DNA of 64,000 bases from Macrostomum lignano (GCA_002269645.1 NIVC01000200.1:310001-374000); one strand, 5' to 3'. Shown: positions 1 through 64,000, numbered from the stretch's first letter. The notes: generated from the letters alone by a model not told the origin. Translations and numbers: made by a program.

Positions 1-736
1 CATCTCTCCTAAGCACAGCTCTCCTGAGCACATCTCTCCTGAGCACATCTCTCCTAAGCACAGCTCTCAGCCCTCATCGCCTTCTCTCTCCCCACTCATT
101 TCTCAGCCAGCAGTCTCCATTGTTACTGCAGGCCGCTCTGCACACGCGAGCTTCATCGCACAGCTGCTGGCAAAGTACACCAGACCGCAGGCTGCACACA
201 CAGAAACGGAATGAGAGGCGCAGAGACTGCAGAGCTAAGCTGAGTGCAGCAGGAGTTGCCAGCCAGACCAACTCGGTCTCCGATGCACATTTCCAACATC
301 GAATAGCTCGAAATTCGAATTTCGCACCGCTGCACAGACAAACAAAGTTAAATTAATAATTATCTGCAATCGAAAACTCACCCAGAACAGGTACCAGTGT
401 GTGCTCAGTAATTTCTCAGACTGAGCATTCTTGCAGCTGCAGAGATGCAATTCTGTGACCTGCGATACTGGCACCGATTCAAAGTGTGTGGCACACTGGC
501 TTTTGCAGAGCTCAGCACCCTTGCACTGGCAGCAGAGGATACTCAGCCCAGAATTCCTTGATCGGCACTGAACTCTCTGACTCGAAATCTGACTGCATTT
601 CGCATTTGACAGGTGAGTCGGTTTCTGTTCTCCCCCTGTTCTCCTCTGTTCTCCCTCTATTCCGACTCTTCTCCCTCTTCTTACCCTAAGGCGTTTCAAC
701 TTTTTCTGATTTCAGCTCTTCAAAGGCAATCCAACA

Positions 737-2386
737 ATGAGCCGCAAAAGCACCAGCGACAGCTCGAGTTCGGAAGCGCCTCCCGCTACCCCAACTCCTC
801 TCTGCATCATCTGCGACCAAGCTGCAGTCGGTGTGGCTCCGTTCTCCCTCTCCCACATGTGCAGTCAGCACCTCAGTGTCGATGTGGCCAATCTATTCAA
901 GCTCAAGGAGGAGGTCGATGAGCTGCTGCGTGCCTACTCACAAGAGTCGCAAGAGTCGCAAGGCGCAGCAGGTGCAGCTGGCCGTGCAGCGCTGCTGCGA
1001 CACCGACAAGACGCTGAGTCGCTGCGTCGTCTCGCTCTCGACATCCAACAGCAGCTGCAAGACGTCAATCACAAATTCGATTTGGTACAGCAACACATCG
1101 ACTCGTTTCGTAGCAGGGTGACGGGCCAGCTCTCAGGTGTGCTTGAGTCAGTCCGTGTGTGCGAGCGGGACCTCGAGGACGTCTCCAGCTACAAGCAGGA
1201 GGTGGCCACGGCCGAGGCTGCAGGCGACATGGCGGAGCTGCTTCGCCTGGTCCAGTCCATGCACGAATCGCTTGGAGACTTGGAGGCCGACTTTGAGAGG
1301 TCAGAGCGCCTGCTCAGAGACCAGCGCGACAATGAGGAGCTGCAGCTGCGGCTTCTGGGCCAGCTCGAGCGGCTGGTCGGCATTTGTGCGGGACGCAGTG
1401 AAGAGGGCGACTGGTCGAGAGACGCTGCGGTGACTGCGACATCCGAGGAGATAGACAGAGATATAGCTGCTCAGAGAGAGAGACTTTTGGAGCCGATGGT
1501 CTTCAGTCACGATGTGAAGCTGGATGACGATCCTGCATTGCTGGCTGTGTGCAGCGACACCAGCGGATTCGTTGGTAACCTCTCAGGCCGTGTGGTTCCC
1601 GCCGACTCAGCGGGAGACTGCAGCAAAACTCTGCCTCAACCCTGCATCATTGCATCATTCTATCTGAACAGAGACCACCTACTGCTGCTGTCTGTGAACG
1701 GCTCACAGAAGCTGCGGTGCCACTGCGACATCGACTGGAAGCAGTGCATCCGTGGCCTTCACTGCGACCGTCAACTGCTGTTTATTGCTCAGGATGACGC
1801 AGTGACAGTGACGGACCTGAGCGGTCGCAAGGTGCGTCGAGTCCGCCCACACATCGAGGGCTTCGGTGCCATCAGTGGAATCGGCGGCAACGCAGCCTCC
1901 GTGTTTGTGTCTAGTGGAAACAAAATTGCTGCATTCAGCAAAGCGACTTGGCAGATTGAGACGGTCATCACGCTGTCTCAGCTTCCTAATGCTAATCTGC
2001 ACAGCCTGACGACTCACGACAACTGCATTCTGGTGGCAGACTGGAAGCACAATCAGGTGCACAGAGTGTGCATCGACACCCAGCAGCTGGTCGCCTCCTT
2101 CCCGACTCAGCGTTCCGGCCTCCAACGCTTTGCTGATCTATTGGATGTGGCCGTCGACAGCAGAGGCCGCCTGTTCGTGAGTGAATGTTCGGGTTACTCA
2201 GTGCGAGCGGTGGCTGCAGACGACGGGTCGCTGCTGTGGACTCTGGGGACTCCGGGCGAGAGCGGCAGCGGAGACGGCAGATTCAGGGGTCCATGGGGTC
2301 TGGCGGTGGTGACGGGAGGTCCGCACGAGCAGCTGGTGGTGGCTGACTGTCCCGCCGACAGACTGCAGGTGTTCAGTGCATCCTAA
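737..2386 (+). CDS. TRIM-NHL-like protein copy a (degenerate B-box, coiled coil, NHL beta-propeller; no RING), intact, 549 aa
   Basis: Intronless ORF starting at ATG. N-terminal CIIC...HMCSQH, long heptad-rich region, C-terminal NHL repeats (DVAVDSRGRLFVSE; GSGDGRFRGPWGLAV...LVVAD...RLQVF). Probable 5' UTR intron 613-715 (gtgagt...tttcag). Confidence 0.8.
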   Translation: MSRKSTSDSSSSEAPPATPTPLCIICDQAAVGVAPFSLSHMCSQHLSVDVANLFKLKEEVDELLRAYSQESQESQGAAGAAGRAALLRHRQDAESLRRLALDIQQQLQDVNHKFDLVQQHIDSFRSRVTGQLSGVLESVRVCERDLEDVSSYKQEVATAEAAGDMAELLRLVQSMHESLGDLEADFERSERLLRDQRDNEELQLRLLGQLERLVGICAGRSEEGDWSRDAAVTATSEEIDRDIAAQRERLLEPMVFSHDVKLDDDPALLAVCSDTSGFVGNLSGRVVPADSAGDCSKTLPQPCIIASFYLNRDHLLLLSVNGSQKLRCHCDIDWKQCIRGLHCDRQLLFIAQDDAVTVTDLSGRKVRRVRPHIEGFGAISGIGGNAASVFVSSGNKIAAFSKATWQIETVITLSQLPNANLHSLTTHDNCILVADWKHNQVHRVCIDTQQLVASFPTQRSGLQRFADLLDVAVDSRGRLFVSECSGYSVRAVAADDGSLLWTLGTPGESGSGDGRFRGPWGLAVVTGGPHEQLVVADCPADRLQVFSAS

Positions 2387-3657
2387 AATTATTCACAGGC
2401 CAAATAATAATAATCGATTTTTGGGGTTTCTGGAGTAATTGATTTGTTGGATACTGGGTATTTTTGATTGTGTTTATTGAAACAAATTTAAACTTGGATA
2501 ACCTTTTTGTCTAATAACTGTTTATTATGTCCATTATATTCAGAATAAATATTTATTGAATAGAAGCACATTTACCATTACGTATGTACTAATAAAAATA
2601 AACGTTGGCCCTCAACACTTCTCTCACGGTCTTTTTTTTTCTTGAAGTTTCAGCAGCAGAAATTGGTACCTGATTGTTAAATTGAATTTCAGCAAAAATG
2701 GCATGCAGTTTGCTAAAATTCTCCTCACTCGCTGCAGACTCAGCGCTCGCTTCTGTGTTGCATTTTCCTCAATGGTTTCCTGCTTTGCCTTTTATAGCAT
2801 GGCATAGGTAGCTTTAGCCATGGTAATAAATATTTGACTAGCTTTCAACCTGAGACTGCAGCAGTAGGCGTTCTACCCGTCTGGCTCCTGCTACGAGACC
2901 GGCTTTCCAGCTTCTGTTTTGTGGTGAGGGTGTGAGGCTTTTGTATTTTTCACGCAACCACCCTGGGCGGCTTGTCTCGTACGATAAATAGACGAACGCG
3001 AATACAACTTTTACTGTGCTGTTTATTCTGTAGGCTCTTGGGCTGAGCTCTTCTATATAGAATACTGCAGTGCTGGCTTCTTTCTTGACTTTGTCTTATG
3101 AGGGAATGTCACATGGTTTAACAGTGAATAGGTTTTACATGAAAAAGTTCCACAGTGAATGGGGATCTGAGCAGTTAATATAATGATGGAGATGGACACC
3201 TAAGCAAGATGTCGGTTTTGACCCTCGCACGGAGGTCAAGGGTGAGTCGAACACGGGCCAGTTGTGAGAAATGGATTAAAATCAGCTACGGCATGACACG
3301 CGAACAACGGGCGGCCTTGACCTGTCCTTGACCGGCGTCGCCAAACCAGCAAATGACGTCACCTGCTTAGCAGCGCTGTGATTGGCTAGAAAAATGTGGA
3401 GGGGTTGGGAAACAAGTCACGTGATTATTGATGGGAATAGGTTACGGAGATCGGGGTAAACAATGCTGATCTAAAGGTCAGGGTGGGGTGGGTGTACGTG
3501 ATGAGTGATTGATGATTCATCGGGAAAAGGGGCTTGGGATCCCTGAGTTGGGACCATGCAGGGTCGCGTCTACAATTGGGGCTCTTTAACAGTGAAAATG
3601 AATGAGTGGCTGCCAAAACCGCTGCTGCATCAGAAGCTGAGGGACTTTAACTGACTT

Positions 3658-3925
3658 CATGCTGTATAGCGACTGTGGCATGATTGCCAATCACACATGC
3701 TGCATAGCGACTGTGGCATGATTGCCAATCACACATGCTGCATAGCGACTGTGGCATGATTGCCAATCACACATGCTGCATAGCGACTGTGGCATGATTG
3801 CCAATCACACATGCTGCATAGCGACTGTGGCATGATTGCCAATCAGACATGCTGCATAGCGACTGCGGCGTGATTGCCAATCACACATGCTGCATAGCGA
3901 CTGCGGCGTGATTGCCAATAAGACA
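3658..3925. repeat. 38-bp tandem repeat, ~7 copies (~8 copies at 15833-16138)
   Basis: catgctgcatagcgactgtggcatgattgccaatcaca, head to tail with no spacers. Confidence 0.9.
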
Positions 3926-4047
3926 TGACAGCAGCTGATTGATCGAATCGCGGGAGTAGAGGCGAAGTCAGAATTTTTCATTTGGTTGGGATGCCAGATT
4001 TTGTCTGTTAAGAGCTGGATTGGTACAAAACAATATACATAAAAATA

Positions 4048-4250
4048 TATCGCCAGTGCATTTAGTGTGTTCGCTAGAAATGGGATTTTTCTCCACTAAA
4101 TTTGTCTGCCGTGAGTTGGCTGCAGAAGAAGACCTTCAAACCTTCGAACATTGCGGCGTCACGTCTTCCACCGCATCCTGGGCGATCCTGCGAGCACTTT
4201 AAAGCATTGAAACACCGTTTCTCCTGAGCATGCTAAATGCACTGGCGATA
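4048..4250. mobile_element. MITE-like element, 203 bp (second copy 16261-16463)
   Basis: 18-bp perfect inverted repeat tatcgccagtgcatttag; the outer TA could be a Tc1/mariner-type TSD. Confidence 0.5.
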
Positions 4251-4847
4251 CGGCAGATCTACGTTTCTACAGCGGGCTTAATCGGCTTGGCTGTCGCTCA
4301 TGCTGCATCAGAGTGCAGCTTCCTCTCCCATTCCAGTGCAGACTTAAAGCCGGCGGGACATACAGCAGAACAGCGATACAGTGCAGTCAGTAGCAGAGCC
4401 AGTGTACAGCCCGTACCGCAATATGAATGGAAAGTACTGAACAGGGCGGCTCTCTGCCCGCTGAGTACAGCAAACTGGAGATAAAGAATCTGCGATGCTC
4501 AATGCCTGCACAGGGCAGACAGACTGGGAGAGAGGAGCTGCATTGTCATTGCGACAGGCTGCTCAGCTCCCCACTATGACCACCTGAGCAGCTTTGGCTG
4601 ATTTGAATTTTGAATCATTATAAAAAACATTTTCTCTAAAATAATCAATAAAAACAAAATTCAACCTCGTCTGACAGCTTTTACTCTACGTAATTTAATT
4701 TAATATTAACATCAAGTTGACATCAAAACAACTGCGCAACCGTTTCCTTGGAAGAGGGCACCGATTGAAGCAGATCTGACTGTGTTTCGCTTTGTGGAAA
4801 CTCTGCATTGAAAAGAATTTTCTAAATAGAAAACTCCCTGACAAACA

Positions 4848-6510
4848 ATGAGTCTTGGAGACTCCAGCGACAGCTCGAGTTCGGACGCGCCTCCCGCTTC
4901 CCCAACTCCTCTCTGCATCATCTGCGACCAAGCTGCAGTCGGTGTGGCTCCGTTCTCCCGCTGCCACATGTGCAGTCAACACCTCAGTGTCGATGTGGCC
5001 AATCTATTCAAGCTCAAGGAGGAGGTCGATGAGCTGCTGCGTGCCTACTCACAAGAGTCACAAGAGTCACAAGACTCACAATGCGCAGCAGATGCAGCTG
5101 GTCGTGCAGCGCTGCTGCGACACCGACAAGACGCTGAGTCGCTGCGTCGTCTCGCTCTCGACATCCAACAGCAGCTGCAAGAGGTCAATCACAAATTCGA
5201 TTTGGTACAGCAACACATCGACTCGTTTCGTAGCAGGGTGACGGGCCAGCTCTCAGGTGTGCTTGAGGCAGTGCGTGTGTGCGAGCGGGACCTCGAGGAC
5301 GTCTCCAGCTACAAGCAGGAGGTGGCCACGGCGGAGGCTGCAGGCGACATGGCGGAGCTGCTTCGCCTGGTCCAGTCATGCACGAATCGCTTGGAGACTT
5401 GGAGGCCGACTTTGAGAGGTCAGAGCGCCTGCTCAGAGACCAGAGCGACAATGAGGAGCTGCAGCTGCGGCTTCTGGGCCAGCTCGAGCGGCTGGTCGGC
5501 ATTTGTGCGGGACGCAGCGAAGATCAGGGTGACTGGTTGAGAGACGCTTCGGTGACCGCGACATCCGAGGAGATTGATGCTGCTAAGAAAAAGAGAATGT
5601 TGGAGCCGATGATCTTCAGTCATGAGGTGAAGCTGGATGACCGTATTGCATGGCTGGCTGTGTGCAGCGACACCAGCGGATTCGTTGGTGACCGCTCAGG
5701 CCGTGTGGTTCCCGCCGATAATGAAGGAGACGGCAGTGAGGCTCTGCCTCAGCCATGCGTCATTGCATCATTCCTTAGGAATAAAGACCACCTACTGGTG
5801 CTGTCTGTGTGCTGTCTGTGGACGGCTCACAGAAGCTGCGGTGCCACTGCGACATCGACTGGGAGAAGGTCATCCGTGGCCTTCACTGCGACCGTCAGCT
5901 GCTGTTCATTGCTCAGCCTGGCGCAGTTACAGTGACGGACCTGAGCGGTCGCACGGTGCGTCGAGTCCGCCCACACATCGAGAGCTTCAGTGACATCAGG
6001 GGAATCGGCGGCAACGCAGCCTCCGTGTTTGTGTCCAGTGGAAACAAAATTGCTGCATTCAGCAAAGCGACTTGGCAGATGGAGACGGTCATCACGCTGT
6101 CTCAGCTTCCTCGTGCTGATCTGGGCAACCTGGCGACTCTCGACAACTGCATTCTGGTGACAGACTTGGAGAATGATCAGGTGCACAGAGTGCGCATCGA
6201 CACCCAGCAGCTGGTCGCCTCCTTTCCGACTCAGCGTTCCGGCCTCCAACAGTTTGTTTGGCCATATGATGTGGCCGTCAACAGCAGAGGCCGCCTGTTC
6301 GTGAGTGAATGGTTGGGTCACTCAGTGCGAGCGGTGGCTGCAGACGACGAGTCGCTGTTGTTGACTCTGGGGACTCCGGGCAAGAGCGGCAGCGGAGACG
6401 GCAGATTCCAGTATCCACTGGGTCTGGCGGTGGTGACGGGAGGTCCGCGCGAGCAGCTGGTGGTGGCTGACAGAAACAACAGGAGATTGCAGGTGTTCAG
6501 TCCACCCTAA
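4848..6510 (+). pseudogene. TRIM-NHL-like copy b, two frameshifts
   Basis: Paralogue of 737-2386 split over three frames (4848, 5279, 5809). A 1-nt loss (cagtcatgc vs cagtccatgc, ~5377) and an 11-nt tandem duplication of gtgctgtctgt (~5797-5818). Confidence 0.75.
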
Positions 6511-6734
6511 TTTTGTTCACAGGCGGATTAATAATCGAACTTTGCGGCTTCTGGAGTGATTGATTTATTGGAGGCCGGGTTTTTTGTCGAATTTCTCTTA
6601 TTATGGAATTTAATATGTTAAGACCTTTTTGTACATGTACTTATACATGTATTAAGTAATTATAACAAAATTACGTTGGCGCTAAACAATTCTCTCATTG
6701 TGTGTCGTTTTCCGACTGACTGTCTCCTATTCTA

Positions 6735-7015
6735 GCATTAAGCAGCATCAGCGTCCTTGTCTCTCATCAGCTCCATCAACACCCAGTCTCTCTCATCAGC
6801 TCCATCAACACCCAGTCTCTCATCAGCACCATCAACACCCAGTCTCTCATCAGCTCCATCAACACCCAGTCTCTCATCAGCTCCATCAACACCCAGTCTC
6901 TCATCAGCTCCATCAACACCCAGTCTCTCATCAGCTCCATCAACACCCAGTCTCTCACCAGCTCCATCAACACCCAGTCTTCCATCAGCTCCATCAACAC
7001 TCAGTCTCCATCTGC
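6735..7015. repeat. 27-bp minisatellite (longer copy at 19445-19940)
   Basis: tctcatcagctccatcaacacccagtc units. Confidence 0.9.
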
Positions 7016-7410
7016 CCAGAATTCATCCCCATTGAGTTCAAAGTCAAAAACAAGTAGAGAAAACAATTTTTACATTTTTGATTGACAATATTTGAGTAAT
7101 CAGATTTACTAGTAAAATATTTCTGAGTGGGATAAAGCGGATTTATTTTGATTATTCGAAATTCAGATTAAAGTTCGACTTTGTCACCAACAACTTGAAG
7201 GTGAATTGCAGAAAGGCAGGTATAAAATGATCAGTTTTAAGGCAAAGACAGTCACTGATTTGGTGCAGTGCGGTACATCAGAATTCGCTAACAGCTGAGG
7301 GCGCAATTTCAAAGGGCGGTGCAGCACAGAAGAGCAGAGAGGAGGACTGACGGCTGCAGTCACTGCCGCTGTGGGCTGTCAAATTTATGAGCTGCAGCTG
7401 AGCATCCTTG

Positions 7411-8285
7411 TCAGTCCACCTTGGCGATCTCCACCATCCTGCCGGCATTGAGGATTTCAATCCAGTAGCCGTCAGGGTCCAGAATGAAGGCGAGGCCCTT
7501 CATCTTGCCGTCGTCCGGCTTCTTGGCGAACTTCACGCCGAGTCGCTCGAAACGCCTGCAGGCCTCGGCGACATCCGGGACGCTGATGCCGATGTGGCCG
7601 AAGCCGCGGGGGTCCGAGTTGCCGTTGTGGTAGGCCTGGCAATGGGATTAGTGTGGGATGGCAATGGGATTAGTGTGGGATGGCAATGGGACTGGTGTGG
7701 GACGGCAATGGGATTGGTGTGGGATGGCAATGGGATTGGTGTGGGATGGCAATGGGATTGGGACATTGGGACTCAGCAGTCCAGACACTGGGACTCAGCA
7801 GTCCAGACAATGGGACTCAGCAGACCAGACACTGGGACTCAGCAGTCCAGACACTGGGATTCAGCAGTCCAGACACTGGGATTCAGCAGTCCAGACACTG
7901 GGACTCAGCAGTCCAGACATTGGGACTCAGCAGTCCAGACACTGGGATTCAGCAGTCCATGAACACACACCTGGTCAGGGTCAGACTCTGTCCCATAGTT
8001 GTGCGTCAGCTCCACAGTCCCCGGCAGCCTGAACAGGTAGGCGATGCGCTCCGTGTCGCCCTTAGGAATGCTGGCCTCCTCAGCGTAGCCCATGAAGTAC
8101 AGCGAGAACGCCATGCTGGGGAAGTCGAACTTGCCGAGCAGCCGCATCCCCAGCACTGAGGAATAAAAGTCCAGCGACCGGCGAGGGTCCTTGACTCGCA
8201 GCATCGTCTGCTGCATGATGAAGCCGCTGGTCTCGGGCGGTGGCGGCTTGCACAGAGCGGCGAGCTCAGATTTTGATAGGGCCAT
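7411..8285 (-). CDS. GLO1: Lactoylglutathione lyase (glyoxalase I), copy 1; exons 8285-7971 and 7635-7411; 179 aa
   Basis: [44 protein letters not shown] and DPDGYWIEI match glyoxalase I. GT-AG phase-0 intron joins DQ|AYHNG. Confidence 0.93.
7637..7959. repeat. Two abutting 22-bp minisatellites filling the GLO1 intron (expanded at 20556-21494)
   Basis: gggattggtgtgggatggcaat array followed by gggactcagcagtccagacact array. Confidence 0.92.
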
Positions 8286-8344
8286 GATTGATTGACAGGT
8301 GACAGCTGGTTGCCAGGTGGGGGATTGGGGTTGGGATTGGAGTG

Positions 8345-8688
8345 CTGAATGTGACTGATTGGCATCTGAATATGGCACTGACTGACACTTGAATATGGCA
8401 CTGATTGACACCTGAATATGACAATGATTGACACCTGAATATGGCACTGATTGACACCTGAATATGGCACTGACTGACACCTGAATATGGCACTGATTGA
8501 CACCTGAATATGGCACTGATTGACACCTGAATATTGCACTGACTGACACCTGAATATGGCACTGATTGACACCTGAATATGGCACTGATTGACACCTGAA
8601 TATGGCACTGATTGACACCTGAATATGGCACTGATTGACACCTGAATATGGCACTGATTGACACCTGAATATAGCACTGACTGACACT
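8345..8688. repeat. 23-bp minisatellite upstream of GLO1 (also 21882-22245)
   Basis: ctgaatatggcactgattgacac units. Confidence 0.92.
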
Positions 8689-9606
8689 AATTATGCTAAC
8701 AATTATCAAATAAATTGAACACTCAAGGCTTCAGTTTCGCAGTCGCACTGAAGCAAGGAAAATCTTCCCCCAAGCTGCAGTTGCTGCCCAGATGCAGCCA
8801 CAGCTCGCATGCCAATTTGTATTCAGACTCACCGGCACTGCAGCAATGCGATGGCCGATTGGCTATAATTGACAGGCAACAGAAATCATGCACTGGTATT
8901 GCTCAGCTTTTGACAGAATGCATGAAAATTACAGTAAGGAAAACGCTACTGACTACTAACAGTGGTAGGGAAGTGACACACCAGCTTAGAAACCTACCGC
9001 AAATTAAAGTACATTCGGAGACTAAATGATGAGAACAATATCAATATGAAAACTTAAACTAATGCAAAGGGACTGGGGTATTCAACAACAGACATGCATA
9101 TTGAGAACAACTGAAGGTCAATTATTCAAGCCTCTTAGTTGAAAAGTTGCTACTGTTAGTAACAAAACAGTAGCAAAGTACATAATGTACTTATAGATGA
9201 TAACTTTGACTGACTTACAAAAATCATAACAGCATTTGTGGCTGATGGGTTAAGCTGCAGATACAGGAGGATGTGCTTGAAATATTTAATGACTTATGAG
9301 CTGTTAAAATGCACTGAATCTTTATTAAGCATTCGGGACTGAGTGACATGAATATTAGGGTTTCTGAGGCTAAGATTAGTCTATCAGATGATCCACAATC
9401 TGGTCACACATCTATCAGATTATCCTCAATCTGGTCACAGATCTATCAGATGATCCACAATCTGGTCACAGATCTATCAGATGATCCTCAATCTGGTCAT
9501 AGATCTATCAGATTATCCACAATCTGGTCACACATCTATCAGATGATCTACCAGCCAATATCCAACAGAAACTGGGCCACAGCAGTCCCCACTGCACCCC
9601 ACAAGA

Positions 9607-11079
9607 TCACCAGTTTTCGTGACCGCCGCTGCCGCCACCGCGCGGAAAGCCGCCGTACCGAGCGAGTCTGGGGTCCGCGCCGCTGGGCTGGCGGGACTGC
9701 GGCTGAGGCTGCGGCTGCTGCTGGGCTGGCAAAGTGGGCAGCGGAGGCAGAGACGGACCGCCGCCACCTCCAGCACCTCCCGCACCTGCGCCACTTCCGC
9801 CACCCCGCTGCCGCCGAAGAGCGAGTCGAGAGCCTTCTGAATCTGGCCAATATTTGGCTGGGGAGGCTGCTGCTTGGACTGATGAGGCTGAGGCTGCTGG
9901 CCAGCCGCACCAGCCGCTGCCGGATTCAATAAGCTGAGAATTTTTGCCTGCAAGTCGGCTTGCTGCTGCAGAATGCTGGCTGCTGCGGCTGCTGGGGCTG
10001 CCGGCTGCTTCTGCTGCTCTGGCGTTCTCTGAGGCGCCTGATGGTGGGGCTGATGAGGATGCTGAGGCTGCTGAGGATGCTGAGGATGCTGGCTTTGATG
10101 AGGCGGAATATTGGGATTGGAACGATTATGCTGCAGCATCGTTATTGGATGAAGCTGAGCCGGCTGGTGCTGATGTTGCTGGTGCTCATGATGCTGTGGT
10201 GGATTCTGAGGAAGCTGGCCAATGGACTGGTTTGACGCAAAGGAAACTGGAGCACCCGATTGATGATGGCTGGAGTCTGGAATGTAATGTTGGAAAGCGG
10301 ATTTGAGACCATGCTCAAGGGGATGGTGGATTTGAGATTACTTTCAAGGATGGCGAATTTGATTTGCGAAGTTCAAAAACTTTCACAGGCAGCTCATTAC
10401 CCTTCGTGAGCAGCCCATGTCGGTGAGCTAAGCACCCAACTTACAGCTCTTATCCTTCACGGAGCCGGCAGAAGCCCCGCCAGCCGCTCCCGCCTGGCCG
10501 CAATGAACTCGGCCAGCTCGTCCAGCTCCCGGCCGCTGAGCATCCGATGATCGGCCAGCAGGTGCAGCAGGTGCATCAGAGAGAAGCCGGAGGCGGCAGC
10601 TCGCGAAGGTCGCGAAGCACCGTCTCGAAATGACGGCCCAGCATGGACTGGGCGTCGTCTATGGGCATGTTGCGGTGCTCTGCGGGGGGTGGCGAGTCTT
10701 CGAGATGGCAGCTAAATGTCGGGACTCTCTGGCTCTTCCCGCAGTCTGTCTGTCTCTTCCCGCTGTCTACCTGTCTCTTTTTCTTTTATCTACCTGTCTC
10801 TTTTACTCTTTATCTTCTAATTCTCTCTTTACGTCTCAATTGGACTACTACTAGTAACACCCATCTCTAGACTCACCAAAGGGCTGCTGGCCATAGAAGA
10901 TTCTAACAGTACACGATTGGTGCATCTCATTCTGCCGATTCAACAGCACAGCGTAGAGCACGCCAGTCCTGGCCAGATCCTCCATAGCCAACGGCATTAG
11001 CGATTCGTGTTTGAGCACGATTAGATTAGTGCTCAGGGAGAGCCGGTTTAACCGGCGTTCGACACTTTCAGCATAGGGC
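9607..11079 (-). pseudogene. NCOA5: NCOA5 partial duplicate: exons 2-4 only, frameshifted
   Basis: Exon 2 (11079-10877) is intact. Exon 3 (10679-10445) is 59 nt shorter than in the intact copy and gives an early TGA. Exon 4 has a 1-nt loss in the Gly-rich tail. No exon 1 before unit B begins. Confidence 0.8.
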
Positions 11080-11190
11080 CTGCTGCGTGGTGTTGAATGA
11101 AAACTTTCTTAGCATTTGCATGTATTAAATTAGTTTCATGGATCAGCTGGAGGGGATAGACTAGCTCAAAAGTCACGCGTCCAGCTGGGA

Positions 11191-11525
11191 GAAGCTGTAG
11201 ACCAGTGGTCTGGCGCGGCGCTCTGATGTTTCACCGGCCCAGGCTCGATTCCAAGAGCAGTCACATTAATTCGGGGCTAAATTAGAATCTCGAATCGGTC
11301 CTGCTCGTGCAATTAACGCGTTTGAGGGCCAACCCTAAGGAACAGTGAAGTGTACATGCCTAACGATCAATACAGTTAGGGCTGCTGTGCACTCCTGAGA
11401 GTGTGTGCCTGTGCTTATGACTGCGTTCGCCTCCACGCGCTCGCTTGTGTGCCTCCTACTCAGGGGAGTCAGCGGCGTTAGCAGTCGTACTTAAAACTAA
11501 ACAGACTGCCGATATGTATCGTAAT
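11191..11525 (+). mobile_element. tRNA-derived SINE, copy 1
   Basis: A-box-like tagaccagtgg and B-box-like ggctcgattcc; body shared with the copies at 25922 and 63730. Confidence 0.7.
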
Positions 11526-12903
11526 ATATTTATAGAATCTACTTATATAGAGCTACTTGATAATCGTATAACTTATTCAAAATCGACACCTAATACGTTC
11601 GTAATACGGTGTTCCAAAAGTAAAAGGGGCCCCATAGTAGCTTCTAAACTTAAAAATTATATACACGCACATGTATATGGGCCAAGCAGTTATGTAAAGT
11701 TTGGGCTCTCAGTCGAATACTTAAAAGAATCTATCAGGCAGAACTTGAAGCCCAGTTTCTGCAGTGCAACGCTTACTTCAACCTAAATTATCTTGGTCAC
11801 AAACTCTAACCAGAGCCGTGGTTTAAAAGCATTTTACTGGTGCCTAAAGTTAGCACATTGTTTCGTTCTGTTTCTGAGTTGAGTTCTGAGTGAAATACTG
11901 AAATGAGTTACAGTTTTTCACGTTTCTGTATCCAAATACCCGTTGGAAAATGATTTATTGCGGAAAATTGGACTGTGCGTCTGGTTGTCGTTTCGTTACT
12001 ATGTGGGTAAATTTGACTGTCCTAACTGCTTTGGAAGGATATTTCCTTATAGAAGGGCTAATAAATTTCTTTTCCAGACCGGTCTCTATCGAACTTATTG
12101 CATCCGCGTCAAAGTATTCGATTTGTCAATTTCAAGACGATGATTAGCGGAAGGCTCAGGATTAAAAAGTATTAGTCGCATGCGAATTCTTAGTTGGCAG
12201 CCGAATATAAAACTCTTATACACCTCTCCTGAGCACACCTGCCGCACCTACTCTCTCCCCACTCATTTCTCAGCCAGCAGTCTTCATTGTTACTGCAGGC
12301 CGCTCTGCACACGCGAGCTTCATCGCACAGCTGCTGGCAAAGTACACCAGACCGCAGGCTGCACACACAGAAACGGAATGAGAAGCGCAGAGACTGCAGA
12401 GCTCAGCTGAGTGCAGCAGGAGTTGCCAGCCGGACCAACTCGGTCTCCGATGCACATTTCCAACATCGAATAGCTCGAAATTCGAATTTCGCACCGCTGC
12501 ACAGACAAACAAAGTTAAATTAATAATTATCTGCAATCGAAAACTCACCCAGAACAGGTACCAGTGTGTGCTCAGTAATTTCTCAGACTGAGCATTCTTG
12601 CAGCTGCAGAGATGCAATTCTGTGACCTGCGATACTGGCACCGATTCAAAGTGTGTGGCACACTGGCTTTTGCAGAGCTCAGCACCCTTGCACTGGCAGC
12701 AGAGGATACTCAGCCCAGAATTCCTTGATCGACACTGAACTCCCTGACTCGAAATCTGACTGCATTTCGCATTTGACAGGTGAGTCGGTTTCTGTTCTCC
12801 CCCTGTTCTCCTCTGTTCTCCCTCTATTCCGACTCTTCTCCCTCTTCTTACCCTAAGGCGTTTCAACTTTTTCTGATTTCAGCTCTTCAAAGGCAATCCA
12901 ACA

Positions 12904-14562
12904 ATGAGCCGCAAAAGCACCAGCGACAGCTCGAGTTCGGAAGCGCCTCCCGCTACCCCAACTCCTCTCTGCATCATCTGCGACCAAGCTGCAGTCGGTG
13001 TGGCTCCGTTCTCCCTCTCCCACATGTGCAGTCAGCACCTCAGTGTCGATGTGGCCAATCTATTCAAGCTCAAGGAGGAGGTCGATGAGCTGCTGCGTGC
13101 CTACTCACAAGAGTCACAAGAGTCACAAGACTCACAATGCGCAGCAGATGCAGCTGGTCGTGCAGCGCTGCTGCGACACCGACAAGACGCTGAGTCGCTG
13201 CGTCGTCTCGCTCTCGACATCCAACAGCAGCTGCAAGAGGTCAATCACAAATTCGATTTGGTACAGCAACACATCGACTCGTTTCGTAGCAGGGTGACGG
13301 GCCAGCTCTCAGGTGTGCTTGAGGCAGTGCGTGTGTGCGAGCGGGACCTCGAGGACGTCTCCAGCTACAAGCAGGAGGTGGCCACGGCGGAGGCTGCAGG
13401 CGACATGGCGGAGCTGCTTCGCCTGGTCCAGTCCATGCACGAATCGCTTGGAGACTTGGAGGCCGACTTTGAGAGGTCAGAGCGCCTGCTCAGAGACCAG
13501 AGCGACAATGAGGAGCTGCAGCTGCGGCTTCTGGGCCAGCTCGAGCGGCTGGTCGGCATTTGTGCGGGACGCAGCGAAGAGGGCGACTGGTCGAGAAACG
13601 CTGCGGTGACTGCGACATCCGAGGAGATAGACAGAGATATAGCTGCTCAGAGAGAGAGACTTTTGGAGCCGATGGTCTTCAGTCACGAGGTGAAGCTGGA
13701 CGGCCTTGTTGAGTGGCTGGCTGTGTGCAGCGACACCAGCGGATTCGTTGGTGACCGCTCAGGCCGTGTGGTTCCTGCCGAGTCAGCGAAATACGGCAGA
13801 AAAACTCTTCCTCAGCCCTGCATCATTGCATCATTCTATTCCAACGAGGATCACCTACTGGTGCTGTCTGTGGACGGCTCACAGAAGCTGCAGTGCCACT
13901 GCGACATCGACTGGACGGAGTACATCTGTGGCCTTCACTGCGACCGTCAGCTGCTGTTCATTGCTCAGGATGACGCAGTGACGGTGACGGACCTGAGTGG
14001 TCGCGCAGTGCGTCGAGTCCGCCCACACGTCAAGGGCTTCGGTAAAATCAGGGGAATCGGCGGCAACGCAGCCTCGGTGTTTGTGTCCAGTAGAAACAAA
14101 ATTGCTGCATTCAGCAAAGCGACTTGGCAGATGGAGACGGTCATCACGCTGTCTCAGCTTCCTCATGCTGATCTGCACAACCTGGCGACTCACGACAGCT
14201 GCATTCTGGTGACAGACTGGATGCACAATCAGGTGCACAGAGTTCGTATCGACACCCAGCAGCTGGTCGCCTCCTTCCCGACTCAGCGTTCCGGCCTCCA
14301 ACAGTTTGCTCATCCATGGGATGTGGCCGTCGACAGCAGAGGCCGCCTGTTCGTGAGTGAATTTTCGGGTTACTCAGTGCGAGCGGTGGCTCCAGACGAC
14401 GGGTCGCTGCTGTGGACTCTGGGGACTTCGGGCGAGAGCGGCAGCGGAGACGGCAGATTCAGGGGTCCATGGGGTCTGGCGGTGGTGACGGGAGGTCCGC
14501 GCGAGCAGCTGGTGGTGGCTGACTGTACCAACAACAGACTGCAGGTGTTCAGTGCATCCTAA
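12904..14562 (+). CDS. TRIM-NHL-like copy a', intact, 552 aa
   Basis: Intronless ORF with the same architecture and 5' region as 737-2386, offset 12167 bp. Confidence 0.8.
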   Translation: MSRKSTSDSSSSEAPPATPTPLCIICDQAAVGVAPFSLSHMCSQHLSVDVANLFKLKEEVDELLRAYSQESQESQDSQCAADAAGRAALLRHRQDAESLRRLALDIQQQLQEVNHKFDLVQQHIDSFRSRVTGQLSGVLEAVRVCERDLEDVSSYKQEVATAEAAGDMAELLRLVQSMHESLGDLEADFERSERLLRDQSDNEELQLRLLGQLERLVGICAGRSEEGDWSRNAAVTATSEEIDRDIAAQRERLLEPMVFSHEVKLDGLVEWLAVCSDTSGFVGDRSGRVVPAESAKYGRKTLPQPCIIASFYSNEDHLLVLSVDGSQKLQCHCDIDWTEYICGLHCDRQLLFIAQDDAVTVTDLSGRAVRRVRPHVKGFGKIRGIGGNAASVFVSSRNKIAAFSKATWQMETVITLSQLPHADLHNLATHDSCILVTDWMHNQVHRVRIDTQQLVASFPTQRSGLQQFAHPWDVAVDSRGRLFVSEFSGYSVRAVAPDDGSLLWTLGTSGESGSGDGRFRGPWGLAVVTGGPREQLVVADCTNNRLQVFSAS

Positions 14563-17066
14563 AATTATTCACAGGCCAAATAAATAATCGATTTTTGGGG
14601 TTTCTGGAGTAATTGATTTGTTGGAGACTGGGTATTTTTGATTGTGTTTATTGAAACAAATTTAAACTTGGATAACTTTTTTGTCTAATAACTGTTTATT
14701 ATGTCCATTATATTCAGAATAAATATTTATTGAATAGAAGCACATTTACCATTACGTATGTACTAATAAAAATAAACGTTGGCCCTCAACACTTCTCTCA
14801 TGGTCTTTTTTTTTCTTGAAGTTTCAGCAGCAGAAATTGGTACCTGATTGTTAAATTGAATTTCAGCAAAAATGGCATGCAGCATGCTTAAATTCTCCTC
14901 ACTCGCTGCAGACTCAGCGCTCGCTTCTGTGTTGCATTTTCCTCAATGGTTTCCTGCTTTGCCTTTTATAGCATGGCATAGGTAGCTTTAGCCATGGTAA
15001 TAAATATTTGACTAGCTTTCAACCTGAGACTGCAGCAGTAGGCGTTCTACCCGTCTGGCTCCTGCTACGAGACCGGCTTTCCAGCTTCTGTTTTGTGGTG
15101 AGGGTGTGAGGCTTTTGTATTTTTCACGCAACCACCCTGGGCGGCTTGTCTCGTACGATAAATAGACGAACGCGAATACAACTTTTACTGTGCTGTTTAT
15201 TCTGTAGGCTCTTGGGCTGAGCTCTTCTATATAGAATACTGCAGTGCTGGCTTCTTTCTTGACTTTGTCTTATGAGGGAATGTCACATGGTTTAACAGTG
15301 AATAGGTTTTACATGAAAAAGTTCCACAGTGAATGGGGATCTGAGCAGTTAATATAATGATGGAGATGGACACCTAAGCAAGATGTCGGTTTTGACCCTC
15401 GCACGGAGGTCAAGGGTGAGTCGAACACGGGCCAGTTGTGAGAAATGGATTAAAATCAGCTACGGCATGACACGCGAACAACGGGCGGCCTTGACCTGTC
15501 CTTGACCGGCGTCGCCAAACCAGCAAATGACGTCACCTGCTTAGCAGCGCTGTGATTGGCTAGAAAAATGTGGAGGGGTTGGGAAACAAGTCACGTGATT
15601 ATTGATGGGAATAGGTTACGGAGATCGGGGTAAACAATGCTGATCTAAAGGTCAGGGTGGGGTGGGTGTACGTGATGAGTGATTGATGATTCATCGGGAA
15701 AAGGGGCTTGGGATCCCTGAGTTGGGACCATGCAGGGTCGCGTCTACAATTGGGGGCTCTTTAACATTGAAAATGAATGAGTGGCTGCCAAAACCGCTGC
15801 TGCATCAGAAGCTGAGGGACTTTAACTGACTTCATGCTGTATAGCGACTGTGGCATGATTGCCAATCACACATGCTGCATAGCGACTGTGGCATGATTGC
15901 CAATCACACATGCTGCATAGCGACTGTGGCATGATTGCCAATCACACATGCTGCATAGCGACTGTGGCATGATTGCCAATCACACATGCTGCATAGCGAC
16001 TGTGGCATGATTGCCAATCAGACATGCTGCATAGCGACTGCGGCGTGATTGCCAATCACACATGCTGCATAGCGACTGCGGCGTGATTGCCAATCACACA
16101 TGCTGCATAGCGACTGCGGCGTGATTGCCAATAAGACATGACAGCAGCTGATTGATCGAATCGCGGGAGTAGAGGCGAAGTCAGAATTTTTCATTTGGTT
16201 GGGATGCCAGATTTTGTCTGTTAAGAGCTGGATTGGTACAAAACAATATACATAAAAATATATCGCCAGTGCATTTAGTGTGTTCGCTAGAAATGGGATT
16301 TTTTTCCACTAAATTTGTCTGCCGTGAGTTGGCTGCAGAAGAAGACCTTCAAACCTTCGAACATTGCGGCGTCACGTCTTCCACCGCATTCTGGGCGATC
16401 CTGCGAGCACTTTAAAGCATTGAAACACCGTTTCTCCAGAGCATGCTAAATGCACTGGCGATACGGCAGATCTACGTTTCTACAGCGGGCTTAATCGGCT
16501 TGGCTGTCGCTCATGCTGCATCAGAGTGCAGCTTCCTCTCCCATTCCAGTGCAGACTTAAAGCCGGCGGGACATACAGCAGAACAGCGATACAGTGCAGT
16601 CAGTAGCAGAGCCAGTGTACAGCCCTACCGCAATATGAATGGAAAGTACTGAACAGGGCGGCTCTCTGCCCGCTGAGTACAGCGAACTGGAGATAAAGAA
16701 TCTGCGATGCTCAATGCCTGCACAGGGCAGACAGACTGGGAGAGAGGAGCTGCATTGTCATTGCGACAGGCTTCTCAGCTCCCCACTATGACCACCTGAG
16801 CAGCTTTAGGCTGATTTGAATTTTGAATCATTATAAAAACACATTTTCTCTAAAATAATCAATAAAAACAAAATTAAACCTCGTCCGACAGCTTTTAATC
16901 TACGTAATTTCATTTAATTTTAACATCAAGTTGAGATCAAACACAAAGTTCTGCGCAGCCGTTTCCTTGGAAGAGGGCACCGATTGAAGCAGATCTGACT
17001 GTGTTTCGCTTTGTGGAAACTCTGCATTGAAAAGAATTTTATAAATAGAAAACTACCTGACAAACA

Positions 17067-18829
17067 ATGAGTCTTGGAGACTCCAGCGACAGCTCGAGTT
17101 CGGACGCGCCTCCCGCTTCCCCAACTCCTCTCTGCATCATCTGCGACCAAGCTGCAGTCGGTGTGGCTCCGTTCTCCCGCTGCCACATGTGCAGTCAGCA
17201 CCTCAGTGTCGATGTGGCCAATCTATTCAAGCTCAAGGAGGAGGTCGACGAGCTGCTGCGTGCCTACTCACAAGAGTCAAAAAACTCAAAAGACTCAAAA
17301 GACTCACAAGACTCACAAGACTCACAAGAGTCACAAGACCACCAAGAATCACAAGAGTCACAAGAATCACAAGACTCACAAGACTCACAAGAGCCACAAG
17401 AGCCACAAGGCGCAGCAGGTGCAGCTGGCCGTGCAGCGCTGCTGCGACCAAGACAAGACGCTGAGTCGCTGCGTCGTCTCGCTCTCGACATCCAACAGCA
17501 GCTGCAAGAGGTCAATCACAAATTCGATTTGGTACAGCAACACATCGACTCGTTTCGTAGCAGGGTGACGGGCCAGCTCTCAGGTGTGCTTGAGGCAGTG
17601 CGTGTGTGCGAGCGGGACCTCGAGGACGTCTCCAGCTACAAGCAGGAGGTGGCCACGGCGGAGGCTGCAGGCGACATGGCGGAGCTGCTTCGCTTGGTCC
17701 AGTCCATGCACGAATCGCTTGGAGACTTGGAGGCCGACTTTGAGAGGTCAGAGCGCCTGCTCAGAGACCAGAGCGACAATGAGGAGCTGCAGCTGCGGCT
17801 TCTGGGCCAGCTCGAGCGGCTGGTCGGCATTTGTGCGGGACGCAGCGAAGAGGGCGACTGGTCGAGAGACGCTGCGGTGACTGCGACATCCGAGGAGATA
17901 GAGATATAGCTGCTCAGAGAGGGAGACTTTTGGAGCCGATGGTCTTCAGTCACGAGGTGAAGCTGGACGGCCTTGTTGAGTGGCTGGCTGTGTGCAGCGA
18001 CACCAGCGGATTCGTTGGTGACCGCTCAGGCCGTGTGGTTCCTGCCGAGTCAGCGAAATACGGCAGAAAAACTCTTCCTCAGCCCTGCATCATTGCATCA
18101 TTCTATTCCAACGAGGATCACCTACTGGTGCTTTCTGTGGACGGCTCACAGAAGCTGCAGTGCCACTGCGACATCGACTGGACGAAGTACATCTGTGGCC
18201 TTCACTGCGACCGTCAGCTGCTGTTCATTGCTCATGTTGATGCAGTGACAGTGACGGACCTGAGCGGTCGCGCGGTGTGTCGAGTCCGCCCACACATCGA
18301 GGGCTTCGGTTACATCAGGGGAATCGGCGGCAACGCAGCCTCCGTGTTTGTGTCCAGTGGAAACAAAATTGCTGCATTCAGCAAATCGACTTGGGAGATG
18401 AAGACGGTGATCACGCTGTCTCAGCTTCCCGATGCTGATCTGCGCAACCTGGCGACTCACGACAGCTGCATTCTGGTGAGAGACAGGAAGCACGATCAGG
18501 TGCACAGAGTGCGCATCGACACCCAGCAGCTGGTCGCCTCCTTCCCGACTCAGAGTTCTCACCTTAAACAGTTTGTTTGGCCATGGGATGTGGCCGTCGA
18601 CAGCAGAGGCCGCCTGTTCGTGAGTGAATTGTGGGGTCACTCAGTGCGAGCGGTGGCTCCAGACGACGGGTCGCTGCTGTGGACTCTGGGGACTCCGGGC
18701 GAGAGCGGCAGCGGAGACGGCAGATTCAGGGGTCCATGGGGCCTGGCGTTGGTGACGGGAGGTCCGCGCGAGCAGCTGGTGGTGGCTGACAGAGGCAACA
18801 GGAGACTGCAGGTGTTCAGTGCATCCTAA
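17067..18829 (+). pseudogene. TRIM-NHL-like copy b', frameshifted, expanded SQE/SQD linker
   Basis: Two overlapping ORFs (17067-17909, 17831-18829). 4-nt deletion at ~17900 (gagatagagatatag vs gagatagacagagatatag). Confidence 0.72.
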
Positions 18830-20329
18830 TTTTGTTCACAGGCCGAATAGTAATCGAAATGTGGGGTTTCTGGAGTGATTGATTTATTGTAGGCCGGGTT
18901 TTTGAGTACAATACTGATGGAATTTTTAATATGTGATGACCTTCTTTGTCTGATAATTGTTTATCTTGCCAGTGAATTCATAACTGATATTTACTGATTA
19001 GAAATTAATAAACATGCATATTTAAAGTAATTAATTTACCCTGAAAAAAACTTAAATAGCACGTATTTCATACTTAATTGATTAAATAATTAAATTAAAC
19101 TTACTTTATACTTTTTACAATGGGTCACTGCTTTGGGTTAAATATGTATAGGCACACGTGTTTTTAGCTTTGGAACGTAGAAATTGATGTGCGAGCAGAG
19201 CACAATTTTCATGTATTGTACATCAAGGCGCTGTCAGAAACTCCGGATGCACTCATCAGCTTTGTGTGAAAAGTAAATGAAAGTCTTTGTAGAGATGACG
19301 GATAAAAAGTACAAATCTTATAGGGCTCTGATGCAGATTAGAAGCTGGCTGCCTGCAAAATGCCTTAAACTGGAGTAGATCTAATCATAGAGATCTAGAA
19401 TTCAGGGACTGCATGAGCTTCATAACTCGTTAATCTCTGGTGCTGCTCCATCAATTCCCAGTCTCTCATCAGCTCCATCAACACCCAGTCTCTCTCATCA
19501 GCTCCATCAATTCCCAGTCTCTCTCATCAGCTCCATCAACACCCAGTTTCTCATCAGCTCCATTAACACCCAGTCTCTCATCAGCTCCATCAACACCCAG
19601 TCTCTCATCAGCTTCATCAACACCCAGTCTCTCATCAGCTCCATCAACACCCAGTCTCTCATCAGCTCCATCAACACCCAGTCTCTCATCAGCTCCATCA
19701 ACACGAAGTCTCTCATCAGCTCCATCAACACCCAGTCTCTCTCATCAGCTCCATCAACACCCAGTCTCTCTCATCAGCTCCATCAACACCCAGTCTCTCT
19801 CATCAGCTCCATCAACACGAAGTCTCTCATCAGCTCCATCAACACCCAGTCTCTCATCAGCTCCATCAACACCCAGTCTCTCACCAGCTCCATCAACACC
19901 CGTCTCTCATCAGCTCCATCAACACAGTCTCCATCTGCCCCGAATTCATCCCCATTGAGTTCATAGTCAAAACCAAGTAGAGAAAACAATTTTTAAATTT
20001 ATGATTGACAATATTTTGAGTAATCACATTTATTAGTAAAATATTCCACAGTGGGATAAAGTGGATTTATTTTGATTATTCGGAATTCAGATTAAAGTTC
20101 ACCTTTGTCACCAACAACTTGAAGGTGAACTGCAGAAAGGCAGGTATAAAATGATCAGTTTTAAGGCAAAGACAGTCACTGATTTGGTGCAGTGTGGTAC
20201 ATCAGAGTTCGCTAGCAGGTGAGGGCGCAAAGGGCGGTGCAGCACAGAAGAGCAGAGAGGAGGACTGACGGCTGCAGTCACTGCCGCTGTGGGCTGTCAG
20301 ATTTATGAGCTGCAGCTGAGCAGTCCTTG

Positions 20330-21820
20330 TCAGTCCACCTTGGCGATCTCCACCATCCTGCCGGCATTGAGGATTTCAATCCAGTAGCCGTCAGGGTCCA
20401 GAATGAAGGCGAGGCCCTTCATCTTGCCGTCGTCCGGCTTCTTGGCGAACTTCACGCCGAGTCGCTCGAAACGCCTGCAGGCCTCGGCGACATCCGGGAC
20501 GCTGATGCCGATGTGGCCGAAGCCGCGGGGGTCCGAGTTGCCGTTGTGGTAGGCCTAGCAATGGGATTGGTGTGGGATGGCAATGGGATTGGCGTGGGAT
20601 GGCAATGGGATTGGTGTGGGATGGCAATAGGATTGGTGTGGGATGGCAATAGGATTGGTGTGGGATATGGCAATGGGATTGGTGTGGGATGGCAATGGGA
20701 TTGGTGTGGGATGGCAATGGGATTGGTGTGGGATGGGAATGGGATTGGTGTGGGATGGCAATGGGATTGGTGTGGGATGGGAGTGGGATTGGTGTGGGAT
20801 GGCAATAGGATTGGTGTGGGATGGCAATGGGATTGGTGTGGGATGGCAATGGGATTGGTGTGGGATGGCAATAGGATTGGTGTGGGATGGCAATGGGATT
20901 GGGACATTGGGACTCAGCAGTCCAGACAATGGGACTCAGCAGTCCAGACACTGGGACTCAGCAGTCCAGACACTGGGATTCAGCAGTCCAGACACTGGGA
21001 CTCAGCAGTCCAGACACTGGGACTCAGCAGTCCAGACACTGGGACTCAGCAGTCCAGACACTGGGACTCAGCAGTCCAGACACTGGGATTCAGCAGTCCA
21101 GACACTGGGACTCAGCAGTCCAGACACTGGGACTCAGCAGTCCAGACACTGGGACTCAGCAGTCCTGGGACTCAGCAGTCCTGGGACTCAGCAGTCCAGA
21201 CACTGGGACTCAGCAGTCCAGACACTGGGACTCAGCAGTCCAGACACTGGGATTCAGCAGTCCAGACACTGGGACTCAGCAGTCCAGACACTGGGACTCA
21301 GCAGTCCAGACACTGGGACTCAGCAGTCCTGGGACTCAGCAGTCCTGGGACTCAGCAGTCCAGACAATGGGACTCAGCAGTCCAGACACTGGGACTCAGC
21401 AGTCCAGACACTGGGACTCAGCAGTCCAGACACTGGGACTCAGCAGTCCAGACACTGGGACTCAGCAGTCCAGACACTGGGACTCAGCAGTCCATAAACA
21501 CACACCTGGTCAGGGTCAGACTCTGTCCCATAGTTGTGCGTCAGCTCCACAGTCCCCGGCAACCTGAACAGGTAGGCGATGCGCTCCGTGTCGCCCTTGG
21601 GAATGCTGGCCTCCTCAGCGTAGCCCATGAAGTACAGCGAGAACGCCATGCTGGGGAAGTCGAACTTGCCGAGCAGCCGCATCCCCAGCACTGAGGAATA
21701 AAAGTCCAGCGACCGGCGAGGGTCCTTGACTCGCAGCATCGTCTGCTGCATGATGAAGCCGCTGGTCTCGGGTGGTGGCGGCTTGCACAGAGCGGCGAGC
21801 TCAGATTTTGATAGGGCCAT
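20330..21820 (-). CDS. GLO1: Glyoxalase I, copy 2; exons 21820-21506 and 20554-20330
   Basis: Same exon sizes (315+225 nt) and motifs as copy 1. The acceptor is TAG rather than CAG, and the intron is 951 bp rather than 335 bp. Confidence 0.93.
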
Positions 21821-22941
21821 GATTGATTGACAGGTGACAGCTGGTTGCTAGGTGGGGGATTGGGGTTGGGATTGGAGTGCTGAATGTGACTGACTGACAC
21901 CTGAATATGGCACTGATTGACACCTAAATATGGCACTGACTGACACCTGAATATGGCACTGATTGACACCTGAATATGACACTGATTGACACCTGAATAT
22001 GGCACTGATTGACACCTGAATATGGCACTGATTGATACCTGAATATGACACTGATTGACACCTGAATATGGCACTGATTGACACCTGAATATGGCACTGA
22101 TTGATACCTGAATATGGCACTGACTGACACCTGAATATGGCACTGATTGACACCTGAATATGGCACTGATTGACACCTGAATATGGCACTTATTGACACC
22201 TGAATATGGCACTGATTGACATCTGAATATGGCACTGATTGACACTAATTATGCTAATAATTATCAAATAAATTGAACACTTAAGGCTTCAGTTTCACAG
22301 TCGCACTGAAGCAGGGAAAAATCTTCCTACAAGCTGCAGTTGCTGCCCAGATGCAGGCACAGCTCGCATGCCAATTTGTATTCAGACTCACCGGCACTGC
22401 AGCAATGCGATAACCGATTGGCTGTGATTGACAGGCAACAGAAATCATGCACTGGTATTGCTCAGCTTTTGACAGAATGCATGAAAATTACAGTAAGGAA
22501 AACGCTACTGACTACTAACAGTAGCAGGGAAGTGACACACCAGCTTAGAAACCTCTCGCAGATTAAAGTACATTTAGACACTAATTAATGATGAGAACAG
22601 TATCAATATGAAAACTTAAACTAATGCAAAAGGACTGGGGTATTCAACAACAGACATGCATATTGAGGACAAATGAAGGTCGATTATTCAAGCCTCTTAG
22701 TTGAAAAGTTGCTACTGTTAGTAACAAAACAGTAACAAAGTACATAACGTACTTATAGATGATAACTTTGACTGACTTACAAAAATCATAACAGCATTTG
22801 TGGCTGATGGGTTAAGCTGCAGATACAGGAGGATGTGCTTGAAATATTTAATGACTTATGAGCTGTTAAAATGCATCGAATCTTTATTAAGCATTCGGGA
22901 CTGAGTGACATGAATATTAGGGTTTCTGAGGCTAAGATTAG

Positions 22942-23482
22942 TCTATCAGATGATCCTCAATCTGGTCACACATCTATCAGATGATCCTCAATCTGGTCAC
23001 ACATCTATCAGATGATCCTCAATCTGGTCACAGATCTATCAGATGATCCACAATCTGGTCATAGATCTATCAGATGATCCACAATCTGGTCACAGATCTA
23101 TCAGATTATCCACAATCTGGTCATAGATCTATCAGATTATCCACAATCTGGTCACAGATCTATCAGATTATCCACAATCTGGTCATAGATCTATCAGATT
23201 ATCCACAATCTGGTCACAGATCTATCAGATGATCTACAATCTGGTCATAGATCTATCAGATTATCCACAATCTGGTCACACATCTATCAGATGATCCACA
23301 ATCTGGTCACAGATCTATCAGATTATCCACAATCTGGTCACACATCTATCAGATGATCCACAATCTGGTCACAGATCTATCAGATTATCCACAATCTGGT
23401 CATAGATCTATCAGATTATCCACAATCTGGTCACAGATCTATCAGATTATCCTCAATCTGGTCATAGATCTATCAGATGATC
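22942..23482. repeat. 31-bp minisatellite after the NCOA5 stop (shorter at 9380-9548)
   Basis: ctatcagatgatccacaatctggtcacagat units. Confidence 0.9.
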
Positions 23483-23540
23483 TACCAGCCAATATCCAAC
23501 AGAAACTGGGCCACAGCAGTCCCCACTGCACCCCACAAGA

Positions 23541-26500
23541 TCACCAGTTTTCGTGACCGCCGCTGCCGCCACCGCGTGGAAACCCGCCGTACCGAGCGAG
23601 TCTGGGGTCCGCGCCGCTGGGCTGGCGGGACTGCGGCTGAGGCTGCGGCTGCTGCTGGGCTGGCAAAGTGGGCAGCGGAGGCAGAGACGGACCGCCGCCA
23701 CCGCCGCCACCTCCCGCACCTGCGCCACTTCCGCCACCCCCGCTGCCGCCGAAGAGCGAGTCGAGAGCCTTTTGAATCTGGCCAATATTTGGCTGGGGAG
23801 GCTGCTGCTTGGACTGATGAGGCTGAGGCTGCTGGCCAGCCGCACCAGCCGCTGCTGGATTCAATAAGCTGAGAATTTTTGCCTGCAAGTCGGCTTGCTG
23901 CTGCAGAATGCTGGCTGCTGCGGCTGCTGGGGCTGCCGGCTGCTTCTGCTGCTCCGGCGTTCTCTGAGGCGCTTGATGGTGGGGCTGATGAGGATGCTGA
24001 GGCTGCTGAGGATGCTGAGGCGGCAGAGGCTGATTAGGCTGCTGATGATGCTGAGGCTGCTGAGCCTGCTGTAAATGCTGGAGATGCTGCGGATGCTGAG
24101 GCTGCTGGCTTTGATGAGGCGGAATATTGGGATTGGGACGATTATGCTGCTGCATCATTATGGGAGGATGCTGAGCCGGCTGCTGCTGATGATGCTGCGG
24201 TGGATTTTGAGGAAGCTGGCCGATGGATTGGTTTGACGCAACTGAGACTGGGGCGCCCGATTGATGATGGCTGGAGTCTGGAATGAAGTGTGGGAAACGA
24301 ATTTGAGACCATGCCCAAGTTGATGGCGGATTTGAGACCATGCTCAAGTTGATGGCGGATTTGAGACCATGCTCAAGTTGATGGCGGATTTGAGACCATG
24401 CTTAAGGAGATGGCGGATTTGAGACCATGCTCAAGGGGATGGCGGATTTAAGACCATGCTCAAGGAGATGGCGGATTTGAGACCATGCTCAAGGGGATGG
24501 CGGATTTGAGACCATGCTCAAGGAGATGGCGGATTTGAGACCATGCTCAAGGAGATGGCGGATTTGAGACCATGCTCAAGGAGATGGCGGATTTGAGACC
24601 ATGCTCAAGGATATGGCGGATTTGAGACAATGCTCAAGGAGATGGCGGATTTGAGACCATGCTCAAGGAGATGGCGGATTTGAGACCATGCTCAAGGGGA
24701 TGGCGGATTTGAGACCATGCTCAAGGCGATGGTGGATTTAATTTGTGAAGTTCAAAAGCTGCTTTCACGGGCAGCTCATTAACCTTCGTGAGCAGCCCAT
24801 GTCGGTGAGCTGAGCACCCAACTCACAGCTCTTATCCTGCACGGAGCTGGCAGAAGCCGCCGCCAGCCGCTCCCGCCTGTCCGAAATGAACTCGGCCAGC
24901 TCGTCCAGCTCCCGGCCGCTGAGCATCCGATGATCGGCCAGCAGGTGCAGCAGGTGCATCAGCCGAGGCGTCGGCCGCACGAAACCCGCCGGCAGCCGCT
25001 CGTTGCCGGTTGGTACCGCCACCGAAGCCGGAGGCGGCAGCTCGCGAAGGTCGCGAAGCACCGTCTCGAAATGACGGCCCAGCATGGACTGGGCGTCGTC
25101 TATGGGCATGTTGCGGTGCTCTGCGGGGGGGGGGGGTGACGAGTCTTCGAGATGGCAGCTCGATTTCGGGGCTCTCTGGCTCTTCCCGCTGTCTGCCTGT
25201 CTCTTCCCGCTGTCTACCTGTCTCTTCTCGCTGTCTACCTGTCTCTTCCCGCTGTCTACCTGTCTCTTCCCGCTGTCTACCTGTCTCTTCTTACTGTCTA
25301 CCTGTCTCTTCCCGCTGTCTACCTGTCTCTTGCCGCTGTCTACCTGTCTCTTTCCGCTGTCTACCTGTCTTTTGCTGCTGTCTACCTGTCTCTTTCCACT
25401 GTCTACCTGTCTGTTGACGCTGTCTACCTGTCTCTTGCTGCTGTCTACCTGTCTCTTTTCTGCTGTGTACCTGTCTCTTCTCACTGTCTACCTGTCTCTT
25501 TTTCTTTTATCTACCTGTCTCTTTTACTCTTTATCTCCTAATTCTCTCTTTACGTCTCAATTGGACTACTACTAGTCGAACCCATCTCTAAACTCACCAA
25601 AGGGCTGCTGGCCATAGAAGATTCTAACAGTACACGATTGGTGCATCTCATTCTGCCGATTCAACAGCACAGCGTAGAGCACGCCAGTCCTGGCCAGATC
25701 CTCCATAGCCAACGGCATTAGCGATTCGTGTTTGAGCACGATTAGATTAGTGCTCAGGGAGAGCCGGTTTAACCGGCGTTCGACACTTTCAGCATAGGGC
25801 CTGTGGCGTGGTGTTGAATGAAAACTGTCGTAGTATCGCATCATTTACACGTATTAACTAGTTTCAATGGTCAGCTGGAGGTGGCATAGACTAGCGCTAA
25901 GGTAACGCATCTAGCTCGGGAGAAGCTGTAGACCAGTGGTCTGGCGCGGCACTTTAATGTACCAGCGGCCCAGGCTCGATTCCAAGTGCAGTCACATTAT
26001 TTGGGGCGAAATTGGAATCTCGGCTTGGCTCTGCTCGTGCAAATTATCGCCTTTGAGGGCCAACCCTAAGGCACAGTGAAGTGTACATGCCTAACGATCA
26101 ATAAAGTTCGGGCTGCTGTACACTCCTGTGAGTGTGTGCCTGCTATACTTAAACTAAACAGACTGCCGATATGTATCGTAATGAACTTTATTAAGGGAGA
26201 ATGATTGTCACGCAAGCAGCAAGGAAATTGATTTTTATTTTAGCAGTAACACTTTTTTCTCATTTAGGTAAGAGAGAGAAAGTAATTAACACATCGGTGG
26301 AAATTGTCACGAAATCAAAACTCAGGTAGTTCTTTCTGCACTTTTACTTTTTGGTATATTTCGTGACAATATGCCGATTGCGTCCAATTCAGCTTCGTGA
26401 ACTTAAAATTTAAATCAAACATCTATCATATTCTCCTACATAAGAGCCGTGAAAAGCTATAAGACAACGCTCGTATCTACGAATAAAAAACAATATAGTA

Positions 26501-28222
26501 TAACATCTACTATCAAGACACATTTCACTCCACACATTTCTACTGTCAAGGACACATTGAGACACATTTCTACTGTCAAGGACACATTGAGACACAATTC
26601 TACTGTCAAGGACACATTGAGACACATTTCTACTGTCAAGGACACATTGAGACACATTTCTACTGTCAAGGACACATTGAGACACATTTCTACTGTCAAG
26701 GACACATTGAGACACATTTCTACTGTCAAGGACACATTGAGAAACATTTCTACTGTCAAGGACACATTGAGACACATTTCTACTATCAAGACACATTTCA
26801 CTCCACACATTTCTACTGTCAAGGACACATTGAGACACATTTCTACTGTCAAGGACACATTGAGACACAATTCTACTGTCAAGGACACATTGAGACACAT
26901 TTCTACTGTCAAGGACACATTGAGACACATTTCTACTGTCAAGGACACATTGAGACACATTTCTACTGTCAAGGACACATTGAGAAACATTTCTACTGTC
27001 AAGGACACATTGAGACACATTTCTACTATCAAGACACATTTCACTCCACACATTTCTACTGTCAAGGACACATTGAGACACATTTCTACTGTCAAGGACA
27101 CATTGAGACACATTTCTACTGTCAAGGACACATTGAGACACATTTCTACTGTCAAGGACACATTGAGAAACATTTCTACTGTCAAGGACACATTGAGACA
27201 CATTTCTACTGTCAATGACACATTGAGACACATTTCTACTGTCAAGGACACATTGAGACACATTTCTACTGTCAATGACACATTGAGACACATTTCTACT
27301 GTCAATGACACATTGAGACACATTTCTACTGTCAAGGACACATTGAGACACATTTCTACTGTCAAGGACACATTGAGACACATTTCTACTGTCAAGGACA
27401 CATTGAGACACATTTCTACTGTCAAGGACACATTGAGACACATTTCTACTGTCAAGGACACATTGAGACACATTTCTACTGTCAAGGACACATTGAGACA
27501 CATTTCTACTGTCGATAAGGACATAAACGTAGATTCTACATCAGAAACACATTTTTATACTATTAGACAAGTCCTTTTAAAACCATTTAAAACCAGGACT
27601 TAATTGAGAAAAGACACACCTGGACAATATCAAAGACCTTTAAGACAGACTCATACACGAATTAAACATAAACCTACCGAACTTCAGTTGACGAGGCGAT
27701 TACAGCAGCGTCATACGCTCGCTCAGTTGGATGCAACGGCGGATGACGCTGCAAAGGCACCTGATGCTGACTCTGATTGGATTGATGAGGCGTCGATTCT
27801 GGTGCAGGTTGCTGCTGCTGCGGGAAACTCGGTGGCACCATGGATGAGCCGATCGCCTGATGAACAGCTGCACCGACGCTGCTTCTCTCGTCGCGGTCTC
27901 GGTCGCGATTGAACGAAGGGCCGCGTCTGCCTCCTCTGTCCCTGTCACGGTCTCGATCTCTGCTGTCTCGAGACCTCTCTCGATCTCTGCCTCTATCCCG
28001 GTCCCTGTCTCTATCTCTATCCCTATCCCTGTCTCGATCCCGATCTCGACTGGCTCGACGCCGAGACGGCGGACTGCGACTTCTGTCGCGACTTCTACTG
28101 TAGCTGCCGCTGCCGCTTCTACCGGTAGCGCCGCGGCCGCCGTTCTGAGATTGCGATTGCGACCCCGGCTGCTGCAGAGCCTGCTGCTGTTCCTGCTGTT
28201 GCTGCTTCTGGTTTGTAGCCAT
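23541..28222 (-). CDS. NCOA5: Nuclear receptor coactivator 5 homologue; exons 28222-27678, 25800-25598, 25120-24827, 24277-23541; ~592 aa
   Basis: RD-dipeptide N-terminus. YAESVERR...HQSCTVRIFYGQQPFEHRNMP matches the NCOA5 anticodon-binding-like domain, and QQQADLQAKILSLLN matches its C-terminal motif. All GT-AG junctions keep frame (545+203+294+737 nt). Confidence 0.85.
24300..24738. repeat. 29-bp minisatellite in NCOA5 intron 3
   Basis: ggcggatttgagaccatgctcaaggagat units; only remnants in unit A. Confidence 0.9.
25188..25525. repeat. 21-bp minisatellite in NCOA5 intron 2
   Basis: ctgtctacctgtctcttcccg units. Confidence 0.9.
25922..26182 (+). mobile_element. tRNA-derived SINE, copy 2
   Basis: Same A/B boxes and body (cagtgaagtgtacatgcctaacgat). 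Confidence 0.7.
26500..27515. repeat. 30-bp minisatellite with higher-order structure in NCOA5 intron 1
   Basis: ttctactgtcaaggacacattgagacacat units; the long ORFs here are repeat artefacts. Confidence 0.93.
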
Positions 28223-29389
28223 TTAAATTGACTTTGTTTTGGCTCAAACTCTACACTTTAGGAATAAAAATACTAGTCTGTATTTTTAGTATTCAGTTTG
28301 TGTTATTTTCTTGCTGGAAAATGTTTGCGCAGATAATAATAATGAAACATAGAAATGATTAGCGGAATTAATAGTGATCTATTGCTGTCTGATTTGCTTC
28401 TATACAATGTTGCCCGTGTGCTAGGTGAAATCCTCTTGTTGCTATGGTAATTTTTTCTATTGCTGCTAAGCTAAATTCTTGAGGTTGCTAAGCAGGATAC
28501 TCTTAACTTCAAAATGGTTGCTATGTGAATTGACCCTGTTGCTATGGTAAATCATCCAGTTGCTATGCAAAATAATCGCGTTGCTATAGTTAATCATCCG
28601 GTTGCTATGCAAAATAATCCCGTTGCTAAAGTAAATCATACCGTTGCTGTGCAACATCCTCGCGTTGCTATGCTATATAATCTGGTTGCTATGCAAAATA
28701 CTTCAGTTGCTATAAATCATAACGTTGCTATGATAAAGCATCGAGTTGCTATGGAAAATACTCCCATTAAATCGTTAAATCGAGTAGAGGTTACATGCAA
28801 AATTATCTCGTTGCTATGAAGTTGCCAAGGAAAAAACTGTTATAAAGTAGCTTACTCCCAAGCCCAGCCACTCTCGAATTGGAAACAGTTTCCACTTTTT
28901 CGATGCTCTCAAGAAGACAGACAAAAAAACGATCGATAATCTTCGCTTGAGCTCCCCCAAGTTTCCTATCTTGAGAAGAGACACAATTTCATACGCTTGC
29001 TAAGTAAGGATTTGCTGAATTGCAAATAGCCAAATAGGTATATATTAAGCTTCCTCTTGGCCAAGTTCGTCCAAGACTTTCCATTCCCCTCTCCTGTCTC
29101 CAGATGAAAGTTGGCACTAAGAGCCATGCGAAAGTCTCTTTTACTACTGGCACCCAACCCCAACGAGCCACTCTAAGAGATGCTTAAAAAATAGAGACCT
29201 GTCTTTACTTTCTCTCTTCCATCATCCATCCACAGAATTTCTAATTTCAACTCGCTCGCACACGCATGCGGACAGCTAAATTACAGAGCCTAAATTACAG
29301 GCAGACTTTGGTGTAACTAATAGTAATTTAAAAAACTTCTCTGCGTCATTAAACTGTTTGACAATGAATCTAGACTCTAAAATTGAATG

Positions 29390-29455
29390 AGAGACAGACA
29401 GACACAGACACAGACAGACAGAGAGAGACACAGACAGACACAGACAAAGACAGAC

Positions 29456-29486
<31 letters not shown>

Positions 29487-29690
29487 CAGACACAGACAGA
29501 CAGACACAGACACAGACAGACAGAGAGAGACACAGACAGACACAGACAAAGACAGACAGAGAGAGAGAGAGACGGACAGACAAACAGACACAGACAGAAA
29601 GACAGACAGATGGACGGACAGACAGATGGACACAGGCACAGACAGACAGACGGACAGACAGACAGACAGACGGACACAGGCACACAGACA
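29390..29690. repeat. GACA/GA compound microsatellite
   Basis: Direct inspection. Confidence 0.9.
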
Positions 29691-30554
29691 ATAGGCCCTA
29701 CTTCTCCTTAAAACTGTAAACCCCAAAAGTAGACATAAGAACAGAGACACAGTCATAATGCACATATAACTACATAATTATGTGTATATCAATATTAATA
29801 TTATAAGCTTCACAAAACAATTGCGCTGCTGTAAAACCAGGTTGAAGAAAAATAGGAGAGCAACTTTCACAAGTGACGCGTTCTCTAAGTGTGACGGCTA
29901 TAAATATGAATAATAATCTTATATAAAAATATTATATTAGAATCAAGTTATTAGTAATAATAATTATGTTAGTATACTATTAGCAGTAGAAAAAAACTGC
30001 AAAAGTTGTCGCTAAGTGCACAGAATGGAGCAGCGAAAAATGCCATTGATAACACTAAATGATTTATTATAGATTATATACAATAATACAAGCATTAGAG
30101 GTTGATGTACTTATTAAATGATGCCAGTTCTGCATTATATTATACCACTATTCATATTAGTAAGGTTCCAATGAAAAGCAAAATAAGCATAAATCGACAC
30201 TGAATCAACAGATCAATAAAATAGATGACAACTTGATTGATTAATTGATTGATAAACAGCAAAGCTAAGCTTTGTATGAAAAATAACTATGGAAAAATAT
30301 GGTTTGCATATTAAAGAACTGACTGTAAAAATACCTGTCGATACTGTAACATAACACAGGTAAACTTTCTTGATAGCCACATCCGATGTTGAAACAGAAT
30401 TAACACAACAATTAACAAATATTATATGAAACAAAAATCGTTGCAAAATTTAACTAGAAAGCTTCTGTAGCTTTTCTTCGTTGATTAAACTTTAAAAACA
30501 CAAAGCTTTAAATATCTGAGGTCAAAGCGACGCTATAGAAAGATAAAAAACTTC

Positions 30555-32838
30555 AGAATGGAAGATGATAAACTTCATGGAAGAAGAGGATAAACCTTAG
30601 AAATGGGGAGGACAAACTTCAGGGAGGGAGAGGATAAACTTCCAGAGAGGGAGACAGGACAAACTTCAGAGAGGGAGAGAGGATAAACTTCAGAGAGGGA
30701 GAGAGGATAAACTTCAGAGAGGGAGAGGATAAACTTCAGAGAGGGAGAGAGGATAAACTTCAGGGAGGGAGAGGATAAACTTCCAGAGAGGGAGACAGGA
30801 CAAACTTCAGAGAGGGAGAGAGGATAAACTTCAGAGAGGGAGAGAGGATAAACTTCAGAGAGGGAGAGGATAAACTTCAGAGAGGGAGAGAGGATAAACT
30901 TCAGAGAGGGAGAGAGGACAAACTTCAGGGAGGGAGAGGATAAACTTCCAGAGAGGGAGAGAGGATAAACTTCAAAGAGGGAGAGAGGACAAACTTCAGG
31001 GAGGGAGAGGATAAACTTCCAGAGAGGGAGACAGGACAAACTTCAGAGAGGGAGAGAGGATAAACTTCAGAGAGGGAGAGAGGATAAACTTCAGAGAGGG
31101 AGAGAGGACAAACTTCAGAGAGGGAGACAGGACAAACTTCAGGGAGGGAGAGGATAAACTTCCAGAGAGGGAGAGAGGATAAACTTCAGAGAGGGAGAGA
31201 GGACAAACTTCAGGGAGGGAGAGGATAAACTTCCAGAGAGGGAGACAGGACAAACTTCAGAGAGGGAGAGAGGATAAACTTCAGAGAGGGAGAGAGGATA
31301 AACTTCAGAGAGGGAGAGAGGACAAACTTCAGAGAGGGAGACAGGACAAACTTCAGAGAGGGAGAGAGGATAAACTTCAAAGAGGGAGAGAGGATAAACT
31401 TCAGAGAGGGAGAGAGGATAAACTTCAGAGAGGGAGACAGGACAAACTTCAGAGAGGGAGACAGGAAAAACTTCAGAGAGGGAGACAGGACAAACTTCAG
31501 AGAGGAAGACAGGACAAACTTCAGAGAGGGAGACAGGACAAACTTCAGAGAGGGAGACAGGACAAACTTCAGAGAGGGAGACAGGACAAACTTCAGAGAG
31601 GGAGACAGGACAAACTTCAGAGAGGGAGACAGGACAAACTTCAGAGAGGGAGACAGGACAAACTTCAGAGAGGGAGACAGGATAAACTTCAGAGAGGGAG
31701 AGAGGATAAACTTCAGAGAGGGAGACAGGACAAACTTCAGAGAGGGAGAGAGGATAAACTTCAGAGAGGGAGAGAGGACAAACTTCAGAGAGGGAGACAG
31801 GACAAACTTCAGAGAGGGAGACAGGACAAACTTCAGAGAGGGAGAGAGGATAAACTTCAGAGAGGGAGAGGATAAACTTCAGAGAGGGAGAGAGGATAAA
31901 CTTCAGAGAGGGAGAGGACAAACTTCAGAGAGGGAGAGAGGATAAACTTCAGAGAGGGAGAGAGGATAAACTTCAGAGAGGGAGGATAAACTTCAGAGAG
32001 GGAGACAGGACAAACTTCAGAGAGGGAGACAGGACAAACTTCAGAGAGGGAGACAGGAAAAACTTCAGAGAGGGAGACAGGACAAACTTCAGAGAGGAAG
32101 ACAGGACAAACTTCAGAGAGGGAGACAGGACAAACTTCAGAGAGGGAGACAGGACAAACTTCAGAGAGGGAGACAGGACAAACTTCAGAGAGGGAGACAG
32201 GACAAACTTCAGAGAGGGAGACAGGACAAACTTCAGAGAGGGAGACAGGACAAACTTTAGAGAGGGAGACAGGATAAACTTCAGAGAGGGAGAGAGGATA
32301 AACTTCAGAGAGGGAGACAGGACAAACTTCAGAGAGGGAGAGGACAAACTTCAGAGAGGGAGAGAGGATAAACTTCAGAGAGGGAGAGGATAAACTTCAG
32401 AGAGGGAGACAGGACAAACTTCAAAGAGGGAGAGAGGATAAGCTTCAGAGAGGGAGAGGATAAACTTCAGAGAGGGAGAGGACAAACTTCAGAGAGGGAG
32501 AGAGGATAAACTTCAGAGAGGGAGAGAGGACAAACTTCAGAGAGGGAGACAGGAAAAACTTCAGAGAGGGAGAGAGGATAAACTTCAGAGAGGGAGAGAG
32601 GATAAACTTCAGAGAGGGAGAGAGGATAAACTTCAGAGAGGGAGAGAGGATAAACTTCAGAGAGGGAGAGAGGATAAACTTCAGAGAGGGAGAGAGGATA
32701 AACTTCAGAGAGGGAGAGAGGATAAACTTCAGAGAGGGAGAGAGGACAAACTTCAGGGAGGGAGAGAGGACAAACTTCATAGAGGGAGACAGGACAAACT
32801 TCAGAGAGGGAGAGGATAAACTTCAGAAAGGGGATAAA
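30555..32838. repeat. 24-bp purine-rich satellite, ~2.3 kb
   Basis: ggataaacttcagagagggagaga units with variants. Confidence 0.95.
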
Positions 32839-33013
32839 CGTAAGAAAAAGAGGATGAAAAAATGAAAGAAAAACTGAAAAAGCTGAAAAAGATCTATCAA
32901 GCTAACGCACATATTATTACACTTATTCCACAGACAGACATTAACAAAATAGTTAAAACATCCCTTGTGTTATTTTTCTTGCAAACAAAACAAAAAACCT
33001 ATTTTGATTTCTA

Positions 33014-34333
33014 TCAGCGCGTAATTCTAAGCCTGATAGCCGCATAGCCGAGAGCCGCACAGATTAACACGCCAATCGGATTAGACACTAATCTGGCGCT
33101 GGCCGAATGGCATCTAGACGTATCTGAATAGAGGCACTCCCTTTGCTGGCCTCGCATAGCAACCATCTGCGGGCCGTGTACGGAGCCTTCGCCGCGATTG
33201 CGTACAGCGCCGCCAGAATCTGGCTCGCCATCGGGATAAGTCTTGGGCAGCCAGAGATCTGGCGGCGGCGGAGCCCGCGGATCGGGCAATGGTGGGTACA
33301 TGTCGATGATCTGATTGCCGCCCGGCTGCGGCGGTCGCTCACGACGTGGCGGCGGCGGAGGCTCCAGGTCCCCAGACGGTTCGACGTCATTGCCGGGATT
33401 CACTGGCGTCAGCGAAGACGGACGAAAAGGCGGTGGTAAAAGAGTTGGCTTCGAGTCGCCAGACGTTTGTTCGATGATTTTGTTATAATTATTCAAAGAT
33501 CCATTTGTTATTAAAGTTGGCGGCACCCCGTCGCCGGAAGAAAGTATCGTAGGCAGCTTCGGAGGAGGAGGCGGCGGAGCTGATCCGCTCGATGACAAGT
33601 CGAAGTATTGTCGACGAAGGCGTCTCCGCCTTGACAAAGTTAATTCATTTAGAGTCGATAACAGACTCGAGATAGGCAGCGGCCTGCTCAGATAGTAACT
33701 AACCGACGGAGGAGCCGAGCAGGGCACTGCATTGCACTTGTCAAACAGGCTCTGCCAATTGAGCAGACCGCGAAATGAGCTCAAACAGGCGTCGTAACGA
33801 ATAGAATTAGCTTTATCAATCACTCGATCCCAAACTGTAGACAGCTCAAATAGCGGTTTTAAACAGAGCTTTAAATTCGTGGAATTCCAACCGGCATTGA
33901 CAACAGTTTCTGTGCCAGCTTCACCGCGGCAGAGGCTGCAGAATCCGGAGGATTTTAGATGAACAGTGAGACAATCTGAAGGAGCTGCAGCTGCGGCACT
34001 GATAGGCAGCTCTTGTCTGACATAATCCAACTGGCGATAGTATCGTTTAATACGATTATTAGAGCAAGTATTGGAATTAATCACTGTCAGGTGATTGCGC
34101 AACAGATCTGCCAATTGTTTGCGAGCAACCTTAATTAGCGAAGCTTCTAGTTGAGAAGCGCAGCATTCACCGCTACAAATTGGTCCGCTTGGTCCACCTT
34201 TGACGGAGTCTAGGATGCCTAGGCTAGCAAATGCCTGGCTAGCTGGCTTGCAGTCGATCGATGATTTTGCCGACTTTGTTATTGGAGACAGGATGGCCAA
34301 GGTGGTTAAGAAAAGCAACTGGCTAAGCAGCAT
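33014..34333 (-). CDS. Compact single-exon glypican-like proteoglycan (signal peptide, Cys-rich region, SG sites, GPI-like tail)
   Basis: ATG at 34333 (MLLSQLLFLTTLAIL). The IC-x3-CC...E and FCxxCRG...CL...L..VW..VID patterns resemble glypican. Several Ser-Gly motifs and a hydrophobic C-terminus. Confidence 0.6.
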   Translation of the reverse strand: MLLSQLLFLTTLAILSPITKSAKSSIDCKPASQAFASLGILDSVKGGPSGPICSGECCASQLEASLIKVARKQLADLLRNHLTVINSNTCSNNRIKRYYRQLDYVRQELPISAAAAAPSDCLTVHLKSSGFCSLCRGEAGTETVVNAGWNSTNLKLCLKPLFELSTVWDRVIDKANSIRYDACLSSFRGLLNWQSLFDKCNAVPCSAPPSVSYYLSRPLPISSLLSTLNELTLSRRRRLRRQYFDLSSSGSAPPPPPPKLPTILSSGDGVPPTLITNGSLNNYNKIIEQTSGDSKPTLLPPPFRPSSLTPVNPGNDVEPSGDLEPPPPPRRERPPQPGGNQIIDMYPPLPDPRAPPPPDLWLPKTYPDGEPDSGGAVRNRGEGSVHGPQMVAMRGQQRECLYSDTSRCHSASARLVSNPIGVLICAALGYAAIRLRITR

Positions 34334-37300
34334 CTTCGAGTACTGATTGTAGAAGTTTCGTTGTTTCTTTTGTTTGCTTACTGACACTGCAACGTGTTTG
34401 AGAGTTATCAGATATATACTACGTACAGCGTGCTTGTAGCAAAGAATTAGCATTTGAAATAAGAGAGCTAGCCAATAGCTAGAGTCCTACTGCAATAGCA
34501 GCTTTAGGCCAATCCGTACGCTTCTACTTACACTTCTACTTCTACCTAAACCAATAGTAATTAAGGCAATAACAGAGTCAGTTTATGTTGGACTAAATAA
34601 TTATCATTTTATCAAACTAGGGGGGTAAGGCAAATAACATGAAGCATGTTTGAAAATACGAAAAACGCTTAATACTTTCTTCATAATACTCTATATAGCA
34701 TAAGTTGTGTTCACATTACTGGACCAAAAGAAAAATCGACAACTGCCGATGGATTTCAATTTCTTTTTTTTACAGAAACCACAACTCTTTTCACTTTCGC
34801 GTCTTCCTCTCCCAGGGCATAAAAGCTTACTACCTTAGGGATAGACATAGGAAGTAAAACCTCGATGCCATTTATACTTACTTCGCGGGGACAAGGGAAG
34901 GGGGGAAATGTTTTCCCCCTCCCGTCAGAGCGCTTGAAATCACTAGCAAATGTTAGAAAGCAAAGAAAACCAGGCAGTGAAAGTGTGACATAGTGACACG
35001 ATGAACTTTGCTATAGGTTGCATGCACTGTAGTGTTGACTCACTAGCAGTGGAGTTGTTATTGATCGGCTTAGAGATTGTATTTTATTCCACCCCACCCC
35101 ATGCGCGCGTTTGAATCTGTCTGCACCCACCACCTCAGTGCTAAATAAACAGCCTAGCTCTCAAGCGAGCACCTTTTACTCACTCCTGCAATTCCACACT
35201 TCTGCCTCGCTTAACAAAGTTATCACAGAAAGAATTCGCTTGCCGCTATAATAAAGGAACTACAAGTACGATATAATCAAAGCCATATTACTGCACTAAA
35301 AAGTATAGATTCGTGACAGAATAGCAGGACAAAAAAGACAGATTAGCATCGTTGGATGCTAGTTTGTTCAAAACAGAAACGAAAAAAATACAAAAAATCA
35401 TGCAGCATTTTTGTCATTTTGATACAAAAAGGATAAAATAAACGATTAGCTACTTATTAGTAGAGATACAAAGATTTTTTAATAAAAATCCATATAATAT
35501 AGATAAACACTGATTATGAGGCAGAACAATGAATTTTACATATAAATTGAAGACAAATTAAACGAATGCATGTGTATTTGGTACTGTAGAGGGGGTAGAA
35601 GAGCGGGAGAGCCGAGAGGGGAGTAAAGAGAGGAGGGCGGGAAGAGAGGAGTGGAGGAGGGGATCAAGAGAAACGAGAATAGAATATAATCATTGGGTCC
35701 ATGGGCTATACAATCCATCAACTTCAAGAACAGACCAGATTTTATTTTACAATACTAATGTTGTACTGGGTCGAGTGCATAATGCAGAGGTTTTGCAGAC
35801 TTTATGTGTCCTGGGCTTATACTGATTACTCTGTGTACACCTGTATAAGCTCAAGGTGTCATACTCATACCAGGAGTTATGCCAACACTAAGTTAAAAGC
35901 TTAAAATTAAATATGTTTAATAAATCCTAGGCATATAATAAGAAACTACTAATTACCAACTATGTTCTAAGAATTTTTAGAAGTGAAAAAACACTATAAA
36001 AACTTTATGATACCTATAAAATTGCAATAACAGACCTAGAATAACTGTGATGGCTTACTAACTTAGAGATGCTTAAAGAGCTAAAATTGATTTCTCAAAC
36101 CTCTTTAAGAGCATTTAAAACAAATTTTATCAAATTTATATCATGAATAAAGCATTTGAAACCAGATTTAATATATGCTTGTTATGTCATTCAATTTGTC
36201 TGCTAAATAGACCTTATAGGGAAAAGTTGTAAAACTGTGAATGGCATCTGGCACACATTTAAATTTTTTCTGAGATGCAGTGCAGGCATAGGCGTGCAGC
36301 ATAGAAAGGGGCCTAATACCTCTATGAAAGGGGCCTATACACTTGTCATTTATAATGTTTAGAGATTTTCCAAAATTTTTATTTTGAGTTTTTGAAACTT
36401 GGAATTTTCAAGAGCAAATTTTGATTTAGAAAAAAATTATATAGCAAAATTTTGGAAGTGTCTAAAAAAGTGGCTAAAAAGAAATTAATTTCTGCTACAT
36501 ATACATGTTTTTTTTTGTTTTGCATAAGCAGTAAATCAAAATTAAAAAAGTGAGTGTTGGTCATACTAAACTTTGTTTCTCTGAATTTTGACTTTGGAAA
36601 ATTTCAATTTCAGAAAGTAAGCAAATTTTGATTTTGATAGAAAATGCTCTTTTGGTACATCTTTAATAATGCTATAAAGTGCAGTAAAATAATTTGACTC
36701 TTTTCTAAAGTGCGCATCCAGAGGATTGCAACATTTATACCAATGGGGTAAATATATAAAATAGAATATTAGTTTGTTTGCTGATTAAAATTCTCTTTCT
36801 GGAAAAAAAGGTGACAAACAAAAAGCAAAAAGACTAAGAGCTCTAAAATATTTACTATGGATTTTTATTAATAAATTATCATTTAGTAACTTTAAACTAA
36901 ATCAATGTATTATTGGTTGGCTTAAAAGTCTCTGAAACTAATGCTTTTAGAGGTCATTGATAACAACTCACAGCTTTTGATTAGAGAACATAGAAGAAAT
37001 ATTCTTTTCTACAAATATCATATTTGGATTCAAAAAGTAAACTTTTTAAATTTAGTTCTTATAGTATAGCACATTATGAAAATCCTTTTGCAAAATATCT
37101 TATATTGCTTATGACTTAGTTTTCTTAGTTTATAACTTTTATAAACTTGCTTTTTTATTTTTTAATTGCAGCCAAATTCTTATTTATTGCAATTTAGCTC
37201 TAATTCAATTTATATTCCATTTTATAGACTATAATTTTAATGTTTAATTTTTATCTGTTTTATATAGCTTTTATAGGCTTTTATAATAAATAATAATGTA

Positions 37301-39793
37301 GAAACTATTATACTATATTATATCAGCAATATATATCCTAAGGATTTATATAGATCATCAGTGTTGGTCACCAGTCTATTAATAAGCATTAATCCACTAA
37401 TAAGCATTAATAAACATTAAGATTTTTCATTAATGTTAACAGACTACCATTAAGATTTTTTGTACTAATGGATTAACAAATTTATGTTAATAATTTTGTA
37501 AGCTAACAACAAATTCATTGTTAACATTAATGGCAATGTCAATGACCAAAGACACAAGGAGAGAACAAAAATATAAGTCTGACAATAAGTTACAACATAG
37601 TAAATATATTTGAATTTACCTAAATGCCTAACTAATCTCTTTGTTTATAATGATAAACATGCAAATATAACAACTTACTAATGAACTTTAATAATGAATT
37701 GAAATTGAAAACTTTATTGCCTGCATATGAGCATGGATCACTTTCAAATTTTTACCAGGACTTTATTACAGCAGCCATTCTGTGCAGATATAATTAATTT
37801 GTTGATTTCAATTAATGAAATTTGTTAATTTGATTGTATGCAAATTGTTGATTGTTAATTTTGTTGATAATTGATAATTGTTAATTTGTTGAGTCCAAAT
37901 AATAAATGGAAATTTATTTCTAACCACTTAAATGGCATGCATTTTATACACTAAACCAGATTATAAGACAATTTGACTTATAAGATAAACAATGCACTAA
38001 AACAACTACATATACTATACTATACTGACAAATTTACCAGTTGACAATTGTAGCTACTACATGCATAGCTAGTTGACAAATTTACCAGTTGACAAGTTTA
38101 TACATTAGTGAATATACTATGCAGCTAGGTGTACTACAAAAAATTTTATTCCAAGCTTAGAAATGTTTGTATACTAATTTTTTAATAAATTATATTTAAA
38201 AAGATAATTTTTTACTAAACTTTAGCAGGGTTGTTTTTCACTAAAAAAACTGATATTATTTGTTTTAATTTTGTTTTTTTTCTAGTACAGTCAAAATTAA
38301 TAACAACATTTGTTGCTATATAATGCAAACACCAAAGTAAGGACTTAGAGTTATTACAATATTTGCAGTTGTTACAATAAAAAAGTGGAGTCATCACTCA
38401 GAACTCAGTACTGACTGATCATCAGAAAGACACTCTAACATCATGCTAGTATACCTTGCTAGAAAATATGTGCAGAGTGGCATTTGATTCCTGCAGCTTA
38501 GCTGGTACTGGATGAATAACTTCACTATTATTTATCCAGTACCCATATTGCAGGTGTACGCTGGAATTTTCGGGCATACACTTGAGTTCTGTGGCGTAGA
38601 CTGGCATACATTTCTTGGCTATATACAGTGTGGCATACACGAGTGGCATACAAATTAATATAAAGAATTTTTTGTGCAATTTTCTATGTTAAGTTATTTC
38701 AAAAACCATATTTTCTGCTATCATTTTCTCATTTACTAATCATTTTAATTACTGGACTTGTCACAACAATTGTCATGTTGTTATCAATTTTTTGTAATTT
38801 AAATTTTTCTTTCATTTATTTTCTTTTTTGTGGCTTAATCATAGGCCTAATAAACTTGTGATAGGCTAGTAGCACATAGTTTTTGTTGGCATACAATTGA
38901 AAATTCAATGAAAATGTGTCCAGCATACACAGAAAACCTTTAGCAATATGGTCCAGTACTAGACAAATAATTACTACCTAACGTTTAAGTTCTTATAGTT
39001 AGGCCTATAGGGGCCTAGTGTAGTGCATAATGTGTATATGTATTTTTCATAAAATCTAAATTCTTACTAATGTATAGGCCTAACTTCATATTTGTCAAAG
39101 TTGTTTTTGACCAGCATAAGTTAGTAATAATATTAGTATGCTAAAAATTTACTTAAGCTCAAAGTGCAAAGTGGTAGGCCTATAGCAAAGTGGTATTCCA
39201 ATCCAAAACAACTAAATTAGGCCTAGCCTATTTACTAGTATACTGGGAATTTCTGGCATAAATGTAACCTTTTAAAGTGTGGAATGGCATCTGATTCTAA
39301 CATATTTTGCATAATTTGGTCTTGGTTGAATACTGGAATAATCTGACTAGGCCTAGACAAGTTTATTCAAATAAAAAAATATTTGGCAATAGTCCAGTTT
39401 TGTTCACAAAATTATTTTTCATTTAAATTTGAAAGTTTGAAACTAGAAAACAATAACAATGACAAAAATTGATATTTTAAACCATTCTAACAATTGTGGC
39501 AAAGACTGTGGCAGCCATCAGGTTGCGCACATTTAGCTCTAGTTGTGGTAGAGCATTTGCTGGCAGCACTTCATTTGGCGGAATTATCCACAAGGGTCTT
39601 GGTATTGGTCTTGGTCTTGGTCCAGCCATGATACAATATGTTGTCCAAAATAAAAAGCAGATATTAGTAGCTTCTCAGCTAAAGGGAAACAGTTCAAGCC
39701 CCCCCCCCCACTTGAGCCCCTTTCGATTTTTTAAACTCTTTTTTTCCATAGACAACTTGCATTTCATTTCAAGTAGCATTCGAGCGTGGCACA

Positions 39794-40585
39794 GGCTCAT
39801 TCCATATAGGCCTAAGCATGGTCGTAACATGACAGGTTATTTTTACTTATAAAATGAAATCTAATAATAGAATATACTAAACCAATATTTTAAATGAAAG
39901 ATTCTTTTGTCTAGAATATATTTATAGAGTTTCATATAGATATCATCATTAGTATAGATGCTATTAAACCTTAAATGACACTTATGGTCGTAACGACAGG
40001 ATTTTTGACATATAGAAACTAAAAGGTAAAAGTCTTATAAAATTTTTTCATTTTTGATATTTTGCAATACATTTTTAAAATTTGACTAAGAACATCTTTA
40101 GAAATCATACTCTTTTATTAGAATATATAAACTCAAAAGGCAACAAAGATACAAAAGAAAAGGCAGCCTTATGGTCGTAACATTATGGTCGTAACATATT
40201 TTTTTCTGTCAATTCAGTATTTTTGAGGTACTAATACATTAAAAATATAATAGATTATTTGGTCACCAATGCTTTTATCTGATGATGCAAGTACTATACT
40301 TTTATCTATAGTTTGTTTCAACCTTCAAAAGCTTTCTATTTGTTTTCAAAAGGTACAAAATCTTAATGATGTCTTTTGCTTCGAAAAATGTCCAAATTTT
40401 TACAAAAATGACTTTTTGCCAATTGATAACATACTAATCCAACATTTTACCATTCCTTTATTCTTAGATTGTATATATTGCACAATATAAACATTTGGTA
40501 AAAAATAGGCTAATTAGGCAATGGCAAGCAAAAATATTGACTTTTTTCTATTTTCCAAATATGTCTATCTTATATGGAATGAGCC
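39794..40585. mobile_element. Non-autonomous DNA transposon, 792 bp
   Basis: 15-bp perfect TIR ggctcattccatata; 4-bp TSD caca on both sides; internal ggtcgtaac motif four times. Confidence 0.7.
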
Positions 40586-42512
40586 CACAGATTTAATGAA
40601 AAAAGTATATTAAAATAGAGCGCCCATTTGCTTTAAAGTTCCGTGACCAGTGAGCTCTGGCACAGTCGCTAGAATGGTTTAAAACATCGTTATTATTGTT
40701 TTCTGGTTTTAAACTTTCAAATTTAAACGAAAAATAGGCCTAATTTCACGAACGAAACTGCACTATTGCCAAATATTCATATATAATATGGTAGGCCTAT
40801 ATATTAGGTTAAACCTTGGTCACTGAGTGATTGACTTATTGCCTTACTTCTAAATTTCTAGTATGGGCTCCTAGTAAATTATAGGCCTATGAATGAATGG
40901 ATCGTTATGTTATGAATATAAAATGCAACATACAAGATACAATAAAAATAGAAGTGCCTAGGGGGCCTACTGAGAGTCAGTTATATTTATTTCACTACTA
41001 CATTACATTAAATTCACAACTAATTCTGCATTCAAGTTTAATCATTGCAAAATAAGAATTATGTAATGAAAATATTGCCATGGAGGACAAAACAATCACC
41101 CTAGAATTAAAAACATCCTAGCAACTGTCGTCGCTCACTAAAAATAGAGGTGAACAATATATTTAAAATGTCCGTAACGTATAACAAAACCATTTCTACT
41201 TGAGATGGCGAATGAGTATTAATATAAAACTTTGGCCGTCGCACTCTAGCTAAAATCAGCATAAATCTAAATATAAGCTAAATATTATATTTCGAGTCAA
41301 AATTCTGTTGCTAAGTAACAGTAGCACCTAAACATCCAGATTCCAGACGAAAATCCCCAGTCTATGTGCATGCTTGCGCTATATGATCTTCCGCTACAAT
41401 TTGACGTACATGAAAACGAGCCTCAATCGAACGTTATTGCTTGAAACTACTCAGTACTCAGTCTGCAATTAGATATTTGTAATTAATTAAACTTAAAAAA
41501 GACAGCGCTGTGATCACTATACCGTGCACTTTTACTATCGACTAAACCATTTCATATTTCTGGGGCTGTTCTTGGGTAAAATACAGTGCTGAGAGTGACC
41601 ATACACAATACTGTAAGCGTACAGGGCATTGCATGCATCTGATCAGCAATTATAATAAGGCAGACTGTATACTTTACGGTCTTCATTATACTTTACGAAA
41701 AGCATAAAATAATTTATGATTATTTTATCATAAAATGCTTAAAAATGAGGAAGAGCTGAGTGATTTTCGACCCAACATCATATATAGATGCATTTTACAA
41801 CATTTTGGTTGGCTGTCAATTTAAGATGGTATAGATAAACTGGCATTGCCGTATTTGTACGAGTACTTGTTGCACGCATGTAACACAATAACACAATAGT
41901 AACATAATAACACTGTAGTAGTCTGTAGCTGCCTAGCTAATTATTGGTTGCAACACTAACACTGTAAATAAGGTAAATTTTAAAGAAAATAGCTACTAAT
42001 TAATCGCAAAGCGAAGCGGTGTATCAGAGTATCAGACCCAGACCAGACCACTGTGAGTAAGTGAGTACATTAACTATTCATACATTTCTACCAAAACCTA
42101 GCTCTCTTGCTCTCTTCTTTCATTCTCTCTCTCTTTTTTCCTAGCTCCCAGCAGTCAACAACTGACAGTGTAAACTTGAGGTAGCTACACTGTAGCTAAG
42201 TCTGTTAATACGCGCGGTTAGAGAATGTACGCAACCAAGCGCCCCAGGTAAATAATGAGCTGTACAGGAGAGCTGAGGCACGGGAGGAGCACAACGGGGA
42301 GAAGAGAATTACGATGTGTCAGCGAGCGGACCGTGTATTACTGTGTCTATATGTGCATTGCCAAACACTTCTGCAGCCTGTCACTAGCTATACTTAAGCA
42401 GAACTCTCAGAGCTAGCTATTTCACTCGTAATTGTATCAATATATCTAGAAATTAATATAACTAAATAGGCCAACACAACAGAAGAAAAGAACAAGACTC
42501 ATCATCAACACA

Positions 42513-44244
42513 ATGACAAGTTGTGACAGCTCCGAGGTCACTAGCTTAGCCTCAACATCGGCAAGAACTGCGACTGGAGCTATACAGGACTCAGCAAGCA
42601 GCTACACTCATCCTACAAATAGTAACTGTAGGACCTCGCCACGACAAAGGCAATCATTATACGCGCCCCTGCAGCCCGAAGATGCTGACAATCCTTCGAC
42701 TGTGGTGTCCAAAGCTAGACAGTTGATAGCGGAACTGCAGGACCTTCTGAACTCGCCGACAACAGCAGCACCAGTAGGAGCATCTGCGGCGACATCGTCG
42801 AAGACAAACTCAAACAGAAACAGACTGCAAACGAATGAAATCAACAATATCGAAATCACGAACAGTGCTCGCAGTTTTAATGACGCCAGCTCATCAACAA
42901 CGTAAGATATTCAATGCTGTACTTGTGCGAAGTATGCAGACAATAATTGTGACAAGATCTCACTCTCACAAGCGGGGCTTGTGTGTCCAAGATTATATGC
43001 TCAAGAGTCAGCGAACTGGGCAGAATTGCCTCATCACTGGCTATGGGACGTGCTCGGCGACAGCTTTTGCGCCAGGTTACCTAATGTATACATGTATACA
43101 TGTATAATATATGAAACTGACTTTCGATTCGCACATTGTCATCAAAGGTGGTGCAGAGAGCGCTAGTCTACATACACTATAATTTAAGTGGGAAAAGGCT
43201 TGTTAGTACCAGTCGTTTCTCGGTCTTAACTAAAGCAAAATTCTCGATCCACCATCCACCAATAGGTCAGCCAGCACACAGAGACTGACAGCGCACTCAG
43301 AGCCCCAACAGCCGCAGCAGCCGGAAGAGCCGCCACTGGAGCTGCAGGCCTGCAACGGTCTATGCGTTGTGTTTGCCAACTATGCCAGCCTCTTGCCCGC
43401 ATCGACCGCCGCTATGAGCAGCAACTCAAACGGCCCAACCCCTGCTGATGGTACAGCAACAAGCGCTACTCAACCAACTGCTGAAGCTGACCCTGCCTCC
43501 GATGAAGAAGACGACATGGATGCAGCCGCAGCAGACGGTGGCAGTCCACGCCAGCTGCTGGCCCGAGCCAATCAGATTCGTGACGCGGCAACGGCAATCG
43601 GCCGCCTGTTCAACAGCCGGCTGGAGTTCACCGTGTTCATCCACTGGAACAAGTCGCGCAGAGAGACGCTACGGCTGCTGCGGCAGACGGCCTCGGCGAT
43701 GTCTGAAAGTGGACGCGACTGCTGTTTCGTGTTCTGCCTGGGCCGCGGCGGTCGAGATCACTTTGAAGCGGCCAGTGGCGGCAGCGTGACCCTGACGGAC
43801 ATTCTAGCAACTCTGGCTGTTGGTCAGCGAGGCCGCCTACCTCCAGTGTTTGTTGTCGGAGAGCTGACTCCAGTAACGACTACAGCGTACAGTGCAGCAG
43901 CATCTGTAGAAACGCCGCGTCTAAGCATACCTAGCAACCATCTGTTGCTATGGTCGTTAGGCGCTCCGGAGATGACCGACCTGTTGGTTGAGCAGCTCAC
44001 TAAAACTCATAGCGGCTCAAATTTAGGCAAAGATGTCGCTTCTACCGTAGCCGGCATTGCCGAATGGATTCGTCGACGTCGGAATGGAACGTCGTCGGCG
44101 AGGGGCGTCGGCGGAGATCGAGCAGTTTTATGCGGTAGAAACAGCGAAGATGGAGTCGGTAATAGACCAAGGCAGCAGTGCTGCTGCAGATTTATTAGCA
44201 AACTAGATAGATTAGTGTACCTGGCATCGCCTGACTGCATTTGA
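42513..44244 (+). CDS. Caspase-fold protein lacking catalytic residues; exons 42513-42901 and 43266-44244; ~455 aa
   Basis: Phase-2 intron (gtaaga...aatag) keeps frame. GLCVVFAN, D..AIGRLF..LEFTVFIHWN, DCCFVFCLGRG, PPVFVVGEL and a p10-like tail (SKLDRLVYL) follow caspase motif order. Confidence 0.6.
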
Positions 44245-44371
44245 GTTGATCCCGTCTGCTGCAGTGTGTACTGCCTGTCTGTAACTCTCTCCATTCGCTT
44301 TGGGTTTGGGTTATTAAATTGCTTTGGGAGAGGGGCGCTACACTGTGAGCTGTCCTTGGGGTTGATGTTTA

Positions 44372-45125
44372 GGTGGGGTGCTGTCCATGTGGGGTGCTGT
44401 TCATATGGGGTATAGGGTGCTGTCCATATGGGGTGCTGTCCATGTGGGGTGCTGTCCATGTGGGGTGCTGTCCATGTGGGGTGCTGTTCATATGGGGTAT
44501 GGGGTGCTGTCCATGTGGGGTGCTGCCATTTGGGGTGATGTCCATGTGGGGTGCTGTTCATATGGGGTATGGGGTGCTGTCCATATGGGGTGCTGTCCAT
44601 GTGGGGTGCTGTCCATGTGGGGTGCTGTCCATGTGGGGTGCTGTTCATGTGGGGTGCTGTCCATGTGGGGTGATGTCCATGTGGGGTGCTGCCATTTGGG
44701 GTGATGTCCATGTGGGGTGCTGCCATTTGGGGTGATGTCCATGTGGGGTGCTGCCCATTTGGGGTGATGTCCATGTGAGATGCTGTCCATTTGGGGTGTT
44801 GTCCATATGAGGTGCTGTCCATGTGGGGTGCTGTTCCACATGTGGGGTGGTGTCCATACGTATAAGGTGCTGTCCATATGGGGTGCTGTCCATACGGGGT
44901 GCTGTCCATACAGGGTGCTGTCCATATGGGGTGCTGTCCATACGGGGTGCTGTCCATATGGGGTGCTGTCCATATTGGGTGCTGTCCATGAGGGGTGCTG
45001 TCCATGTGGGGTGCTGTCCATGTGGGGTGCTGTCCATATGGGGTGCTGTCCATATTGGGTGCTGTCCAAACGGGGTGCTGTCCTTATGGGGTGCTGTCCA
45101 TACGGGGTGCTGTCCTCGGGGCGTT
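44372..45125. repeat. 16-bp G-rich minisatellite
   Basis: gtggggtgctgtccat units. Confidence 0.92.
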
Positions 45126-45589
45126 GTCCTTGGGGTGATGTCCTCAGGGACTCCCCCAAAAAATAAATTGCAAAAAACCTGCTTAAAACAATTTTATTGC
45201 TAAGGTATGCTTTTAACCGTGTTAAATAGTGGCTTTTTTGTTTCAGCACGATTAAACAAGCGAAATAAACATTCAGTTATTGAATAACTAAACTATTAAA
45301 TATTATTTATTGATGATAATTATAACGATGCTGTTGCATATAATTGTTTATTATTGCCAAAACAAGGTGAGATGCTGTCTAACTTCTAAAAATTATCGAA
45401 ATTATTATCAGCCTCTGCCTCATAAAATTTGCAAAATTGCTATTAATCAATAAAAAACGGCAAAAAATCAACTTTAAAATTGAAAAATTATAACAAATTA
45501 TAAATTGGCTAGGGCTAAATCTATCGAACTGACTTGACTCTCGTTCGTTTCAAAAAGTTCCCAATCCCTGAATATCCCGATCCAAAAGT

Positions 45590-45963
45590 GTCACATTTCC
45601 CATAACGTCACATTCCTTATAACTTCACATTCCCCACAATGTCACATTCCACCAAAATGTCACATTCCATCCAAATGTCACATTCCATCCAAATGTCATA
45701 TTCCATCCAAATGTCACATTCCATCCAAATGTCACATTCCATCCAAATGTCACATTCCCCCAAATGTCACATTCCATCCAAATGTCATATTCCATCCAAA
45801 TGTCACATTCCATCCAAATGTCACATTCCATCCAAATGTCACATTCCATCCAAATGTCACATTCCATCCAAATGTCACATTCCACCAAATGTCACATTCC
45901 CCCAAATGTCACATTCCATCCAAATGTCACATTCCCCCAAATGTCACATTCCATCCAAATGTC
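45590..45963. repeat. 18-bp minisatellite just past the HAO1 stop
   Basis: attccatccaaatgtcac units. Confidence 0.92.
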
Positions 45964-45983
45964 TAAGGAAGAGAGGCGGTTGC

Positions 45984-48954
<2,971 letters not shown>

Positions 48955-49039
48955 CTTTTGGTATACGAGTGGACGTACATGTAGATGAAAAAATAGGATA
49001 AGACAGTGTTGAATACTGAATTCCGTTGAGTTTGAGTTC

Positions 49040-49925
49040 CCTAACTGGGATTTCTCTAGGTGGGATTTCACTGTGTGGGATTTCAATAGGTGAGATGTTC
49101 CTGTGTGGGATTTCAATAGGTGAGATTTTACTGTGTGGGATTTCAATAGGTGAGATTTTACTGTGTGGGATTTCACTGTATGGGATTTCAATAGGTGGGA
49201 TTTTACTGTGTGGGATTTCAACAGGTGGGATTTCACTGTGTGGGTGGGATTTTACTGTGTGGGATTTCAACAGGTGGGATTTCACTGTGTGGGATTTCAA
49301 CAGGTGGGATTTCATTGTGTGGGATTTCAACAGGTGGGATTTCATCTGTGTGGGACTTTACTGTGTGGGATTTCAATAGGTGAGATTTCACTGTGTGGGA
49401 TTTCAACAGGTGGGATTTCATCTGTGTGGGATTTCCTGTGTGGGATTTCAATAGGTGAGACTTTACTGTGTGGGATTTCAATAGGTGAGACTTTACTGTG
49501 TGGGATTTCAATAGGTGAGACTTTACTGTGTGGGATTTCAATAGGTGAGATTTTACTGTGTGGGATTTCAACAGGTGGGATTTCATTGTGTGGGATTTCA
49601 ACAGGTGGGATTTCATTGTGTGGGATTTCAACAGGTGGGATTTCATCTGTGTGGGACTTTACTGTGTGGGATTTCAATAGGTGGGATTTCACTGTGTGGG
49701 ATTTCAATAGGTGAGATTTCACTGTGTGGGATTTCAACAGGTGGGATTTCATCTGTGTGGGATTTCCTGTGTGGGATTTCAATAGGTGAGACTTTACTGT
49801 GTGGGATTTCAATAGGTGAGATTTCACTGTGTGGGATTTCAATAGGTGAGACTTTACTGTGTGGGATCTCAACAGGTGGAATTTCACTAGCTAGATGGGA
49901 TTTTTTAATAGGTGGGATTTCATTG
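49040..49925. repeat. ~30-bp minisatellite upstream of HAO1
   Basis: tgtgggatttcaacaggtgggatttcactg units. Confidence 0.9.
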
Positions 49926-50721
49926 CATCCCCAGAGTGTGCACAATAACTCAAAGCCTTTTTTTCAAAACTAACTTCTCAAATATTATTTATGGCCGTCT
50001 GTCTGCCAGTAAATAACAAAGTTTGTCAATAAATTTAGTTGTTCCAACAACTGAACTTGCGGAACTGTATATAAATTACAGTTTGATGGACAAAACTGGG
50101 TTTTATCGCACTACAAGACAAAATGATGATAGTTTTATTAATACAACTTTAAAATGAGAATTAAGCAACTAGCAAAGGTGTCGGATATGAATTGAATTAA
50201 CTTAGTTTATATTTACCTTATCGGGATTATCACAGTAGAAAGTGGAGTATTCCTCATGCAGTGAGAGTTCAGTAAATACAATTTTACTGTTGATTTATAA
50301 TTTAGTTTAATTTGGCCGATATGTATCGAAAACAACTTCATAAAATGAATTCAATCTCTTAATAAACAGCAGTCTGAATTTTCTGATTTTTATTAACTAA
50401 TGAAAAAAACGTTGCATAAACAATGATATTTAATTGATTGAATAGAACGTTTATTAAAATTTTAATAGAATTAGACAGCACACTAGAGAACTTTATGTAC
50501 GAGCGTACAAACATATCGTTTTTTCTGTTAGGCTAGAAGCAGAAAAAATAATAGCAAAACGGCACACAATAATGGCACACAATGTTAGATTTTTATAACT
50601 AAACTTTAAAATATAAACAAAATACAATATATAACTAAGGCAGCTCTAGTAGAGCTTTTCGCCTGGATATTCTTTAAAGTGATTAACAAAGTAAATAAAA
50701 AGTTAAAACCCGAACCAAATC

Positions 50722-51248
50722 GAGACGGGGTGAGGAATTGGTCGGATAGAGACAGAATGTACATTGTTGGAGACGGGGTGAGGAGTTGGTCGGATAGAGA
50801 CAGAATGCTGGAGACGGGGTGAGGATTGGTCGGATAGAGAGAATGTACATTGTTGGAGACGGGGTGAGGAGTTGGTCGGATAGAGACAGAATGCTGGAGA
50901 CGGGGTGAGGATTGGTCGGATAGAGAGAATGTACATTGTTGGAGACGGGGTGAGGAGTTGGTCGGATAGAGACTTAGCTGCAGGGCTGTCCCGGAGGGGA
51001 CACAGCGGGAAGGCGCGGGCGCCCATTCCGCTAGGTCGGATAGAGAGAATGTACATTGTTGGAGACGGGGTGAGGAGTTGGTCGGATAGAGACAGAATGC
51101 TGGAGACGGGGTGAGGATTGGTCGGATAGAGAGAATGTACATTGTTGGAGACGGGGTGAGGAGTTGGTCGGATAGAGAGAGAGAGAATGTACAGTGGCGG
51201 AAGCGGGTGAGGAGTTGGTCGGATAGAGAGCGAGAGAGAGAGAGAGAG
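50722..51248. repeat. ~45-bp G-rich minisatellite downstream of RO60
   Basis: ggagacggggtgaggagttggtcggatagag... units, two alternating variants. Confidence 0.88.
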
Positions 51249-51443
51249 ATAATGCTCAAAGACTGTGAAGTGAAAAATTTGAGCTAATCGCTGAAAAATA
51301 AGTAAAAAAATAATAGAGATCATAAACTAAAAGCTGGATATATTAAACACATACAACTGCACCCAAAGCATAGCGTATTCAACTTTTCTAAATCAACAAA
51401 GTAGTTTATGGTCAGACAAAGTAGCTCAATCAATAAAAGTGAA

Positions 51444-53738
51444 TCAAAACTCTCCCAGAGCGAATTCGCGCAGAATCTCCGGCACGGAAGCGTCAAAGCC
51501 GACCAGATCGAGCATGCCGGGATCTTTGGGATCGGCAATGCTGAATTTGCTAGCCGTCATTGCCATCACGGCTAGGCGGCTTTCTGGCAGATTCATCCGA
51601 TTCCTATACTTCACCAGAGCTTCGTGCGGATGCACGCGGCCAAAGTAGGTCTCATTGTCAGTCAGGACAACAAACAGATCAAATTGGCGACGTTGCTTCA
51701 GCGCCCACAGCATGGGCTGGGCGCAGTCTGTTGAACCAAAATTACGATTTCTAGTTTTAGCCAGAGCGGAATTCAGTGTGTCGTCAGAGCTGATGTTTAA
51801 ATTGACTAGTTTGGAGCAGAAACCAACCACTTGGCAGGTGTTGGCAGGTTCGGTTCGAACTGTGACCATAGCCAGAGCTGTGGCAGCTTCTGCGCAGCTG
51901 ATGCATTGAATAGGATTAGCTGGCGAACTCATACTGCCGCTAACGTCCAGAGCCAATAGGATTCTTTTGCCGGTTGGCTTCACATTTTTAAATGACAGGT
52001 AGAACGCTTTCTCAAGCGCGGTCACTAGTCGAGGCTCGGGTTGCCAAGTCAAACCGCCGCGGAAGCCCCGACCGGAGTCAACAATGCGCCAGGCGGCTAG
52101 AACGTTGATCGGATGAATCATTGCTTTGTGCAGCAGGTCGGCGTTGGTTATACGTTCGATAACAGTGTCTAGAAGGTCGGGCTTGTCGGTGAATAGGCCC
52201 GAGCTGAGGTATTTGGCTAGGGAACGGAGCATAGCTGTTAGCGGCATGTTGGTGAGCAGGGCCGCCATGACCTGAAAGGTAAAGTTGAAGATTTATTAAT
52301 AAGATTCTTGCGTCAGCGATAAAATAAGTCGTAAAATTTTAAGGGGAGCGAGTGTACATTGGCGGAGGGGCGCGGAGGGTTAGGGAGGTAAGAGGTTGGT
52401 CGGGAGCGAGTGTACATTGGCGGAGAGGCTTGTTTTGGATGGTTAGGGAGTTAAGAGGTTGGTCGGGAGCGAGTGTACATTGGCGGAGGGGCGCGGAGGG
52501 TTAGGGAGGTAAGAGGTTGGTCGGGAGCGAGTGTACATTGGCGGAGAGGCTTGTTTTGGATGGTTAGGGAGTTAAGAGGTTGGTCGGGAGCGAGTGTACA
52601 TTGGCGAGAGGCGTGGAGGGTTAGGAAGGTAACAGGTTGGTCGGGAGCGAGTGTACATTGGCGAGAGGCGTGGAGGGTTAGGGAGGTAACAGGTTGGTCT
52701 GGAGCCAGTGTACATTGATGGAGAGGCTTGGAGAGTTTTTGAGTTAAGCGGATAAGGGTAAAATCTCACCTGCTTTGACCCTAGCAGATGTGCGGGCACG
52801 TGCTCGCGAACTAGGCCAAATTTTTCAATGAGCCCGGCAGCTACAAACTCCTCGCCGTTGTCCATCTTACGCAGCTGTTCGATGGCCTCTAGATAGGCCA
52901 GCACGTTGGCCGAGTCAGACTCGCTAGGCCAGTTATCGCGAACAGCTTCGATACCTTTAACGCAGTAGCGCAATAGGCAGTTAAGCAATGGTTTGTCAGT
53001 TTTAGCGTGGCAAAGTCGCAACAGATCGCGATGAGTCCAGCCACCTCTGTTGCGATATTTTGTCACCATGTAGGCCAGACGTTTTGGCGTGTCAGCAAAC
53101 TGCAGGTACCATTTAGCAATAGCCCGGCGTTGGGCCCGACCCCAGCCTGTGCCAGCAGGCTGGCAGGCCTTCTGCCCGATGTCGACAAACTGGAACAGGT
53201 GAGTTGGTATGCGGCACACCTCGTCTAGGCAAGCGTAGGCCGCTCGTTTAGTGGCCGGATCGTTGCTATGGGCACACAGAGCCAAAGCAATTTGTATGCC
53301 ATCCTGTTTAGCAGTTCGACCTTCGACGCTATACTGTCGAATAGTGGCTACAGCTTCTGGTCCTTGGCCGGCTTGGATGAGGTTCTGCAGCGCTAGAATG
53401 TTAGTAACTGTGAGTTCATTCTCACTAGCATAGTAGGTGCCAGACTCGCATCCAATGCAGATGAAGCGCTTGAGCTGCTGGATGTCAGTCACTTGGAATA
53501 CATAGCCACCTGCACTGTTCTTAACCTGATCAACACTGACTGGCTGAGTCTGTGGAATCGGTCCTATCTGCTGAGAGTCCACTTCCATTGAGTTGCTGCT
53601 ACTGCTGGAACTTCTATGTTGGTGATTCCAGCGGGTATTAGGATAAGATGGCATTCCAAAGGGACTAGGAGTAATTGAGGAAGCAGCAGCAGCTGCAGCA
53701 TAGTTTCTCTTGGCTTGCTTGGATTTGCGTCTAGGCAT
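51444..53738 (-). CDS. RO60: Ro60 RNA-binding protein (TROVE + vWA); exons 53738-52770 and 52271-51444; 598 aa
   Basis: QVKNSAGGYVF, GWGRAQRRA, KYRNRGGWTHRDLLRL, REH(V)P, MIDAS DVSGS, TDNET, DPGMLD. Phase-0 intron SKQ|VMAALL. Confidence 0.95.
52345..52735. repeat. ~58-bp G-rich minisatellite in the RO60 intron
   Basis: ggtcgggagcgagtgtacattggcgg...ggttagggaggtaagaggtt units. Confidence 0.88.
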
Positions 53739-55044
53739 GATGACCTAGTGCAGCTATTCTAAGCTGAAACATTTAAAAGAAAGGAATATGTTTATTGAAT
53801 GTCATAAATATTGAAAATAAGAACATTAGCAATGCTATAATGCCACTTTGTTTTGACTTAAAAAAATTAACTTAGTCTGCTTTTTATTACAATGTACATC
53901 ATTTGTTTTTCTCATTTTGCTTCTTCTTGTCTTGCCTATTCTATTTTGCTTATTTGGTTCCTTGTTGGTTCCTTGTGTTGTAGGGCTACTTTTCTAATTC
54001 CTATTATTGAATGTCCTAAAGCTGCCACCAAAGTTGTCCTAGGGTTATTTCTTCTTATTAATCTTACTGGTTATTACTTGCCTTTTACTAGTAGCGCATG
54101 TACTTCTATTGGTAGAGCATGTACTTCTATTGGTAGCGCATGTACTTCTATTGGTAGCATCTGTACTTCTATTGGTAGCTTATATACTTTTATTGGTAGT
54201 GTCTGTACTTTCTGGCCTGAGCAGTCTTTAGGCACCATCTATTCTATCCCTATACTCCTCTAAAGATATTATTCTCAGTCCTGGGCATTCCGAGGATCAG
54301 AGGGTCACAGCGCACTTCGCTGGGTATTCTGCCAAGAGGTGGGTCCCCTTAGACTCTAAGCCTGGATTTCTCTACCCTGTGGTAGGATTCCTGCCTTCTA
54401 AAGGCAATTTCTCAGATTCTAGATCTGGATGTCTTGTTCTCTGAAATGGACTGAACTCCCAATCTTGGGGCAACTCCTATGTCACTATCGACTACTCAAA
54501 ATAAGTAACACGAGTGATCACAAACCCAAGGCTGATTTGAAGCTTGATCAATGTTCAAAGCAATGGTACAAGACCAACAAACAAGAAAAGGTTATTTATT
54601 TTGGCTCCCAGCTGACTCTTTTTTTATAGTAAAAGTTTTCCTATTATTTAATACAAAGAATTAATACATAGAATATTCAGAATATTGTGCATATAAGAAA
54701 TATTTTTAATATTTGCATAGTATAACAACAGTAGTACATTTTTTAAATGCAACTTTTTCTAAGAAATTGTTATAAAAACTGGAGGCCTTTTATACTTGCT
54801 AATTGATTTGTTTAGATAATTTAGATTGGCTAGATTGGCTAACACTTGCATATGTTTTATTTAAAAAGCCTTTTTTATTTACCTATAACCATACCTAGGC
54901 CTAAAGAGACTTTAGATAAATCTTATATATAGGGCCTAGCAAAAAGTATAATTTCATGATTGATTAATTAAACAAAGTATCAATTTGATAAATAAAAGAT
55001 CTAAAATATATAAACTAAGTGAAAAGTAAAATGAGGCCTACAAA

Positions 55045-55342
55045 CATACATGCACAACCTCCAAAATTCGGTCGGCCATGCGACTTAGTTTTAACAAAAA
55101 TGCGACGTAGTTTTTGGCCAAAAATGCGACTTACATGTAAAAAAACCCTAACGCAAAATTAACGCAACTTTGGGTAAACGGCAGGAGTAACTATGACTGT
55201 CTTATTAAGTCAAAATGCCTCGTCAGCTACTTAGTACTACTACTTTGCGTTTTTTTCGGGTGGGCATTTTTGCGACTTCCTTGGTTGGCCGCCAAATCGG
55301 TCGGCCGGATCGGCCGACTCGGCCGACTGTTGCGCATGTATG
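55045..55342. mobile_element. hAT-type MITE carrying a 28S rDNA fragment
   Basis: 14-bp TIR catacatgc(a/g)caac; perfect 8-bp TSD cctacaaa (55037-55044 and 55343-55350); repeated subterminal gcgact and tcggcc motifs. Confidence 0.85.
55172..55235 (+). other. Degenerate 28S rRNA fragment (H69-H71 region, R2 target site)
   Basis: 53/64 ungapped matches to the conserved GGGTAAACGGCGGGAGTAACTATGACTCTCTTAAGGTAGCCAAATGCCTCGTCATCTAATTAGT (consensus recalled from memory). Confidence 0.85.
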
Positions 55343-58300
55343 CCTACAAATCAAGCTTACAGCCTAGGTATACAGCCCCATAGTCAAGATAATGTCATGG
55401 TATATGCTGGAATAAAAAGTCCCATAAAAAATCTATGCCACTTCATACTAAAATGTACGCCAAAGTCCTAGGAACTCACGCCAGGTTTGCTAGGCTTTGA
55501 GACAATAAATGACCTTTTTTGCGTGTTACACATTTTTGAACAACTTTAACAATAAAAAATTAACAAATGTGCGGTTTTCATTTAAAGTAAATTGGCTTAT
55601 AGATAATGCCAACAAAAATTAATTTTTTGTTTAAGTTTTTTTAGAAAATTACTCAATTAGTTTGCATGGAATTCTAAATTTTTATAAATCACGAATTGGT
55701 TTGTACTTTCATCTTACAAGTTTTATGGTTTTTATAATTTTATAATAAGATTCTGAGGTTATAGTATTATGCCAACAATTGTTAATATTAACTTTGGCAT
55801 GAAGGTTGGAGTTGGCGTAGGCTGCTTGGCATATTTACGCCACAGCGTCACACTAAAAAGTACGCCAAATATATTTTGCCTCATTTTTTACGCCAATTGT
55901 ATGCTAAAAAAGTAAAATTTTCTATTATATGCCAGAAATTTCCAGTGTAATGTACATCATCCTGACTATGGATACAGCCTAGCTACTAGAATTAGACTAA
56001 TAAAAGACTTTCTAAAGCCATAGGCATAGAAATGCAAAAAATAAAGATATTAAGATAATAGTCAAGACAAGGTAATGCATTATTAATATTAATATAATTT
56101 GCAATATCAACATAGGTCTATTCAGTAAGGTTATAGTTAATAATTAAATACTAAAAATAGAACTTTGATAGGCCAATCTAAGTATAATCAAAAAGCCAAA
56201 AACACAGTAGCTAGGTGACCTACTATAGGTCTAAGGCTAGTCATAAGACATAAGACACAGGCCCTAAGATATTAAGATTAGCTAGTTGGCAGCTAAAAAT
56301 CCGACAAAATTCATTCTTGTATTTTGCTATAATTATTAGGACTAGTTATAAATAAATTGAAACCTAAAAAGCAAAGACCAATGAATTTTTATCATGTAAC
56401 ATAATTCCATCATAGTACCTATATCTCACTAAGACTTGAATATCTACACCTAATACGAATTGCTACCAATAAAAAATTAATGAAATATATAAACCTAGGC
56501 ATATTTATGTATTTAGAGCTGTGGCTATCTTAGTGTGTGGCCATCCTGGTCATGCGCCAATAGGGCCTACTATAATAATTTTAAACTTCTTGAATGCCTA
56601 AACTTGTCTTATAGCATACCGTAGTCTTATTAGCTATCCAAAGTGTGTCTTATATAGTATCAGGCAGATAATTTCGACATAATGTTGCAACATTTGCGAA
56701 GAACCGAACGCAATTTTCCTCACTGCCTTCCGTAGGCAGAAACACTGGGAAGTGACGAATCGAAATGTTGCACATGTTGTCGAAATTAAACCGTTGCTAT
56801 GTTTTTAAATTTAAAAGAATATAACAAACACAGTATAGTTTTATGCATATTTTGTAAGTTAAATTATGTTTTACTTCAAAAAATAACAGATAACAAAAAA
56901 CGTGTTAAAAATTGGACAGTTTTTTTTTTTAAAAGCAATAAATAATACGGAATGTAAAATTCGAATTGCGTAAACTTTGTATTTTCGAGAAAATTCTTTC
57001 ATTCGTTGTTTATTGTTAACTCTAAGTTAGTTTTAAGCCTTTAAGGTTAAAGTGACTGAAAATGCAGTTACGAGATATGGTAGTCTACGATGTTGTTGTC
57101 AAATCGTTTGAATTTGGTAAATTTTGAAATTTAGTGCATAATTTATATCTCTTCCTTCATACACGAACATGATACGATTAAACCCATTGTGAGATAATGA
57201 GACGAGACTAGGCGGCCTATGATTTACTTTGTATTTGTTCTTGTATAAAGACTGTAAAGTTTTTTAGCCATTTAGGGTAGGCCTAAGCCTTATGGAAATG
57301 AGTGGGAACTGAGAATGGCTCCATTCCATGATCCTCCATCAATAGGCTTACCATCACTTACTTTCAGTTTGAAGTGTGATAACTTTCAAGGATAGGCCTA
57401 TTGTTTGACAATGACAATTAGTTGAAAATGACATTGACAAGGACAATGAATGTTAATGTTTAATGTCAATGTACATTATATAGTACCTAGAAATTTCTAT
57501 GACAAGATATTCTAGTGATAATCTTTTGCAGTTTTAGGTAGGCCCTAACAATGACATATTAGGCCTAACACTAATACATTTTGGTGATCCCTCAGTTTCC
57601 CACTCTAAATTATTTAAACCCAATATAGTACAATATTTATTATATTTAGATTGAATATAATAGCACCAAATAACAACTACCTAAATATATATGTTTAGTA
57701 GGGCGGCAGGGCCTAGGTAAACATGTATGTTAATGATAATTGATAATCCTTGTATTTGTAATGATAAATTGAATAAGTGATATTTAAATAAGTGAATTAT
57801 AAATTAAAGGTTGAACTATTGAACAGGATCCTAATCCCTATCCCAAAATCCCAGTATCCCAAGGAAAATTGTATTCCCATAGGACCAGGATCCCAACCTT
57901 AAAAAAACACAAAAATTAGGAATAGAGTTAGGATAGTGAAAACTAATTGGGCAGGGCCTAACATCATTGATGCCAAATGCCAAAATTGGGTACAGGGTAG
58001 CCTATGCCAAGTTTCTGCCTAGTTTAGAATATATGCCAATTTTTTTGTGCATACTGGAATATTCTAGTGTGTCAGTATGCATCCCTCTTTCCTGAGTATG
58101 GTATACCAGAATGAAAATTGCTTTCCTAGACCATGTATGCCAATGTATGCCAACAGACTTATTGCATACAAAAATAAAAGTATGCCAAAAATAATTCAGT
58201 AACTATGACCAATATTAAACTTAAAGGTTTATAAAATTTTAATATTAAAAAAATAGAAAAAAAGTTTTTTTAATTAAGTGTTTAGAACTAGTTTATTTAA

Positions 58301-60201
58301 AATATTTTTATTTAACAGCTTCTTAGAAAAATTAAACAATTTTTTTTCAATTTAGTTTTCTGGTTATTATTAGAAGCAATTGAGAGCTATTCTTTTTAAA
58401 CAAAATTTAGCTACATTAACTATGTATATTGATTAGGACTTAGAACTTTGGTCCCATTTGTTGTCTTGGTGATCTCTGTATACTAAGCTATATACTAAGA
58501 GATATGCCTTTCTATATGCCAATTTGTATACCAATGGTATTTACTAGTAGATCCCTCTGTATCTACTGCATACATGTATACCATCTAGACTGGATTGTGT
58601 CATTATTAATCAAGTTAAGTTATATTTAGACAAATTTCTGACACAAATTTCATTTCAACAATTTTGAAATAAAAAATCTTACTTTTAGCAATATTTTAAA
58701 TAAAACCTATTCAACTTTTTTCATTTATTTTGTACTAACTTATTAGCTTACTTTTTGTGTTTTAAAAAATTTAACTTTTAAACAATTGTTTTTTCTTATA
58801 TGATATATTAAAACAACATGAAATTTTATATTTGTTTGCTTTCTTACATAAAACTAAAATAGCTAAAACCTATAAACATCTAACCTGGAAAAGTTCTAGA
58901 AAAACTTAGAAAAAACCTAGAAATCAAAAATGAAAATTGTGGGACACCTTGTTAGTGTTATACTATTAGTCTTTATTCATATTAGCCATATTAGCCATCT
59001 ATCTAGCACCCTTATTGCAACCAATGGCCATCGGGGACATAGCCATTGAGGACACTGTGGACATGTCCCCCTTTGAGCTGATTTTTTTTACTGCTTTTAT
59101 ATATATTTTGCTTCTATCTCTAACATCAGAGATATTGATGCCTCTGTCCCCCCATTGATGTAGATCTTGGCTATGTGCCTAATGGCTTTTATTGTGGATA
59201 GTTCTAATGTAGATTAGCCCCTGGCAATGTAGATGCAGTCTAGCATAGGAAAAGAGAGAATCTAGTATAATTTAGACCTTGGCTTAAATATGATCTAACA
59301 CTATATATTATATTGTACTATCTATCTTATAGATATCTCTGTATCTTGATATTTGGTTGTTACATGAATGGTCAATAATTAAAGTTATAAAATTTCTATT
59401 CTTTTTTATAATTTAATATCTTGTAATGCATCTTATTTGTTCATTATGTACTATGTTCATTTTGCCCAAAAAGTTTTTTGCATGCTTTCTGTATAACTTT
59501 TTATACTTAACTAATATTTGTCCTAAGTATATTTAGTTTTTTCTCTATTTAAAAGTAGACTATCTATATAAAAGTAAGTCTTGCAATATTACCAGCTTAG
59601 CCAAAACCTGTTTATATTATAGGATAATATTATTAGGGTAGCCAAAATAAAGATATTGCAAGATTGATTAACCAAACAAAAAATATAAAAGAAAATAAAT
59701 GGGTCACAATCACAAGGCAAATATAAAAACTTGAAATAGAATAAAAAGGTTTAAAAAAGAAATAAATAAATAAATAACTTAATATTCATAAAAAACAAAA
59801 GATCTTATGACAACAAAATTTTTAAAGTAAGAAAGACTTACATGATATGTAAAGCACTTTTTGAATAAATTTCATAAAACAGTTGTAAAACAACTATTTA
59901 TCAATGTATATCAATGTAACTTATATTTTCAAACATTTAATCTCTCTATATGTTCTATAGCATATTTTGATAGTCTATGTGCATGGTAATTTGATAAAGT
60001 AAGCCATTTAATGTTTAACAACTTCAAGATACTTGATATACACATATATATGCATAGAAATATGATCTAAAATCTGTAGAAATAGCCCCAGTTGGATTGT
60101 AAGGCTATATATCGTATAAACATATTATGTAATAGAACCTAATTTATACTGATTAAAACAATTTCAGAAAGAGATTAAAAGACAACATCGAAAGAAAAGT
60201 C

Positions 60202-60597
60202 ATGGACGATATTCTAGCAAAGCTTGGTTTAAATATTGATGAATTAAACACACTTCGTATTATCGAACCAGAAGTGTCAACTGAGTCAACCGATCTCAAA
60301 GACAAATGTGGCCAGTTTACCATCACTGTTGAAGACTTTCAACGCCTGGTGTCTAACCTGCTACAGGCTGTGGATGTTGCTGCTGCTGAAGTTGAAAAAG
60401 AGAAAATGATACGCATTGGCGCGCTGAACCAATTGAAATGCGTGAGCACCCAGCGTCAGGAGCAGGTGCAGCAGTTGCAGGCTCAGATACTGGAGAAGCA
60501 GGCTAGCTTAGATCGGCTGCAGAAACAGCTTCGCTCGTTGGAGGCTACGGCTAAGGAGCAGAACGATTTTATTGATCATTTTCAAATGCAGAAATGA
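60202..60597 (+). CDS. IFT20: Intraflagellar transport protein 20
   Basis: GLNIDELNTLRII, EKEKMIRIGA and EQNDFIDHF match IFT20 over 131 aa. Upstream tttcag acceptor. Confidence 0.92.
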   Translation: MDDILAKLGLNIDELNTLRIIEPEVSTESTDLKDKCGQFTITVEDFQRLVSNLLQAVDVAAAEVEKEKMIRIGALNQLKCVSTQRQEQVQQLQAQILEKQASLDRLQKQLRSLEATAKEQNDFIDHFQMQK

Positions 60598-61887
60598 TTT
60601 TCTGCAACTGTTGACTACTTGTTTTTATACTACTAACAGCGTTAGTAGCGTCTTTTGAGCATAAATTTTAAACTATTTCTGTTTTAAAACTTCGTTGTTC
60701 TCCGTCCAAGTTTTTTGTGATTCGATTCAAAAATACACTTGCAAAATTAATCTAAACTACGAGTAATATTAATTACTATTTTAGTATTTATTTTTCTCTT
60801 TTAGACTGTGTTAGATACTCGTTCCAGATAGATAGATTAGGGTTAACACCATTATAAAATAAATTTAAAATTTTCGATAATTATGACGTCTTAAGTTTTG
60901 CAAAGATTTTAAGTTTTTATGACTCCCAAATTATTTTAATAATCTATACATAGTATTTATTAGTTTATTAATTCTCATTCTATTTTTAGGTTTATTTATT
61001 TTATTAATCATTTCAGCAACAAAGTCGGAATGAGACTGCCAACTGATGGCTCAACTGTTGTCTAATTTATTTGGCCTGCGAAGAGAGTGCTTCCTCGGTC
61101 GTGAAACGACAAACTCTAATGTCTGGCCTTTTCACTATTTATAGTAGTATGTATGTAGTAAAAAATAACAAACTTTTTCTACTTGATTTGCATTTCATTG
61201 CATTGCAGTCGGCGTTTGCGGCGGAACGAGGTGCGATGAATCTGGGTGAATGTTTTTATTTGTAATTAATATAATACGTATGAAATTTTCAGTTCGTAAA
61301 CATTCACATTCCTCATCAGTTATTAATAACGCAAAATTTCCTATCTCAGGTGCTCTGTGTGTTGGAAATGGTCTGCTCAGAATTTTTAAAATTGTAGGTT
61401 ATCAGCTGGTCTTAGACGAGACAAAAACTCCGATCAGGTGGGTTTTCCTGTAAATCATTGTTTTGTAGCCTTTGAAGAGCTGCCATTTTGGTCTTATTTT
61501 GAGTAACACATGGTGGCTTATGCCTGCCTACTCAACCTAATAAATATGCTATCTAAGAGCAGCGATGTGCTGCCTTCTTTCAATGGAGACGACTCGCGTC
61601 TCTTACAGTGTGTTTTTTTTCATTTTTCGCAAACGTTTTTATTTAGAAATAGTTAGGCTGTTGTCTATAGTTGGTTGACATAATATTTGACATCATCCTA
61701 CCCACCCTTTCCTTTGTCGTTACTTTTGTCTCGTCAAAAGTTGCAATCTGCAAAACCGGTCGGTTGGAGCCGGGCCTAAGCTGCGTCATCTCTGAGGAGA
61801 CGGTTGATCGACTGTCAGGTTATTTTCCACCAAATGTTTAGTAGAACAAAAAAACAACAAAACATTCTTTTTAATGAAGCCTGGACG

Positions 61888-62236
61888 TTGATGCTGGCGC
61901 CCCTTGGTGCTGGCGCCCCTTAGTGCTGGCGCCACTTGGTGCTGGCGCCTCTTGGTGCTGGCGCCACTTGATGCTGGCGCCACTTGGTGCTGGCGCCACT
62001 TGGTGCTGGCCCCACTTGGTGCTGGCGCCTTTTGATGCTGGCGCCACTTGGTGCTGGCGCCCCTTGGTGCTGGCGCCCCTTGGTGCTGGCGCCCCTTGGT
62101 GCTAGTGCCCCTTGGTGCTGGCGCCCCTTGGTGCTGGCGCCCCTTGGTGCTGGCGCCCCTTGGTGCTGGCGCCCCTTGGTGCTGGCGCCCCTTGGTGCTG
62201 GCGCCCCTTGGTGCTGGTGCTGGCGCCACTTGGTGC
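61888..62236. repeat. 16-bp GC-rich minisatellite
   Basis: tggtgctggcgcccct units. Confidence 0.92.
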
Positions 62237-62747
62237 GAAGGCAACTTTAGTCCTTTTCATCTTGAAAAAATATCGTTGTAGGCTTCATTTCTTAGAATGC
62301 TTTTTTGTTAATCTACTACCACAAAATTGTTATTATTTATTTGTTTCTATTTTGTAGAGAAACCGCCTCTACCTCACCTGTGTCTGTTGCTCGTCGTGTT
62401 ATTTATTGAACGAAGCGACAGGTTTGAAAATGTGTTTATTATATTGGAAACAAAATTATTTTTCAATAATTATTGAATGATTGACAACTAGGATAGTTAT
62501 AGTTTAGTTAGGATATTTTAGATTGTTTATTTACAAATTTTTTCTCAATTTTACCCGCGCCACCCCGAAACAGCTGCTCATATTTTTGCAGACAGCTAAC
62601 TGGTTGCAAAGCTGTTGGATCGTTAATTCGAAATTCGTTACGTCGAAAATTCGGGCCGCGTGACAAAGCCAATAATGATGACTTTTATTTCGAAAACTGT
62701 TTTGCTTCTAACGCACACCCCCTCGTTTTTTTAATTCCATATTTCAG

Positions 62748-63371
62748 ATGTGTCTCTCTTCAGACTCGATGAAGGCTAGCAAGTTTGCCTACAAGACCTG
62801 CGACTTAGGCTGTCACGACGTGTGCGACCTGCTATTAACCTCCATGACTAAATTGCAGAAATTTGACAAACCAATCCGTGGCCGATTTCGTCCGCAAATG
62901 CGACGCGAGGCCAGGCCGTTTCTCGACCGTATCCTGGTTAATAATTGCCTCCGGCGGCTGTGCGACATCATGACTAAGGAGGCTGGATTAGCCGATGAAG
63001 ATGTCAGTAGGAAGCGTCCTGTTGAGGAGGGCCAGTCTCACAGGGACAGTTATGAGAGCGAATGCTCAATTGAAACTAAGAAGATTTGCCTGTCTAATGA
63101 CAAAAATAATCATACTGATAACAGTAACCATGGTAACAGCAAATTTCAGCATCGACGCTTAAACTCCCTAGTATTGGTGACTGAGAATTACCAGCCGGTC
63201 AGACTGACCCCAGCATCTTCGCCATCGTCTTTGGAGGAGAAGAAGAACATGAAGAAGAGAGTCGGTGGCAACAACAAATTGGGAAGATCTCGACGTCGGC
63301 GTCTTCAACGATTGCGTCAGCGTCTGCGCCAGCGTCAACTGAGGGAGCTGCTTGACGGGAGGGAAATCTGA
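62748..63371 (+). CDS. Probable SERTA-domain protein
   Basis: LLLTSMTKL...FLDRILVNNCLRRL resembles the SERTA motif (LS..KL...L.R.VLI.N.LR.I). Basic C-terminal tract. The ATG directly follows a tttcag acceptor. Confidence 0.5.
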   Translation: MCLSSDSMKASKFAYKTCDLGCHDVCDLLLTSMTKLQKFDKPIRGRFRPQMRREARPFLDRILVNNCLRRLCDIMTKEAGLADEDVSRKRPVEEGQSHRDSYESECSIETKKICLSNDKNNHTDNSNHGNSKFQHRRLNSLVLVTENYQPVRLTPASSPSSLEEKKNMKKRVGGNNKLGRSRRRRLQRLRQRLRQRQLRELLDGREI

Positions 63372-63739
63372 CTAATGTAAACAATTACCCTATTTTAATG
63401 ACGATGTGTTGATAGTTGGGTGTCTGCACATTTCTTTTGTCTTTGAGTATAACCATGGCTTGTAAATCTTGATTTTATGCATCATACGATATTTGCTTTT
63501 TAATTGATCATTTAACCCAGGGGTCGGCAAAGTCTTTATCCGGCACTCGGGGGTCCTTTGAAACTTCATAATAGCAATCCGGTCTGTTCAAGGTTTGTCT
63601 CTTCTCACCTCTCTTCTCAATTTCATCTCCCCCCCTCTCCCCTGGCCCTCGAGGTAAAAAAGTTTGCCTATTTTTTTAGAGGCAGGGGGGTTGTGTGCAC
63701 CCTGGCGCACTTTAAGCGACTTAGGCACAACTGGGAGAG

Positions 63740-64000
63740 GCATTACTGCCCATTCCGCCGACTCCCCTGAGCAGGCATACAAGCGCGCGGATACGTACGC
63801 AGGCACACACTCACACAGGAGTGTACAGCGGCACTAACTTTATTTTATCGTTAGGCATGTACACTTCACTGCGCCTTGGGGGGTTGGCTCTCAAGGCCGT
63901 TAATTGCACGAGCAGAGCCAAGCCGAGATTCCAATTCAGCCCCAAATTAATGTGACTGCATTTGGAATCGAGCCTGGGTCGCTGGCACACTAGAGCAGCT
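63740..64000 (-). mobile_element. tRNA-derived SINE, copy 3 (head cut by the window end)
   Basis: Reverse complement contains cccaggctcgattccaa...cagtgaagtgtacatgcctaacgat. Confidence 0.7.

What the first reader, a model, noticed from the sequence alone, without database searches (positions are those of the whole stretch)
1490..18829. NHL-propeller paralogue array with hypervariable loops on one face: candidate diversified receptor family
Seen: between intact copies a and a' the coiled coil differs at only ~3 of ~130 aa, and the 2.2 kb of 3' non-coding flank (2390-4600 vs 14566-16850) shows only scattered differences. The ~300-aa propeller differs at roughly 45-50 aa by manual count. Across all four copies the changes cluster in short loops between conserved strands: DDPAL/DRIAW/GLVEW, KQCIR/EKVIR/TEYIC, GAIS/SDIR/GKIR/GYIR, DWKHN/DLEND/DWMHN/DRKHD, ADLL/VWPY/AHPW/VWPW, ECSGY/EWLGH/EFSGY/ELWGH, CPAD/RNNR/CTNN/RGNR. 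Established: in NHL propellers such as Brat and LIN-41/TRIM71, the loops before strand a and after strand b form the ligand (RNA)-binding top face. Inference: coding divergence above flanking non-coding divergence, focused on a binding face, indicates diversifying selection on a RING-less TRIM-like sensor, possibly antiviral or anti-transposon.
Basis: partly seen in the sequence, partly recalled or inferred. Interest (0 to 1): 0.82.

Follow-up and report, generated by a model that had tools for sequence, protein, structure and literature searches.

The report
Flatworm NHL-propeller genes with hypervariable binding face
A tandem cluster of flatworm (Macrostomum lignano) genes encodes proteins with a near-identical coiled-coil stalk and an NHL propeller whose ligand-binding face is being rapidly diversified by positive selection and by copying of segments between neighbouring copies, the pattern expected of a recognition-receptor family whose ligand is still unknown.

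Summary
The window is Macrostomum lignano contig NIVC01000200.1. It holds a 12-kb tandem duplication, and each unit carries two paralogues of a single-exon gene: degenerate B-box-like motif, coiled coil, six-bladed NHL propeller. Copies a and a' are intact. Copies b and b' are frameshifted.

Between a and a' the flanks differ by 1.0%, the coiled coil by 1.5% and the propeller by 8.3% (48 aa).

Silent sites in the a/a' propeller are as diverged as replacement sites (dS 0.088, dN 0.089). Runs tests also show gene-conversion tracts, for example a' matching b' over the first ~65 propeller codons. So the coding-versus-flank contrast mostly reflects exchange between paralogues.

Diversifying selection is nevertheless strongly supported with 13 paralogues:
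- M1a vs M2a gives 2ΔlnL = 304, or 235 with six independent trees. Null simulations on mosaic trees give 16 or less.
- About 11-15% of codons have ω≈9.
- Of 25 selected sites, 19 lie in b-c or d-a (top-face) loops and 4 abut them.
- Silent changes are Poisson-distributed.

An immune, antiviral or anti-transposon role is untested. The kind is known (TRIM5/finTRIM-like diversification), but on an NHL scaffold, which is usually conserved.

The parts
80..11411 (+). Tandem unit 1 of a ~12.2-kb segmental duplication (copy a, copy b, glyoxalase I gene, minisatellites)
   Evidence: Self-BLAST gives 80-3927 vs 12247-16102 at 97.1%, 3658-5078 vs 15871-17297 at 97.7%, and further blocks up to 11411 vs 26142. 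A third unit lies upstream of the window in L001.
12247..26142 (+). Tandem unit 2 (copy a', copy b', glyoxalase I gene, expanded minisatellites)
737..2386 (+). Copy a: intact single-exon ORF of 549 aa. Cys/His B-box-like motif at residues ~23-45, coiled coil ~43-250, NHL propeller from residue ~254 (window ~1496-2383).
   Evidence: ORF. Pfam NHL. PDB NHL hits. Its propeller carries ~18 substitutions not seen in any of 11 other paralogues.
12904..14562 (+). Copy a': intact ORF of 552 aa. Propeller is residues 257-552 (window 13672-14559).
   Evidence: AlphaFold model madc1fbde1418 has propeller pLDDT ~85-95. Foldseek top hits are the Thin, TRIM71, TRIM2, TRIM3 and Brat NHL domains, TM 0.70-0.80.
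4848..6510 (+). Copy b: frameshifted copy, with a 1-nt deletion after 5376 (in a CC run) and an 11-nt tandem duplication GTGCTGTCTGT at 5798-5808. No in-frame stop once the frame is repaired.
   Evidence: The 11-nt duplication is shared with the upstream copy b'' (L001 10001-11664), so it predates that duplication.
17067..18829 (+). Copy b': frameshifted by a 4-nt deletion after 17899. It also has an in-frame SQ[ED] repeat expansion at ~17277-17386. No in-frame stop after repair.
13598..13865 (+). Gene-conversion tract in a'. It matches b' 17869-18132 with 1 mismatch plus the 4-nt deletion. Near-identity extends upstream to ~13181. The tract covers the linker and the first ~65 propeller codons and holds 29 of the 75 a/a' propeller differences.
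   Evidence: Runs test: 111 consecutive polymorphic sites identical, p<0.0005. Coordinates. Difference list.
13036..13433 (+). Stretch of a' that is exactly identical to b (4980-5377, 398 nt). It lies within a longer N-terminal tract shared by a' and b.
13705..14535 (+). Span holding the 25 codons of a' with posterior P(ω>1) > 0.9. Residues: 268, 270, 296, 301, 312, 313, 315, 340, 342, 356, 383, 421, 423, 437, 439, 440, 470, 472, 487, 488, 520, 521, 541, 542, 544. The equivalent codons in copy a start at 1529...2357.
   Evidence: M2a posteriors and coordinates. 19 sites are in top-parity loops, 4 are at strand ends next to those loops, and 2 are in the long loop 292-305.
7411..8303 (-). Glyoxalase I gene (185 aa, spliced) carried in unit 1. 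Its counterpart in unit 2 is at ~20330-21838. It is a passenger of the duplication, not part of the receptor family.
   Evidence: Called genes in L001 with Pfam Glyoxalase. Exon ORF with Pfam hit.

Best explanation
**What it is.** This is part of a Macrostomum-specific, tandemly arrayed multigene family of cytoplasmic proteins with no signal peptide. Each protein has a short degenerate B-box-like Cys/His motif, a ~200-aa coiled coil and a six-bladed NHL propeller.

**How it evolves.** The family evolves by birth-and-death plus frequent gene conversion.
- The N-terminal half is kept almost identical in all copies, at silent sites too. This fits homogenisation and purifying selection on a common scaffold or dimerisation module.
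- About 25-45 codons in the b-c and d-a loops of the propeller, the canonical ligand-binding top face, are under strong diversifying selection (ω≈9).
- These codons are enriched in Arg, Trp and Tyr.
- New propeller variants arise by point substitution at these sites and by patchwise exchange between neighbouring copies, frameshifted ones included.

**Inferred mechanism.** Each paralogue presents a differently shaped top face on a constant stalk, which together give a repertoire of binding specificities. By analogy with TRIM-NHL proteins the ligand could be RNA, or a protein. An arms-race partner such as a virus, a transposon product or another fast-evolving partner is the most economical reason for the selection regime.

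**Shown versus inferred.**
- Shown: the architecture, the array, the conversion tracts, the site-specific positive selection and its location on one face.
- Inferred: the binding function, the nature of the ligand, dimerisation and any role in defence.

**Confidence.** The value given (0.75) is for the evolutionary and structural description: a diversified top-face recognition family shaped by selection plus conversion. A specifically antiviral or anti-transposon role I put at about 0.3.
For: **Identity of the locus.** The window is 100% identical to M. lignano NIVC01000200.1. All full-length relatives in 5.8 billion and 1.8 billion protein libraries are M. lignano or tiny unassigned contigs.

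**Fold.** NHL by Pfam, PDB sequence search and Foldseek.

**Site models, propeller, 309 codons, 13 paralogues.**
- M0: ω = 1.07.
- M1a -4297.84 vs M2a -4146.06, giving 2Δ = 303.6, ω2 = 8.97, p2 = 11.6%.
- M7 -4313.06 vs M8 -4148.20.
- Six partitions, each with its own tree: 2Δ = 234.7, ω = 9.35, p = 15%.
- The 9 intact copies only: 2Δ = 259.6.

**Null simulations.** Data simulated under M1a on mosaic trees and analysed with one tree gave 2Δ = 0.2-16.4 and M0 ω = 0.42-0.48.

**Location of selected sites.** 19 of 25 are in top-parity loops and 4 more abut them; Fisher p = 1.4e-7.

**Classes defined in advance from the structure model.** Top loops dN/dS 1.26-1.43, strands ~0.6, bottom loops 0.3-0.6.

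**Rate distribution.** Synonymous changes are Poisson-like while nonsynonymous changes are strongly over-dispersed.

**Residue composition.** Arg, Trp and Tyr are enriched at selected sites.

**Concerted evolution and conversion.** N-terminal dS is 0.04 against 0.136 for the propeller. Significant shared tracts are found between copies.

**Definition of the top surface and its RNA-binding role.** PMC4015489.
Against: - No expression, binding or infection data exist. The only GenBank model touching these copies is a chimera.
- Two of the four window copies, and 4 of the 13 sampled, are frameshifted, so part of the variation sits in probably dead genes. The result does hold for the 9 intact copies.
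- Recombination inflates site-model tests. My own simulations show up to 2Δ = 16, and I controlled for this only by partitioning and four simulations, not with a full recombination-aware method.
- The maximum-likelihood code is my own, not codeml or HyPhy.
The long loop 292-305, which holds 2 selected sites, is ambiguous.
- Domain-wide dN/dS is only about 0.9-1.07.
- The B-box-like motif has no Pfam support.
Confidence: 0.75

Rival explanations
1. Gene conversion and mosaicism alone. On this view the hypervariable look and the site-model signal are artefacts of patchwise exchange among old, diverged paralogues plus homogenisation of the N-terminal half, with no positive selection.
For: - Conversion tracts are highly significant.
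- For a versus a', silent and replacement divergence are equally raised.
- Trees are star-like.
- Null simulations with mosaic trees produce false-positive LRTs of up to 16.
Against: - The observed LRT is 235-330, against 16 or less in the null simulations.
- It persists with six independent trees.
- M0 ω is 1.07 against 0.42-0.48 under the null.
- Conversion moves silent and replacement differences together. It cannot produce Poisson-distributed silent changes alongside 3.7-fold over-dispersed replacement changes confined to one face.
Confidence: 0.1
2. Relaxed constraint, meaning a decaying family. On this view the copies are redundant or pseudogenising, and surface loops simply tolerate any residue (ω→1), which gives a variable face without adaptive diversification.
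For: - 4 of 13 copies are frameshifted.
- Domain-wide ω is about 1.
- No expression evidence was obtained.
Against: - Neutral loops give ω = 1, not ~9. M2a beats M1a, which already allows an ω = 1 class, by 150 lnL units.
- Bottom-face loops are equally exposed but have ω of 0.3-0.6.
- Nine copies keep 540-565-codon ORFs, and even the frameshifted ones have no in-frame stops after repair.
- Strands and the coiled coil are under constraint.
Confidence: 0.07
3. Real diversifying selection, but driven by something other than defence. Candidates are reproductive or sexual conflict, allorecognition, or co-evolution with endogenous fast-evolving RNAs or proteins such as germline or transposon-derived transcripts acting as regulators.
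For: - The same evolutionary evidence as the main explanation applies.
- Known TRIM-NHL proteins are post-transcriptional regulators in germline and stem cells rather than immune sensors (PMC4015489).
- From my own knowledge, M. lignano is a simultaneous hermaphrodite in which many fast-evolving genes are reproduction-related.
Against: - There is no signal peptide, so a secreted gamete or seminal role is unlikely.
- Nothing here distinguishes the selective agent.
Confidence: 0.3
4. Assembly artefact. On this view the tandem units and the differences between them are mis-assembled or mis-polished collapsed paralogues or haplotypes in a repeat-rich PacBio assembly.
For: - The genome is very repeat-rich.
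- The 1-nt deletion in b lies in a homopolymer.
- The gene model is chimeric.
Against: - The differences are base substitutions concentrated at specific codons.
- The same hypervariable positions recur in copies on three other contigs.
- Flanks within the same units are 99% identical, so polishing noise is low.
Confidence: 0.03

Closest known systems
TRIM-NHL proteins (Brat, LIN-41/TRIM71, TRIM2/3, Thin/TRIM32, Mei-P26, NHL-2)
   Same: - A coiled coil followed by a six-bladed NHL propeller.
- Best sequence and fold matches are to this group.
- The top face, made of the b-c and d-a loops, is the ligand (RNA) binding surface (PMC4015489).
   Different: - No RING and no filamin domain. The B-box is degenerate (C-x2-C-x12-[CS]-H-x-C-x2-H) and gets no Pfam hit.
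- Only 16-20% identity in the propeller.
- Canonical TRIM-NHL genes are few per genome and highly conserved: 3-5 per species (PMC4015489), and 'group 1' with Ka/Ks ~0.13 (PMC2533329).
- This family is tandemly amplified, species-restricted and positively selected.
TRIM5α/TRIM22 and fish finTRIM/btr (B30.2/SPRY TRIMs, 'group 2')
   Same: - Clustered, lineage-specific paralogue expansions.
- A constant RBCC or coiled-coil scaffold.
- Positive selection focused on variable loops of the C-terminal recognition domain (PMC2533329 and PMC3503706).
   Different: - The recognition domain there is SPRY/B30.2, not NHL.
- Those proteins keep a RING E3 module.
- They are restricted to vertebrates, and an antiviral function is demonstrated for some. 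None is demonstrated here.
Fungal HET-E/NWD WD40-repeat recognition proteins (from my own knowledge)
   Same: A β-propeller with hypervariable positions on the binding face, positive selection at those positions, and repeat or paralogue exchange (concerted evolution) that generates new combinations.
   Different: - WD40 rather than NHL.
- Exchange occurs between repeats within a gene.
- They are NLR-type proteins with NACHT domains, and they are fungal.
Lineage-specific B-box and NHL-repeat gene expansions in bivalves and corals
   Same: Invertebrate expansions of B-box and NHL-repeat orthogroups have been reported (PMC8382680; bioRxiv 10.1101/2024.08.16.607823).
   Different: - Those reports are orthogroup counts only.
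- In the passages read they give no site-level selection, face mapping or conversion analysis.
- None was found for flatworms.

Membership tests
NHL-repeat six-bladed β-propeller | NHL repeat sequence motif (Pfam PF01436) above the gathering score | tested here: met
   Scores are a 23.4 bits, a' 38.6 bits, P0003 29 bits and P0005 39.9 bits, against a cut-off of 20. Only 1-2 of the six blades are recognised by the motif.
NHL-repeat six-bladed β-propeller | Six-bladed propeller fold superposable on solved NHL domains | tested here: met
   AlphaFold propeller pLDDT is ~85-95. Foldseek top hits are 6xg7, 6d69, 7qrx, 9jur, 8j72 and 7b2r, with TM (target) 0.76-0.80 and rmsd 3.0-3.8 Å. DSSP gives 26 strands, which I read as 24 plus a hairpin. 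The blade count was not checked on coordinates.
TRIM (RBCC) family | N-terminal RING finger | tested here: not met
   No RING in any of 13 paralogues. The ORF starts ~22 residues before the only Cys/His cluster. There is no Pfam RING hit even at E≤10.
TRIM (RBCC) family | B-box zinc finger (8 Zn ligands; Pfam zf-B_box) | tested here: inconclusive
   There is no Pfam zf-B_box hit at E≤10. The motif C23-x2-C26-x12-C39(S in a and a')-H40-x-C42-x2-H45 offers only 5-6 ligands. UniProt names relatives 'B box-type domain-containing', presumably from a PROSITE profile that I could not run.
TRIM (RBCC) family | Coiled coil after the B-box | tested here: met
   The model has long helices at 43-76, 83-165 and 168-221, though pLDDT is only 50-70. 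Weak coiled-coil-type Pfam hits were also found.
TRIM-NHL RNA-binding subfamily (Brat/LIN-41 type) | Electropositive top surface that binds RNA | not testable with these tools
   No coordinates or electrostatics were available, and there is no binding assay. The only hint is that Arg is 17% of residues at selected sites against 6% elsewhere.
Diversifying receptor/paralogue arrays (TRIM5/finTRIM-like evolutionary regime) | Site class with ω>1 by likelihood-ratio test, robust to recombination | tested here: met
   2ΔlnL is 303.6 (M1a/M2a), 329.7 (M7/M8), 234.7 (six trees) and 259.6 (intact copies only). Null mosaic simulations gave 16.4 or less. The code is my own, so this should be repeated with codeml or HyPhy.
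Diversifying receptor/paralogue arrays (TRIM5/finTRIM-like evolutionary regime) | Selected sites concentrated on the ligand-binding surface | tested here: met
   19 of 25 sites are in b-c or d-a loops and 4 abut them; p = 1.4e-7. Faces were assigned from strand parity and motif register, not from coordinates.
Diversifying receptor/paralogue arrays (TRIM5/finTRIM-like evolutionary regime) | Demonstrated recognition of a pathogen or non-self ligand | not testable with these tools
   No experimental data. No literature was found on these genes.

The most novel reading that the evidence does not exclude
M. lignano has an intracellular recognition repertoire built on NHL propellers, analogous in function to vertebrate TRIM5/finTRIM. 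New top-face specificities would be assembled by gene conversion among tandem copies, with frameshifted copies serving as donor cassettes, and would be selected by viruses or transposons. The invariant coiled coil would allow paralogues to heterodimerise, multiplying specificities combinatorially.
Probability: 0.15. Interest if true: 0.85.

Novelty: new variant of a known kind. Interest (0 to 1): 0.6.

Why it matters
NHL-domain TRIM-like proteins are textbook examples of slowly evolving developmental regulators. The fast-evolving 'arms-race' TRIMs known so far use SPRY/B30.2 domains and are restricted to vertebrates.

This locus would show that a lophotrochozoan has independently turned the NHL propeller into a diversified recognition surface, through tandem amplification, conversion-driven shuffling and ω≈9 at binding-face loops.

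Flatworm innate immunity and genome defence are poorly known. This family offers a concrete set of candidate receptors in a transgenesis-capable model (from my own knowledge).

It also offers a natural series of NHL top-face variants for studying how this fold encodes ligand specificity.

Finally, it is a cautionary case. A contrast between coding and flanking divergence in two young duplicates can be produced by gene conversion and should not be read as selection on its own.

Tried and rejected
- **First ML runs.** They failed or timed out. M0 returned NaN and M1a stayed at its starting values. I rewrote the optimiser, reduced the beta model to 5 categories and re-ran. Only the later numbers are used.
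- **Background jobs.** These do not survive between calls.
- **Per-site SLAC-like binomial tests.** They have no power with 13 sequences; the best p was 0.04. I used them only in aggregate.
- **N-terminal and coiled-coil 'controls'.** They gave nominally significant LRTs of 21.1 and 10.5. These fall inside the range produced by mosaic-tree null simulations, and the N-terminal one includes gappy SQ[ED]-repeat columns. I do not accept them as selection.
- **Model coordinates.** They could not be obtained. Faces were therefore assigned from strand parity and NHL motif register. I first worried that the model had seven blades, but Foldseek matches are six-bladed NHL domains.
- **Literature searches.** Searches for Macrostomum plus NHL or TRIM, and for the gene identifiers, found nothing relevant.
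- **Library-wide search.** Beyond M. lignano it returned only giant multi-NHL proteins (most likely bacterial, not checked) matching 1-3 blades. These are uninformative for family history.
- **Introns.** I considered whether the frameshifts in b and b' could be introns. The indels are 1, 4 and 11 nt, so they cannot.

Full report
**1. What the region is**

The window is 100% identical to part of Macrostomum lignano assembly GCA_002269645.1, contig NIVC01000200.1. It corresponds to L001 29708-54269, so the window begins at about position 310001 of the contig.

Self-comparison shows a tandem segmental duplication of about 12.2 kb, with unit 1 at about 80-11411 and unit 2 at about 12247-26142. Each unit carries:
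- two paralogues of one single-exon gene on the + strand;
- a spliced glyoxalase I gene on the - strand;
- several minisatellites.

A third unit and one more copy lie just upstream of the window.

Copies a (737-2386, 549 aa) and a' (12904-14562, 552 aa) are intact. The other two are frameshifted:
- Copy b (4848-6510) has a 1-nt deletion after 5376 and an 11-nt tandem duplication at 5798-5808.
- Copy b' (17067-18829) has a 4-nt deletion after 17899 and an in-frame SQ[ED] repeat expansion.

After frame repair neither b nor b' has an in-frame stop. Inactivation is therefore recent, or some of these indels are assembly errors. The 11-nt duplication is shared with the upstream copy b'' and so is probably real.

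**2. The protein**

Pfam finds only NHL repeats at the C-terminus. The best PDB sequence matches are the NHL domains of Thin, TRIM71, TRIM3 and TRIM2.

An AlphaFold model of a' built on 12 family members has pLDDT of about 85-95 across residues 257-552. Foldseek places it on the same NHL domains, with TM 0.76-0.80 and rmsd 3.0-3.8 Å.

Upstream are long helices (43-221, modest confidence) and a short Cys/His motif, C-x2-C-x12-[C/S]-H-x-C-x2-H. UniProt calls this 'B box-type' in relatives, but it gets no Pfam B-box hit. There is no RING and no signal peptide.

'RING-less TRIM-like' is therefore a fair description of the architecture, not a demonstrated family membership.

**3. Check of the observation**

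On a global alignment of the two units, a and a' differ as follows:
- 5' flank: 1.07%.
- First 750 coding nt: 1.5%.
- Propeller: 8.3% (75/900).
- 3' flank, 2.46 kb: 0.98%.

There are 48 amino-acid differences in the propeller and 7 plus one indel upstream.

**4. Why the a/a' contrast is not in itself evidence of selection**

For a versus a', propeller dS is 0.088 and dN is 0.089, so ω = 1.0. Silent sites are about 9-fold more diverged than the flanks. Selection on amino acids cannot cause that.

A Sawyer-type runs test on 424 polymorphic sites of 13 paralogues finds highly significant shared tracts, all at p<0.0005:
- a' and b' are identical over 111 consecutive polymorphic sites. In window coordinates this is a' 13598-13865 versus b' 17869-18132, with 1 mismatch.
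- a' matches b across the N-terminal half, including a 398-nt exact match.
- a matches b' across the linker.

The a'-b' tract alone holds 29 of the 75 propeller differences. Of the 46 differences in the rest of the propeller:
- 23 are states shared with other paralogues, 21 of them replacements and mostly in top loops;
- 13 are unique to a (10 nonsynonymous, 3 synonymous);
- 7 are unique to a' (2 nonsynonymous, 5 synonymous);
- 3 are shared by a' with b' only.

The island of divergence inside 99%-identical duplicates is therefore mainly imported paralogue sequence plus recurrent change at a few sites.

**5. Is there diversifying selection in the family?**

I collected 13 full-length paralogues, 9 of them intact, from six loci of the same assembly and codon-aligned them. 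The N-terminal half is almost invariant and the propeller shows discrete hypervariable patches.

My own GY94/F3x4 maximum-likelihood implementation gave these results for the 309 propeller codons:

| Analysis | Result |
|---|---|
| M0 | ω = 1.07 |
| M1a vs M2a | -4297.84 vs -4146.06; 2Δ = 303.6; ω2 = 8.97; p2 = 11.6% |
| M7 vs M8 | -4313.06 vs -4148.20; 2Δ = 329.7 |
| Six partitions, each with its own tree and branch lengths | 2Δ = 234.7; ω = 9.35; p = 15% |
| Nine intact copies only | 2Δ = 259.6 |

Recombination is the obvious confounder, so I simulated it. Four data sets simulated under M1a on the six different trees and analysed with a single tree gave 2Δ = 0.2-16.4 and M0 ω = 0.42-0.48. 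Mosaicism does inflate the test, but by an order of magnitude less than the observed value.

The weak 'signals' in the N-terminal half (2Δ = 21) and the coiled-coil core (10.5) fall inside this false-positive range, and I discount them.

A parsimony count is independent of the site-model mixture:
- Synonymous changes per codon are Poisson-like (mean 0.44, variance 0.46).
- Nonsynonymous changes are strongly over-dispersed (mean 1.33, variance 4.91). 152 codons have none and 27 codons have five or more.

This argues against mutational hotspots and against uniform relaxation.

**6. Where the selected sites are**

DSSP strands of the model alternate strictly along the chain. The NHL motif register, with Pfam profile positions 1-28 matching residues 519-549, fixes 'GLAVV' as βa, 'QLVVAD' as βb and 'RLQVF' as βc. 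The loops of one parity are therefore the b-c and d-a loops. By definition these form the top surface of NHL propellers, which is the RNA-binding surface of Brat (PMC4015489).

Of 25 codons with P(ω>1) > 0.9:
- 19 lie in these loops, which make up 84 of the 309 codons (Fisher p = 1.4e-7);
- 4 are the first or last residues of strands adjoining such loops;
- 2 lie in the long loop 292-305, whose face is uncertain.

Using the structural classes as an a-priori partition, dN/dS is as follows:
- Top loops: 1.26 by NG86 and 1.43 by parsimony counts. A binomial test for ω>1 gives p = 0.017, even though these loops include invariant residues.
- Strands: about 0.6.
- Bottom loops: 0.3-0.6.

Selected sites average 5.2 different residues among 13 copies, against 1.6 elsewhere. 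They are enriched in Arg (17% vs 6%), Trp (8% vs 1.5%) and Tyr (5% vs 0.3%). From my own knowledge, that composition is typical of binding hot spots.

**7. Concerted evolution of the stalk**

Mean dS among intact copies is 0.040 in the N-terminal half and 0.136 in the propeller. The flanks of a-type and b-type copies are unalignable beyond about 100 nt.

The N-terminal half is thus kept homogeneous at the DNA level, presumably by conversion, while the propeller stays diverse. One possible reason, not tested, is that homogenising conversions in the propeller are selected against.

**8. Wider family**

Every full-length relative found in the 5.8-billion and 1.8-billion protein libraries is from M. 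lignano, apart from a few unassigned 1-2-kb metagenome contigs. There are at least nine further subfamilies at about 30% identity, and they are also clustered on contigs. Outside these, only giant multi-NHL proteins (most likely bacterial, not checked) match single blades.

No paper in the library links Macrostomum with NHL or TRIM genes or with these gene identifiers.

**9. Interpretation**

The best-supported reading has four parts:
- The family is lineage-specific and evolves by birth-and-death.
- It is built as a constant stalk plus a variable NHL top face.
- It is diversified by positive selection at about 11-15% of propeller codons.
- It is shuffled by gene conversion among neighbours, including frameshifted copies.

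That regime is the one known from TRIM5α/TRIM22 and fish finTRIMs (PMC2533329, PMC3503706). Here it sits on an NHL scaffold, which in animals studied so far belongs to the conserved 'group 1' TRIMs (PMC2533329; 3-5 TRIM-NHL genes per species, PMC4015489).

Expansions of B-box and NHL orthogroups have been noted in bivalves and corals (PMC8382680; bioRxiv 10.1101/2024.08.16.607823), but only as counts.

The identity of the ligand (RNA or protein) and of the selective agent (virus, transposon, reproductive or other conflict) is inference only. I put a defence role at about one in three and leave it as a hypothesis.

**10. Verdict**

- Observation: confirmed.
- Interpretation: partly supported. 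The conclusion about diversifying selection on the binding face is right. The argument from the a/a' flank contrast is wrong. The function is untested.
- Novelty: new variant of a known kind.
- Interest: 0.6.

Noticed in passing
L001 10001-44269 (window copies a, a' and upstream b''): The GenBank gene model BOX15_Mlig004830g1 (P0001, 552 aa) is a chimera. Its N-terminal half matches the b-type copies and its propeller is 100% copy a. The model spans 34 kb across several paralogues. Copies a and a' have no model of their own.
   Followed up: partly
window ~7411-8303 and ~20330-21838, - strand: A glyoxalase I gene (185 aa, Pfam Glyoxalase) is duplicated with each 12-kb unit. 22-nt and 23-nt minisatellites lie within and beside it. 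Their copy number differs greatly between units, for example 9 versus 28 copies of GACACTGGGACTCAGCAGTCCA.
   Followed up: partly
window 17277-17386: Copy b' carries an in-frame expansion of the SQ[ED] low-complexity repeat between the B-box-like motif and the coiled coil, adding ~36 aa. Repeat length varies among all paralogues.
   Followed up: no
window 51444-53738 (-), 47941-49236 (-), 43369-44244 (+): Downstream of the array there are exons of ordinary single-copy genes. These are Ro60 (TROVE plus Ro60 vWA domains), an FMN-dependent dehydrogenase and a caspase-domain protein.
   Followed up: partly
window 30548-32832; 26532-27513; 47633-48577; 3658-3927 / 15833-16140: Large satellite arrays are present. 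They include a 24-nt unit in 97 copies with strong purine skew, a 30-nt unit in 32 copies, and (AGAC)n of ~945 bp. A 38-nt minisatellite in the 3' flank of a and a' differs by one copy between units.
   Followed up: no
window 36000-42000 and 54000-60000: Blocks of very low G+C (26-32%) contrast with the ~50% G+C of the gene array. Their nature was not examined.
   Followed up: no
L004 and L006 (other contigs of the same assembly): Other family members occur as inverted pairs ~8-10 kb apart (L004 10004-11695 + and 21124-19454 -; L006 likewise). One L006 copy is split by an insertion of ~2.6 kb. This suggests several independent small clusters, and possibly homeologous loci from the recent genome duplication.
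   Followed up: no
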